From an uncultured archaeon (GTDB lineage: Archaea; Asgardarchaeota; Lokiarchaeia; Sigyniarchaeales; SOKP01), in NCBI GenBank assembly GCA_964508365.1, contig CAZDTP010000036.1:1-39820 (forward strand): a stretch of DNA of 39,820 nucleotides. The letters are read 5' to 3'. Below are positions 1 through 39,820 of the stretch, one piece after another; positions within the stretch are counted from its first letter, which is position 1; the number at the start of each line of letters is the position of its first letter. Under the pieces are notes generated by a model, which did no database searches, was not told where the DNA came from, and worked only from the letters and a program-made list of their open reading frames with translations. The position numbers and the translations under genes are program-made.

Positions 1-589
1 AATCACATTTAGGATGAATAGGTAAACACACTTCTTGACCAAATCGTACAAATAAGCGATTCACCCTAATCCACTGGCTTTTTGGTAAAATTTCTTTTAA
101 TATTTTCTCTGTTTGCTCTGGTTTAGTTGTTTTAATCCATCCTAATCTATTTGGAATCCTATGTACATGTGTATCCACTGGGATTGCAGGAATTTTAAAT
201 GCATATACTAATACACAATTCGCCGTTTTTGCGCCTACCCCGGGTAATGAAACCAACTCGTTGAAATCACGCGGTACTTTTCCCATATAATCTTCTGAAA
301 TGATTCGAGAGACCTCTTTAATACGAGCAGCTTTCACCTTATAAAATCCTGATTTATGTACTAATTCCTCTAAAATTTCAATATTTGCGTTAGAAATATC
401 TTGCGGAGTTTTATATCTGGAAAATAATTTCTTGGTAACTTCTTCGGTACTCGAATCTCTAGTTCTTGCAGAGAGAATTGTCGATATTAATATTTTAAAG
501 GGATCATTTCTTTTCTTAGCTAATTGATCTAAATGTGCTTCCCCTACTATAGCATTTTCTATTTCATCGAAAATTTCTCCATAATTCAT
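1..589 (-). CDS. nth: Endonuclease III (HhH-GPD DNA glycosylase/AP lyase), 3'-truncated by the window edge
   Basis: Not in the ORF track; translated by hand from ATG at 589: MNYGEIFDEIENAIVGEAHLDQLAKKRNDPFKILISTILSARTRD...LVSLPGVGAKTANCVL...IPVDTHVHRIPNRLG...FGQEVCLPIHPKCD. HhH motif LPGVGxKTA with catalytic Lys, VDTHV Asp, and start of the 4Fe-4S Cys motif. Confidence 0.95.
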   Translation of the reverse strand, partial: MNYGEIFDEIENAIVGEAHLDQLAKKRNDPFKILISTILSARTRDSSTEEVTKKLFSRYKTPQDISNANIEILEELVHKSGFYKVKAARIKEVSRIISEDYMGKVPRDFNELVSLPGVGAKTANCVLVYAFKIPAIPVDTHVHRIPNRLGWIKTTKPEQTEKILKEILPKSQWIRVNRLFVRFGQEVCLPIHPKCD

Positions 590-592
590 GGT

Positions 593-2014
593 TTAGCTTG
601 AATCATCGATTTTTTCGAACACATAAAGTTTTCTTTTGAGAATTTGATTTTTTTTAGCGTCAAGGATTGCTCTTACTTGCCCTTGCTTAAATTGGAGCTT
701 TTTATTTGATTTGTTTACGATTCTATTTAAATCTAGCATTGGTACGAGTTTGAATTTGTAAAAATTTGCCATTTCTTCTATTTTTAATTGTACATCTCCT
801 CCATCGATAGTGCTAAAAACGGGTGTGATTATACTAATCCTGCCTTTTGGAGTTAAAACTTTGAAACTTTCCCTAAAAGTAGCTTTGAATAAAGGATTTA
901 ATTTCGATTCAATCAAGTCAATAATTTCAGTATAATATGGTGTTTGTTTGTAAAATGGACCCAACTCTGGTTCTGTACAAATGCCGTCAAATCTTTCAAC
1001 CTTTAAAACTGAAGATAGTTGATTTATGTCAACTCTTTTAATTTTCTCGTTTAGCATATATGGTACTGTTTCTTCAAGTTCGTTTAATAACCAGTTAAGG
1101 TTCCTTACAGTATTTTTCACTTTAGTTTCGTCAATGTCCGTTCCAAAAATTTGAAAGTCTTCAATTAAAGCAAATAATAATATTGTACCATTACCAACGA
1201 ATGGATCCAGAATTATTTTCTTCTCTCTTTGTTCATATAAGTTTAAAAAGTTTAACATTATGAGAGACAACTTTGGTGAAATAGCGCTTTTAAACTCTTT
1301 GAATGGTCTTTCCTCATCAATTTTTTTTTTAAAGTTAGGATCGTCACAAGTTAGCGTTCTTGCAATGTAAAAACCTTCTTCTGTGAATCCGAATATAATT
1401 TCAGCTCGGTCTTTATTGAACAATCCGTATTTAATAAGGTGATGAGGGAAAATTGGATTTAAATTACCGGCATCAATATTTTCTTGAGGGTATTTATAGT
1501 ATAAGGATTTTTTAGCTCCATTTTCTTTTAATAAGTTCATGATTTCTGTATTTAAAAATGGTAGGAAGTGTTTTAGGAGCACTTCAGAGTAATAATTATC
1601 ATCGTAGAGATTAGGGTAAATTGAAACAGCAAAAAATAAACTTTCATTTTTAATTCTAGGATAAACTTTTTTTAACGATGAGTCGATAACTTTAAGAATC
1701 TCTTTCCTTTTCATCTCAACCTGCTTATATTTTTCGATGGTTGATGGAAATGCATTTTGTGTGGTTTGAATATCAATGAAATCATATATCTCGGCGATTT
1801 TTTGGCATCCTCCTAGTATATATTGAAGCTCCATTAGTTTATTGATGTATAATTTATCATCATGCAAATCATCGAATTCTACAATGGCAATATTCGCCGA
1901 ATAATCCGTAATTCGACCTTTAAATTGTGGGGCATTTTTTAAAACATTGTCCAGCTCTGCTAAAGACAATTGCCAGTTAGACCCTAAAACAAATAAGAAG
2001 CGAATCATAGTCAA
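593..2014 (-). CDS. Trm11/UPF0020-like THUMP-type SAM-dependent RNA methyltransferase
   Basis: N-terminal FVLGSNWQLSLAEL, motif I ILDPFVGNGT, FGTDID, motif IV-like CTEPELGP; 473 aa. Confidence 0.7.
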   Translation of the reverse strand: MTMIRFLFVLGSNWQLSLAELDNVLKNAPQFKGRITDYSANIAIVEFDDLHDDKLYINKLMELQYILGGCQKIAEIYDFIDIQTTQNAFPSTIEKYKQVEMKRKEILKVIDSSLKKVYPRIKNESLFFAVSIYPNLYDDNYYSEVLLKHFLPFLNTEIMNLLKENGAKKSLYYKYPQENIDAGNLNPIFPHHLIKYGLFNKDRAEIIFGFTEEGFYIARTLTCDDPNFKKKIDEERPFKEFKSAISPKLSLIMLNFLNLYEQREKKIILDPFVGNGTILLFALIEDFQIFGTDIDETKVKNTVRNLNWLLNELEETVPYMLNEKIKRVDINQLSSVLKVERFDGICTEPELGPFYKQTPYYTEIIDLIESKLNPLFKATFRESFKVLTPKGRISIITPVFSTIDGGDVQLKIEEMANFYKFKLVPMLDLNRIVNKSNKKLQFKQGQVRAILDAKKNQILKRKLYVFEKIDDSS

Positions 2015-2082
2015 TTAAAAATAGGTTGCTTAGGTTTGATAAACAAGCATGTTATTAGTAGTTTTAGTTGAGGAAGAATAAG

Positions 2083-3363
2083 TTAGTCTGTACCTAATAC
2101 ATATTTAATTATTTTTATAATATCCGCTTTACGGGTATGTGGGGGTAGATTTATATCATTAGTAGTGCAAAATTTTTTCAATTGCTTTACGGTTAGACTA
2201 TTCAAATCTTCAGGTAAATCACCTATTAAATCAGCATTAGCTCGACCATTCTCTTCTGTTTCTTCTTCTGTATCTTCAGGATCTTCAGTTATCGCACGCT
2301 CATATTTTTCGCCTGAGACATTTTCAATTGCACTTATGATAAAATCCAGATCTTCTTTCCTTCTTTTCGGGAGCAGAGATATAACTTCTTCCTCTTCTGA
2401 TTCTTTAATTGTTGTTTTCTGTTCTTGTTTCCTTTGATACATATCATGTTGTAAGGTTTCCATTTCTTTCATTACTGTCTCATAATTATCTTTAAAATAT
2501 TTCAAACTAACATTTATTATATCTGAGAGATTTTCCCAACTTTTCTGTTGAACTATTGAGTCTGTCCAGTGGAATAAGTCCTTCTGTATATCTATAGTAA
2601 CTACTTTTCCTTCATAGGTAGTATCTAAAGTAAGCCACCTTAGGATATTCGCTATTATAATATCGTTATCAAAAGCAGAAAACCCGTATTCTCTTCCTAG
2701 AGAAGAGAAAATAGATAAAGTACCGAATGCTACAACTTGACCTTTGTGATATTCTGAGGCTATAAGTAATGGAACTTTAGGACAATCCTCTTCAACCCAT
2801 TGTTTTCCATCGAATCGGTTTCTCCAGCAATTCAGACCTCCTCTTACTATGACTTCAACTTTTACATTTTTTTCTTCCTTTGGCAGTTTAAGCGTTCCTA
2901 AAGAGCAAGCACTTGATAAAATTATTTTTTTTATATTTTCAGTGATAATATGCGGTTTAAAATTAACGATCATAGGTCTTTTTTGCATATTAACATAATT
3001 TACTGAATCAAAAATTTCATCATTCATAAATTCAAATCCGAAAAACCGGGTTAATTCGTTAATATTAGTTCTATTTATGTGTTCTCCACCCTTCGAGCCA
3101 ACGATTAGCAAACTTCCCCCCCTTCGAACATATTCCTCTAATACTTCTATTTCTCTCGAACTAAGATTAATATTTTTGGGTATGGACATTAAAATGGCAT
3201 TATAATTTTTAATTTTGTCTAATGAATAGAATCCTGCTTCGATTTTTCCTAATTTGTAAGCAGAAGCGAACAGGAACTGAGTGAAATCAGCATAGCTCGA
3301 AGCTTCTAAGGTTAGCATATTATTGTGGCTATAATCGAACCCAACTTTAATGTCATTTTTCAT
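2083..3363 (-). CDS. IFT52/GldG-like (GIFT) domain protein with RHH-like and C-terminal SAP/HeH-like segments
   Basis: EIEVLEEYVRRGGSLLIVGSKGGEHINRTNINELTRFFGFEFMND resembles the IFT52 N-terminal domain; aa ~253-292 VTIDIQKDLFHWTD...LSDIINVSL is RHH-like; aa ~384-424 LNSLTVKQLKKFC...RKADII is SAP/HeH/Rho-N-like. Confidence 0.65.
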   Translation of the reverse strand: MKNDIKVGFDYSHNNMLTLEASSYADFTQFLFASAYKLGKIEAGFYSLDKIKNYNAILMSIPKNINLSSREIEVLEEYVRRGGSLLIVGSKGGEHINRTNINELTRFFGFEFMNDEIFDSVNYVNMQKRPMIVNFKPHIITENIKKIILSSACSLGTLKLPKEEKNVKVEVIVRGGLNCWRNRFDGKQWVEEDCPKVPLLIASEYHKGQVVAFGTLSIFSSLGREYGFSAFDNDIIIANILRWLTLDTTYEGKVVTIDIQKDLFHWTDSIVQQKSWENLSDIINVSLKYFKDNYETVMKEMETLQHDMYQRKQEQKTTIKESEEEEVISLLPKRRKEDLDFIISAIENVSGEKYERAITEDPEDTEEETEENGRANADLIGDLPEDLNSLTVKQLKKFCTTNDINLPPHTRKADIIKIIKYVLGTD

Positions 3364-3525
3364 AATAAAATCATCCTATATAATTGTGTTCAAAAATATA
3401 ATAATTTCCACTTTTAAATATTTACAGTAAAATTATCATTTCTTTATTTCACTTATAAATAATAAAATTGTATAATATAGTCGTTTTATAAAAATAACCG
3501 TTTTACCTGAAAATAAAAAAAATGA

Positions 3526-4614
3526 TTAGATTTTAATCTTAATATCCCATCTAGCTAACAGTAGCGCTATTCCTGCTTCAATAACTATTGGTAACACCCC
3601 AACCAAAAGCATAATAATTAAAGGATTAGCCACACGAATACTTTCCTCAAAAAGACCTATTGCAACATCAAAAATAAACGCTAATATAAAAAGGAGTAGC
3701 ATATTTTTACCCATTTCTGAAAGTACAGGGACCTTAAAGTTCATTTTTTCGAATCCATAGAAAACAGCTATTAAGAAGCCAGAAGCTGCGATCGCTAGGA
3801 ATGCTAAAGATGTTGTTGCGTCGTGATGTTCTGCAGGTTGGATCCAGTCAAAACAGTAGAAAGCTATTATAAATATGCTTGCAACTGGTAAAATTCTTTT
3901 TTTAAATCCAATATTTGGATCTTCTGAATCCATTTTGTACCATTGAGAGAAACAAGTCCCCGCAATAGCAATTGCAGCATGATTTAATGAATTAAACGGA
4001 AATGGAATGGTTCCCACTCCTCCAAGCCCTTTATGCTCAAATAGTGGAGTTGCGTAGAGTATCGCATGAACGATCATTATTCCGATGCAAACATATAACC
4101 TTTTATCTGCACTTTTAGGGATCAAATACGCCAAGAGATAAGCAGCAAAACTACCAATCGCTAAATTTGCTAAGGTACCATACCATAACACTTCATCCCA
4201 AGGAATCCCGTCACCAAAAAGTAACCCCCCAATTAACCCGTCATCTAAGAATGCTAACCCATATAGGACTGCTACACGGATAATTCCATGTTTCCATGCT
4301 GCTCCAACACCTTTTTTTTCTCTTCTGCTCGTAAAAGCAATAAATGCCACAAAACCTAAGATGAACATGAAAATTTGTTGACCAATATCAATAATTGTTA
4401 TTAAAGCGGGATACCCATCATAGTATCGGAATCCGTGATTTAAAAGGGGTGGTCCTATAGGATCAGTTCCGGGAAAGTTGCCTGAGAGTGGCCATGTTAT
4501 CACTGAAATAATAAGAAAAATAATTATTAGCCCGCGAAATTGGTCTAACCATTCATATCGTTTATGCAATTGTGTTTTTTCTTCTTGTTCTTCTTCAATT
4601 TTTTGTTCAGCCAT
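3526..4614 (-). CDS. HGSNAT/NagX-like (DUF1624/DUF5009) multi-pass membrane acyltransferase
   Basis: N-terminal RYEWLDQFRG motif (RxxxLDxxRG), LNHG, about 10 hydrophobic segments. Confidence 0.7.
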   Translation of the reverse strand: MAEQKIEEEQEEKTQLHKRYEWLDQFRGLIIIFLIISVITWPLSGNFPGTDPIGPPLLNHGFRYYDGYPALITIIDIGQQIFMFILGFVAFIAFTSRREKKGVGAAWKHGIIRVAVLYGLAFLDDGLIGGLLFGDGIPWDEVLWYGTLANLAIGSFAAYLLAYLIPKSADKRLYVCIGIMIVHAILYATPLFEHKGLGGVGTIPFPFNSLNHAAIAIAGTCFSQWYKMDSEDPNIGFKKRILPVASIFIIAFYCFDWIQPAEHHDATTSLAFLAIAASGFLIAVFYGFEKMNFKVPVLSEMGKNMLLLFILAFIFDVAIGLFEESIRVANPLIIMLLVGVLPIVIEAGIALLLARWDIKIKI

Positions 4615-4750
4615 TTTTTTTTCATCACTTTTTATTTTTTAAATCTTAAAATTAAATATGGCATTTACTAGTTTTGATGCTTTTTAATTTAATACTATCG
4701 CTTCAAAAAAAAGCAAAGTTATTATAATATTAGAACGAATTAAAAATAAT

Positions 4751-4758
4751 TTTATAAA
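4751..4758 (+). promoter_or_regulatory. Candidate archaeal TATA box for a leaderless MFS transcript
   Basis: TTTATAAA starting 28 nt upstream of ATG 4779; weak because the whole intergenic region is AT-rich. Confidence 0.3.
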
Positions 4759-4778
4759 TATTTTAAAAATGAGTATCT

Positions 4779-6233
4779 ATGAAGAAGAGAGAGCTAATTT
4801 CTTTATTTTTCTTTTTGTCGTTAATTTTAATCATTATTATGGATAGTGCGTTATTTCTACCTAATGAAGTCTTAATTGCAGCTGATTTGGGAATATATTT
4901 TGACTCTTTAGGCATAATTATTAGTATCTATACAATCACAAATGGTATTTCAATTCTTATATTCGGATATTTAACCGATATGATAGAGAGAAAAAAGATT
5001 CTAATCCTTGCTGGAGTATTATGGTCATTAACAGCAATAATGCATATATTTGTGCAAGACTTTTGGCAATTATTGCTCGTCAGGATCGTAGCAGCAATCG
5101 CCGTAAGTGTAACCACTCCACTTGTAGTCTCTTATTTAGCAGACATAATCTCGTCCGATTCACGCTCTAAATCTTTTGCGTTTTGGGGCTTAATAACAAG
5201 CATAGGAACATTAGTTGCAGGAGTAATCGCTTTAGCGTTTAACGCTATTGATTTTGAAGCTATTGATTTACCCCTCCTTGAAAAAATTGACTTTATTGCC
5301 CTCAATTATTCCAATATATTATATACTTGGAAACTTCCATATTTTTATCTCGGTATCATAGCTCTCATATTTACAATCCTTAATTATTTTATTACCATAG
5401 AGCCTAAAAGAGCCGCAAAAGAAAAACAATTAGAAGAGGTTTTTTCAGATGAAAAGATCCAGTATTCCTATAAGATCAAATTATCAGATTTAAAATTCGT
5501 CTTTAAAAGGAAATCAAATTTCTTCTTGATGTTTAATTTTTTTGATGTGATTGCCTCAGGATTAGTATTAGCCTATATTTTCCCTTACATCCAGCTTGAA
5601 ATTGGTGTTAGCGTTATCGATATCAAGGTAATCATTCTGTTTCTATTCATAATTGTCTTGGGATTAATAATTGGACAATTTTGGCTCGCACATTTGGGAG
5701 ATAAAAAAGTTCAACGCGGAGATCTTTCTGGTAGGGTAAAAATAGCGGTTATTTGTTCGATTTTGAATTTACCCTTCTTTTTATTTGGATTTGCGATGAC
5801 ACCTAATGTTGCAAACTCTACTTTTTTCTTTGGTACTTTATTGGTCAACGAGATTGGATTTTGGGTTTTATGGTTAGTATATTGTTCGTTTCTAGGTGTA
5901 GGTCTCGCTTTCACTATGGGAATTGGTCCTAATTGGTATAGTTCTCTTATTGATGTTAATTTCCCGGAGAATCGAGGAACAATGGTTGCAGTGGGGTCCT
6001 TTATAGATTCCATTGGACGAGCTTTAGGTGCAGTTATAGGTGGTTTCGTGGTAACACTAACTGGTAGTTTTTCTGCGACAATCTTTTGGTCTTTTCTAAT
6101 ATTTGGGATTTTCTCTACTTGCTTATGGATTCCACTCTTCTTTACTGCTAAAAAAGATTATGTGGAAATAAACGATGCTATGAAAAATAGGGCACTATTG
6201 TTAAGTAAAAAGCAACCAGAAGAATCCCGCTAA
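4779..6233 (+). CDS. MFS transporter (Spinster/ACS-like, 12 TM)
   Basis: Motif A GYLTDMIERK, loop motif LADIISSDSRSKSF, second-half DVNFPENRGT; extended loop after TM5. Confidence 0.9.
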   Translation: MKKRELISLFFFLSLILIIIMDSALFLPNEVLIAADLGIYFDSLGIIISIYTITNGISILIFGYLTDMIERKKILILAGVLWSLTAIMHIFVQDFWQLLLVRIVAAIAVSVTTPLVVSYLADIISSDSRSKSFAFWGLITSIGTLVAGVIALAFNAIDFEAIDLPLLEKIDFIALNYSNILYTWKLPYFYLGIIALIFTILNYFITIEPKRAAKEKQLEEVFSDEKIQYSYKIKLSDLKFVFKRKSNFFLMFNFFDVIASGLVLAYIFPYIQLEIGVSVIDIKVIILFLFIIVLGLIIGQFWLAHLGDKKVQRGDLSGRVKIAVICSILNLPFFLFGFAMTPNVANSTFFFGTLLVNEIGFWVLWLVYCSFLGVGLAFTMGIGPNWYSSLIDVNFPENRGTMVAVGSFIDSIGRALGAVIGGFVVTLTGSFSATIFWSFLIFGIFSTCLWIPLFFTAKKDYVEINDAMKNRALLLSKKQPEESR

Positions 6234-6238
6234 TAACT

Positions 6239-7018
6239 TCAATTAGTAAGCAATGATTCTTCTTTAATTTTTAGGAGTTTTTTACTCCATTTTGGAAGAA
6301 TAAATCCGAGATAGAAGAAGAAATTAGCTACCACTAAGATACTTCTCATTAAAACTAATAAAAAGGGAGTCATTTCAATTATGGCGTCAGATATAGCAGA
6401 GATACCAAAAAATAAAAAAGCAACCAGAAGAAACCTTCCTTTCCATCTTATCTCGGGATGTTCTTCTTTATTCATAGATTTTGCTGCAAAATGAAATCCT
6501 GTTATACAAGCAGTCAAAATACTCAAACCTAAAAATATCAATACGAAGCCCTTATAATCTATATCCATAGGATTAATCGAATCATTTATAACTCCTAATA
6601 ACGAATCAACAGGTGCTCCAGGAGCTAATATGAGGAAATAAAATATATACAATTCAAAAAAAATCGATAATATTCCATATATAATTAGGACTGGCTTCTT
6701 TCTTTTTGGATTCACTGTAGACAAATATACATTTAACCAAGCTATAATAGCAATAGGTATGGCTAGGGTGCCAATAAGAACATATGCTTGGTAAATTAGA
6801 AACTCTCCGGTGATAATCCAAAATAAATATCCAAATCCACTTGGATACCAAGGAGATGCTGTAAAAATTATGCATAAGAAGAAATTAAATATTAAAAACT
6901 GTCTAGTTTTAAAATACTTTATCAAAACAATGAAACCTAAAAGATATGTTATTGATACGGAAATTAGGGCGGTTAAACCTGAAACTTTTGCTAATTCACT
7001 TAGAACTTGAAAAAACAT
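6239..7018 (-). CDS. Orphan 7TM membrane protein (HisKA_7TM-like sensor module without output domain)
   Basis: Seven hydrophobic segments, basic loop KSMNKEEHPEIRWKGR before TM6. Start placed at ATG 7018 after an AAGGTAGA element; the track's TTG at 7039 is the alternative. Confidence 0.65.
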   Translation of the reverse strand: MFFQVLSELAKVSGLTALISVSITYLLGFIVLIKYFKTRQFLIFNFFLCIIFTASPWYPSGFGYLFWIITGEFLIYQAYVLIGTLAIPIAIIAWLNVYLSTVNPKRKKPVLIIYGILSIFFELYIFYFLILAPGAPVDSLLGVINDSINPMDIDYKGFVLIFLGLSILTACITGFHFAAKSMNKEEHPEIRWKGRFLLVAFLFFGISAISDAIIEMTPFLLVLMRSILVVANFFFYLGFILPKWSKKLLKIKEESLLTN

Positions 7019-7130
7019 TTTCTCTACCTTTAAAATCAAATATTTCTCTATTGGGGATGGTAATTAAATATATCACAAATTAAAGTTATTTAAATTTATT
7101 TTTATACAAAAAGGGGAAATATGTTTGAAA

Positions 7131-7991
7131 TCATTTTTTATATACTTTTATATCAAAAACAGCATGGTATAAACCAGGACCGTAACTTTTTACAAATCTT
7201 TTTGTTAATAGATCGCATTTATAATCACTTTTTTCTGCGATCTCTTTAAATTCATTAAATAAATCTATGTACTTTTCCCTATCAGCAATCCCCTCATAAT
7301 GGTATATTGTCCCTTCAACTTTTGTTAATGTTAAAGCTTCTCTTATGAAATCCTTTGGGGCGGGAAATACACCCATAATAACGCGATCAGCTTTAACTCC
7401 TGATTGGCTTAGCTCTATTACTTCTTCCTTACTGTCGCCATTAATTGGTATAATAATATCCTCAAAATGATTGAGTTTGATATTCTCAATTAAATACTTA
7501 AAAGACTCTGGATTCAGCTCTATACTATAAATCCTTTTAGGTTTTGAGTGTTTAGCTATAGGTAAAGAGAAATAACCAATCCCAGCGAACATATCAACGA
7601 TTATTTCACCATCTTTTACTAAGCTTGCTAAAAACTTACGTTCATTAATATTACCTTTACTGAACATTATTTTTGTTATATCAAATTGATATTTTATCCC
7701 ATGCTCTTTATGCTCTACAATAGGATTTTCCTCTCCTAGAAGATATATTATATTTTCTGGTTCTCTAAATTGACCTTTAATAGCTCCTAAATTTAGATAT
7801 ACTGATTTAATATAATTTGGCAATAATTCAAAGTATTTTTCAGCTATTAGAGTCTTCTTTTCCATCAATCCAGGATTAAGTTTTAAAATTACAATATGAC
7901 CAATAGTCTGAAAACCTCGAGGTAATAGAGACAACTCTTCCTCTGAAAGTTCATCTTTCAATCTTTCTTTTAGATTTGCTTTAAATCCCAT
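7131..7991 (-). CDS. taw2: tRNA(Phe) wyosine-pathway aminocarboxypropyltransferase Taw2/TYW2 (Met-10/Trm5 family)
   Basis: LPRGFQTIGHI, FDITKIMFSKGNINER, VDMFAGIGYFS, IELNP, DRVIMG; short length and MFSxxNxxER pattern favour Taw2 over Trm5. Confidence 0.75.
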   Translation of the reverse strand: MGFKANLKERLKDELSEEELSLLPRGFQTIGHIVILKLNPGLMEKKTLIAEKYFELLPNYIKSVYLNLGAIKGQFREPENIIYLLGEENPIVEHKEHGIKYQFDITKIMFSKGNINERKFLASLVKDGEIIVDMFAGIGYFSLPIAKHSKPKRIYSIELNPESFKYLIENIKLNHFEDIIIPINGDSKEEVIELSQSGVKADRVIMGVFPAPKDFIREALTLTKVEGTIYHYEGIADREKYIDLFNEFKEIAEKSDYKCDLLTKRFVKSYGPGLYHAVFDIKVYKK

Positions 7992-8042
7992 CTCTTCTCA
8001 GTGATATGATTGTTAATTCATCAAGACTTTAATTAAACATAA

Positions 8043-8094
8043 ATTTTAGCCTCAATCTCAATCTTAGGCTATCTAAGCCTAATAAGCCTAATAA
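8043..8094. promoter_or_regulatory. Array of AGCCT/AGGCT half-sites including the 19-bp dyad TTAGGCT-atcta-AGCCTAA (candidate operator)
   Basis: Half-sites at 8048, 8066, 8076 and 8085; inverted repeat 8064-8082; tandem TAAGCCTAA x2 at 8074-8091; lies between divergent taw2 and the acyl-CoA ligase. Confidence 0.4.
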
Positions 8095-8220
8095 TTTAAT
8101 TATTTAATGATAAATATTATTAGAATCAAATTTAATGCATATCAAAGATATTAAAATAAAGAAGTATTTTATTTTTTAACTAAATTAACATCATAAATTA
8201 ATTAAAAATGATGAATAAAT

Positions 8221-10080
8221 ATGCCAAGTTTAAATGATAAAGAATTTTTAGTAGATGAAGATAAAGTATGGTTTACCGGAGGATATTGGCCAGAAGGGGT
8301 ACCACACCAGCTAAAGGATGTAGAAGACGTCAAAATCCTACCATTATGTGACTATTTCATAGATGCTGCTAACACATACGAAACGTGGGATCAAGATTTA
8401 TGCATTTTCGCCTATGGACCATATATAGAACGTGTAAAACTTAAAACTCTCTTTGATTACGCAAAGAGATTTGGTACATTTCTCTATGATACATTAGGAA
8501 TTAGAAAAGGAGATGTTATTGCAATAGATCTCCCCAACTCTATTAATTTCGTTGTTGCCTATATGGGATGTCAATACATAGGTGCCATTGCACAAGGTAT
8601 TAATCCTACGTACAAACCGATGGAACTTTTGCATTCTTTAACAATGACAAAAGCGAAAGTATTAGTTTTAATGGATATGTTATACATAGCTGGTCCGAAT
8701 ACAATTTTGCCGAAAACTAGTGTGAAATATTTAATTCCATCTAATTTTGTTGATTTTCTCACTGCTGATGAGGCTATTATTGAAAAACTAGGTATTCCTA
8801 GTGCAAAAGGTAAGATCCCTGATGAAACTGAGCATTATAAAGTTCACTGGATGCAAAAGATTATTAAAGAAACAGAGCCAAGGGAAATAAAAGTAGAAAT
8901 TAACCCATGGACAGATCCTGCAGTCTATTTAATGACTGGGGGGACCACAGGATTACCGAAGGTTGCAAGACTTTCACATTCAAATTTAAGTGCAAACTTA
9001 AATATGGCAAAGGATTGGACAAAATTGAAAGCAGGGATGATAACTATTGGATCTATACCATTTTTCCATAGCTTTGGTCTAACTTGTGTAATGAATGCCG
9101 CCCTTGGGTTAGGAATGGTCATGTTATTATTTCCAAAGCCCCCTACAGATGATGTTTTATGCGAAACTATAAATAAACTTGATGCTCCTGAAGGAATAAT
9201 GTATACTGGAGTTGAAATGTTATTTAAAAGACTTACTGATTTCATACACGAAATGGGAGTGGAAGAATTCAAGAAAAAATACGATTTTTGGAAAAAATTG
9301 AGATATGCTACTCAAGGAGCGGGACCACTACACTCCTATGTAAAAGATCCATTCGAGGAGATATTTTGTGCGATACGTTCAGGATATGGATTAACAGAAA
9401 CCTCTCCAATGCAAAGTATAGCTCCCTTCTGGGGCCCAACAAAAGCAGGAAAGTTGGGATTACCGATACCAGGCGCAGACTGGGCAATATTTCCCTCCGA
9501 TAACTTTGAAGCAGGACCTATATGTGACGGAACTAAAGAACTTGGAGGATTTGGAGTTGAAAACACAGGAGAAATATGTTGTGCCGGTCCACATATTATG
9601 TTAGGCTATTTAGGAGAACAAAAAGAACAAGAAGATAACTTAAAATACTGGGGCGGAAAACGTTGGCTTCTCACTGGGGATATTGGGTTTATGGATGAAC
9701 ATGGTTGGGTGGAAATACGAGATCGTAAAAAATCTCTAATTAAGGTTTCTGGACATTCTGTATTCCCAAAGGAAGTTGAAGAACTCATGGGAAATCATCC
9801 TGCGATTGATGAAGTTGCCGTTGCAGGACTTCCTGATGAAGAAACTGGTGAAAAAGTTAAAGCGTGGTTAACTCTTAAGCAGGGATATAAAGTAGGGAAA
9901 AATATTGAAATCGAGGATATCAAAACATGGTGCTTAGAAAACATGGCTAAATGGAAGTCTCCAAGATTAATCGAAGCTGTTAGAAGTCTACCCGTAAGTA
10001 TGACTGGAAAAGTGCAACGTAGGGAACTGCAAGAAAAAGATCTAGAAAAATTAGAAAAGGGAAAGGAAATAAAAGGTTAA
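8221..10080 (+). CDS. Long-chain fatty acid--CoA ligase (FadD-like AMP-forming acyl-CoA synthetase)
   Basis: P-loop YLMTGGTTGLPK, GYGLTET, LLTGDIG, IRDRKK, C-terminal SMTGKVQR. Confidence 0.92.
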   Translation: MPSLNDKEFLVDEDKVWFTGGYWPEGVPHQLKDVEDVKILPLCDYFIDAANTYETWDQDLCIFAYGPYIERVKLKTLFDYAKRFGTFLYDTLGIRKGDVIAIDLPNSINFVVAYMGCQYIGAIAQGINPTYKPMELLHSLTMTKAKVLVLMDMLYIAGPNTILPKTSVKYLIPSNFVDFLTADEAIIEKLGIPSAKGKIPDETEHYKVHWMQKIIKETEPREIKVEINPWTDPAVYLMTGGTTGLPKVARLSHSNLSANLNMAKDWTKLKAGMITIGSIPFFHSFGLTCVMNAALGLGMVMLLFPKPPTDDVLCETINKLDAPEGIMYTGVEMLFKRLTDFIHEMGVEEFKKKYDFWKKLRYATQGAGPLHSYVKDPFEEIFCAIRSGYGLTETSPMQSIAPFWGPTKAGKLGLPIPGADWAIFPSDNFEAGPICDGTKELGGFGVENTGEICCAGPHIMLGYLGEQKEQEDNLKYWGGKRWLLTGDIGFMDEHGWVEIRDRKKSLIKVSGHSVFPKEVEELMGNHPAIDEVAVAGLPDEETGEKVKAWLTLKQGYKVGKNIEIEDIKTWCLENMAKWKSPRLIEAVRSLPVSMTGKVQRRELQEKDLEKLEKGKEIKG

Positions 10081-10099
10081 TTTTTTTTAATTTTTTTTT
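10081..10099 (+). terminator. Oligo(T) archaeal terminator
   Basis: T8-AA-T9 directly after the TAA at 10080, between convergent genes. Confidence 0.6.
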
Positions 10100-11729
10100 A
10101 CTCGTTTAATCGTTTATGCGTTTTTTTCATAATTTTATAAATGTTTGTGAACTCATAGAAGAGCTTTTCGTAAACTGCTCTGTTATCGGGATTTGGTCTA
10201 AATACATTGGAAAATTGGATTAAATCTGGTATTTGATCCCAAGTTAGATATCCAAGTCCAACTGCTGCGATGAAAGCAGCCCCACGAGCATTTGCCTGAA
10301 TAGGATCTTTAACTTGCTTGATAGTTCTATTTAGGACATCGGCAAAAATTTGACACCATACATTACTAGATCCCCCTCCCCCAATGATGTTAAGTTCGGG
10401 CATTACTATATCTTTTTTTGTCATTCCAGGATTAGCTTTCATTTTCCATTTCTGGATGAATTTTTCAACGTACATATGAAGCCACCTTACATTGTAGGCA
10501 ACGCCTTCAAATATCGCTCTTATTAGGTGTTCACGCGACATCTCAAGAGATAAATTGTAAAAACCTCCACGAACCATATGATCATCAACGGGTGATCTTT
10601 CTCCGATAAGCCACGGAGTAAAAATCAAATTATTGGACCCCGCAGGAACTTTCTCAACAATTCTATCTAAAATTTTATATACATCAGGGACCTGTTCTTC
10701 TCTCAACAATTCATCTTTATGATACAAAATTTTATCTCTTAAAAATTGTAAAGCTCCTCCAGCGATTTCTTGTTCGTTTGCTACGAAATATTTTCCCTTA
10801 ATTGCAGCAGGAAAACTTCCCATATTATGAAATATATCTGTTTTCTTGTAAGGTACGTGGCATATCAGCCAATCAGATGTTCCAATGTAAATATGTCCTT
10901 CGTAATCCTTAACTGCTCCAGAACCTATAGTTGCTGCATGCAAGTCGGGAGCACCCATAATCAATCTGACTCCCTTGTTTAGACCAAGTTTGTTTGCTAC
11001 TTCGTCTTTCACGGGCCCTAGAACATCTGTGGACCACCTTAAATCAGTCGGAAATTTATCCGGATCAACTTTAAACATTTTCATTAACTTGTTATAGTAT
11101 CTCATGTTGTTAATATCGCGGATATCAACTAAGGTATGCATTTGAATGGAAGCATACGAGGCTGCGAATTTACCTGTGAATTTCAAATTAATAAAGTCTT
11201 GAGGTTCCAAAAACATGTAAGTGTTATCATATACATCTGGTCTCTTATCCTTTATCCATAAGATATGAGCAATGGGATCTTTACCAGATAAGCTTGGACC
11301 TCCTCCCGTAACCTTCACGAATTTTAGCATTTTGCGAACAGAGTATCCACTAACCTGTATTAAACTCTTATGGAATTTCTTCATGTATGGTGCTCCTCGG
11401 GTATCCATCCATATCAGTGAATTCATCAAATGATTTCCGTCTTTGTCAAGGGCAACTGTACCACTCCATTGACTTGAATTGCATACACCTACAATATCAT
11501 CAGCTGAAACTTTTCCACTATTAATGACTTTTTTAGCTGTTGAAACAATGGCATTCCACCAGTCGTCCGGATCTTGTTCAACACCCCCACCTTTTTCCAC
11601 AAGTAATGGAACTTCTTGAAAGGCCCAATCAACTACCTCTCCGTTAGTACTTACGATCGCTGATTTTGGACCTTGAGTTCCATGATCGATTGCTAAAATA
11701 TATTTAGGAGAATTTTCTTTATCTAACAT
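10098..11729 (-). CDS. FGGY-family carbohydrate kinase
   Basis: AIDHGTQGPK, SSQWSG, WMDTRG, GAPD, YIGTS, TPWLIGER, IIGGGGSS. Confidence 0.9.
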   Translation of the reverse strand: MLDKENSPKYILAIDHGTQGPKSAIVSTNGEVVDWAFQEVPLLVEKGGGVEQDPDDWWNAIVSTAKKVINSGKVSADDIVGVCNSSQWSGTVALDKDGNHLMNSLIWMDTRGAPYMKKFHKSLIQVSGYSVRKMLKFVKVTGGGPSLSGKDPIAHILWIKDKRPDVYDNTYMFLEPQDFINLKFTGKFAASYASIQMHTLVDIRDINNMRYYNKLMKMFKVDPDKFPTDLRWSTDVLGPVKDEVANKLGLNKGVRLIMGAPDLHAATIGSGAVKDYEGHIYIGTSDWLICHVPYKKTDIFHNMGSFPAAIKGKYFVANEQEIAGGALQFLRDKILYHKDELLREEQVPDVYKILDRIVEKVPAGSNNLIFTPWLIGERSPVDDHMVRGGFYNLSLEMSREHLIRAIFEGVAYNVRWLHMYVEKFIQKWKMKANPGMTKKDIVMPELNIIGGGGSSNVWCQIFADVLNRTIKQVKDPIQANARGAAFIAAVGLGYLTWDQIPDLIQFSNVFRPNPDNRAVYEKLFYEFTNIYKIMKKTHKRLNE

Positions 11730-11852
11730 ATTAAATATAAATGTTCTTAACGTAAATAAAGATTTTTTTATGTAAGGCTTTCCTATTTATATTAAGTCTT
11801 TTTAATTGACGATACCATTTAATAACTGAAAGAAACATTTTGTTGATTCTAA

Positions 11853-13250
11853 ATGGAATATGAGGAAAAATTAGCGAAAATTAAAAATATTGTTGATTTG
11901 CCCATAAGCAAATTTAAACCAGATGAATTAAAAGCTATAATAGAGAGGTATGAAAAAAATCATACGAAATCAAAAATGGCTTTTGAGAGAGCAAGAAAAA
12001 TAATCCCTGGAGGTGTAGAACATAATCTCGCCTTCAACTGGCCATTCCCTCTAGCAAGTAAGCGGGTTTTTGACTGTTACATGGAAACTGTTGATGATGT
12101 CGTTCTAACGGACTATTTAATGGATGGAGGTCCTATTATCCTCGGGCATAATCATCCGGTTTTGACAGAAAAGATTATCGAAGTTATTCGGGAAATTGGA
12201 CCATGCCATGGAATAACTAACGAATATGAATATCTTGCTGCTGAAGAACTTCAGAAGCATTTTCCATCTTGTGAAATAATAAGATGGCTCCAAACAGGAA
12301 CAGAAGCCGATATGCTAGCTATAAGGATTGCCAGAGTTGCTACAAATCGTAAATGGGTTATTAAAATAGGTGGCAGTTATCACGGATGGTCAGATCAATT
12401 GGTTTACGATATGCATGTTCCTGGAACAAAATTATTAGAATCACATGGAATACCAAAAAACATATTTAAATTTATCGATTCTTGTCCTCCAAACGATATT
12501 GAAACATTACGGCAAATGTTTGCAGAAAAGCGAAAAGTTGCTGCCGTTATAATTGAACCAATGGGGGGAGAATCAGGAGCTATTCCTGTTAAACCTGGAT
12601 TTAATAAAGAAGTGGAAGAACTTTGCCATGAAAATAATACCCTTTTGATTTCCGATGAAGTTGTATGTGCTTTTAGATTGCATATGGGTGGTGGTCAAGC
12701 TTATTATGGTTATGAACCGGATTTATCTGTGTTTGGTAAAATAGTTGGACATGGATATCCCTCCGCTGCAGCTATTGGAGGTAAAGAAGAATTTATGAAA
12801 TATTGCGCTGCAGGAGTAGGTGGAGGTAAAAGAGCTTATAGCGGAGGAACTTTAGCAGCAAATCCTTTAACTTGTGCAGCTGCGTATCATGCTATTAAAT
12901 TAGTCGAAGAAACTGGGGCGACGGAAAAAGCTGGAAAAGCAGGAACTCGCTTAGCGAATGGATTAAATAAAATGTTCGAAAAATACGAGTTACCATGGTT
13001 TTCGTACAATTTAGGTGGCACAGTTCATTTTCATACATCGTGCCTATTTGGATTGAGTTTTGATATTCCTGACCAAGTTGGACAGCTTCCATTGAGGAAA
13101 AAATTTATGGAGCATATAGGTGCCGCTTTGGTAGATCAAGAAATAATTTCCGTTGCAGGAAGTAGATTTTACATGTGTATTCTCCATTCCGACGAGATAA
13201 TCGATGAGACCGTTGAAAAAATAGATAAAATATGTCAAAAAATAGCATAA
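11853..13250 (+). CDS. Class III PLP-dependent enzyme, glutamate-1-semialdehyde aminomutase-like but divergent
   Basis: GPIILGHNHP, QTGTEA, GSYHG, IIEP, SDEV, PLP Lys in VFGKIVG, GGTLAANP. Confidence 0.85.
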   Translation: MEYEEKLAKIKNIVDLPISKFKPDELKAIIERYEKNHTKSKMAFERARKIIPGGVEHNLAFNWPFPLASKRVFDCYMETVDDVVLTDYLMDGGPIILGHNHPVLTEKIIEVIREIGPCHGITNEYEYLAAEELQKHFPSCEIIRWLQTGTEADMLAIRIARVATNRKWVIKIGGSYHGWSDQLVYDMHVPGTKLLESHGIPKNIFKFIDSCPPNDIETLRQMFAEKRKVAAVIIEPMGGESGAIPVKPGFNKEVEELCHENNTLLISDEVVCAFRLHMGGGQAYYGYEPDLSVFGKIVGHGYPSAAAIGGKEEFMKYCAAGVGGGKRAYSGGTLAANPLTCAAAYHAIKLVEETGATEKAGKAGTRLANGLNKMFEKYELPWFSYNLGGTVHFHTSCLFGLSFDIPDQVGQLPLRKKFMEHIGAALVDQEIISVAGSRFYMCILHSDEIIDETVEKIDKICQKIA

Positions 13251-13259
13251 TTTTTTTTT
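13251..13259 (+). terminator. Oligo(T) archaeal terminator
   Basis: T9 immediately after TAA 13250. Confidence 0.55.
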
Positions 13260-13372
13260 ACATTAAATAAAATTCTTATTTTTTAATTAAGTAAAACCTC
13301 TGTAGGCTAAAACAAATAATAAACTTTATTATCTCTAAACTCGAATTATACATATTCTAAAACAAAATTAAA

Positions 13373-14407
13373 GTGAAAGTTATGGGTAATCAGAATGAGA
13401 TAACAGATTCGTCAAATTTGTTTAATGATGATGGCTCCCTTGTTCAACGAGGATGGGCAAGAAAACCAATACTAAAATACAATAAAGATAAAATTGGAAA
13501 AGGTTGGTCCCGCATTAAAGAATGGGATCACTTTTCTGTATTAAATAAAAACTTCGGATTTCAGTTAACGATAGGCGACATTGGATACCTAACCCAAATG
13601 AGTTACGTTTGGTTAGATTTTGAAAAAAAAGAACGCGATGGAAAGGGGTTATTCAAATTTTTTACCAAATCAAAGGTTCTTCCATTGAATTCGTTAGAGG
13701 ACAGCGAAATTGAATTTCCTACTAAAAAATTTAAAGCAACAATCTCAAGACAGAAAAACACAAGAATACTTACTATTGAAGATCCCTCGTTTCAAGATAA
13801 AGGGCTAAAAGGAAATATTATTTTACAAGATGATCCTAAAGCTGACAATACCGTAGTTGTGACGGGATATAAAGAGGATCCAAGGTTGTTCTATTATAAC
13901 CATAAGATTAATTATATGCCTGCGGAAGGTTCTCTTACTATTGGAGATAAATCGTATCTCTTTGAACCTGAAACTTCTTATGGGCTCATGGACTGGGGTC
14001 GCGGGATATGGCCCTATAAAACTCATTGGTTATGGGGTTCAGGTTGCGGGCTTGTTGACGAAGTCCCTGTTGCGTTTAATATTGGTTATGGCTTTGGAGA
14101 TTTATCTACTCATACTGAAAATATCATCTTTTACGATGGTAAAGCACATAAGATTGATGAGGTAGAGTTTCATCACGAAAATAGAGATCCTGCTAAACCT
14201 TGGAAATTCACAAGCAACGATAATAGGTTTAATATGATTCTAGATCCAATTATTCCACAGAGAGAAAAACTTAATTTTGGATTAATTTATTTAAATTCTT
14301 CATTACTTCATGGGCTATATTCTGGAGAAGTAGTTCTTGACAATGGTGAAAAAATAAAGATTGATAATATGCTAGGACACGCTGAAGACATTTATTGGCG
14401 CTGGTAA
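13373..14407 (+). CDS. DUF2804-family protein
   Basis: GWARKP, RIKEWD, FYYNHKIN, MDWGRGIWPYKTHWLW, FNIGYGFG, TENIIF; start may be ATG 13382 rather than GTG 13373. Confidence 0.75.
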   Translation: MKVMGNQNEITDSSNLFNDDGSLVQRGWARKPILKYNKDKIGKGWSRIKEWDHFSVLNKNFGFQLTIGDIGYLTQMSYVWLDFEKKERDGKGLFKFFTKSKVLPLNSLEDSEIEFPTKKFKATISRQKNTRILTIEDPSFQDKGLKGNIILQDDPKADNTVVVTGYKEDPRLFYYNHKINYMPAEGSLTIGDKSYLFEPETSYGLMDWGRGIWPYKTHWLWGSGCGLVDEVPVAFNIGYGFGDLSTHTENIIFYDGKAHKIDEVEFHHENRDPAKPWKFTSNDNRFNMILDPIIPQREKLNFGLIYLNSSLLHGLYSGEVVLDNGEKIKIDNMLGHAEDIYWRW

Positions 14408-14437
14408 AAGAAGAAGCAATATTAATTTATTTTTCTT

Positions 14438-15346
14438 TTAATGATTTACAATAACTTCATAGGAATGCTGTTCAAACAATTTTGTGATAATATTTAGATT
14501 TTCATCAGTCAAATCTCCCTTATCCTGATATAAATCTCCCATTCCAACTTTCTCATATTTTGTTTTTGTTAATTTATTATAAGGCATTAAATGTATTTGA
14601 CCATCGTAACTAATTTCGTGCAAGAAGCTTATTATATGTTGAATTGTACTTCTATCTGTATTAACTCCCGGTATTAAAGGGATGCGTGGTATAATTCTTT
14701 CACTCCCTACTTTAGAGAGAATTTTAGAGAAGTTTGAGAGAATCTTTTCGTTGGGTACATGAGTAAATTTCTTATGTTTTTCACTATCAATCAATTTAAT
14801 ATCAAATAGAAATAAATCCACAAATTTAACTAATTCACCAATTAAATCTTCATTAAAGTACCCACACGTTTCTATTGCAGTATGAATCCCTTGTTTTTTT
14901 AATGCTTTAAGCAGTTCTAAAAGAAAATTGATTTGTATGGTAGGTTCTCCGCCAGAAATAGTAGCTCCTCCACCAGAATTATCGTAAAAAGGTTTATCCT
15001 TTAATACAAATTCTACAAGTTCTTCCACGGAGCTCTCTCTACCAATAATTTCCATTACTTGATTCGGGCACATTTCAGCGCATTTTCCACACATAGTACA
15101 GAGGGCTTTATCTCTCTTAATTTCGTCATTTAATAACTGAAGAGCTTTATTAGGGCAAGCTTTAACGCAAATTTCACATAATTGACATTTTTCTTTAAAA
15201 TAAGACATTTCAGGGGATAATTTTTGCGACTCGGGATTTTGGCACCAATCACACTTAAGAGGGCATCCTTTCAAAAAAATTATAGTTCTAATGCCAGGGC
15301 CATCATATATTGCATAATTTTGAATATCAAATATAATTCCGTTCAT
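14438..15346 (-). CDS. Glycyl-radical enzyme activating enzyme (radical SAM with two-ferredoxin insert)
   Basis: DGPGIRT, GCPLKCDWCQNPES (CX3CX2C), CQLCEICVKACP and CTMCGKCAEMCP, SGGEP, HTAIETCG; 8 nt downstream of the GRE. Confidence 0.95.
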   Translation of the reverse strand: MNGIIFDIQNYAIYDGPGIRTIIFLKGCPLKCDWCQNPESQKLSPEMSYFKEKCQLCEICVKACPNKALQLLNDEIKRDKALCTMCGKCAEMCPNQVMEIIGRESSVEELVEFVLKDKPFYDNSGGGATISGGEPTIQINFLLELLKALKKQGIHTAIETCGYFNEDLIGELVKFVDLFLFDIKLIDSEKHKKFTHVPNEKILSNFSKILSKVGSERIIPRIPLIPGVNTDRSTIQHIISFLHEISYDGQIHLMPYNKLTKTKYEKVGMGDLYQDKGDLTDENLNIITKLFEQHSYEVIVNH

Positions 15347-15354
15347 AAAACTCT

Positions 15355-17955
15355 TTAAACCATGGTATGTTCAGTTCTCGAAATGATTTCGTCCTGAATT
15401 TCTTTTCCTAAGTCAGTAAAATAAGCAGAGTACCCCCCTACTTTAACAATAATATTTCTATAGCTTTTAGGCTTTATCTGTGCTGCTTTTAAAACATCGG
15501 TCGATACTACAGTAGGTTGGAGTTGTTCTCCCCCTAATTGAAAGTAAGTTTTTATTAACGAAATCCATTTTTTCTTAGATTCTTCAGATTTTCCAATTCC
15601 TGAGGGATGCATTCTAATATTAACCGCACATCCCATTACATGCTCGTATTCTAAAGCAGAAACAGAACGTAATACTCCTGTAGGACCATGCTTCTCGACA
15701 TTGTAAGGATTGCAACTAGCAGCAAATGGTCGACCTCCTAACCTCCCATCAGGGGTTGCTATTGAAATTCTCCCATCATATGTATGGGTTGTCATACTAT
15801 TAATAAAAGGTGCATAAAATCCATCTCTATATGTTTTATATTTGTAAGTCTCATTAAACATATGAGAAGTTACCTTTCTAGCAAGTTCATCTGACTCAGG
15901 ATTGCCATTACCCCATTTTCCATCTAAGTCTAATATTAACTTGTGGATATGTTCATATCCATTGCTAAAATTATTATCAATCGCATTAATCAAGTCTTTG
16001 AAAGTGAATTTCTTTTGTTCAAAAATTAGATTTTTAATAACATAGAGCGAATCAATAGTATTAGCAATACTCGTCATAAATAGAATGCCTTCGCAATCGT
16101 AAATAGCACCTCCCTCAGTTATATCTCTTTTATTCTCAAGACAACCTTGCATAAAAGCTGAAATGTATGGAGCTGGGAGATATTCAGCGTATAATCTATC
16201 GCGAATTGTAGATCCTTCAACGATTTTCTTAATCATAAAATCAGACTGAGCGAAAAAGCCATCTAAAAACTCCTCAAAATTAGAAAATTTATCGGGATCC
16301 CCTGTTTTTAAACCAGCATTCTTGACCAACCCTACTAAGGTTTGCGAATCGCCATTTCTTAACGCTAAATCAAGCGTTCTGCACAATAATATTGAAGAAA
16401 ATCCTTCTCCTCCTGTCTTTCCTGGACTGCACATGTCTACACAACCTGTAACGGCGTAACTATTCGCATCTTCCTGAGTAAATCCTCTATTCAATAAAGC
16501 CTGAAGGCAAATCTCATCGTTCATTAATGATACGCTAGAGACTCCATGGTAATGTAAATCTGCAACTTTCAATAATAGTTTTTCAGGGCTATTTTTATGT
16601 ATACGCACAGCAAAATTTAATGAAGCTTTCGAACGATCAGCTGCTTCTAGCATAACATATGTCAGTTCGTTAGTTGCATCTTCTCCCTCAATCATTAATC
16701 CTCCTAATGTTACAGGCTCGGAACCTTCATATCGTTGGCTAAAATCGCTAGAAGCGTTGGAATTTGGACGCATGTTGTGACTCATGATTTTTAAAAATAA
16801 TTCCTCCAAAAGCTCTCGAGCTTCCTCAGGAGTGATTCGTCCATTAGCAACATCCCTTTCATAGAAAGGATAAAAAATCTGATCAAGACGCCCAGGTGAA
16901 TGGACATTAAAAGGCATTGCTAACTCAACAGCGTTTTTAATTATCCAATACGACTGGACTGCTTCTCTGAATGTTTCTGCTGGATAAAGGGGAACTTTTT
17001 GACAAGTTTGTAGCATTTGGTTTAATACTGCTCTTGTTGAGGGATTTGAAGTGCTTTTTAAAACATCCTCGAGTTTTTCCGCTAACCTTTTTGAATAAAT
17101 CATCACTCCTTCAAGAGCTATGTTTATTGATTCAAGGAACTCTTTTTCATGTTTTGCTAATTTTTTAGAAGCGACAATTAACTCTTGGACTTCATTCTTC
17201 ATAGCCAATAAACCTTTTAGTATTGGTTTTTCATGGTCTAAGATTAAATGCCCTTGCCATACTCCGAGAGCTGAACCAATTGAGGTCACCATATCACTTT
17301 GACCCGTAGATCGAGGTAAATTTTGAATAAAATCTCCGAACTCTCCCGGATATATGTTATTCTCAATAAAAGCCTTTCCTAGCCTATTGGCTATAGTATT
17401 TTCTTTCCAATATGGAAGAAGGTCTTTAAGAAGTAATTCCTTGTCTTTTTCTCTAATCTGGTATGGATTTATTTTCCTAATATCTAACGTATCTGTCCCT
17501 AATTCTGGCATAACAACTCCGATCTTTTTAGAGTGATCTAGAGTTTTAAGTAACCCCTCAGAGCCATACTTATCTATCATATACGACATGAAATTCTTAG
17601 TACCCTCTTTAGCAAAGGTTTTCATTGATTTCTCATCAAGCTCTACTTCAAATACTCTATTGAATAAACCTCGTTCAATGTCGATTGGAATACCCAAGAA
17701 ATTCTCTGTCCATGTGCCAGCAATTCTATCGTCCGGATCAATGTTAAATCCCATTTTTTCGAAGACATTTTTCATTGATAATGCAACACGAACATTATAG
17801 GATAATTTACTGTTTTCAGTCTCTATCCACTTTTCTGTGTAAAATTTTGCCCTTTCTATTGAAATAAAAGGCTTTTCATCGAGATATCTACCGCGGAGCC
17901 GTTTAATTCTATCACTCGCCTTATCGACCATTTCTAGAACAGTAGTTTCAGTCAT
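15355..17955 (-). CDS. Glycyl radical enzyme, PFL2/eliminase-like clade, substrate unknown
   Basis: ISIERA, SPGRLDQ, VTLGG, Cys loop GCVD (16435-16446), KWGN, ATPDGR, Gly loop IVKVGGYSAYF (15430-15444). Confidence 0.93.
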   Translation of the reverse strand: MTETTVLEMVDKASDRIKRLRGRYLDEKPFISIERAKFYTEKWIETENSKLSYNVRVALSMKNVFEKMGFNIDPDDRIAGTWTENFLGIPIDIERGLFNRVFEVELDEKSMKTFAKEGTKNFMSYMIDKYGSEGLLKTLDHSKKIGVVMPELGTDTLDIRKINPYQIREKDKELLLKDLLPYWKENTIANRLGKAFIENNIYPGEFGDFIQNLPRSTGQSDMVTSIGSALGVWQGHLILDHEKPILKGLLAMKNEVQELIVASKKLAKHEKEFLESINIALEGVMIYSKRLAEKLEDVLKSTSNPSTRAVLNQMLQTCQKVPLYPAETFREAVQSYWIIKNAVELAMPFNVHSPGRLDQIFYPFYERDVANGRITPEEARELLEELFLKIMSHNMRPNSNASSDFSQRYEGSEPVTLGGLMIEGEDATNELTYVMLEAADRSKASLNFAVRIHKNSPEKLLLKVADLHYHGVSSVSLMNDEICLQALLNRGFTQEDANSYAVTGCVDMCSPGKTGGEGFSSILLCRTLDLALRNGDSQTLVGLVKNAGLKTGDPDKFSNFEEFLDGFFAQSDFMIKKIVEGSTIRDRLYAEYLPAPYISAFMQGCLENKRDITEGGAIYDCEGILFMTSIANTIDSLYVIKNLIFEQKKFTFKDLINAIDNNFSNGYEHIHKLILDLDGKWGNGNPESDELARKVTSHMFNETYKYKTYRDGFYAPFINSMTTHTYDGRISIATPDGRLGGRPFAASCNPYNVEKHGPTGVLRSVSALEYEHVMGCAVNIRMHPSGIGKSEESKKKWISLIKTYFQLGGEQLQPTVVSTDVLKAAQIKPKSYRNIIVKVGGYSAYFTDLGKEIQDEIISRTEHTMV

Positions 17956-18042
17956 ACTATTGATCCCTAGTATATTCTTTATTTCTATATTTATATATCT
18001 CTAATTTTGGTTAATAATTTTATTCTTATAATAAATCACTCA

Positions 18043-19560
18043 TTATGATGGATTAGGAACAACCAATCCCTTCCAATATCCTATTAGATGATCATACATT
18101 CTATTAAATTCCGACTGTAATGCCTTATACTCAATTGCTTTTTTTTTATCTGGTTCGATAATGAAGCAATTCGCATTTTCTTTAAGGACAATTTCCTCGA
18201 AACTTTTAATAAATCCTAAACCAAAAGCCGCAAGTAAACCACAACCTCTCAAACTTGCTTCTGGTTCATCAGTTAAAATATGGGGGATTTGCGTGATATC
18301 TGCTTTAATTTGATAAAGTAACTTATTTCGAGTTGCTCCACCTACACAAAAGACTTGCTTGATGTCTACTCCTACATTCTTAAAAGTCTGAATATCTCTT
18401 CCAAGTGCTAAACCAACCCCTTCCATCACAGATCGCGCTATATGACCTGCCTTGTGGTTTAAAGTTAAACCAAATAAACATCCTTTTGCATATACATTGT
18501 CTTGTCTTCGTTCACCTAACAAATACGGGTAAAAGATCAATCCTTCACTTCCACTAGATATTTTTTCTGCCATTTCAATCATTTGTTCGTATGAAATTTC
18601 TCCTAAATTAACAGAACTTAAGAAATCTTTACACCATTTCATACTTAAACCACCAGTATCCAAAATAGTAAATGGAATCCACCCGTCAATTACATGCCTT
18701 AAATTTTGTACTGAAGGATTTTTTATAGGTTTATCTTTATGAACGACAAAGAGAGTGCTCGTTCCTGTCATGTCCACAGCTGTTCCTTTCTTAACTAACC
18801 CTAATCCTAGTAAAGAAACCATAAAATCCCCTCCACCTGCTATTACAGGGATGTTGGCTGGAATTCCTATTTCTTTTGAAATTTTTGCATGAGTCTTCCC
18901 AATAGTTTCATATGAGTTATTGATGGGGGCAAATTTGTTAAGATCGATGTCTAAAACTTCAGCCATATAATTTGAGTATTTGTTAGTGGTAAAATCATAG
19001 AGAAATGTCCCTGAAGCTTCACTTGGATCTGTACCAACAACACCTGTAAGTTGATAATTAATAAAATCTTTTGGAACGAGAAACCATTTAGTTTTATTGT
19101 ATATCTCAGGTTGGTTCTCTTTTATCCATTTAATTTTAAAACCTGACCACCCGGTCGTAATTGGATTCCCTGTAATTTTGTTTAGTTTCGATTCATCAAT
19201 TTTTTTTCGTATATTATTACAAATATCCTCACATCGCTTATCCATCCATATTTGGGTCCACTCTGTAGTAATATTCCCGTTATAATCAATTCCAACTGGT
19301 CCATGCATTTGTCCACAAGTACTTACACCTTTAATCGTATTTACATCTACTTTAGATTTCTTTATTACTTCAGAAATAACTTGTTTTGTCATGTCCCACC
19401 AAATTTGTGGTTTCTGCTGAGCCCAACCAGGATAGGGACTATCCACTTCTTGTAATTGCTGTGAAACTGCTAAAATCGTACCTTCTGTAGTAACAATTCC
19501 AGCTCGGATGCTTTGAGTTCCAATGTCAATTGCTAGAATGTTTATAATTTTCCTCACCAT
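18043..19560 (-). CDS. FGGY-family kinase (xylulokinase-like)
   Basis: AIDIGTQSIR, CGQMHG, WMDKR, AGGGD, MTGTS, YPYLLGER, VGGATRN. Confidence 0.9.
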   Translation of the reverse strand: MVRKIINILAIDIGTQSIRAGIVTTEGTILAVSQQLQEVDSPYPGWAQQKPQIWWDMTKQVISEVIKKSKVDVNTIKGVSTCGQMHGPVGIDYNGNITTEWTQIWMDKRCEDICNNIRKKIDESKLNKITGNPITTGWSGFKIKWIKENQPEIYNKTKWFLVPKDFINYQLTGVVGTDPSEASGTFLYDFTTNKYSNYMAEVLDIDLNKFAPINNSYETIGKTHAKISKEIGIPANIPVIAGGGDFMVSLLGLGLVKKGTAVDMTGTSTLFVVHKDKPIKNPSVQNLRHVIDGWIPFTILDTGGLSMKWCKDFLSSVNLGEISYEQMIEMAEKISSGSEGLIFYPYLLGERRQDNVYAKGCLFGLTLNHKAGHIARSVMEGVGLALGRDIQTFKNVGVDIKQVFCVGGATRNKLLYQIKADITQIPHILTDEPEASLRGCGLLAAFGLGFIKSFEEIVLKENANCFIIEPDKKKAIEYKALQSEFNRMYDHLIGYWKGLVVPNPS

Positions 19561-19581
19561 AGGTGCATTATTACGATTACG

Positions 19582-19590
19582 AAAAAAAAA
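19582..19590 (-). terminator. Possible intra-cluster oligo(T) terminator after eda
   Basis: T9 on the minus strand directly after the eda TGA; only 30 nt separate eda from the kinase start. Confidence 0.35.
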
Positions 19591-20226
19591 TCATCCGATT
19601 TCTGATTTTATTAGCGAAAGTGCTCTTTTTGTTAAGGTTTTAATCTCTTCAAAATTACCTGACGATATCAAGTTCTTATTTACAATCCAACTTCCACCAC
19701 ATGCTATAACATTATCTAATTTAAGATATTCCGTCAGAGTTTTATCGTTGACTCCACCTGTTGGCATAAAACGAACATTAGGATATGGTCCAGAAAGTAA
19801 TTTAAGCATTTTTATCCCTCCTGAAAGATCAGCGGGAAAAAATTTGAAAAAATCCAATCCTCTTTCTAAACCCCATTCTATAAAGGAAGGGCTATTAAGC
19901 CCTGGAACAATAGTAAAATTATTTTTAACGCAATAATCAACTACAGTAGGATTGAAACCAGGAGTAACTATGAATTCTGAACCTGCTTCTATTGCAGCAT
20001 TAACTTGGTCGATTTTAAGTACCGTCCCTGCGCCTACTAACATTTCTGGATACTCATTTCTTATTAAAGAAATTGATTCTGCTGCTTCTTCGGTTCTAAA
20101 TGTAATTTCAATTACTGGTAGACCAGCATCCATGAGAGCTTTTGCTAATGGAAGTGCATTTTCAGAATCTTCGATAACAGCTACAGGAATTAGTTTTAAA
20201 TTTTCTATTTTATTTATTACATCCAT
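19591..20226 (-). CDS. eda: KDPG/KHG aldolase
   Basis: IEITFRT, VGAGTV, FIVTPG, Schiff-base Lys in FKFFPA, FMPTGGV. Confidence 0.93.
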   Translation of the reverse strand: MDVINKIENLKLIPVAVIEDSENALPLAKALMDAGLPVIEITFRTEEAAESISLIRNEYPEMLVGAGTVLKIDQVNAAIEAGSEFIVTPGFNPTVVDYCVKNNFTIVPGLNSPSFIEWGLERGLDFFKFFPADLSGGIKMLKLLSGPYPNVRFMPTGGVNDKTLTEYLKLDNVIACGGSWIVNKNLISSGNFEEIKTLTKRALSLIKSEIG

Positions 20227-20242
20227 ACTTAGACCTCATGCA

Positions 20243-21109
20243 TTATTTCTTTTTAACTTTATAAATCATGTTAATTTCTGGGATAAAAATTTGGAGTTGA
20301 GAAGAACTAGATTTTCTCAAGTCTTCTAATTCTTCTTTTGTTACAGTGTTATAAGCGAACATACCAAAATGATGAACTATAAGTGCTTCAATCTTGGCTG
20401 ATTTGCATACATCTATGACTTCAGAGGTTAAAAAATTCCCAGCAATATTATTTTTTAAACGATACTCATCTCGACCATTGATAGGTAACAAAGCTAAATC
20501 TATTCTTAACTCTTTCAATTTCTTAATTAATCCATCATATGGTATACAATCCCCAGAGTGATAGATTCTTACTCCATCAAAATCAAAAACATATCCTAAA
20601 AAGTGGTGCTGTCCTTTATCGTTTACTTTAAAAGTTTCGTGAGCAGCAGCGACTCCAGTTATACTTATCTCTTTTTCCAAAGAAAGGAATTCTCCATCAT
20701 TTAACTGAATGATTTGATGGGGTTTCGCACCCCTATTAACAGCTTCTTCTAATTCTGCTGCGGGTACGATGATTTTTACTTCAGAATTCTTATCGCATAG
20801 AATTGTAATCGTTTCTGGATCCATGTGATCAGAATGAGCATGGGTGCTTAAGATATAATCGATACTTGTCAGTTGATCAAGCGATATTGGGATATCCATT
20901 AAGCGTATATGAGGAAACAACTTTCCTTTATACTTTTTTGATAGATAATCAGAAAGATAGGGATCTATTATAAAAAATTTATTTCTGAACTTGAAAATAA
21001 ACCCAGCTTGACCAATCCAAGCAATACATACTTCCTCTTCAGATGTGGATTTACTTCTAACAAAATCCTTGAGTGAATGAATACTTTCTGATCTAATTTT
21101 AATCATCAT
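20243..21109 (-). CDS. Metallo-beta-lactamase-fold hydrolase, UlaG (L-ascorbate-6-P lactonase)-like
   Basis: WIGQAGF, IDPYLS, THAHSDHMD, YHSGD, LPING, HHFGMF. Start placed at ATG 21109 (or 21106), overlapping the upstream stop. Confidence 0.85.
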   Translation of the reverse strand: MMIKIRSESIHSLKDFVRSKSTSEEEVCIAWIGQAGFIFKFRNKFFIIDPYLSDYLSKKYKGKLFPHIRLMDIPISLDQLTSIDYILSTHAHSDHMDPETITILCDKNSEVKIIVPAAELEEAVNRGAKPHQIIQLNDGEFLSLEKEISITGVAAAHETFKVNDKGQHHFLGYVFDFDGVRIYHSGDCIPYDGLIKKLKELRIDLALLPINGRDEYRLKNNIAGNFLTSEVIDVCKSAKIEALIVHHFGMFAYNTVTKEELEDLRKSSSSQLQIFIPEINMIYKVKKK

Positions 21110-22031
21110 AAATAAAACCAAGTACCATTAAAATATTATCAACTGCTCTAGACATTGCGCGATCAATACTTTCTGTAGTGAAAGCTCCTATATGTGGTGT
21201 ACAAATCGTACGAGGATGGAGAATTAAGTCATTTAGTTCGGGAGGCTCAGTCTTATATACATCTGTAGCATATATAGCAATCTTTCCATTATTTAAGCCA
21301 TCTAATATCGCAGTTTCATCAACAACTCCAGCACGAGCTGTGTTTACTATATATACACCTTTTTTCATTTTTGATATGGCTTTAGAATCTATAACGGGTT
21401 TTTTTGCAGGGGGTAGATGTAAGCTTATGAAATGAGAATTTGAGAGAAGCTCATCAAGTGAAGTATATTCAAAGTCATTAGAAGGATTGTAATTAGCAAA
21501 AGTGAACGGATCATATCCCAGTACCTTCATATGAAGTCCTAAAGCCATTGTAGCTACGCACTTCCCAATATTTCCTACACCAATAATACCTAATGTTCTT
21601 CTGTCGATCTCTATTCCTTTTATTCGTTTCCATTCTCCCTTTTTTAAATCTGAATTACACAACGGTACAGATCGCAATGATGATAACAGAAGAGTTATAG
21701 CTAATTCCGCTACTCCTTGTGCATTGGACCCAGGTGTAGTTTCAACTTTAATTCCAAGCTCTTTAGCAACTTCAAGATCGATATTTTCAATGCCAACTCC
21801 ATTTCTACTAATGACTTTTAGATTTTTTGCAGCTGTTAATACTTTTTTATTAATCACTTCTGTCCCAGCTAAATAAGCTACACATTCAGGTAAGTCCCTA
21901 AGTAGATCTTCTTCAGTTGGTCTTTGTCCAGGAGGCCCAAAGATTAGTTCCAAACCATACTTTTCTAACCTCTTTAATGTATAGTGTCCATTGGCTGTAA
22001 TTGACCGAGATCCAATATAAACTTTATTCAT
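21099..22031 (-). CDS. D-isomer-specific 2-hydroxyacid dehydrogenase (SerA-like, no ACT domain)
   Basis: SRNGVGIENID, VAELA, GIIGVGNIG, VNTAR, DVYKTEP, TPHIG; 310 aa. Confidence 0.9.
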   Translation of the reverse strand: MNKVYIGSRSITANGHYTLKRLEKYGLELIFGPPGQRPTEEDLLRDLPECVAYLAGTEVINKKVLTAAKNLKVISRNGVGIENIDLEVAKELGIKVETTPGSNAQGVAELAITLLLSSLRSVPLCNSDLKKGEWKRIKGIEIDRRTLGIIGVGNIGKCVATMALGLHMKVLGYDPFTFANYNPSNDFEYTSLDELLSNSHFISLHLPPAKKPVIDSKAISKMKKGVYIVNTARAGVVDETAILDGLNNGKIAIYATDVYKTEPPELNDLILHPRTICTPHIGAFTTESIDRAMSRAVDNILMVLGFIYDD

Positions 22032-22055
22032 GCAAGAACCCTTTTTGAAAATTCA

Positions 22056-22640
22056 TTATTTCCATTTTGGATTATCAATTATTTCAGGTTTTCCGTTCTT
22101 TTCAATAACTAATTTACGGTAACCTTTTGTTTCTATTGTTTTATAATCATGTCCGGCATCTGCACGAAATACAAAAAACATGATAAAAGGTTCAGAATCT
22201 GATATATTAATACTCCTATGGGCAAAATTCGGAGGAACATATACAGAAACTCCGGGAGTCATTTCTTGGAGTTCAACATTACCATTAAGATCTTCCATTA
22301 ACAGATAACCATGCCCATTTGTGCAATAATAGATTTCTGCAGTTTCCAACTTTTCATGGAAATGGCCCTTAGTCATAAAGTATTCATCTCCAACTTTTCC
22401 AGGATTTATTATAGTAGTACCAAACGCTAATTCACTTGATTTTTCTGGAATTCCCAGCTCATAAAATTCATAAATACAGAGATCTCCCTTCTCGAGAATA
22501 CTCTCGAGAGCTTCATTATCTAAATACATCCCTTTCATATCAGAAAGCATTCTCCTCGTAGGAATTCGATCTGGGGAATGTCCATCTTTCAAGCTAAATT
22601 TGATTGAAAACGACTTATATTTTTTCATAATAATACCCAT
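22056..22640 (-). CDS. Cupin-type (archaeal) glucose-6-phosphate isomerase family protein
   Basis: GTTIINPGKVGDEYFMTKGHFH, EIYY, AHRSIN, AGHDY; start may be ATG 22628. Confidence 0.88.
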   Translation of the reverse strand: MGIIMKKYKSFSIKFSLKDGHSPDRIPTRRMLSDMKGMYLDNEALESILEKGDLCIYEFYELGIPEKSSELAFGTTIINPGKVGDEYFMTKGHFHEKLETAEIYYCTNGHGYLLMEDLNGNVELQEMTPGVSVYVPPNFAHRSINISDSEPFIMFFVFRADAGHDYKTIETKGYRKLVIEKNGKPEIIDNPKWK

Positions 22641-22646
22641 TTATTT

Positions 22647-23600
22647 TTATTTTACTTTTAATGCTATTTTGGAAAGCTCCTCAAACTTGGGTCCACTTGT
22701 AGGAATGTTTAAGTGAAAAACTTCAGCGATTACCCTCAGCCATCCATGCAAGAAGTAAACCCAACCATCTTCTACATGTAGGTTCTTTTCTTTTTCTTGA
22801 GCTTGTGCTTGTTTTAGGAAAATTAAATCACCTCTAAAATTATAATCCCACACGAATCCATTTGCTGGAAATTCTGCAGAATCAGATAGAGGAGATCCCG
22901 GAAAATCTTTCCCTGCACCAGTTCCATTGATAACTAAAGAATAATGGTTTAAGTTATTAACAATATTATCATTATCTTCTGGTGTTGGGCAATGATGATA
23001 TTTAAAACTTATCCCTGGATTAATTTGAGCATGAATCTTTTTCATATTTTCAAGTCTGGGAATACTTCTATTAGTTACATGAATTTTAGAGGGCCAATCA
23101 TTACTTTCCATCGTTTCTATTAAGTATGTTGTAAGAGCTAAAGAAGCCCCTCCAGCACCCATTATGCAAATTTCTCCCCTCGATTTTTTCCAATGTTCTT
23201 TAGGAATAAAGGCTTCATAAGATAGACCACTTGTTATTGGATCTTTAGCATGTGCCCAGAGCTTTCCATCACTTTTAGAAATACAACTTAATTCTCCAAG
23301 AAGTTTAGCATAGGAATCTACTCCATCAAATAATTCGTAAGCAGCATCATACAAATCTATTTTATGAGAAGTTACCAATGCACCTAATGAATTCTTATCG
23401 TTCTTTATAAATTCTACGATTTCTCGGTAAACTTTAGGTTTATCATGGATTTTACAATTAATTCCAACTATCGGTGTACCTCCAATTCCTAGATATTCTG
23501 CCCAATTCGGAAAAACTCTCATGATCGATGATTTTGTTGTTGTAACTCCAATATAATAAAATGTTGGTTTTTTTGCTGGTAAAAAATCAAAGTTACTCAT
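22647..23600 (-). CDS. Shikimate/quinate dehydrogenase-fold NAD(P) oxidoreductase, non-AroE subfamily
   Basis: YIGVTTTKSSIMRVFP, GALVTSHK, AKDPIT, MGAGGAS, VTNRS, VEDGWVYF. Confidence 0.75.
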   Translation of the reverse strand: MSNFDFLPAKKPTFYYIGVTTTKSSIMRVFPNWAEYLGIGGTPIVGINCKIHDKPKVYREIVEFIKNDKNSLGALVTSHKIDLYDAAYELFDGVDSYAKLLGELSCISKSDGKLWAHAKDPITSGLSYEAFIPKEHWKKSRGEICIMGAGGASLALTTYLIETMESNDWPSKIHVTNRSIPRLENMKKIHAQINPGISFKYHHCPTPEDNDNIVNNLNHYSLVINGTGAGKDFPGSPLSDSAEFPANGFVWDYNFRGDLIFLKQAQAQEKEKNLHVEDGWVYFLHGWLRVIAEVFHLNIPTSGPKFEELSKIALKVK

Positions 23601-23628
23601 CTAAGTTTACCCCTTTCAATAAGAAATT

Positions 23629-25176
23629 TTATTTTGATAAACTCTTAAAAGTTTGTTTAGTTACGGTTTCTTCTTTTAATATCATTTTTACAGTGTTTTC
23701 TGCTCCTACCATTCCCGTCACCACACCGCCAAAATTTTCACTCTGAGCACCTATAAACCAAAGACCTTTTATAGGAGTTTTATGTTGGGGAGGCGGAACC
23801 TTAAGATGTGGAACAGTTCCTCCAAAAGCGTGTTGTTTTAAATGTGTTCGCTTTTTAAAGTCTTCTGGAGTAAGAATAATTTTTGTTTTAGCGTGTTCTC
23901 GAAGACCAGGTATAAATTTTTCTGCTAAATCTAAGAGTTTTTCAGCCCATTCATCTTTATTTTCTTTCCAACTACCATTTGTAGGAATATTAGGGGCAAT
24001 AGTATAAACGGTAACTGCTTGATGCCCTGGAGGAGCCATATCGGGTGAATGTTTTGAAGGTATGTATATTAATAGTCCATCTTTTCCTTCGTGGTATATT
24101 CCTTTTTTACATTCTCCTATACTTCTATTAATATCGTAAGTAAAATAATAATAACATAACGCTGCGTCATTTTGATATATAGAGGGATCATAGTCTACGC
24201 CTAAATGTACCATAAATACCGATTCAGTAGTAAATAGAGGATCTATATATGTATTGATAAAATCTTGTGTAAGGTGCTTACTTCCTACGAGGTTTAAAAA
24301 TAATTCCTTTGCACCACCACTTGCACACACAAGATCAACCTCAACTTCTTCATGATTAGATAAGAGAACACTCTTAATGCATTCCTCTTCGATATTAATT
24401 TTGTTTATGGTAATATTAGTAAGGATTTTTCCACCTTTTTCAACAATAAATCCAGCGAGTGCAGTAACGAGACTTTCCATACCATTTTCTACATAACTCC
24501 ATGATTGTCTATGTTGATGTCTTCCGTAATCAAGAGGTACTCTTTCATCATATTGCGACTCTGCGTTAATTGTAGGTATTATTAACCCCGGAAATACTTC
24601 TGGAGATATTACATAGTCAGCTAAAATAGCAATAAATACTGCTTGGAGTTTTTTGTTTGAAAAACAATAGTCCATTAATTTCTGGGCACTCCATTCCTTC
24701 TTTCTCATAATTGGAAGGAAAGTTAAGAATAGTTTGAGCTTAGAAAGAAAACCTTCTTTGTTAACGAGTGCACTTACATCGTGAATTCTTTCGTATATTT
24801 TAAAATATTTATCTAAACCTTTAGCGTCTTCAGGAAAAAGATTTTTCAAATATTCTTTTCTCCAATAGATACCTTGAAATTCTTTAGTTCTACTAATCCT
24901 AAAGTCAGGGAAGTAATTTTCTCTGTAAGATTTAAAAGTTTTCACCTTTCCTGAAATCCCTAGTTTCTCAAGAATTTTCCTTCCAGGTTCACCCTCACCA
25001 AGATCCGGAACTAACATCTGACCCCAATCCCATTTATATCCATCTTTCTCAATCGTCGCGGTTACTCCACCAATATTCTCATGTTGTTCATATACAGTTA
25101 CGGAATGACCCTCTCTTACGAGAAGCGCGGCAGAAGTCAGTCCTGCTAAACCTGCTCCTATTACAGCGATTTTCAT
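23629..25176 (-). CDS. CrtI/RetSat/CrtISO-family FAD-dependent oxidoreductase
   Basis: VIGAGLAGL, YEQHENIGG, GGMESL-like NGMESL, SVFMVHLG, ILTPEDF, GLWFIG. Confidence 0.85.
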   Translation of the reverse strand: MKIAVIGAGLAGLTSAALLVREGHSVTVYEQHENIGGVTATIEKDGYKWDWGQMLVPDLGEGEPGRKILEKLGISGKVKTFKSYRENYFPDFRISRTKEFQGIYWRKEYLKNLFPEDAKGLDKYFKIYERIHDVSALVNKEGFLSKLKLFLTFLPIMRKKEWSAQKLMDYCFSNKKLQAVFIAILADYVISPEVFPGLIIPTINAESQYDERVPLDYGRHQHRQSWSYVENGMESLVTALAGFIVEKGGKILTNITINKINIEEECIKSVLLSNHEEVEVDLVCASGGAKELFLNLVGSKHLTQDFINTYIDPLFTTESVFMVHLGVDYDPSIYQNDAALCYYYFTYDINRSIGECKKGIYHEGKDGLLIYIPSKHSPDMAPPGHQAVTVYTIAPNIPTNGSWKENKDEWAEKLLDLAEKFIPGLREHAKTKIILTPEDFKKRTHLKQHAFGGTVPHLKVPPPQHKTPIKGLWFIGAQSENFGGVVTGMVGAENTVKMILKEETVTKQTFKSLSK

Positions 25177-25244
25177 ATCGATTTTAAAAATATTTTAATT
25201 CCATTAAACTTTTTGAATCTTAATAAAATTAATGCTTGATAATA

Positions 25245-26768
25245 ATGAAAGTCGTTGTTATTGGTTCCGGCTTAGCTGGACTGACTGCTGCTTCTTATAT
25301 GTGTAGAGAAGGTCATGATGTAATAATATACGAACAATTTTCAGAAATTGGAGGGGTAACTGCAACAATTCATAAGGATGGATATTCTTGGGACATTGGT
25401 CCCCTCTTATTGGAAGGATTAGCCCCTCACGAAAAAATTGGAAAAATTTTGACTGAATTAGGAATCTCTGATAAAGTAAGTATAATCCACGAGGATCGTG
25501 GACAGCTACTTCCCGATTTTGCTATTTGGAAGCCTAAAGAGTATAAAGGAAAGTATTGGCGCAAGGAATTCTTTAAAGAACTATTCCCATCTGAAAGTGA
25601 AGGATTAGACAGATACTATCGCTACTACGATCAAATAATGACTCTTATGGCTATTAACAATCGTTTAGAGTGGGCAAAAGGGTTAGAAGCTATTTGGTTG
25701 AAATTAAAGATTATTCCTAAATTTATGAAAGTAAAAAAATACATGGATAAAAGTGCCGCTGATATAATGGATTCTTTCTTTAACGATCCAAAATTAAAAG
25801 CGGTTTTCATGGGAATCCTTGCTGACTTTGTTGTAAAACCTAGCGAGTTCCCGGGATTAGGGGTGCCTATCTCGAATGTTGAGACTGCTTTTGATAAACG
25901 TATTCCACTTAAAATTAAAGGTGGAAAGTTACCTGTTTATCACTACATTCAAAATGGCTGTGAACAATTAGTAAACGCATTTGCAAGCTACATCAAAGAA
26001 AATGGGGGAAAAATTCACATAGATAGCTTAGTTGAAAAGATTTTAATAGAAAACAATAAAGCTGTTGGAGTTAAATTAAAAAGTGGACAAGAAATATCTG
26101 CTGATATCGTAATTGCGAGTGGTGGAGCTCATAAGACTTTTTTTAGTTTAGTAGGAAAGGAAAACTTACCTTCGGAATTCGTAAATAATGTTCAAAATTT
26201 AGTTCATATGGAATCCGTATTAATGGTACATATCGGTATTGACTTCGATCCAACTCCTCACCAGCGTGCTGCCTTATGCTATTATTATGGCACTTACGAT
26301 ATAGAAGAAGCAGTTAATCGTTGTAGATCAGGTGATTATCACGAAGGAAAAGAGGGCTTTTTAATATACATACCTTCAAAACACTCACCTGAAATGGCTC
26401 CATATAAACATCACGCAGTGACAATTTACACTATTTCTCCTTATATTCTTAGCAAGGGTGACTGGAATTTACGTAGAGAAGAACTCGCAGAAAAACTACT
26501 CATAGAAGCTGAAAAAATAATTCCCGGTCTTCGGAAACACGCTAAAACAAAGGTGATTATGACTCCATTGGATTTCAAATCTCGTATATTCGTTGAAAGA
26601 CACAGTTTTGGAGGATTAGCTCCAATTATGAATCAGCAAAATCCCCCTCATCATACTCCAATTCAAGGCTTATGGTATGTTGGAGCGCAGAGTGAATCCG
26701 GTGGTGGCGTCGCAGGGGTAGTTGCAGGAACTCGAAAAGGTGTTTTGAAGTTACTGAAAGAAATCTGA
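25245..26768 (+). CDS. CrtI/RetSat/CrtISO-family FAD-dependent oxidoreductase (paralog of 23629-25176)
   Basis: VIGSGLAGL, YEQFSEIGG, SVLMVHIG, LIYIPS, MTPLDF, GLWYVG. Start placed at ATG 25245; the track uses TTG 25236. Confidence 0.85.
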   Translation: MKVVVIGSGLAGLTAASYMCREGHDVIIYEQFSEIGGVTATIHKDGYSWDIGPLLLEGLAPHEKIGKILTELGISDKVSIIHEDRGQLLPDFAIWKPKEYKGKYWRKEFFKELFPSESEGLDRYYRYYDQIMTLMAINNRLEWAKGLEAIWLKLKIIPKFMKVKKYMDKSAADIMDSFFNDPKLKAVFMGILADFVVKPSEFPGLGVPISNVETAFDKRIPLKIKGGKLPVYHYIQNGCEQLVNAFASYIKENGGKIHIDSLVEKILIENNKAVGVKLKSGQEISADIVIASGGAHKTFFSLVGKENLPSEFVNNVQNLVHMESVLMVHIGIDFDPTPHQRAALCYYYGTYDIEEAVNRCRSGDYHEGKEGFLIYIPSKHSPEMAPYKHHAVTIYTISPYILSKGDWNLRREELAEKLLIEAEKIIPGLRKHAKTKVIMTPLDFKSRIFVERHSFGGLAPIMNQQNPPHHTPIQGLWYVGAQSESGGGVAGVVAGTRKGVLKLLKEI

Positions 26769-26809
26769 TATATCTCTAATTTTAAAGATACTAAATAAAC
26801 CAATCAAAT

Positions 26810-26849
26810 AAAAAAAAAATAAAAAATTATTTTTGTATTTATTTTGTTT
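26810..26849. terminator. Bidirectional oligo(A)/oligo(T) terminator region between convergent genes
   Basis: A10 tract at 26810-26819 followed by T-rich tracts, between stops at 26768 (+) and 26850 (-). Confidence 0.5.
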
Positions 26850-28307
26850 TTAAATTCCTAATTCTTTTAACTTTGCTTTATTAGTTGCTACTTTATCTGG
26901 AGTAAGATCGTAGAATTTCCAGAAGATTATTAGTAAGAGTAGTGCAAATATCGCAGGAACAATTGCAGAATGAATTCTAATTCCAAAAAGCGCGAGTTCA
27001 ATGTTAGGACTTAATGCCGTCAATTGTGCTAATGTTGATGCTCCCTCAACAAACCCAGTTAGTATATGCGTTATTGAAATTGTAATAGCGATAAATGTTC
27101 CTCCAAAGCGAGCAAAGAAAGCTTGATAACCGTAATAGATAGATTGTTGTCGTTTATTCGTTTTTACAGCAATATCGTCAAGAACATCCGTTAAAAGCGG
27201 TGCATCAATAAACCAATTACCACCCACACCGACACCAAAAAATAGCAAGAATATCATCCACATCACCAGACCCTGTGCAAATATTAATGGTATAAATGTT
27301 ATAAATAATATCGCACCAGCTATTATACCCATTTTCTTATTATCATTAACCCTTTTAGAAAACCATGTCCATAGGGGAACAGATATTAGAGATCCTAATA
27401 ACATAGCACCAAGTAACAAAGAAATAAAGAAAGCTTCTGCATCTAACAAAAATGTTACGATATAAAAAGCTGATGTTTGAATCATTACCGCTGATACTTG
27501 ATATCCAAAAAAGAAAAGTGCTTTAACAACAAAAAGTTTATTCGAGAGCGCAGTCTTAGCAGATTTAAAAAAAGATTCAACTTCTGTGTCTAAACCTTTT
27601 TCTTTCCGTGTTTTATAATAATCTAATACATGTTGACTTTCTTTTATTCCTGGAATTGCCATTAGGAAAAAAATAAAGCCAACTCCTATGGTTACAAGAG
27701 CAGCAGTAATATAGGTAGGTGCTACTCCAGTAGTAATAAACATCGGTGGTATTAATGCTGCTAATACAAGGCCAATTATCCCAAGTATAGTACCAAAGCC
27801 TTGAGCTGAACGACGCTCATTTAATCCTCTGAATTTATCAGGGAATAAAGATAACACATTTATATCCCAAATAGCAATTAGAAAGTCATATAAGCAAAGA
27901 GTTCCAAGATACCATCCGAAGATTAACCATTGGTTAGCTGCTACGATTGCAGGGCTACCATACCATCCAGATGGAACTAGATAGATAAAAAGATACGCTA
28001 CTAACCATGTTGCTGCTCCAATTACCATCCAAGGGAACCTTCGAACACCCCTCTTTTTTTCCCAGGGCATGTGTATGCGTTCCATTATATATCCCACGAT
28101 AGGATCGTTAAAGGCATTCCAGACACTATATAAAATGAAAGCTGTCATTGCTAGAATTGTAGGTAAACCAATTACAACTTCGTAAAAAAAGAAAACTGTA
28201 AAACCGAATGCTGCAGAAATCCACTGCCCAAATAGTTCCCGGGTACCGTAACTAACCCTAACTCCTAATGAATTGTCATAAACTTCTTTTTCAACTGATT
28301 CTGTCAT
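26850..28307 (-). CDS. GPH (MelB-like) glycoside:cation symporter, MFS_2
   Basis: SYG, WNAFNDPIVG, RRFPW, DVLDD, QSIYYG. Start placed at ATG 28307 by alignment to its paralog; the track uses TTG 28343. Confidence 0.9.
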   Translation of the reverse strand: MTESVEKEVYDNSLGVRVSYGTRELFGQWISAAFGFTVFFFYEVVIGLPTILAMTAFILYSVWNAFNDPIVGYIMERIHMPWEKKRGVRRFPWMVIGAATWLVAYLFIYLVPSGWYGSPAIVAANQWLIFGWYLGTLCLYDFLIAIWDINVLSLFPDKFRGLNERRSAQGFGTILGIIGLVLAALIPPMFITTGVAPTYITAALVTIGVGFIFFLMAIPGIKESQHVLDYYKTRKEKGLDTEVESFFKSAKTALSNKLFVVKALFFFGYQVSAVMIQTSAFYIVTFLLDAEAFFISLLLGAMLLGSLISVPLWTWFSKRVNDNKKMGIIAGAILFITFIPLIFAQGLVMWMIFLLFFGVGVGGNWFIDAPLLTDVLDDIAVKTNKRQQSIYYGYQAFFARFGGTFIAITISITHILTGFVEGASTLAQLTALSPNIELALFGIRIHSAIVPAIFALLLLIIFWKFYDLTPDKVATNKAKLKELGI

Positions 28308-28540
28308 AATAAAAAACTCATATTTTTTAATATCCCTATTCAAATATTCCTATTTATTAAAAATAGAAATATAGATACTTTTTTTTTCTAGAAATATGTT
28401 TTATAAGTACATTTTTAAAGTTTTTTAAACATTTTCTAATTTTTATTTTGATTTATTGATCGTAAAGAAATATAGAAGGACTCAAATTAACCCTAAAAAA
28501 TTTATTCAAAATCTAGTAAAAAGGTATATATAGGAATTAG

Positions 28541-29980
28541 TTACAAGCCAAGTTCTTTTAGTTTTTCTTTATTTGCCGCAACCTTTTCCGGTATTAAATC
28601 ATACCATTTCCAAAATATGAAAATCGTTACAAGTACTAAAATTGCGGGAATAATAGCAGCATGAGCTCGAATACCCAATAATGCTAACTCTGGGGTTGGA
28701 CTTTGAGCAAATAATTGTGCATAACTCGTTACACCGGCTGGAAAACCTGTTAATATGTGTATTATTGCGAAAAGAAAAGCTTGAAATGAACCACTTATTC
28801 TAATAAAAAAAGCTTGATATCCATAATAGATTGCAGCTTCTCGTTTTCCTGATCTTATTGCTATATCATCAAGGACATCCCCCATTGTAGGAGGATCCAT
28901 AAACCATTGACCTCCAAGACCTATTCCAAATAAAAAGAGTGCGATCATAAAAAATAGAAAATCACTAACAAAAAACATCGGTAAAAAGGTTAGGAACATT
29001 ACGAATCCAGCTACTAAACTCATTTTTTTATTGTTATTTACCTTTTGAGAGATGAATGTCCAAAGTGGCATAGAAATAAGAGCACCTATAAGCATAAAGG
29101 CCATGAGTATACCTAAAGTGCCAGCATCTCCTTGGATTACATAAGTTATCATGTAAGGTCCAGATGCTGAGAGTAAGGCAACTGCAGCTTGATAACCAAA
29201 AAAGTAGATTACTTTTATCATGAAACATCGATCTGTGATGGCCTTCTTGGTCGTTTTAAAGAAAGGTTCGCGATCTATTTTTTTAGCGACCTCTCTATAT
29301 TTTTGATATCTAGCTCTCATCTTTGGGTTTTCTCTGGTACCCGGTATCATTAAGAAAAATAGAATTAATCCTATCCCAACACCAACCCAAGCCATAATAC
29401 GATAAGTCTCAGGATGATCTGTTGTTATAAACATTGGAGGAATAATAGAACCTACCGCAATTCCTATCATTCCCATTAATGTTCCAATACCTGTTGCTAG
29501 TCTGCGCTCAGTACTACCTTTAAATTTATCAGGATACTGTGCTGTGGCATTTACATTCCATAAAGTAAATAGCGTATCATAAAGAATAAGTGTAATTAAA
29601 AACCAAGTAAAGATTAACCATTGGTCATTTACTGGGTGCCAATTCAATGGAACTAAGAATATTGCAACATATGAAAAAAGCCAGGGAATCGCGCCTAAAA
29701 AAATCCATGGAAAACGTTTACCCCATCTTTTTTCCCAAGGCATATGAATCCTCTCCATTAAATAACCGATTAGAGGATCATTTACAGCGTTCCATATAGA
29801 GTAAATTATTAAAGCAAACGCCGCAATTCCAACATTTAAACCTATTTCTACTTCATAGAAGAAGAAAACATAAAGACTGAAAGCACCAGTTATCCATTGT
29901 GAAAATGTTTGATAAGCACCATAACTTATCATTATTGGAATTGAATTCTCGCGCACTTCTTTTTCTTTTTTTTCAGTCAT
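28541..29980 (-). CDS. GPH (MelB-like) glycoside:cation symporter, MFS_2 (tandem paralog)
   Basis: SYG, WNAVNDPLIG, KRFPW, DVLDD, AAIYYG. Confidence 0.9.
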   Translation of the reverse strand: MTEKKEKEVRENSIPIMISYGAYQTFSQWITGAFSLYVFFFYEVEIGLNVGIAAFALIIYSIWNAVNDPLIGYLMERIHMPWEKRWGKRFPWIFLGAIPWLFSYVAIFLVPLNWHPVNDQWLIFTWFLITLILYDTLFTLWNVNATAQYPDKFKGSTERRLATGIGTLMGMIGIAVGSIIPPMFITTDHPETYRIMAWVGVGIGLILFFLMIPGTRENPKMRARYQKYREVAKKIDREPFFKTTKKAITDRCFMIKVIYFFGYQAAVALLSASGPYMITYVIQGDAGTLGILMAFMLIGALISMPLWTFISQKVNNNKKMSLVAGFVMFLTFLPMFFVSDFLFFMIALFLFGIGLGGQWFMDPPTMGDVLDDIAIRSGKREAAIYYGYQAFFIRISGSFQAFLFAIIHILTGFPAGVTSYAQLFAQSPTPELALLGIRAHAAIIPAILVLVTIFIFWKWYDLIPEKVAANKEKLKELGL

Positions 29981-30076
29981 ATAACTTCACTTAATTCGTT
30001 TTTATTAGAAAAACGAAAATTTTTTGTATTTTTTATTATACATTTAGATAATCTATTATATAATACTAAAAAAAAA

Positions 30077-30760
30077 ATGAAGATTGTAATTTTTGAACCT
30101 CATCCAGACGATTTATTATTTGGACCTGGACCTATTCTTTTAGAATGGATAAATGAAGGAAGCCACGATATTCATATTATTACAGTAACAGATGGAAGGG
30201 CTTGTTACAGGTCTGGAAAAGACAGTTATTCTGAAGATGTTGCTCATATGACTGAAGATCATGTTGCTGAGATGAGAATTAGCGAAGCCAAAAAATCAAT
30301 TGAATTCTTGGGACTTCCTTCGGAAAATCACCATCTTCTTTATTTTCACGATGCTGATGGTCAAAAGTATGTAAAGGAAGGAATCAAGAAAGTAAAACCT
30401 CTACTTAAAGATGTAGACAGAATTGTTTTACCGAGTACTCATAATATTCATGTAGATCATCAAGCTACTCACGATATTGCAATAGGTGCTGCTAAAGAAT
30501 TAAACTTGACAAGTATTGAATATTTCGTTTACTTTATTGCTTCCTATGGTAAATTTCAAGAAGACTCTAAAGTAAAGCAATTTCAATACACTATAGATGA
30601 AGATAAAGCAAATATTTTAAAAGATTGGCTAGAAATATATCAATCTCAGGCAAAAATAAAATGGACGTGGAAAATGTATACAACATATCTAAAGAAAATA
30701 CGGACATGGATATATGGGAGATATACTTTTGACGACATTGGAAAATATGATAATTTCTAA
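30077..30760 (+). CDS. PIG-L/LmbE-family Zn deacetylase
   Basis: FEPHPDD, ITVTDG, MRISEA, FHDADG, HVDH. Confidence 0.88.
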   Translation: MKIVIFEPHPDDLLFGPGPILLEWINEGSHDIHIITVTDGRACYRSGKDSYSEDVAHMTEDHVAEMRISEAKKSIEFLGLPSENHHLLYFHDADGQKYVKEGIKKVKPLLKDVDRIVLPSTHNIHVDHQATHDIAIGAAKELNLTSIEYFVYFIASYGKFQEDSKVKQFQYTIDEDKANILKDWLEIYQSQAKIKWTWKMYTTYLKKIRTWIYGRYTFDDIGKYDNF

Positions 30761-30979
30761 TTTTATTTCGAAAAAATTTAAATATCTTTATATTAGATAT
30801 AAGAATGGAGAACTAATTCGATTATTTATTCAGATCGAAAATTAATCGAAAATTCGCTTATTGGAATCCCTTTATTAACAAAATAGAGGTAGTTCAATAA
30901 GTATATTTGAGGAATATTTGATTAATTCAAATTAGGGAATAATTTTAAAATTAGAGATTTTTAAAGAGGATACAATTAA

Positions 30980-31939
30980 ATGATTGCTCTAATCTTAGCT
31001 TTTTTCATTCTTATAGGAGGAATTGTTCTTGTAATCTTTTCAAGTAAATATGCTGTAAAACACTCTGCAATGCTCGCCACAGCTTTAGGAATATCGCCGC
31101 TAATAATCGGAATAACCTTAGTATCAATAGGCACGGATATTTCTGAAATATTTAATTCGATTATCTCTTGTTCTTTAGGTCACGGAGATATTGATGTAGG
31201 AGATTCTGTAGGCTCAGATCTTACCCAACTCACGTTGATCTTCGGAATCTTGCCAATAGTTTGCGGCGCATTTCATATTCACAGAAGAGACATAATTATT
31301 CTAGGTTCTTGTGAAGTGTTATCTCTTATTGTGATATTTGCATTTGTTGAAAAAGGATACATCACTCGCCTAAATGCAATTTTTTTGGTTTTCAGTCTAT
31401 TAATTTATATTTGGTTGATATACAACTCTAATAAAGAGAGCATACAACATAGAATAGAAATATTAGAAATAAGCCAACCATCTAAGAAAAAAAGATACCA
31501 TTTTTTAATTGCTGTAATTGGTTTTGTTGGGGTGACTATTAGCGCATATGTTATAGTACAGTCTGTGATTTTCATATCACAAGCTTTAAACATTCACGAA
31601 TATATTATTAGTTTCTTCATTCTTGCTATTGGCACATCCCTTCCAGAGCTCGTAGTTGATATTCACGCGCTCCGAACTGGTCACCATTCTATAGCTATTG
31701 GGGATATTGTTGGTTCCTGTATTGTTGATTCTACGCTATCTATTGGCATCGGTCAAGTCTTCTTCCCTCAAGCTATCACAGCAGAATTAGCGGTTCCAAC
31801 AGTGTTATATACGCTTATCGTTAGTATAATTGTTATTACTGTTATAGCAGTAAGACAGAAAATGGACAAAAAAGCAGGAGTTTTCTTTATTTTCCTCTAT
31901 TTAGGTGCGTATTTTTTACTTTTTAATATAATAGTGTGA
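30980..31939 (+). CDS. Na+/Ca2+ (CaCA, YrbG-like) cation antiporter
   Basis: alpha-1 VSIGTDISE...GDSVGSD and alpha-2 AIGTSLPE...GDIVGSC; about 10 TM. Confidence 0.88.
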   Translation: MIALILAFFILIGGIVLVIFSSKYAVKHSAMLATALGISPLIIGITLVSIGTDISEIFNSIISCSLGHGDIDVGDSVGSDLTQLTLIFGILPIVCGAFHIHRRDIIILGSCEVLSLIVIFAFVEKGYITRLNAIFLVFSLLIYIWLIYNSNKESIQHRIEILEISQPSKKKRYHFLIAVIGFVGVTISAYVIVQSVIFISQALNIHEYIISFFILAIGTSLPELVVDIHALRTGHHSIAIGDIVGSCIVDSTLSIGIGQVFFPQAITAELAVPTVLYTLIVSIIVITVIAVRQKMDKKAGVFFIFLYLGAYFLLFNIIV

Positions 31940-31964
31940 TCTATTACATTTTTCAGAATTTTTT

Positions 31965-32312
31965 TTATTCAGGTAAGTAAAACTTGCAGACTGAGCATTG
32001 TTTTACCTTTAATCGTCTTTCAGGTCCGAGAATGATATATTTACCTTTCATAGATCCTCCACATTTCGGACAATTTTTCACAAAATTTTCCTTAATTGAA
32101 TTTAAGACTAACTGGATATTCTTCTCTAATTTGAGTAAGTTGTTCGCGTTCTCTATTAATTTTTTTGCGGAGACAATCCCAATACCTTTAATCCAAGCTA
32201 AATCTTCAGGCTTAGAACTCGCAATCTCTTCAATTGTTTTAACCCCCGCTTTATTTAAGTTAATTGCAGCAATTGGACCAATGCCACTTACTCGTTCAAG
32301 TTCATTAGACAT
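31965..32312 (-). CDS. Small tandem helix-hairpin-helix + Zn-ribbon protein
   Basis: VSGIGP and IKGIG HhH motifs, CPKC...CSVC. Start placed at ATG 32312; the track uses GTG 32321. Confidence 0.8.
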   Translation of the reverse strand: MSNELERVSGIGPIAAINLNKAGVKTIEEIASSKPEDLAWIKGIGIVSAKKLIENANNLLKLEKNIQLVLNSIKENFVKNCPKCGGSMKGKYIILGPERRLKVKQCSVCKFYLPE

Positions 32313-32459
32313 TAGAAACACTTTAGACTATAAGATTCTGCATGAGATTGACAAGTTATACTTGATAAATGGATTAACATGAATTTTAACCTTCATTTAT
32401 CGTGAACTTATGCTATTATAATTATTAATGGTAATTCTACAAGATAAAATTTTATATGT

Positions 32460-32469
32460 AAAAAAAAAA
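32460..32469 (-). terminator. Oligo(T) terminator of the 7TM gene
   Basis: T10 on the minus strand about 19 nt after the stop at 32488. Confidence 0.45.
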
Positions 32470-32487
32470 GAAATAAAATTTGAAAAA

Positions 32488-33213
32488 TTACTTTTCTATT
32501 TGTTTCCCTACACCATTATACATAAGGAAACCACCAAGAATCACTAATATCAACCCAATTATTCCTATTACTAATCTAAATGTTGGATCGCCTAATGTAT
32601 TAGATAAAAAGATAGCGTACATAAATATCATTAGAGCAATGAATCCAAATATGAAATATCTCCATTTTTTCTTTAATACTTCATCCTCGAACTTCTTGTA
32701 AATCTGAAATGAGAAATAAAGTGATGGTATGAGTGCACCAATGGTTTCAACTGATGCAACATATATTAAGAATGGTAAACTCCATACAGGACTCCAACTA
32801 GTTCCTTGATTGATAGTAACACCAAACCCAGGGATAAAAAGGAAGAAAAGCATACCAAACATCGCAATTCCATAAATAGTAAGGATCATTAATTGCTTAC
32901 TCGTTGAAATTACTTTTTCAGATTTTAAAAGTATTAAGTCAAAGACCACAATAAATATAGGAGCATAAAAGAATCCAAAGTTGGTAAAAAAGTTAAGTAT
33001 TAGCACAATAAATTCATCGGTTAAAGGCGCGTATATAAAATTAATAAGAACACCTATAGCAGGAGATATATAAAGTCCTGCGAAAATGACATTTAATCGT
33101 TTTCTATCTCTTAACAAGATTCTGATAGCCAAATAAAAAAAAGCCACCAAAATTATCCCTTGGGCTATATAAACAGTTAAAATTCTAACAGGCGTTAATT
33201 GAAAATAAACCAT
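32488..33213 (-). CDS. Orphan 7TM membrane protein (HisKA_7TM-like)
   Basis: Seven hydrophobic segments; GVTINQGTSWSPVWS, KKFEDEVLKKKWRYF, SNTLGDPTFRL shared with the neighbour. Confidence 0.75.
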   Translation of the reverse strand: MVYFQLTPVRILTVYIAQGIILVAFFYLAIRILLRDRKRLNVIFAGLYISPAIGVLINFIYAPLTDEFIVLILNFFTNFGFFYAPIFIVVFDLILLKSEKVISTSKQLMILTIYGIAMFGMLFFLFIPGFGVTINQGTSWSPVWSLPFLIYVASVETIGALIPSLYFSFQIYKKFEDEVLKKKWRYFIFGFIALMIFMYAIFLSNTLGDPTFRLVIGIIGLILVILGGFLMYNGVGKQIEK

Positions 33214-33387
33214 TGCATAACCACACTTGTTTTATTATATGTTATTCTTAAATCAATAATTTTTTATTTGATTTTTTTTTTAATTGTTATTAATTATTAT
33301 TGTAGTTCTCTTATTTAACTCTAATTTTTAGATTTATTAGTTGAGTTAATAAAAAATATCCATACCGAAATATATTGTGATAATACT

Positions 33388-34095
33388 TCATAAATTCTTC
33401 GCTACACCAAAATACACGAAATAAAGTGAAACTAACATAGGGAGCGAGAGAAGTGACCAGATTAATCTAAATGTTGGATCGTTTAATGTATTAGAGATCG
33501 ATGTGCCATAATATAAGAAAAAATAGGTACTTATACCTATTAAAAAATACTTTAATTTCTTCTTTAACTCCTTATATTCGAATTTAAGATATAATTTTAA
33601 TGATAAATATATCGTTGGAAAGATTGCGAAAATGCTACAAATAGTAAAACTATATAATAAATAAATCCAGCTCCAATTAGGCTTCCAGTTAGTACTTTCG
33701 TTAATTGTCACTCCATTTGGAATCAACCATAAACCGACTAACATAATACCAAAAACAACAACTAGAATTAATTGAAGTTTAGGAGTGAAAACATCCTCTG
33801 ATTTAAGTAAGATTAAGACAAAAACCAACAAGAAGATTAAAGGAAAACATAATAAATAATACGTTGTAACATGCAAAATATAAACTATTTCCTCTATAAA
33901 AATAAAGGCATAGACAAGATTTAAGATTGCGGCGAATGCTACGCATATATAGAAACTGCTAAGAATAAGGTTTAAACCTTTCGTTTCCCTTTTCAAAATT
34001 TTATACGCGATAAATAAATAAAATAGCCCTGCTAAACCCTGTACTAAAAAGATTTGGATAAATCGAGCAATATCCACAGTTTGCACCAGAATCAT
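33388..34095 (-). CDS. Orphan 7TM membrane protein (tandem paralog)
   Basis: Seven hydrophobic segments; GVTINESTNWKPNWS, KFEYKELKKKLKYF, SNTLNDPTFRL; GGAG elements upstream of the ATG. Confidence 0.75.
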   Translation of the reverse strand: MILVQTVDIARFIQIFLVQGLAGLFYLFIAYKILKRETKGLNLILSSFYICVAFAAILNLVYAFIFIEEIVYILHVTTYYLLCFPLIFLLVFVLILLKSEDVFTPKLQLILVVVFGIMLVGLWLIPNGVTINESTNWKPNWSWIYLLYSFTICSIFAIFPTIYLSLKLYLKFEYKELKKKLKYFLIGISTYFFLYYGTSISNTLNDPTFRLIWSLLSLPMLVSLYFVYFGVAKNL

Positions 34096-34345
34096 TAATA
34101 TAATATCTCCAACTCCTTTACATTATAGTGTATAGATCCTTTGTCTATTTAGTGTCATATATTTTATCTATATTTAATAATTTATTTTTTGGAAGGTTGT
34201 ATAACTGTTCGAACGAAAATAAAATTGTTAAACCTATAGTAAATCTCAATTTATAAGGATATGAACTTATAACTTAAAATGGAAAAATGAATGTTAAGAA
34301 CTATCTTATATGATAGGAATAACGATTTGTTGCATTACTTTTAGT

Positions 34346-34939
34346 TTACGGGTATTTTCCTACAAAATCTGTACTCTTCGTTTTCACTCGCTCGAACATT
34401 TCAGGATTTATAAATTCTAGCTTTAATTTCATATAATTGAGAAGTTTCTTGAAGATATCGGCAATATCTTTCTGTGAGTTTTCAATTTTAAAGCAATAGT
34501 GAAATTTTAACTCTTTAGTTTTTTGCATTAAAGCAAAATTATTTATTTTTCTTGCTGTTGGAGGATCTTTCTGCTCAATTAAATAAGGATCGATTCCAAC
34601 TAATACTGTTATCCCATTAAACATGAAATTTTCACAGAATATCTTATAATTATTTAATGTTAGCTTAAAAATCGTTTGATCATTATAGAGATTTACGGCA
34701 ACAATAATTGCATCAAATTTTTTAAGATTTTTAACATCATCGGTAAGATCTTCGAAATGTTTAAACCGAAAAATTTTCATTTTTAGTGGTATCTTCTCGT
34801 AGATAAATTGAAATTCGCTCATCGAATCTTTAGAACTTGTTAGTTTAGTTTTTTCTTTTAAGTGATCTAAGATAATATCGATTCTTGAATCATCATTCCC
34901 TATTAAACCCAAATTTAAAGAAAAATGGAAGTCCTTCAT
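34346..34939 (-). CDS. Degenerate Rab/Ras-like small GTPase-fold protein (probable pseudo-GTPase)
   Basis: Secondary-structure pattern matches Rab: FSLNLGLIG (beta1), KIPLKMKIF (beta3), FDAIIVAVN (beta4), ITVLVGID (beta5), FHYCFKI (beta6), DIADIFKKL (alpha5); G1-G5 motifs absent. Confidence 0.5.
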   Translation of the reverse strand: MKDFHFSLNLGLIGNDDSRIDIILDHLKEKTKLTSSKDSMSEFQFIYEKIPLKMKIFRFKHFEDLTDDVKNLKKFDAIIVAVNLYNDQTIFKLTLNNYKIFCENFMFNGITVLVGIDPYLIEQKDPPTARKINNFALMQKTKELKFHYCFKIENSQKDIADIFKKLLNYMKLKLEFINPEMFERVKTKSTDFVGKYP

Positions 34940-35034
34940 TACTTTCCTATCAAATAAAAATAATTAAAGCTCTTAATTTAATATTATAATAAAATATCGA
35001 ACATATAAATTATTGATCGAACTTTCATTTTAGA

Positions 35035-35961
35035 ATGTTATTTATATACGGTTTATTAGTGTTAATGGTATTTCTCTGGAGCTTCTCATTCGTTCTTGTG
35101 GATATAGCTGTCGAATTTATACCTCCAACATCTCTTGCCTTGACCAGATTCTTATTAGCATCACTATCATTTTTAATCGTTGATCTTTATTTGTTTGTAA
35201 GACGAAAACAAAGAGTTGCGGAAACTTCCAAAACAGCTGAGAAGTATTTTTATTCGAAAATGGAATGGATCTATTTAGTTATTGCAAGCTTTAGCGGTAC
35301 ATCTTTCTTCTTCGCCATCCAATATGCAGCAATCGAGTTGATAGGACCCTCTTTGCCGGCATTATTCGTGTGCCTATTAGCACCCGTATTAATTACTGTC
35401 TTAGCTTTATTTTTTTTTAATGAAAGATTAACTAAGGTGAAAATAATAGGTTATATTATTGCAACAATTGGAGGTTTTTTGTTAGTCACAGGAGGAAATT
35501 TACAAACACTTGCTCCAGAAACACCTAACTTTTTAGGATATTTATTTGCTCTTATAACGCCTTTGTTGTGGGCGATATATACAATTGCTACAAAAAAAAT
35601 ATCCAAAGAGAAGTCTAATTTAATTTCACTCAAATATATAGCTTATTTTGGGACGCTGGAATTGTTTTTTTTCGTTTTATTAAATAATGAATTACTAATT
35701 TTTATCCAAAATCTGGCTAATATTGTTGTTTTAATGTCTGGAATATATTTAGGAATTGGTTGCTACATAATTGGTTACTTTATCTGGCAGAAATCCCAAA
35801 ATGAACTAAAATCTTCAAAGGGGGCTTCGTTTCTCTATATTGAGCCGTTTCTAACTCTCATCTTTTCAATTATCTTAAACCGATCTGAGACAATATTGAT
35901 ATGGAACATCATCGGAGGAATCATTGTTCTTGTAGCTGTTATAGTAATAAATTACAAGTAA
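35035..35961 (+). CDS. EamA/DMT-family transporter
   Basis: LWSFSF, RFLLA, APVLITVLALFFFNER, WAIY, FLYIEP; two 5-TM repeats. Confidence 0.9.
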   Translation: MLFIYGLLVLMVFLWSFSFVLVDIAVEFIPPTSLALTRFLLASLSFLIVDLYLFVRRKQRVAETSKTAEKYFYSKMEWIYLVIASFSGTSFFFAIQYAAIELIGPSLPALFVCLLAPVLITVLALFFFNERLTKVKIIGYIIATIGGFLLVTGGNLQTLAPETPNFLGYLFALITPLLWAIYTIATKKISKEKSNLISLKYIAYFGTLELFFFVLLNNELLIFIQNLANIVVLMSGIYLGIGCYIIGYFIWQKSQNELKSSKGASFLYIEPFLTLIFSIILNRSETILIWNIIGGIIVLVAVIVINYK

Positions 35962-35979
35962 AATAGATTATGAACTGAG

Positions 35980-36675
35980 ATGACCAAAAGAATACTTTTT
36001 ATTGGTGATAGCATCACTGAGGGAAAAATAGGAATCGGATATGTTGATATAATTCAACAGAAATTCCCTGATTCGAAGTGTATAAATAGTGGACGCGGTG
36101 GTGATACCCTCTATGGAATCTTTACGAGACTTTTAAAAATTTTGAAAACGTATACTGAAAAATATGACATTATAGTAATTGAAGCCGGTCACAACGATCT
36201 TTTCTTACCTTATCTCAAAAAAAAGTGGAATTTCACAAGTATTAGAAAAGTAACTCCATTAAACAAGATAAAAGACTTTTATGATAATGGATTAAGAGCG
36301 ATAAGTTTACATAGCAAAGCAATGAAGATAATAACTACTTTAAGTTGCTTAGGAGAAGACGTAAATTCTCCGCTAAACCAAAAAAGAAGATTAGTAAATG
36401 ATCAGATTAAGGAAGTCGGCTCTAAACATGGCGCATATATAGCTGATGTGAGTCCATTCTTTGATAAGATACTAAAAAAATGCATTTCGAGTTATAATCT
36501 AAGGGATCATCCTTTAAACTTAGTTTTCGATTATTTCAGATCAAAAAGAATGAACTGGGCAGAAAGTATAAGCAGGAAAAGAGGGTTGGTGTTGACTATA
36601 GATGGTGGACACCTCAATAGCAAAGGTGCGATAATATATGCTAGAGAAATATCCCGAATTTTAGATATGCTCTAA
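35980..36675 (+). CDS. SGNH/GDSL hydrolase (esterase/lipase)
   Basis: Blocks FIGDSITEG, SGRGGDT, EAGHND, DGGHLN. Confidence 0.92.
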   Translation: MTKRILFIGDSITEGKIGIGYVDIIQQKFPDSKCINSGRGGDTLYGIFTRLLKILKTYTEKYDIIVIEAGHNDLFLPYLKKKWNFTSIRKVTPLNKIKDFYDNGLRAISLHSKAMKIITTLSCLGEDVNSPLNQKRRLVNDQIKEVGSKHGAYIADVSPFFDKILKKCISSYNLRDHPLNLVFDYFRSKRMNWAESISRKRGLVLTIDGGHLNSKGAIIYAREISRILDML

Positions 36676-36735
36676 CCGTGAAAAAGTTGAAAAATTTGGT
36701 TAAAAGAAAATAGTTTGAAGATATAAATAGAGAGG

Positions 36736-38178
36736 TTATAAATTCCTTGAAGTAATAGATTCTAATTCCCTAGAAATTGTATCATCAATAGGTCTTAAAG
36801 AACCTTTCTTAGCGAGTTTAGTCGCCTGCTCCTTTGCTCTTTTTCTTGCCGACTTAGAGCCATTTTCTTTCCAAGCGTCTCGAGACAAGCGATCTATTAC
36901 AGGACTCACTAGAAAAAGCTCTTTTCTAAAAAGCTTTAAAGTCGTTGGATGCGAGAGTAATTCCTCTTTTTCATTGTAGTCCTTTAAAATCTCAGAAGCG
37001 AAAGGAGTACCGTGATCTTCTACCCCTCTTAGAAGTCGTTTTACCATTCCGATAATTTCGTTGTCGATTATTAATTTTTCTATGCTTTGTGTCGATTCAA
37101 AATCTAACATACCCGCTCCGGAAATCATGTTTACTCCTGCAAGTCCTGCTAAAAGAGCCCCCATACCCCCTTCGAATCCTGCTTGTGCGTCTGGGACTTT
37201 GGAATCGCTTAAACCCATATACGCGTGAGTAGGTAGATTCAAAAAAGATCCCATTTCGACATCCCCTAAGTTAATCATCATTGTCTCAATTGCTCCCATT
37301 GGAGTTGTGCCTTGCTTCATATCTAATATTGCGGGTGATCCTCCCCATATCAAAGGAGCTCCCGTTTTTGCAAGCTGTCCAATTACAACCCCCGCTAAGC
37401 ATTCCGCAGAGTGTTGTGTTATTGAACCTATTAAGCTTATTGGAGCGCTAGCCCCTGCTAACGGCATAGACACAAACTCAGATGGTATCATACTCTTGGC
37501 GGCATCGATAAGTGATTGAGAAGTTAGGTCTGACCATTTTAGCGGAGGACTAGGACATGCATCAAAGATCGCTAAAGGTTTCCTTGCTAATTCATCTTCT
37601 GATAATCGACAACTTAACAATAACTCTTTCATAATTGAAAAACTTTCCTTTCGAAATGTCCCAGTTACGATTGGTTTATAGCAATTAGATAATGCGATAT
37701 ATAGCCTATGCCAATCTTGTGCCTGCGTGGGGACATCTTGATAAACTATTGCAGTACTTTGAGCCTCGATATACATTAAATGTTCTACTACCTTTGAGAA
37801 ACGTACGAAATCTTTTTCAAACGCATTTCTAGTATCACCTGTATTTTCATCTAGAAATAATATCGCTGCTGAACCAGGATCATAGTGAACATTATCGTTC
37901 GCTAAAGTAATATGCTCTTTTCCCTCTCTATCAAATAGCTTAATCTCATTTGGAACAGTTTTGAGACATCTATCTACTAAATCAGAAGGAATAAAGTATC
38001 GAGGACCCTCGTGATTGACTCCCTCCTTGTTAAATAATTTTTTAGCGTTCTCATTTCCTAAGAATATTCCTAGATTTTCTAAAATATCTTTAGCTTCGTT
38101 GAATATCTTTATTTTATGATCTTCATCTAAAACATTAATTCTTGGTCTTAATATTCCCATCCTAACATACACACTCAC
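36736..38178 (-). CDS. MttB-superfamily (trimethylamine/quaternary-amine):corrinoid methyltransferase, non-pyrrolysine
   Basis: SPPLKW, PLAGASAPIS, YMGLSDSKVPDAQAGFE, GVNMISGAGMLD; continuous ORF with no in-frame TAG; start may be ATG 38160. Confidence 0.9.
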   Translation of the reverse strand: MSVYVRMGILRPRINVLDEDHKIKIFNEAKDILENLGIFLGNENAKKLFNKEGVNHEGPRYFIPSDLVDRCLKTVPNEIKLFDREGKEHITLANDNVHYDPGSAAILFLDENTGDTRNAFEKDFVRFSKVVEHLMYIEAQSTAIVYQDVPTQAQDWHRLYIALSNCYKPIVTGTFRKESFSIMKELLLSCRLSEDELARKPLAIFDACPSPPLKWSDLTSQSLIDAAKSMIPSEFVSMPLAGASAPISLIGSITQHSAECLAGVVIGQLAKTGAPLIWGGSPAILDMKQGTTPMGAIETMMINLGDVEMGSFLNLPTHAYMGLSDSKVPDAQAGFEGGMGALLAGLAGVNMISGAGMLDFESTQSIEKLIIDNEIIGMVKRLLRGVEDHGTPFASEILKDYNEKEELLSHPTTLKLFRKELFLVSPVIDRLSRDAWKENGSKSARKRAKEQATKLAKKGSLRPIDDTISRELESITSRNL

Positions 38179-38184
38179 TTTTGA

Positions 38185-39072
38185 TTAATTTTCTAGTGAA
38201 TCAATAAGTTTTCTTATTTCTTTTATAGTAGCTGGAGACGTTCCACAGCAACCTCCTACGATTTTAGCGCCCAGTTGTATCATTTCTCCTATATCATTTA
38301 CGAAATCCTTTATAGGTTGATCGTAAACCGCTATATTATCACTGTTAATTCTTGGTTGACCTGCGTTAGGTTTTAGAGATATTGGTCTATCAGTAAGATG
38401 TTTCAAATCTTTCATTAAATCAACCATTTGATCGCTTCCTAATGTACAATTTGCGCCAATTACGTCTGCGTCTTGATCTTCCTGAATTTGGACGCACATC
38501 TCTAGAGAATCTCCCATTATCGTATAAAAGCCTTTTTTCGTCTTTTTATAAGTCATAGAACTAATAATAGGTTTTTTTGAAATGATTCTCACTGCTTCCA
38601 ATGCTGCTTTCATCTCTTCAATATCTGACATTGTCTCTATATGCCATAAATCTACTCCAGCTTCTAATAAAGTAGCTTGTTTCTCAAAGCTAGAAATCCA
38701 TTGATCTGGTGATGCTTTTCCAACTGGAGGTCGAAATTCACCAGAGGGACCTATATCGGCAACAATTAAATGATTTGGAGGACATGCTTTTTTTATATTT
38801 TCTAAGCCGCCCAGATTTATTTCTTTGATTCGATCTTCTAGTTTATAATTCTTTAGGTTTATGAAGCTTGACCCAAATGTGTTTGTTTGACACATATCTG
38901 CCCCAGCAATGTAATAAGATTTGTGAATATCAATTATGATATTGGGTTGCTCGATATTGAGCGAATCAGGAAGCTTTCCCGGCTTAATACCGCGTTTAAA
39001 AACTTCTGATCCCATTCCTCCATCAAACAGTATGATTTTAGAACTATCATTTAGCCAATCATGAAATAACAT
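38185..39072 (-). CDS. Stand-alone homocysteine S-methyltransferase domain (split MetH / BHMT-like)
   Basis: LFDGGMGS, QTNTFG, DIGPSG, IETM, Zn ligands in GANC and GGCCGT, KPNAGQP. Confidence 0.92.
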   Translation of the reverse strand: MLFHDWLNDSSKIILFDGGMGSEVFKRGIKPGKLPDSLNIEQPNIIIDIHKSYYIAGADMCQTNTFGSSFINLKNYKLEDRIKEINLGGLENIKKACPPNHLIVADIGPSGEFRPPVGKASPDQWISSFEKQATLLEAGVDLWHIETMSDIEEMKAALEAVRIISKKPIISSMTYKKTKKGFYTIMGDSLEMCVQIQEDQDADVIGANCTLGSDQMVDLMKDLKHLTDRPISLKPNAGQPRINSDNIAVYDQPIKDFVNDIGEMIQLGAKIVGGCCGTSPATIKEIRKLIDSLEN

Positions 39073-39102
39073 AACATACCTCCCTATAAATCGTTTATAA
39101 TA

Positions 39103-39750
39103 TTATTTTTTTAAGAGATTTTTAACTAATTTAACAGCTTCTACAGCACTACTAGCAAATCCATCTGCATTACATTCTTCTGTCCACTCTCGGGTTACTG
39201 GAGCCCCTCCAATAATTACTTTAAAATTATCTCGAATACCTCTTTCCTCTAAGATATCTATAATCTTTTTTTGACCGAACATTGTTGTAGTAAGCAAAGC
39301 GGAAACCCCTATTATGTTCGCATTTTTCTCAACTGCAGTTTCAATGATTTTTTCTGCTGGAATATCTGCCCCTAAATCGTAAACCTCAAAACCATTAGCA
39401 CTTAGCATAGTACCTACGATAGTTTTTCCAATAGAATGAATATCTCCCTCAATCGTAGCAATTACCACAACTCCTAGTGACGCAGAAGTTCCACTCTCTT
39501 TCAAGCTTGGTAATAGAATATCCATCGATTCTTGCATAATATTTCCACCAAGCATTAATTCTGGTAAGAAAAATTCTCCTTCTTCCCACAGGTCGCCAAT
39601 TCTTCGGACACCGTCTCCATAACCTTTTTCAATGACCTCTAGCAAGTTCAATTTTTCAGTAATCGCCCTATTTGCTAGATCAATTGCTTTCTCCTTGTCT
39701 AAATTCACAATTGCGTCAGAAATTTCACCATAAAATTGTTCTTGAGCCAT
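39103..39750 (-). CDS. Corrinoid (B12-binding) methyl-carrier protein, MtbC/MttC-like
   Basis: Cap domain IGDLWEEGEFFLPEL, DxHxxG in EGDIHSIG, GVSALLTTT, IIGGAP; AGGAG upstream of the ATG. Confidence 0.94.
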   Translation of the reverse strand: MAQEQFYGEISDAIVNLDKEKAIDLANRAITEKLNLLEVIEKGYGDGVRRIGDLWEEGEFFLPELMLGGNIMQESMDILLPSLKESGTSASLGVVVIATIEGDIHSIGKTIVGTMLSANGFEVYDLGADIPAEKIIETAVEKNANIIGVSALLTTTMFGQKKIIDILEERGIRDNFKVIIGGAPVTREWTEECNADGFASSAVEAVKLVKNLLKK

Positions 39751-39820
39751 TATAATATCTCCTAAAAACTTTTTACATATAATTTTTACATTATTTTAGT
39801 TAATTAATTAAAATTTCGGA

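Follow-up and report, generated by a model that had tools for sequence, protein, structure and literature searches.

A sugar-catabolic gene module joined to a glycyl radical enzyme cassette in an Asgard archaeon

The window analysed here, a 39,820-nucleotide stretch of a genome from an uncultured member of the Lokiarchaeia, carries eight minus-strand open reading frames, all in one orientation and running from position 23600 down to 14438; the successive gaps are 6 nt, 24 nt, an overlap, 16, 30, 87 and 8 nt, so that the ORF coordinates bear out the co-oriented run described in an earlier note on this DNA. The first gene (22647..23600), which we use as the marker of the module, codes for a 317-aa NAD(P) oxidoreductase of the shikimate dehydrogenase (SDH) fold. 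This protein has no Pfam match and only weak AroE matches in NCBIfam, while its AlphaFold (AF2) model (pLDDT 86) gives AroE shikimate dehydrogenases as the best Foldseek hits (TM 0.64-0.70) and also matches the 5-ketofructose reductase 7cok; we regard it as a candidate sugar-phosphate 1-dehydrogenase or keto-reductase. It is followed by a cupin-type phosphoglucose isomerase (PGI) homologue (194 aa, 22056..22640; PF06560, E 3.9e-33) that matches the archaeal cupin phosphoglucose isomerase 1j3p strongly and over its full length (E 8.6e-56) and has both cupin metal motifs, GHFH...E and H, and by a PGDH-like D-isomer 2-hydroxyacid dehydrogenase (310 aa, 21099..22031; PF02826 and PF00389) scoring 247 bits against TIGR01327, under the cut-off. 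The next product, an MBL-fold metallohydrolase (292 aa, 20243..21121; PF12706 and PF13483), had been called a UlaG-like lactonase; this holds at the level of the MBL superfamily, but closer kinship to UlaG does not (46.8 bits, cut-off 306), and we regard the protein as a candidate phospho-lactonase. The KDPG/KHG aldolase Eda (211 aa, 19591..20226; PF01081, E 1.8e-69) passes the cut-offs of both TIGR01182 (252 bits against 156) and NF004325 and is the single genome-wide match to its family. The FGGY carbohydrate kinase (505 aa, 18043..19560; PF00370 and PF02782) is xylulokinase-like, its XylB score of 348 bits being under the cut-off of 380.

Two further gene pairs lie upstream. Two divergent FAD oxidoreductases of the CrtI/amine-oxidase family (23629..26768) keep their place ahead of the cluster in its closest relatives; at locus L224, a 64%-identical copy adjoins a GRE-FeADH-FGGY cluster. 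Beyond them are two minus-strand MFS_2 (GPH-type) sugar transporters (26850..29980; PF13347), likely uptake genes, orthologues of which border the module or the glycyl radical enzyme at L031, L063-L067, L083 and L215/216.

The last two genes of the run code for a glycyl radical enzyme (GRE) and its activase. The GRE (866 aa, 15355..17955, minus strand) combines PF02901 (PFL-like) and PF01228 (Gly_radical), with Cys505, Asp507, Gly841 and His236 as key residues, and scores under every NCBIfam equivalog cut-off. Its best PDB match is 6lon (E 2.6e-111); GRE 1,2-eliminases match at E 1e-103 to 1e-111, benzylsuccinate synthase at 4e-56 and PFL at 4e-23. Cys505 and Gly841 are invariant; of 120 relatives, 118 have the loop GCVD and all have KVGGYS. 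The GRE and activase belong to an uncharacterised clade, here termed 'CVD', in which GCVD replaces GCxE and KVGGYS replaces RVxGY. The activase (302 aa, 14438..15346, minus strand), a radical-SAM enzyme (TIGR02494, 347 bits, cut-off 174), has CxxxCxxC at residues 28-35 and two extra ferredoxin-like cysteine motifs. The B12-independent glycerol/1,2-propanediol dehydratases (PDB 1R8W/1R9D, 5I2A) share with this GRE the fold and domain order (HMMER E 1e-105), a G-C-V-x Cys loop and an equivalent of glycerol dehydratase His164, and their activases likewise have the extra ferredoxin motifs. The GRE differs from them in having Asp for the catalytic Glu and KVGGYS rather than RVxGY, in a Phe aligned to Asp447 of glycerol dehydratase, in an N-terminal part about 60 residues longer, and in its neighbours, which are sugar genes instead of microcompartment/diol genes.

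Direct reading of the sequence places a T9 tract (19582..19590, minus strand) immediately 3' of the eda stop codon and an AT-rich 87-bp spacer (17956..18042, minus strand) between the kinase and the GRE, the latter with a TATA-like element, ATATATAAATATA, at 17998-17986, which precedes the GRE start by 31-43 nt; both had been pointed out before. The tract is a possible archaeal terminator and the spacer a possible promoter of the GRE and activase. Such signals are compatible with the split into separate transcription units that had been raised as a caveat, and suggest separate transcripts for the module and the GRE/activase pair. The locus is a composite, in which a widespread, GRE-independent module (FGGY kinase, cupin PGI, SDH-fold oxidoreductase, MBL hydrolase, 2-hydroxyacid dehydrogenase and Eda) is joined to a mobile cassette made up of the CVD-type GRE and its activase.

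Loci related to the SDH-like gene number at least 588 in species-level genomes, and we surveyed 73 further module loci from many phyla, aerobes included. The partner genes are retained at most of them: the cupin PGI adjoins the SDH-like gene at 61, the 2-hydroxyacid dehydrogenase and the MBL hydrolase are each present at 53, and Eda at 32. The GRE is absent from 72 of the 73, the single exception being Asgard. The GRE is an oxygen-sensitive type of radical enzyme, and the module occurs with neither a dehydratase nor a GRE in the aerobes Rhizobium, Brucella, Burkholderia and Bythopirellula. In Rhizobium leguminosarum pSK01, Brucella pituitosa and Bythopirellula polymerisocia, an orthologous SDH-like gene (52-64%) sits in one cluster with genes for the cupin PGI, 2-hydroxyacid dehydrogenase, MBL hydrolase, FGGY kinase and often Eda, all under generic names at NCBI and unnamed as a module. 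These six-gene clusters differ from the archaeal locus in lacking a GRE and in carrying ABC or RhaT transporters, Zn-ADH, SDR, Fe-ADH and an RpiR regulator; in GRE-less bacteria, the slot beside the kinase is taken by the Zn-ADH, SDR and Fe-ADH polyol/aldehyde oxidoreductases and a sugar transporter. Closer to home, G192, a 95%-complete Asgard genome, combines the module with the kinase and lacks a CVD-clade GRE.

This distribution bears on the argument, made in the earlier note, that Eda is left with no source of substrate and that the GRE must therefore be the dehydratase. The window indeed holds no conventional sugar-acid dehydratase, but the argument is not supported by the GRE-less, dehydratase-less module loci, by G192, or by the genome itself, where the proposed search for a conventional dehydratase finds several outside the window: a UxuA operon, an altronate-type dehydratase (GD_AH), two enolase-superfamily and two IlvD-type enzymes, alongside the one Eda. 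No Edd-type enzyme was found in the genome, the TIGR01196 matches (249-275 bits, cut-off 708) being IlvD-type only. Since many bacteria have the six-gene pathway without a GRE, the GRE is probably an optional feeder step, not a missing dehydratase, and the interpretation offered in the earlier note is partly supported overall.

Co-occurrence of GRE orthologues with these sugar genes, a check proposed in the earlier note, is nonetheless supported by three patterns. First, four GRE subclades adjoin the FGGY kinase and five-gene block in four Asgard gene arrangements, the GRE and the FGGY orthologue lying no more than about 1 kb apart. Second, in a 300-genome sample a CVD-clade GRE is found in 13 of the 14 genomes where the SDH-like gene and the FGGY orthologue occur together; the kinase is itself co-distributed with the SDH-like gene (14 of 16 genomes). 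Third, a bacterial cluster on L003, L211, L220 and L221 has the order GPH, GRE, GRE, AE, Fe-ADH, FGGY, DeoC, cupin GPI, ALDH, 2-Hacid_dh; its FGGY orthologues are 53-55% identical and its aldolase is a true DeoC (TIGR00126, 202 bits, cut-off 117).

The reading that we tentatively favour, with a probability of roughly 0.45, is that the radical dehydratase turns an imported polyol or sugar into a deoxy sugar for the kinase and aldolase. Gene families, motifs and co-occurrence are as observed above; from them we infer the substrate class, regiochemistry and order of steps. The activase would put a radical on Gly841, Cys505 would take a hydrogen off a carbinol carbon of the imported substrate, and Asp507, standing where a Glu is usual, would with His236 help the adjacent hydroxyl leave. 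The deoxy-carbonyl sugar so formed would be phosphorylated by the FGGY kinase. In the archaeal route, a 3-deoxy-ketose phosphate would then undergo isomerisation, oxidation to a lactone, ring opening and C2 oxidation, giving a KDPG-type acid for Eda to cleave to pyruvate and glyceraldehyde-3-phosphate; in the bacterial route, a 2-deoxy-aldose phosphate would go directly to DeoC. Judged by family chemistry, this order would leave no module enzyme idle and need no separate dehydratase. We favour it because the GRE is closest to eliminases and keeps the His164 equivalent, Cys505 and Gly841, because of the three patterns of linkage, and because oxidoreductases and a transporter fill the kinase-side slot in GRE-less bacteria. 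Its weaknesses are the GRE-less loci, G192, the sparse linkage across the GRE clade and the possible inherited synteny, both described below, and the T9 tract and TATA-like spacer; moreover, we know of no source of the 3-deoxy sugar in GRE-less bacteria.

A less probable alternative is that the cassette is functionally independent, a self-contained unit for another small molecule, placed here by inherited synteny or at a site that gathers accessory catabolic genes. FGGY, Eda or DeoC occur in the fetched flanks of only 19 of 107 distinct GRE-clade loci (13 of the 51 whose flanks extend 3 kb or more in each direction); others have TetR/MFS or URO-D/corrinoid genes. Some of the Asgard linkage may be inherited synteny, as all Asgard examples fall in two related families. 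Module and GRE are on different contigs in several Asgard genomes, and a 117-aa PFL-like fragment between FGGY and GRE at L031 suggests cassette turnover; the GRE-free module loci and the candidate terminator and promoter point the same way. Against independence stand an adjacency that persists across four rearrangements and four GRE subclades, the 13 of 14 co-occurrence, and a bacterial cluster that independently pairs a GRE with FGGY, cupin PGI, 2-hydroxyacid dehydrogenase and an aldolase.

It is unlikely that the GRE directly replaces Edd or gluconate dehydratase, dehydrating an aldonate or 6-phospho-aldonate at C2-C3 to the 2-keto-3-deoxy acid for Eda; this is a narrow form of the idea in the earlier note. 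The locus resembles the Entner-Doudoroff pathway (Edd and Eda) and its semi-phosphorylative variants in its Eda and in a candidate dehydrogenase and lactonase upstream, as with Zwf and Pgl, and differs in the SDH and MBL folds of these two, in the extra 2-hydroxyacid dehydrogenase and FGGY kinase, and in a genome without Edd, an absence that direct replacement would accommodate. It would also suit L063, L065, L067, L215 and L216, where the arrangement is MFS_2, Eda, AE, GRE and no SDH-like gene or FGGY orthologue turned up in the genomes, and the CO-CH2-CHOH-CHOH-CH2OH skeleton common to KDG and 2-deoxyribose would fit both archaeal Eda and bacterial DeoC. However, the 2-hydroxyacid dehydrogenase would have no function, the Eda-bearing module is found in aerobes, and, since other dehydratases are present and Eda is unique, retention of Eda beside the GRE needs no GRE.

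Quite improbable is another elimination or ring opening feeding the sugar genes, such as breaking the C-O bond of an anhydro- or O-methyl sugar, or C-S/C-N cleavage. PflD and YbiW, the anhydro-alditol-6-phosphate C-O lyases of 'anhydroglycolysis', set the precedent of GREs acting on sugar phosphates, with a class I aldolase cutting the deoxy-keto product (PMC13450708), but they match less well (8yjo, 4e-84; 8yjn, 2e-74), and their partner aldolases are Fsa-type rather than Eda or DeoC; the present locus also adds an FGGY kinase and four more enzymes. The sulfolyase HpsG (6LON), which acts on DHPS and is considered here together with HpfG, is the best-scoring solved relative and its Cys and Gly loops align, but its CTE is CVD here, and opposite its sulfonate-anchoring Arg183 and Arg672 the present GRE has Leu and a gap. 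URO-D/corrinoid methyltransferase genes 3' of the activase at L031 and 11 of 80 metagenome loci, and sulfatase and glycoside hydrolase genes near related loci, would suit such chemistry; anhydro-sugar-specific genes were not recognised. Asgard GREs in Hermodarchaeota have been proposed as alkyl- or benzylsuccinate synthases (PMC8163825) on the same features seen here, a single-Cys loop and ~30% identity to X-succinate synthases, but this is highly improbable for the present GRE, which matches eliminases far better (E about 1e-105 against 4e-56 for 4pkc), leaves no room in gaps of 87 and 8 nt for the small beta/gamma subunits, is surrounded by sugar genes and transporters, and keeps the eliminase-type His.

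The eight co-oriented genes claimed in the earlier note were recovered in our ORF listing as eight minus-strand reading frames with identical spacing, and the T9 tract (19590-19582) and TATA-like element in the 87-bp spacer (17998-17986) that it had described are both readable in the sequence. Six sugar genes (18043-23600) adjoin a glycyl radical enzyme (GRE; 15355-17955, 866 aa) and its activase (AE; 14438-15346, 302 aa). The GRE has the superfamily fold, with a pyruvate formate-lyase (PFL)-like barrel (PF02901, E 1.2e-140) and a C-terminal glycyl radical domain (PF01228, E 1.2e-19); the radical residue, Gly841, lies in KVGGYS, an Arg to Lys variant of the RVxG[FWY] loop, and the catalytic Cys505 lies in GCVD. 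Both residues are invariant across the clade formed by the enzyme and its relatives, which we call CVD-type: among 120 relatives at 59-98% identity, GCVD is present in 118 and KVGGYS in all 120. The activase, encoded 8 nt from the GRE, is a radical-SAM protein with CPLKCDWC (CxxxCxxC) at residues 28-35, and scores 347 bits against TIGR02494 (cut-off 174).

The top matches of the GRE are 1,2-eliminases - HpsG (6lon), glycerol and propanediol dehydratases, HypD and CutC (E 1e-103 to 1e-111) - with X-succinate synthases and PFL matching far more poorly. His236, invariant in the clade, aligns to His164 of glycerol dehydratase, which acts there as general acid (PMC13450708), so the histidine of diol dehydratases is retained. 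The CXE motif of GRE 1,2-eliminases, with Glu at Cys+2, is not: the sequence reads C-V-D instead, and every characterised C-O, C-N and C-S eliminase retains CXE (2026 review, PMC13450708).

The co-occurrence of this clade with sugar genes, a check put forward in the earlier note, is borne out. The entire cluster is retained in close relatives (87-89% identity), and in a tree of 58 sequences, to which locus L112 was added, four Asgard GRE subclades each adjoin an orthologue of the FGGY kinase together with the other five sugar genes (the five-gene block). Four arrangements are seen: colinear, as in the window itself; colinear with another GRE subclade and a 117-aa PFL-like remnant (L031/L066); with the five-gene block divergent from FGGY-GRE-AE (L030/L061); and with FGGY on the plus strand, GRE on the minus strand and AE on the plus strand (L112). 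Among 300 sampled genomes of the phylum, the clade GRE occurs in 21, the shikimate dehydrogenase (SDH)-like marker gene of the module in 15 and the FGGY orthologue in 15; the latter two are found together in 14, of which 13 also carry the clade GRE. Outside archaea, four contigs share a bacterial cluster of GPH transporter, two GREs, activase, Fe-ADH, FGGY, DeoC, cupin GPI, aldehyde dehydrogenase and 2-hydroxyacid dehydrogenase, in which the FGGY kinase is 53-55% identical to the window's and DeoC exceeds the TIGR00126 cut-off. As adjacency outlasts rearrangement and subclade replacement, and is seen again in bacteria, there with another aldolase, it is likely that the GRE cassette is functionally tied to the kinase and aldolase genes.

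Several loci show further detail of this neighbourhood. The PFL-like fragment (L031:9209-9562) lies between FGGY and the intact GRE of another subclade, and a further locus (L064) has the order GRE-AE-GRE; taken together, these suggest that the site had a tandem pair ancestrally and that its GRE cassettes have turned over. One relative that retains GRE and block has its FGGY orthologue broken into two ORFs of 247 and 248 aa (L030:8384-9864). The flank at 10098-14407 of the window, with a second FGGY kinase, a class-III aminotransferase-fold protein and DUF2804, is syntenic beside the GRE in several genera (L015, L031, L065, L067, L206, L213, L215, L216, L239, L262). On an unrelated metagenome contig, a CrtI-family flavoprotein (L224:3-1300) with 64% identity to that at 23629-25176 of the window directly adjoins a GRE-FeADH-FGGY cluster, and such flavoproteins may therefore be part of the system.

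Independence of the GRE cassette from the sugar module is a rival explanation that we regard as possible, though less likely than a tie. It is opposed by the 13 shared genomes, and the wider distribution of both parts is where it finds room. FGGY, Eda or DeoC was found in the fetched flanks of 19 of 107 distinct clade loci (13 of 51 when each side extends 3 kb or more), almost always with a GRE of at least 60% identity, and in further subclades the activase is the lone companion. Genes for URO-D/corrinoid proteins occur at eleven clade loci and TetR at nine; the bacterial contexts of distant members show no shared theme except TetR, MFS and tandem GREs. Clade GREs, mainly the more distant members, recurrently have genes for a URO-D-family methyltransferase and a B12-binding protein as neighbours (11 of 80 metagenome loci; such neighbours at L004, L031, L227, L228, L236, L247, L249, L252-L256), which hints at a methylated substrate for these. 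A fifth form, MFS_2-Eda-AE-GRE, was seen in genomes that yielded no SDH-like gene and no FGGY orthologue. We had considered this minimal cluster strong proof of a GRE-to-Eda link, but have toned this down because the sole Eda of the window's genome would also be needed downstream of a UxuA operon; Eda may be kept where it is even if the GRE has no use for it.

The module likewise occurs apart from the GRE. The five-gene block is present in Asgard genomes without a GRE inside 7-10 kb, and one sampled Asgard genome (G192, 95% complete) has block and kinase with no CVD-type GRE. A profile search identified at least 588 related module loci in species-level genomes from across many phyla, among them those of aerobes. 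At 73 newly fetched module loci the partners are cupin phosphoglucose isomerase (PGI; 61), FGGY (55), 2-hydroxyacid dehydrogenase (53), metallo-beta-lactamase-type (MBL) protein (53) and Eda (32), and a GRE is present at one, an Asgard. Loci L117-L191 and L192 are among those that share the module of 18043-23600. The genes that face the module in Brucella pituitosa and Rhizobium leguminosarum encode a sugar ABC transporter, FGGY, SDR, Zn-ADH, Fe-ADH and an RpiR regulator, and neither locus has a dehydratase; loci in Phycisphaerae and Spirochaetaceae are similar. The neighbouring NAD-dependent oxidoreductases may hold the same front-end position in these GRE-less bacteria. NCBI annotation gives the module genes generic names only, and literature searches on the gene combination, cupin PGI clusters and 3-deoxy-sugar phosphates found neither module nor GRE clade described.

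What can be said of the chemistry? Family searches agree with the gene types proposed for the cluster. The cupin protein is a full-length, close homologue of archaeal cupin PGI (1j3p, E 8.6e-56) with its metal motifs retained. Eda lies above two curated cut-offs (TIGR01182, 252 bits against 156; NF004325, 270 bits against 241), as expected of the KDPG aldolase of the Entner-Doudoroff pathway, and the FGGY kinase is xylulokinase-like, yet under the model cut-off. The 317-aa SDH-like protein (22647-23600, minus strand) has no match in a Pfam search; its AlphaFold model (pLDDT 86) resembles shikimate dehydrogenases at TM 0.64-0.70 and also matches 5-ketofructose reductase. For the protein labelled UlaG-like, the MBL type stands while the resemblance to UlaG is weak.

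Most economically, the GRE would act as an eliminase that dehydrates an imported polyol or sugar, giving a deoxy-carbonyl sugar. For the bacterial cluster, a 2-deoxy-aldose would suit DeoC; in the archaeal module a 3-deoxy-ketose could pass through kinase, aldose-ketose isomerase, 1-dehydrogenase, lactonase and C2 oxidation to a KDPG-type acid for Eda. The order of the archaeal steps is inferred from family chemistry; such a start would employ every enzyme of the module, and the enzyme set fits a route from 3-deoxy-ketohexose to KDPG in which no dehydratase is needed. We put at roughly three in ten the probability that the CVD-type GREs form a new class of dehydratase, acting by glycyl radical on sugars or polyols with Asp for the universal Glu, and making deoxy sugars with neither oxygen nor redox cost: 3-deoxy sugars for an undescribed Asgard route (kinase, isomerase, dehydrogenase, lactonase, 2-hydroxyacid dehydrogenase, KDPG aldolase) and 2-deoxy sugars for DeoC in sulfate-reducer-like bacteria.

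A direct, Edd-like role for the GRE is doubtful. The Entner-Doudoroff pathway has 6-phosphogluconate dehydratase (Edd), whereas our search of the IlvD/Edd family found none in the window's genome: its two family members both score as IlvD (TIGR01196, 249 and 275 bits; cut-off 708). The earlier note had argued from a missing dehydratase, and had suggested searching the rest of the genome for a conventional one. That search yielded UxuA, an altronate/galactarate-type dehydratase, two enolase-superfamily proteins and the two IlvD-type enzymes; Eda therefore has conventional substrate sources, the argument fails, and the presence of Eda does not by itself require a new dehydratase. UxuA belongs to a hexuronate operon (C28:10469-11503 and neighbours, L193) with Zn-ADH, SDR, UxaC and UxaE; it has no aldolase of its own, and the genome has no Eda-family gene apart from that of the window. 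One IlvD-type gene (C40:25748-27418, L101) lies beside an RraA-like aldolase, GPH transporter, aldehyde:ferredoxin oxidoreductase and LarA-like protein, and may represent a non-phosphorylative sugar-acid route.

Elimination chemistry other than dehydration is improbable. Against the curated equivalog models for HypD, CutC, HpsG and HpfG the best scores are 380-440 bits, with cut-offs of 1000-1100, and the GRE reaches no equivalog cut-off at all. The C-S lyases HpsG, IseG and IslA anchor the sulfonate by an Arg/Gln/Arg triad, of which the window's GRE shares the Gln position alone (HpsG Arg183 is Leu, and Arg672 aligns to a gap). We rejected a sulfoquinovose/DHPS pathway, with the GRE as DHPS lyase and the module enzymes as sulfonate analogues of phospho-sugar enzymes, on these arginines; no sulfite-handling genes were seen either. 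Action of the GRE on a diol formed after aldol cleavage is unlikely, since the products of Eda or DeoC (pyruvate or acetaldehyde plus glyceraldehyde-3-P) yield no diol. The sugar-phosphate GRE isomerases PflD/YbiW match less well than the eliminases (8yjo, E 4e-84; 8yjn, E 2e-74), and their partner aldolase is Fsa-type rather than Eda. PFL has adjacent cysteines on the Cys loop where the window's GRE has G-C-V-D, and the score against TIGR01255 is 95 bits (cut-off 994). Succinate-synthase chemistry is very improbable: the alkyl- or benzylsuccinate synthase reading (PMC8163825) falls on similarity ranking (4pkc, E 4e-56, against 1e-105 to 1e-111 for eliminases) and on the small beta/gamma subunit genes that adjoin alpha in Ass/Bss, the flanks here (87 and 8 nt) holding no ORF.

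According to a 2026 review (PMC13450708), function has been assigned to none of the PFL-like GREs of archaea, and entire clades are untested. The CVD-type clade is large, common to Asgard archaea and anaerobic bacteria, and altered in its catalytic base. Its gene context points to sugar alcohols, sugars or sugar acids as likely substrates, supplies coupling enzymes for an assay, and speaks against such Asgard GREs as hydrocarbon-activating enzymes. Were the new dehydratase class real, it would be the first function assigned to an archaeal PFL-like GRE, and the six-gene module in hundreds of bacterial species would gain a function; the module lends itself to study in cultured Rhizobium, Brucella, Burkholderia and planctomycetes.

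The window's genome carries eight GRE paralogues, of which only the window's own and a 67%-identical copy (C1:72127-74709) are of the CVD type. The other six, on contigs C50, C4, C34, C17, C132 and C71, have canonical GC[VL]E loops, and that on C34 contains an in-frame TAA.

Follow-up and report, generated by a model that had tools for sequence, protein, structure and literature searches.

Glycyl radical enzymes (GREs) are oxygen-sensitive and catalyse demanding reactions under anoxic conditions, and the characterisation of every further class has led to a pathway not seen before. They are also present in Asgard archaea, the prokaryotes most closely related to eukaryotes. The described enzymes that come closest in predicted fold to the Asgard GRE analysed here are B12-independent glycerol dehydratase (GD; C. 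butyricum, 1R8W/1R9D) and propanediol dehydratase (PD; R. inulinivorans 5I2G; 9RCO), at 26-29% identity. In GD, His164 has been identified as the general acid for the leaving hydroxyl. According to a June 2026 review, the CxE motif is kept by every characterised eliminase and isomerase, and there is no archaeal PFL-like GRE with a known function; archaeal GREs are named as a clear gap in a 2026 review, which also gives the fingerprint around the radical glycine as RVxG[FWY]x6-8[FL]x4Qx2[IV]x2R. On the strength of 29-33% identity, Asgard GREs that have a single conserved cysteine were classed with the alkyl- and benzylsuccinate synthases (Ass/Bss) in a 2021 paper. In the literature on GREs in Asgard archaea and on GREs with sugar-acid or deoxyribose-phosphate aldolases, we found no characterisation of the clade described below, which we denote CVD/KVGGY after its two catalytic loops.

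Organisation of the locus

The window, a stretch of 39,820 nucleotides, comes from an Asgard archaeon of salt-marsh sediment, and the sequencing runs listed as containing it are DNA runs of salt-marsh metagenomes, with no RNA run among them. This genome contains eight GRE genes. The features of the locus, all on the minus strand, are as follows.

14438..15346, minus strand: GRE-activating radical SAM enzyme (activase), 302 aa, with a ferredoxin-like insert, 8 bp downstream of the GRE
15355..17955, minus strand: GRE with PFL-like and Gly_radical domains, CVD/KVGGY clade, subclade A; intact open frame of 866 aa (translation)
15427..15450, minus strand: Gly loop IVKVGGYS, residues 836-843 (alignment and translation)
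15433-15435, minus strand: G841, predicted radical Gly
15442-15444, minus strand: K838, in place of the fingerprint Arg
16426..16449, minus strand: Cys loop TGCVDMCS, residues 503-510 (alignment and translation)
16435-16437, minus strand: D507, in place of the CxE Glu (alignment to solved GREs)
16441-16443, minus strand: C505, predicted thiyl Cys (alignment to solved GREs)
16708..16734, minus strand: RYEGSEPVT, residues 408-416, aligned to the GD stretch that contains Tyr339
17236..17259, minus strand: WQGHLILD, residues 233-240, with H236 aligned to GD His164
18043..19560, minus strand: FGGY kinase FGGY1, xylulokinase-like (TIGR01312 347.8 bits, cut-off 380)
19591..20226, minus strand: KDPG/KHG aldolase Eda, above the NCBIfam cut-offs
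20243..23600, minus strand: UlaG-like MBL lactonase, 2-hydroxyacid dehydrogenase, cupin phosphoglucose-isomerase-like protein and shikimate-DH-like oxidoreductase
26850..29980, minus strand: two GPH-type (MFS_2) transporters

Both GRE domains are present (PF02901, 470.6 bits; PF01228, 71.3 bits). A sequence-only reading of the window had singled out the two loops together with four pocket-lining segments, and the translation contains all of them: the interval 16429-16446 reported for the Cys loop encodes exactly GCVDMC, the Gly loop falls at residues 836-843, and WQGHLILD and RYEGSEPVT are joined by FNVHSPG (residues 349-355) and NSMTTH (residues 719-724). The activase carries CxxxCxxC at residues 28-35 and scores 347 bits against TIGR02494, for a cut-off of 174. 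The genes are tightly packed, with gaps of 8 and 87 bp flanking the GRE and of -23 to 87 bp across the operon, and inspection of the intergenic gaps showed that no small ORFs fit beside the GRE. The Eda of this locus is the sole Eda homologue that we found in the genome, where neither an Edd equivalog nor DeoC was found. The module that comprises the shikimate-DH-like oxidoreductase, the cupin protein, the 2-hydroxyacid dehydrogenase, the MBL lactonase and Eda is conserved, and in four relatives (L092, L096, L099 and L100) it has no adjacent GRE.

Comparison with characterised GREs

Residue equivalences were taken from HMMER alignments to GD, PD, HpsG and HypD. C505 aligns with Cys433 of GD, Cys438 of PD, Cys462 of HpsG and Cys434 of HypD, and is invariant in all 148 aligned sequences. 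The CxE motif of the eliminases and isomerases, in which the Glu hydrogen-bonds to the substrate hydroxyl, is absent: the GRE has CVD instead, with D507 sitting on the Glu, and K838 and G840 fall on the R and the A/S of RVxG. The Gly-loop segment KVGGYSAYFTDLGKEIQDEIISR has a single mismatch to the fingerprint, at its first position, where K838 replaces Arg, and the remainder, x6-8[FL]x4Qx2[IV]x2R, is intact; Lys at this position is found also in 13 of the 108 other nearest GRE cluster representatives. Within the CVD/KVGGY family, H236 is invariant. The pocket segments, assigned by alignment to GD, HpsG and others, are polar at many positions where other GREs have hydrophobic or small residues, namely R408, E410, S412, H352, T725, D727, N749 and Y751.

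The AF2 model of the GRE (pLDDT 95, pTM 0.94) superimposes on GRE structures with TM values of 0.8-0.92. The top fold matches are glycerol dehydratase 1r8w and the propanediol dehydratases 5i2g and 9rco (TM 0.84/0.92), and benzylsuccinate synthase (BSS) ranks 46th or lower. Like GD and PD, the GRE has a two-domain architecture, a thiyl Cys followed by an acidic residue at Cys+2, the equivalent of His164 (H236), and an activase of the ferredoxin-insert type. However, Glu at Cys+2 is replaced by Asp, the Arg/Ala of the Gly loop by Lys/Gly, the pocket segments are far more polar, and there is an insertion of about 70 aa (residues ~85-155). GD position 447, a glycerol-binding Asp, aligns to the invariant F519. 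Unlike in the case of GD and PD, no microcompartment shell or 1,3-propanediol pathway genes are found near the GRE.

The top sequence match among solved structures is HpsG, the (2S)-dihydroxypropanesulfonate sulfolyase (6LON; 376 bits). Gln187 of HpsG is kept as Q234, whereas the sulfonate-holding Arg183 and Arg672 correspond to L230 and a gap, respectively, and Glu464 is replaced by Asp. The 1,5-anhydrohexitol 6-phosphate isomerases YbiW and PflD, at about 25% identity, resemble the present system in pathway logic: the deoxy-ketose phosphate that they form is cleaved by a class I aldolase into glyceraldehyde-3-phosphate and a small carbonyl compound, and the genes linked to the present GRE include a kinase and Eda or DeoC. 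These isomerases differ in that they retain CxE, have PTS and FSA genes as their linked partners, and are confined to bacteria.

A discrete clade with two subclades

The signatures [TA][GS]CVD and KVGGYS are present in 120 of the 120 nearest cluster representatives (59-98% identity) and are thus fixed family traits rather than chance; R[YF]EGS[EA]P is likewise carried by all 120. Beyond the family, homologue scores fall abruptly from 853-887 to 431 bits in a 50%-representative library, and the clade has a long stem in the tree (0.5 changes per site). The GRE scores below every NCBIfam equivalog cut-off, the best equivalogs being HpsG (439.5 against 1000) and HypD (435.8 against 1100), and also below that of the subfamily model TIGR01774 (PFL2/GD family; 477.6 against 678.2). 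These cut-offs and the sharp score drop bear out the earlier proposal of an uncharacterised GRE lineage. The CVD/KVGGY family is a discrete, large clade of Asgard archaea and many anaerobic bacterial MAGs, and it also occurs in many sediment bacteria. Two extra cysteines, C748 and C776, are invariant in the clade.

The pairing of CVD with KVGGY that the sequence-only reading emphasised holds in part. Both motifs are real, but the Gly loop does not depend on the Asp, as a sister subclade with CVE (subclade B) has it too. The Lys/Gly loop is clade-wide and occurs in other uncharacterised GREs as well, and the Asp marks subclade A only. This sister subclade, with no characterised function and 45-54% identity to the CVD GRE, has in common with it the KVGGYS loop and the signatures QGH, SMTxHTxDGR, AASCNPYNV and GCAVN, and differs in having GCVE and R[YF]LGS. 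All members of the two subclades have R408. At position 410, subclade A always has Glu and subclade B has Leu. Judging from the alignment, the Asp goes together with the acidic E410 and not with E413, the Glu of GSE that had been put forward as an alternative acid/base and that is replaced by Ala in basal members. On the tree, the D/E and E/L changes fall on the same single branch, so that the co-variation of D507 and E410 carries no statistical weight. The second Cys of the loop, C509, was rejected as a defining feature because this position varies within subclade A (C, V, A, S or L).

Gene neighbourhoods across genomes

We compared the neighbours of the GRE at 57 subclade-A loci and 22 CVE-sister loci. 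In subclade A, the activase gene adjoins the GRE at 46 loci; a GPH transporter is encoded at 30 (30/57, the commonest neighbour besides the activase), Eda at 14, FGGY1 at 11, an iron-type alcohol dehydrogenase (Fe-ADH) at 9 and DeoC at 5. None of the 22 CVE-sister loci contains any of the sugar-type genes (GPH, Eda, DeoC, FGGY1, Fe-ADH); the neighbours there are an acetoacetate-decarboxylase-like protein, an acyl-CoA dehydrogenase, an SDR, an epimerase and TetR. The aldolase partner differs by host, with Eda in Asgard archaea and DeoC plus Fe-ADH in bacteria, where the operon order is TetR-GPH-GRE(-GRE)-AE-FeADH-FGGY1-DeoC and DeoC scores above its equivalog cut-off. Orthologues of FGGY1 adjoin the GRE in both Asgard and bacterial loci. 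A syntenic genome of the same genus lacks exactly the activase, GRE and FGGY1 genes, between DUF2804 and Eda, and thus the kinase-GRE-activase trio behaves as a cassette.

Across 61 family genomes, Eda and the GRE are often adjacent, but their co-occurrence is not strict: genus-mates without the CVD GRE still carry Eda, and no Eda was found in a genome with two copies of the GRE (G025). A simple dependency in which the GRE supplies Eda was accordingly rejected. The idea of a radical replacement for Edd fits the absence of an Edd equivalog but is weakened because the Entner-Doudoroff-like module exists without the GRE in relatives.

Proposed reaction

From these observations on motifs, fold, family boundaries and gene linkage, we infer the chemistry, the roles of individual residues and the type of substrate. 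The neighbours suggest that a sugar-like compound is imported and loses an oxygen through the action of the GRE, which would allow the kinase and the aldolase to split it; the most likely function is that of a radical dehydratase making a deoxy-carbonyl sugar for a class I aldolase. We give about an even chance to the reading that the gene encodes a functional 1,2-eliminase (dehydratase) among the GREs, with the neighbouring radical SAM enzyme as its activator. In such a reaction, Gly841 would hold the radical and hand it to Cys505, and the thiyl radical would take a hydrogen from a substrate carbon that carries a hydroxyl group. The substrate would be polyhydroxylated, a sugar, a polyol or a sugar acid that may be phosphorylated. 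The hydroxyl on the radical carbon would lose its proton to Asp507, perhaps assisted by Glu410, and His236 would protonate the vicinal O-linked leaving group before its departure; the alpha-keto radical would then regain hydrogen from Cys505. The resulting carbonyl-CH2-CH(OH) unit could be cleaved by Eda in Asgard archaea or DeoC in bacteria to give glyceraldehyde-3-phosphate, with the FGGY kinase adding the phosphate before or after the GRE step.

The conserved C505, the acidic residue at Cys+2 and H236 support a 1,2-eliminase. A counterpart of His236 is present in 88 of 108 PFL2-type GRE representatives and, being so common, does not single out dehydration. Against the dehydratase reading count the Eda-containing module without a GRE in relatives and the presence of an aldolase within 10 kb at only 19 of 57 subclade-A loci, many of which lie on short contigs. 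The donor is pyruvate for Eda and acetaldehyde for DeoC, so one common product cannot serve both aldolases without extra steps. More broadly, and with a probability that we place somewhat short of even, the CVD GRE could be the entry enzyme of an undescribed anaerobic route, in which radical deoxygenation of a sugar, polyol or sugar acid (or cleavage of an O-substituent) creates the methylene for Eda- or DeoC-type aldolases, and which bacteria and Asgard archaea would have passed between them in the form of a kinase-GRE-activase cassette.

If the proposal is correct, a PFL-like GRE from archaea would for the first time have an assigned function, and Asp507 with Glu410 would form a new catalytic dyad in the GRE superfamily, one that would probe the room for variation in the conserved Cys-x-Glu dyad. 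The bacterial operon, with its compact set of transporter, GRE, activase, alcohol dehydrogenase, kinase and DeoC genes, offers a direct handle on function. Once a function is defined, the published reading of Asgard GREs as agents of hydrocarbon degradation would be corrected, and carbon-cycle inferences for anoxic sediments would change.

Alternative explanations

It is possible, if rather unlikely, that the enzyme, as a radical eliminase or isomerase, expels something other than a free hydroxyl. It might, for example, open the ring of an anhydro-sugar, as YbiW and PflD do, or eliminate an O-methyl, O-sulfate or O-glycosyl group in beta position from a glycoside that has been imported; the kinase and the aldolase would still receive a deoxy-keto sugar. 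The operon logic shared with YbiW/PflD, in which an aldolase after the GRE yields glyceraldehyde-3-phosphate, is compatible with this, as are the glycosides, pentosides and hexuronides transported by the GPH family. Radical chemistry is unneeded for ordinary sugars and polyols, and eliminases and isomerases are all alike in the fold search (TM 0.81-0.84). However, YbiW, PflD and HplG retain CxE and rank below GD, PD and HpsG by both sequence and fold, and the loci examined have no conserved glycoside hydrolase or sulfatase. A C-S or C-N lyase, that is, a sulfonate lyase of the HpsG/IslA kind or a deaminating lyase of amino sugars or amino alcohols, appears quite improbable. HpsG is indeed the top PDB match by sequence, but two of its three sulfonate anchors are gone, with Gln187 alone kept, the score is more than 500 bits under the HpsG, HpfG and CutC cut-offs, and no sulfite-handling genes are present in the loci. 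A class-III PLP enzyme and a PIG-L deacetylase lie near the GRE in some Asgard loci, which would suit deamination, but the aminotransferase is part of a separate module with FGGY2 and is missing from the bacterial operons.

The published Ass/Bss reading of such Asgard GREs, namely hydrocarbon activation via fumarate addition as proposed for homologues from Hermodarchaeota, is not supported, and we regard it as extremely improbable for this enzyme even though the CVD/KVGGY family has Hermodarchaeota members (P0021 and L006). The matches to BSS (E 4e-56) and MASS (2e-51) are much weaker than that to HpsG (3e-111), and both rank 46th or lower in the fold search. BSS and MASS require FeS small subunits (beta and gamma, and delta in MASS) that are not encoded beside the GRE, and the tight packing of the operon leaves no room for them. 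The polar pocket and the acidic residue at Cys+2 also argue against a succinate synthase, and the neighbours are sugar genes rather than genes for beta-oxidation of succinate adducts. Chemistry new to GREs that would use the Asp507/Glu410 pair, such as C-C cleavage or a redox-neutral rearrangement, is improbable as well. CxD is missing from all characterised GRE classes, and the long stem of the clade, its many specific polar residues and the invariant C748 and C776 are compatible with a new function; nothing positive speaks for this option, however, and the Cys/His/acid triad together with the linkage to aldolases is more simply explained by elimination.

Catalytic loops, fold and pocket of the window glycyl radical enzyme

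The glycyl radical enzyme (GRE) of the window is encoded in the frame 15355-17955 (minus strand), which translates to 866 amino acids and matches the PFL-like (470.6 bits) and glycine-radical (71.3 bits) domain profiles. Translation confirmed both unusual loops pointed out in the sequence-only reading, whose coordinates for the Cys loop span GCVDMC, and all four remaining segments quoted there were found as well.

16426-16449, minus strand: Cys loop TGCVDMCS, residues 503-510
15427-15450, minus strand: Gly loop IVKVGGYS, residues 836-843

In HMMER alignments to solved structures, C505 falls on Cys433 of glycerol dehydratase (GD), D507 on its Glu435 and K838 on its Gly-loop Arg, and the same correspondence holds against propanediol dehydratase (PD), HpsG and HypD. 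H236 aligns to GD His164, which according to a 2026 review protonates the hydroxyl as it leaves. The published fingerprint RVxG[FWY]x6-8[FL]x4Qx2[IV]x2R is kept save for the replacement of Arg by Lys. The gene for the activase, with a CxxxCxxC motif and a ferredoxin-like insert, lies 8 bp downstream.

The AlphaFold2 model, built from a 148-row alignment, has a pLDDT of 95.0 and a pTM of 0.94. The top Foldseek matches are GD (1r8w) and PD (5i2g and 9rco), with TM 0.84/0.92, followed by HypD, CutC, A. fulgidus PflD, HpsG, HplG, IslA, PflD and YbiW; the first benzylsuccinate synthase match comes at rank 46. Pocket positions were assigned by alignment to other GREs. In GD, the stretch aligned with RYEGSEP contains Tyr339, which we take to be a pocket residue, and the invariant F519 of the family occupies the position of GD Asp447, presumably a glycerol-binding residue. 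Unlike in HpsG, 2/3 of the sulfonate anchors of that enzyme are absent. The family has R408, E410, S412, H352, T725, D727, N749 and Y751 where other GREs have hydrophobic or small residues, and these polar substitutions, as judged from the alignments, fit a polyhydroxylated, possibly anionic substrate. The clade also has an insertion of its own, about 70 amino acids long (residues ~85-155, window 17490-17700) and predicted to form a long helix (residues 108-144, pLDDT about 92), for which the HMMER alignments show no counterpart in any solved GRE.

A discrete clade with two subclades

The motifs [TA][GS]CVD, KVGGYS and R[YF]EGS[EA]P are present without exception in the 120 closest cluster representatives at the 90% level (59-98% identity), which come from Asgard MAGs (recorded as Loki-, Hermod- or Promethearchaeota) and from MAGs of anaerobic bacteria (Desulfobacterales, Dehalococcoidia and others); on this sequence comparison, the CVD and KVGGY loops are traits of the family. 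Among 1.8 billion 50%-representatives, scores of 887 bits (48% identity) and 853 bits (45%) are followed directly by 431 bits (33-37%), so the clade is discrete. The window GRE also scores under the cut-offs of TIGR01774 and every equivalog model (HpsG, HypD, CutC, HpfG, PflD-type, IAD and HPAD). The uncharacterised GRE class proposed from the sequence alone is real, a conserved lineage with a variant catalytic dyad.

Clustering of ORFs from 78 loci of species-representative genomes and FastTree phylogeny yielded a KVGGY clade of 84 rows (support 100) that splits into subclade A, with TGCVD and R[YF]EGSE (60 rows including the window GRE), and subclade B, with MGCVE and R[YF]LGS (23 rows); one subclade B member has CVD without E410. 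Because both subclades share the Lys/Gly loop, it is a clade-wide trait independent of the Asp. Among 108 representatives outside the clade, the equivalents of Lys838 and Gly840 occur in 13 and 4, respectively, and position 507 is Glu in 88 and Asp in only 2. The acidic residue that accompanies Asp507 is Glu410 and not Glu413, a position with Ala in basal members of subclade A; the Asp507/Glu410 change occurs once on the tree and is not statistical proof of co-variation.

In the FastTree phylogeny, the 31 Asgard rows of subclade A cluster as a single group within bacterial sequences, which suggests inter-domain transfer. In bacteria, the TGCVD copy frequently has a tandem paralogue beside it (L026-L028, L035, L036, L038 and L043) whose loop reads ASCVD, with Ser instead of the Gly before the Cys; there is one activase for both copies. 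The pair may form a heteromer or provide a second specificity.

Gene neighbourhood

The window GRE belongs to a cluster of nine closely spaced minus-strand genes running from 25176 down to 14438 and separated by -23 to 87 bp; two GPH (MFS_2-type) transporters lie beyond it.

Genes 1-3, minus strand: CrtI-like flavoprotein, shikimate-DH-like oxidoreductase, cupin phosphoglucose-isomerase-like protein
Genes 4-6, minus strand: 2-hydroxyacid dehydrogenase (21099-22031), UlaG-like MBL lactonase (20243-21121; these two separate genes overlap), KDPG/KHG aldolase (Eda)
Genes 7-9, minus strand: xylulokinase-like FGGY kinase (FGGY1), GRE, activase

Genes neighbouring subclade A GREs

Activase: 46 of 57 loci
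GPH transporter: 30 of 57
Eda: 14 of 57
FGGY1: 11 of 57
Fe-ADH: 9 of 57
DeoC: 5 of 57

Orthologues of FGGY1 occur in both domains (49-54% identity to bacterial and 60-80% to Asgard copies); FGGY1 is distinct from the second FGGY kinase of the window (10098-11729). The bacterial operon has the order TetR-GPH-GRE(-GRE)-activase-FeADH-FGGY1-DeoC; its DeoC, at 198.7 bits, exceeds the equivalog cut-off (117.3). The sugar-type neighbours of subclade A occur in none of the 22 subclade B loci, where an ADC (acetoacetate-decarboxylase)-like protein (16/22), acyl-CoA dehydrogenase (14/22), SDR, an NAD-epimerase and TetR are found instead; the function of subclade B is evidently not sugar-related. The subclade B loci (L055-L078) are also linked to a URO-D-like protein with an HMG-CoA-reductase N-domain, and the activase adjoins the GRE in only six of the 22.

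A second module (8221-14407), consisting of an AMP-dependent ligase, the second FGGY kinase, a HemL-like class-III PLP enzyme and DUF2804, lies beside the window GRE and beside subclade A GREs in five other Asgard loci (L008, L014, L019, L022 and L024). Two divergently oriented flavoproteins of the CrtI/phytoene-desaturase family border the cluster (23629-26768); other Asgard loci have a geranylgeranyl-reductase-like flavoprotein at a similar position.

Proposed function

In the simplest reading, the window GRE catalyses a radical 1,2-elimination on a sugar-like compound imported by the GPH transporter; we give a dehydratase-type function about an even chance. A diol-dehydratase-type step would convert -CH(OH)-CH(OX)- to -CO-CH2-. 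Such a CH2 beside the carbonyl is required by Eda as well as by DeoC, and each aldolase liberates glyceraldehyde-3-phosphate. In one possible scheme, each Asgard gene would have a single use: the GRE would form either a 3-deoxy-hexulose or a 3-deoxy-hexose; the kinase and cupin isomerase steps would be followed by those of a C1 dehydrogenase, the lactonase and finally the 2-hydroxyacid dehydrogenase, which would yield KDPG for cleavage by Eda. Locus L025 encodes, at its positions 16017-17837, a 606-aa fusion of the 2-hydroxyacid dehydrogenase and the UlaG-like lactonase in the order of the two overlapping window genes, which fits consecutive steps. In the bacterial variant, DeoC would split the phosphorylated GRE product directly and Fe-ADH would reduce the resulting small carbonyl. 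The leaving group might also be other than water (ring ether, O-methyl, O-sulfate or O-glycosyl), and the kinase could act either before or after the GRE.

For homologues from Hermodarchaeota, an alkyl-/benzylsuccinate synthase reading has been published; it fails on four counts, namely the small subunits, the similarity, the polarity of the pocket and the gene context.

GREs in the same genome and its relatives

The genome of the window (4.07 Mb, 100% complete) has eight PFL-like GRE genes, on contigs 4, 34, 50, 132, 1, 36, 17 and 71 (L079-L086), three of them with the KVGGY loop; their pairwise identities are mostly 28-37%. In the two on contigs 17 and 71, the Gly loop reads RITGY or RVTGY, and an ACVGC motif is present. 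The CVD paralogue on contig 1 (L087, 62000-81900; GRE at 10128-12713 of the locus) is one of the three KVGGY copies, 67% identical to the window GRE, and has no adjacent activase; it is preceded by two 2-hydroxyglutaryl-CoA-dehydratase D-component-like genes and followed by a GFO/IDH/MocA oxidoreductase and an aldo-keto reductase. A search of this genome found neither DeoC nor an Edd equivalog; two IlvD genes are present, and the single Eda gene is that of the window cluster.

Roughly a quarter of 61 same-family genomes, including two of 11 genus-mates, carry a subclade A GRE. Eda is commoner among them and lies frequently, not always, less than 8 kb from the GRE; in one genome with two GRE copies, no Eda was found. 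A locus of the same genus (L093, G051 contig 38, 44300-64200) is syntenic to window 13373-26768 (class-III PLP enzyme 91%, DUF2804 88% and Eda 85% identical) and has 110 bp between DUF2804 and Eda in place of activase, GRE and FGGY1. The trio of kinase, GRE and activase, exactly the genes missing between DUF2804 and Eda, thus moves as a cassette. Further window genes missing from this locus are those for the lactonase, the shikimate-DH-like protein and one of the CrtI-like proteins; its differences from the window are clean cassette-type indels. Three relatives (L096, L099 and L100) have the five genes from shikimate-DH-like to Eda as a free-standing module, and L092 has a partial copy; this module does not depend on the GRE.

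Follow-up and report, generated by a model that had tools for sequence, protein, structure and literature searches.

A three-gene operon of an Asgard archaeon as a candidate split cobalamin-dependent methionine synthase with an MttB-family module

Split methionine synthases and MttB-family methyltransferases

Classical cobalamin-dependent methionine synthase (MetH), as found in E. coli and T. maritima, is a single polypeptide comprising Hcy, Fol, Cob and Act modules, and split forms of MetH have been described (Price et al., 2018, PMC5764234). One such split enzyme is the MtgBCDE system of Ruegeria pomeroyi, Phaeobacter inhibens and S. meliloti, in which a stand-alone corrinoid protein serves the MttB-family protein MtgB as well as the stand-alone homocysteine module MtgE (Mausz et al., 2025, PMC12478193). 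Methionine synthesis in Ruegeria cannot do without the pterin-binding module MtgD, indicating that folate is the methyl donor; MtgB has its function in the catabolism of betaine, and the genes are for the most part not clustered. Non-pyrrolysine MttB-superfamily methyltransferases encoded beside a cognate corrinoid protein are also known from the MtgB/MtgC/MtgA system of Desulfitobacterium hafniense and from the quaternary-amine systems MtpB, MtcB, MtyB and MthB, where THF or CoM receives the methyl group from a second methyltransferase. The characterised enzymes of the MttB superfamily are all catabolic or energy-metabolic (PMC13080624). A different role was suggested by Williams et al. (2022, Environ Microbiol, PMC9324843), who found a four-gene cassette in Ca. 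Electryoneota and "diverse bacteria" and proposed, as a hypothesis only, a novel corrinoid-dependent methionine synthase.

The DNA considered here (the window, 39,820 nucleotides) is an entire contig of a Lokiarchaeia genome and carries an operon with the same three core modules that Williams et al. place in one cluster, namely an MttB homologue, a homocysteine methyltransferase and a corrinoid protein. The concept has thus been published for bacteria since 2022, and what is described here is an archaeal three-gene variant; an Asgard-specific description of the cassette was not found in a literature search. The archaeal version differs from that cassette in having three genes, with an activation protein neither in the operon nor in the genome, and in being the only recognisable methionine synthase of its genome, whereas the Electryoneota genomes also encode a full MetH. 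Compared to MtgBCDE, the genes form one tight operon, the genome holds no MtgD-type gene and the betaine-binding residues of MtgB are absent. Compared to the Desulfitobacterium-type systems, a homocysteine module takes the place of the second methyltransferase and the substrate pocket is another one. The initial annotation of this DNA had pointed to a betaine-to-methionine arrangement in marine alphaproteobacteria, a precedent that does exist as MtgBCDE, albeit with its indispensable pterin module.

The operon and its three products

Three co-oriented genes separated by gaps of 30 and 6 nt had been annotated, and open reading frames are found exactly there, all on the minus strand. The first gene (39103-39750) encodes a corrinoid protein of 215 amino acids that would act as methyl shuttle, the second (38185-39072) a stand-alone, MetH-type homocysteine S-methyltransferase of 295 amino acids as putative Zn-dependent acceptor module, and the third (36736-38178) a non-pyrrolysine MttB homologue of 480 amino acids, the presumed methyl-donor module. 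For the latter the start is either a GTG at 38178 (480 amino acids, 6-nt gap) or an ATG at 38160 (474 amino acids, 24-nt gap), and residue 7 of the longer version is the first aligned position in most relatives. Upstream of the operon lies an A/T-rich remnant of the 5' leader and promoter (39751-39820, minus strand), which runs to the end of the contig and in which AGGAG precedes the ATG by 8 nt. Since contig C36 and the window are identical in extent, there is no sequence past 39820 and the upstream region of this copy is readable for 70 nt; a contig join was attempted and no overlap with any other contig end of the genome was found. A search with Rfam riboswitch models upstream of the bacterial and archaeal cassettes gave no match.

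The corrinoid protein consists of a B12 cap (PF02607) and a Rossmann domain (PF02310), as in the cobalamin module of MetH, and resembles MtbC and MtgC, although its TIGR02370 score of 213.2 bits is slightly below the cut-off of 215.3 bits. The motifs expected of a cognate corrinoid protein, DxHxxG (D103-x-H105-x-x-G108), SxL (S150-x-L152) and GG (G181-G182), are present and invariant in 27 orthologues. The homocysteine module (PF02574, 207 bits) has the three Zn-ligating cysteines that had been noted (C209, C275 and C276), like classical MetH, and they are invariant in 28 orthologues, as are E146, T147 and N208, and nearly so D17; the MetH homocysteine-binding motifs DGxxG, ET, NC and GGCCG are all found. 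Its best solved relative is the N-terminal module of T. maritima MetH (1Q7M, 166.6 bits), as compared to 48.3 bits for a stand-alone homocysteine S-methyltransferase entry (5DML), so that the module appears from these scores to be closer to MetH than to the corrinoid-independent homocysteine methyltransferases.

Structure prediction of the homocysteine module together with the corrinoid protein gave a complex score of 0.56, the best of three controls scoring 0.00. Of 80 solved complexes 58 pass the mark applied, as do 2 of 110 mismatched pairs, and among those passing, scores of 0.60 or less are found for only 7 of the 80 solved complexes but for both mismatched pairs. Agreement between the runs extends to at least 56% of the contacts, with a partner pLDDT of at least 79. 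The model thus lends weak support to docking of the two proteins, and its score may stem from similarity to solved MetH structures.

The third protein matches PF06253 over practically its full length (residues 12-475, 246 bits), scores 361 bits with TIGR02369, below the 525-bit cut-off, and is about equally distant from M. barkeri MttB (186 bits) and D. hafniense MtgB (185 bits). Its frame is open over all 480 amino acids with no in-frame UAG or other stop, and Leu323 aligns with the pyrrolysine of M. barkeri MttB (7XCL), which places it among the non-pyrrolysine homologues. None of the four residues with which MtgB binds glycine betaine (Y97, R312, H348 and F356; PMC13080624) is kept; the equivalent positions are S103, H318, S353 and E361, and this pocket signature is conserved across the cassette-linked MttB proteins. 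In a tree that included bacterial loci of Krumholzibacteriota, Coprothermobacterota and others, the cassette-linked MttBs, that of the window among them, form one clade with an SH-like support of 96, and the conventional type encoded in the order corrinoid protein-MttB-URO-D falls outside. The archaeal MttB thus groups with those of bacterial four-gene loci of the Williams type, in a tree built from sequences other than Williams' own.

Conservation of the cassette and the methionine synthases of the genome

A synteny survey, as the initial annotation had proposed, revealed that order and strand of the genes for corrinoid protein, homocysteine module and MttB are kept in all 50 informative Asgard species loci. 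Of the three products, the MttB homologue shows the strongest conservation across the Asgard loci (71-96% identity, versus 57-97% for the homocysteine module and 62-92% for the corrinoid protein). The triad is also present in a further Asgard family (f24), with 41-58% identity of the homocysteine module. Clustering of 52 Asgard loci gave no further conserved neighbour. The operon is absent from some complete genomes of sister genera and therefore not universally essential.

The connection to MetH becomes more apparent in sister lineages. In two more distant Asgard families (f7 and f29) a protein of 217-244 amino acids with the SAM-binding activation domain of MetH (PF02965) and its RxSPGY motif is encoded after the homocysteine module, and in one locus of family f24 (L101) a PF02965 protein follows MttB. 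The order corrinoid protein-homocysteine module-activation protein-MttB recurs in bacterial loci titled Krumholzibacteriota, Coprothermobacterota and other uncultured-bacterium MAGs; two Coprothermobacterota loci are devoid of the activation gene and several bacterial loci are cut by contig ends. By its domain content the four-gene cassette would mirror MetH, with MttB replacing the folate module. In the genome under study neither the PF02965 profile nor tblastn with the Asgard activation proteins gave a match.

The genome (100% complete) contains a single PF02574 match, the homocysteine module of the cassette, and no PF01717 match, hence no recognisable MetE or core-MetE. Among the Asgard families, core-MetE and the homocysteine methyltransferase gene are mutually exclusive: families with strong core-MetE matches are devoid of the latter, and vice versa. 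No MeTr-type pterin methyltransferase is encoded, there being only two PF00809 matches. Both were considered as candidates and rejected: the pterin-binding gene at the start of contig C15 is a DHPS (TIGR01496) adjoining gyrB and not a missing second methyltransferase, and the match on contig C3 is a DUF4346 DHPS-like protein and not a MeTr. As judged from these profiles, the cassette would be the genome's only recognisable methionine synthase. It had been claimed that no gene for a second methyltransferase or a pterin-binding protein lies in the window, and indeed none of the genome's URO-D, MtrH or pterin-binding matches falls on this contig. Such a gene immediately upstream, which would have explained the module differently, is also absent in close and distant relatives, including those with longer contigs. 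An SAH hydrolase gene is present, and homocysteine is therefore produced. There is one RACo/RamA-type activase, unlinked to the cassette. Corrinoid methyltransferase systems are otherwise abundant, with 4 MttB paralogues, 15 URO-D matches and 21 B12-binding matches; on contig C13 a Cys/Met PLP enzyme is encoded after another MttB paralogue.

Proposed methyl flow and alternative readings

How could the three proteins make methionine? We consider it probable, at roughly 60%, that the three genes constitute a split cobalamin-dependent methionine synthase, in which the modules are separate polypeptides and an MttB-family TIM barrel stands in place of the Pterin_bind (folate) module of MetH. We propose that the MttB homologue methylates the Co(I) form of the corrinoid protein from a non-folate donor, most likely a methylated amine that is not bound in the way MtgB binds glycine betaine. 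The methyl-Co(III) corrinoid protein would then dock on the homocysteine module, where the Zn-activated thiolate of homocysteine would accept the methyl group, yielding methionine and Co(I). Oxidised Co(II) would probably be repaired by the single RamA/RACo-type ATP-dependent activase encoded elsewhere in the genome, which is proposed for this task because the SAM-dependent activation protein of the sister cassettes is missing in this lineage. The likely role would be housekeeping remethylation of homocysteine for the SAM cycle and methionine supply, since no other methionine synthase is recognisable. The initial annotation had already drawn a path from MttB via the corrinoid protein to homocysteine bypassing a pterin, and the conserved synteny, the MetH activation domain in sister and bacterial cassettes and the lack of another recognisable methionine synthase lend it good in silico support. 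It had left open whether the operon serves methionine supply or amine demethylation; the former is favored by the genome inventory and the latter appears less likely.

If this reading is true, four sampled Asgard families and several uncultured bacterial phyla would make methionine by a B12 enzyme with a non-folate donor, and growth of these lineages would be tied to cobalamin and a methyl compound. Moreover, the MttB superfamily, so far known only in catabolic functions, would gain a biosynthetic role, and a gap would be closed in metabolic models built from Asgard genomes, in which these archaea would otherwise count as methionine auxotrophs. The system would be small, comprising three proteins and an activase.

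Alternatively, the corrinoid protein and the homocysteine module could form the methionine-synthase core and receive methyl groups for anabolism mainly from methyl-H4MPT or methyl-THF through one of the four MtrH homologues, with MttB as an accessory feeder that operates only at times when its substrate is at hand. Two MTHFR-family genes and the four MtrH homologues make a supply of methyl-pterins probable, from which the same corrinoid protein could be charged, and in Ruegeria MtgC does serve the pterin module and MtgB alike (PMC12478193). Also in its favor, none of the MtrH genes shares a contig with a B12-binding match. Nevertheless, the operon partner is MttB and not MtrH in every one of the 50 loci, it is MttB that is best conserved, the conserved neighbours include no MtrH or pterin gene, and the bacterial cassettes are self-contained like the archaeal ones, so that such a pterin-fed core seems unlikely to us. 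Less probable still is that the operon serves to demethylate some methylated amine present in abundance, homocysteine acting as methyl sink and the methionine being degraded further or used for SAM regeneration. Such a function would fit the catabolic character of the characterised superfamily members (PMC13080624), the wealth of MttB, URO-D and B12-binding paralogues in the genome and the Cys/Met PLP enzyme on contig C13. It is at odds with a single-copy, strongly conserved operon in a genome with no other methionine synthase and with the fact that sister lineages have the activation domain of MetH linked to it; furthermore, homocysteine is no stoichiometric sink and is not kept by cells in quantity (textbook background). 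That the homocysteine module methylates a different thiol, and would be an unusual second methyltransferase of a methylotrophic pathway, is conceivable given that Zn-thiolate chemistry is common to PF02574 proteins, but it is highly improbable in view of its closeness to the MetH homocysteine modules, the invariant DGxxG, ET, NC and GGCCG motifs and the co-occurrence with an activation domain specific for methionine synthase.

Returning to the split methionine synthase, its methyl donor could also be sought inside the cell. As a speculative thought that we regard as doubtful, the cassette MttB may use a universal endogenous donor, for example a methyl-pterin (methyl-H4MPT) or an unrecognised cellular methylamine, rather than environmental betaines. 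It would then represent a new substrate class of the MttB superfamily, and the cassette would be the housekeeping methionine synthase ancestral to several Asgard lineages and to many bacterial phyla of anaerobic life style. The genes flanking the bacterial cassettes give no consistent hint to the substrate. The EamA transporter gene that had been pointed out close to the operon is real (35035-35961, plus strand), but its linkage to the cassette is not conserved: an open reading frame family of EamA length (about 310 amino acids), assigned by this length and by the genes tabulated for two close relatives, is present in only 15 of the 52 clustered Asgard loci. With this distribution EamA was dropped as cognate transporter or part of the cassette; among the bacterial loci, one carries an EamA gene after MttB.

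The three-gene operon and its conservation

The initial annotation had described three co-oriented genes, and this observation holds. Three ORFs with the stated domains lie at the right end of the window, which is the whole of contig C36, all on the minus strand: a corrinoid protein (39750-39103, 215 aa; PF02607 and PF02310), a homocysteine S-methyltransferase (39072-38185, 295 aa; PF02574), hereafter Hcy protein, and an MttB homologue (38178-36736, 480 aa; PF06253), separated by gaps of 30 and 6 nt, the latter widening to 24 nt should the ATG at 38160 be the MttB start codon. The assembly (4.07 Mb, 149 contigs, completeness score 100%) breaks 70 nt upstream of the corrinoid protein gene, the first of the operon, and no overlap of this end with other contig ends of the genome was found. 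The Hcy protein retains the three cysteine zinc ligands and scores 166.6 bits against the N-terminal module of T. maritima MetH but 48.3 bits against the stand-alone homocysteine S-methyltransferase entry 5DML. The MttB homologue is equidistant from M. barkeri MttB (186 bits) and the glycine betaine:corrinoid methyltransferase MtgB of D. hafniense (185 bits); its reading frame has no in-frame stop, and the pyrrolysine of M. barkeri MttB aligns with its Leu323. From the pyrrolysine-equivalent codon onward the gene also matches Rfam PYLIS_3, the 'pyrrolysine insertion sequence' of mttB (37113-37210, minus strand; 50.9 bits, gathering score 38), as do two relatives (L038 and L101). UAG is absent there, and the match seems to stem from resemblance of the coding sequence to true mttB, not from a cis-regulatory element; annotated automatically, it would be a false positive.

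A scan with one genome per species yielded 53 loci, 52 of them Asgard as judged by record titles (Promethearchaeota/-ia, Hermod-, Hod- and Odinarchaeota). The order corrinoid protein-Hcy-MttB, on a single strand and with short gaps, is kept in 50/50 loci that reach far enough, with identities across Asgard loci of 71-96% (MttB), 57-97% (Hcy) and 62-92% (corrinoid protein). Clustering of every flanking ORF revealed no further conserved neighbour except, in half of the loci, a family of about 454 aa that lies upstream on the other strand; its place in L034 is taken by a histidyl-tRNA synthetase gene (449 aa). The nearby EamA transporter, mentioned in the initial annotation, is at most weakly linked to the operon. 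Could a second methyltransferase (MT2) or pterin-binding gene upstream of the operon explain the module instead? This alternative found no footing, because the upstream region carries no such enzyme either in a close relative (239-kb contig) or in a 66%-identical relative with quite different flanks. One operon whose proteins are 91-96% identical to those studied here is deposited as 'Candidatus Nanopelagicaceae bacterium' (DATKTW010000084.1), a MAG that is probably mis-binned or mislabelled.

Relation to MetH and to described cassettes

In a survey of 300 genomes of the phylum, Hcy homologues occur in 49/68 genomes of family f1, 22/28 of f7, 17/21 of f24 and 11/11 of f29; part of the matches in f2 and f16 lie within long MetH-like ORFs. 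Distant copies in f24 retain the triad. In f7 and f29 the Hcy gene is followed by a gene of 217-244 aa whose product is a free-standing MetH activation domain (PF02965) bearing the RxSPGY motif, and MttB comes directly after it or a few kb off, while in one f24 locus (L101) MttB precedes the activation gene. MttB relatives from further sources (42-50% identity) are encoded in a like setting: on one metagenome contig the genes for corrinoid protein, Hcy, activation domain and MttB follow one another, and this order recurs in loci titled Krumholzibacteriota and Coprothermobacterota as well as in further MAGs of uncultured bacteria. Two Coprothermobacterota loci lack the activation gene, and several loci are cut by contig ends. 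The modules are accordingly those of MetH (Hcy, Cob, Act), save that its folate barrel gives way to one of the MttB family. A FastTree phylogeny with 101 MttB relatives places every cassette-linked protein in one clade (support 96), which leaves out a conventional corrinoid-MttB-URO-D type.

Exactly such a cluster, together with an activation protein, was reported from Ca. Electryoneota and 'diverse bacteria' and proposed, as a hypothesis, to be a novel methionine synthase with unknown methyl donor (Williams et al., 2022; PMC9324843). The operon is not a new kind of system; it is an Asgard variant of that cassette, differing in having three genes and no activation domain. No description of the cassette from Asgard archaea turned up in our literature search. 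This three-gene version is worth an experiment. The betaine-to-methionine precedent mentioned in the initial annotation does exist in Ruegeria, with MtgE as Hcy module and MtgB as MttB-family enzyme. Genetics showed that the stand-alone corrinoid protein MtgC and the pterin module MtgD are both required, serving methionine synthesis and betaine demethylation alike (Mausz et al., 2025; PMC12478193), but the methyl group of methionine still comes from folate there.

When the Hcy and corrinoid proteins were folded together, both entered as alignments, the complex scored 0.56 (best of three controls 0.00), with contact agreement between runs of at least 56% and partner pLDDT of at least 79. The mark was passed by 58/80 solved complexes and 2/110 mismatched pairs; among the passes, scores of 0.60 or below came from only 7 of those 80 complexes and from both mismatches. 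The prediction lends weak support to a pairing of the two proteins, and since MetH structures are solved it may reflect likeness to these only.

Additional Hcy paralogues (51-52% and 34-36% identity) stand alone in five f7 and f29 loci (L088, L089, L102, L097 and L098) without adjoining corrinoid protein or MttB; that of L089 lies beside genes for an MFS transporter and for a protein of the metallo-beta-lactamase fold. In one f7 locus (L093:4196-6823) octopine-dehydrogenase-family and B12-binding/MutE-like genes lie between the activation-domain gene and MttB.

Proposed role in methionine synthesis and the methyl donor

Searches of the whole genome gave no match to PF01717 (MetE or core-MetE) or PF02965, and the only PF02574 match is the operon Hcy gene. 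SAH hydrolase is encoded, and homocysteine is therefore formed. The genome further holds two MTHFR-family genes, 15 URO-D matches, one RACo/RamA-type activase and four MtrH homologues, none of which shares a contig with a B12-binding-domain match. Its pterin-binding matches are a DHPS adjoining gyrB and a DUF4346 DHPS-like protein, and were ruled out as MeTr, MtgA or MtgD. Across the phylum, strong core-MetE-like matches occur in families without the Hcy gene (f5, f8, f17, f21, f23 and f18) and conversely, a complementarity that holds at the family level only, related genomes not being independent samples; in f9 (0/76) and f14 (0/19) neither an Hcy homologue nor, in the searched genomes, PF01717 was found. 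The methionine-synthase reading of the operon is strong for an in-silico case.

Which compound donates the methyl group? The initial annotation's 'methylated amine' is a family-level guess, and its interpretation as a whole is partly supported. The glycine-betaine-binding residues of MtgB (Y97, R312, H348 and F356; PMC13080624) align with S103, H318, S353 and E361. Because F/Y99, S103, H/Q318, Y320, L323, S353, D359, F360 and E361 are near-constant in Asgard and bacterial cassette MttBs, the alignment argues for one common substrate, which would be bound otherwise than betaine in MtgB. The flanks of the bacterial cassettes offered no consistent substrate hint, and no riboswitch was found ahead of them.

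Three further MttB paralogues (27-28% identity) are encoded in the genome. Two divergent ones lie with a corrinoid protein on contig C13 (about 9886-14870), one followed after 3 nt by a Cys/Met-metabolism PLP enzyme (methionine gamma-lyase/cystathionine gamma-synthase family), a second MttB-family link to sulfur amino-acid metabolism. The sole activase (664 aa, Fer2 domain; contig C6, about 34000-36800) adjoins a Ras-family small GTPase gene. The remaining paralogue, on contig C50, precedes a PIG-L-family deacetylase and an MFS_2 transporter, and a similar set of two MFS_2 transporters and a PIG-L deacetylase occupies 26850-30760 of the window, 6-10 kb from the operon.
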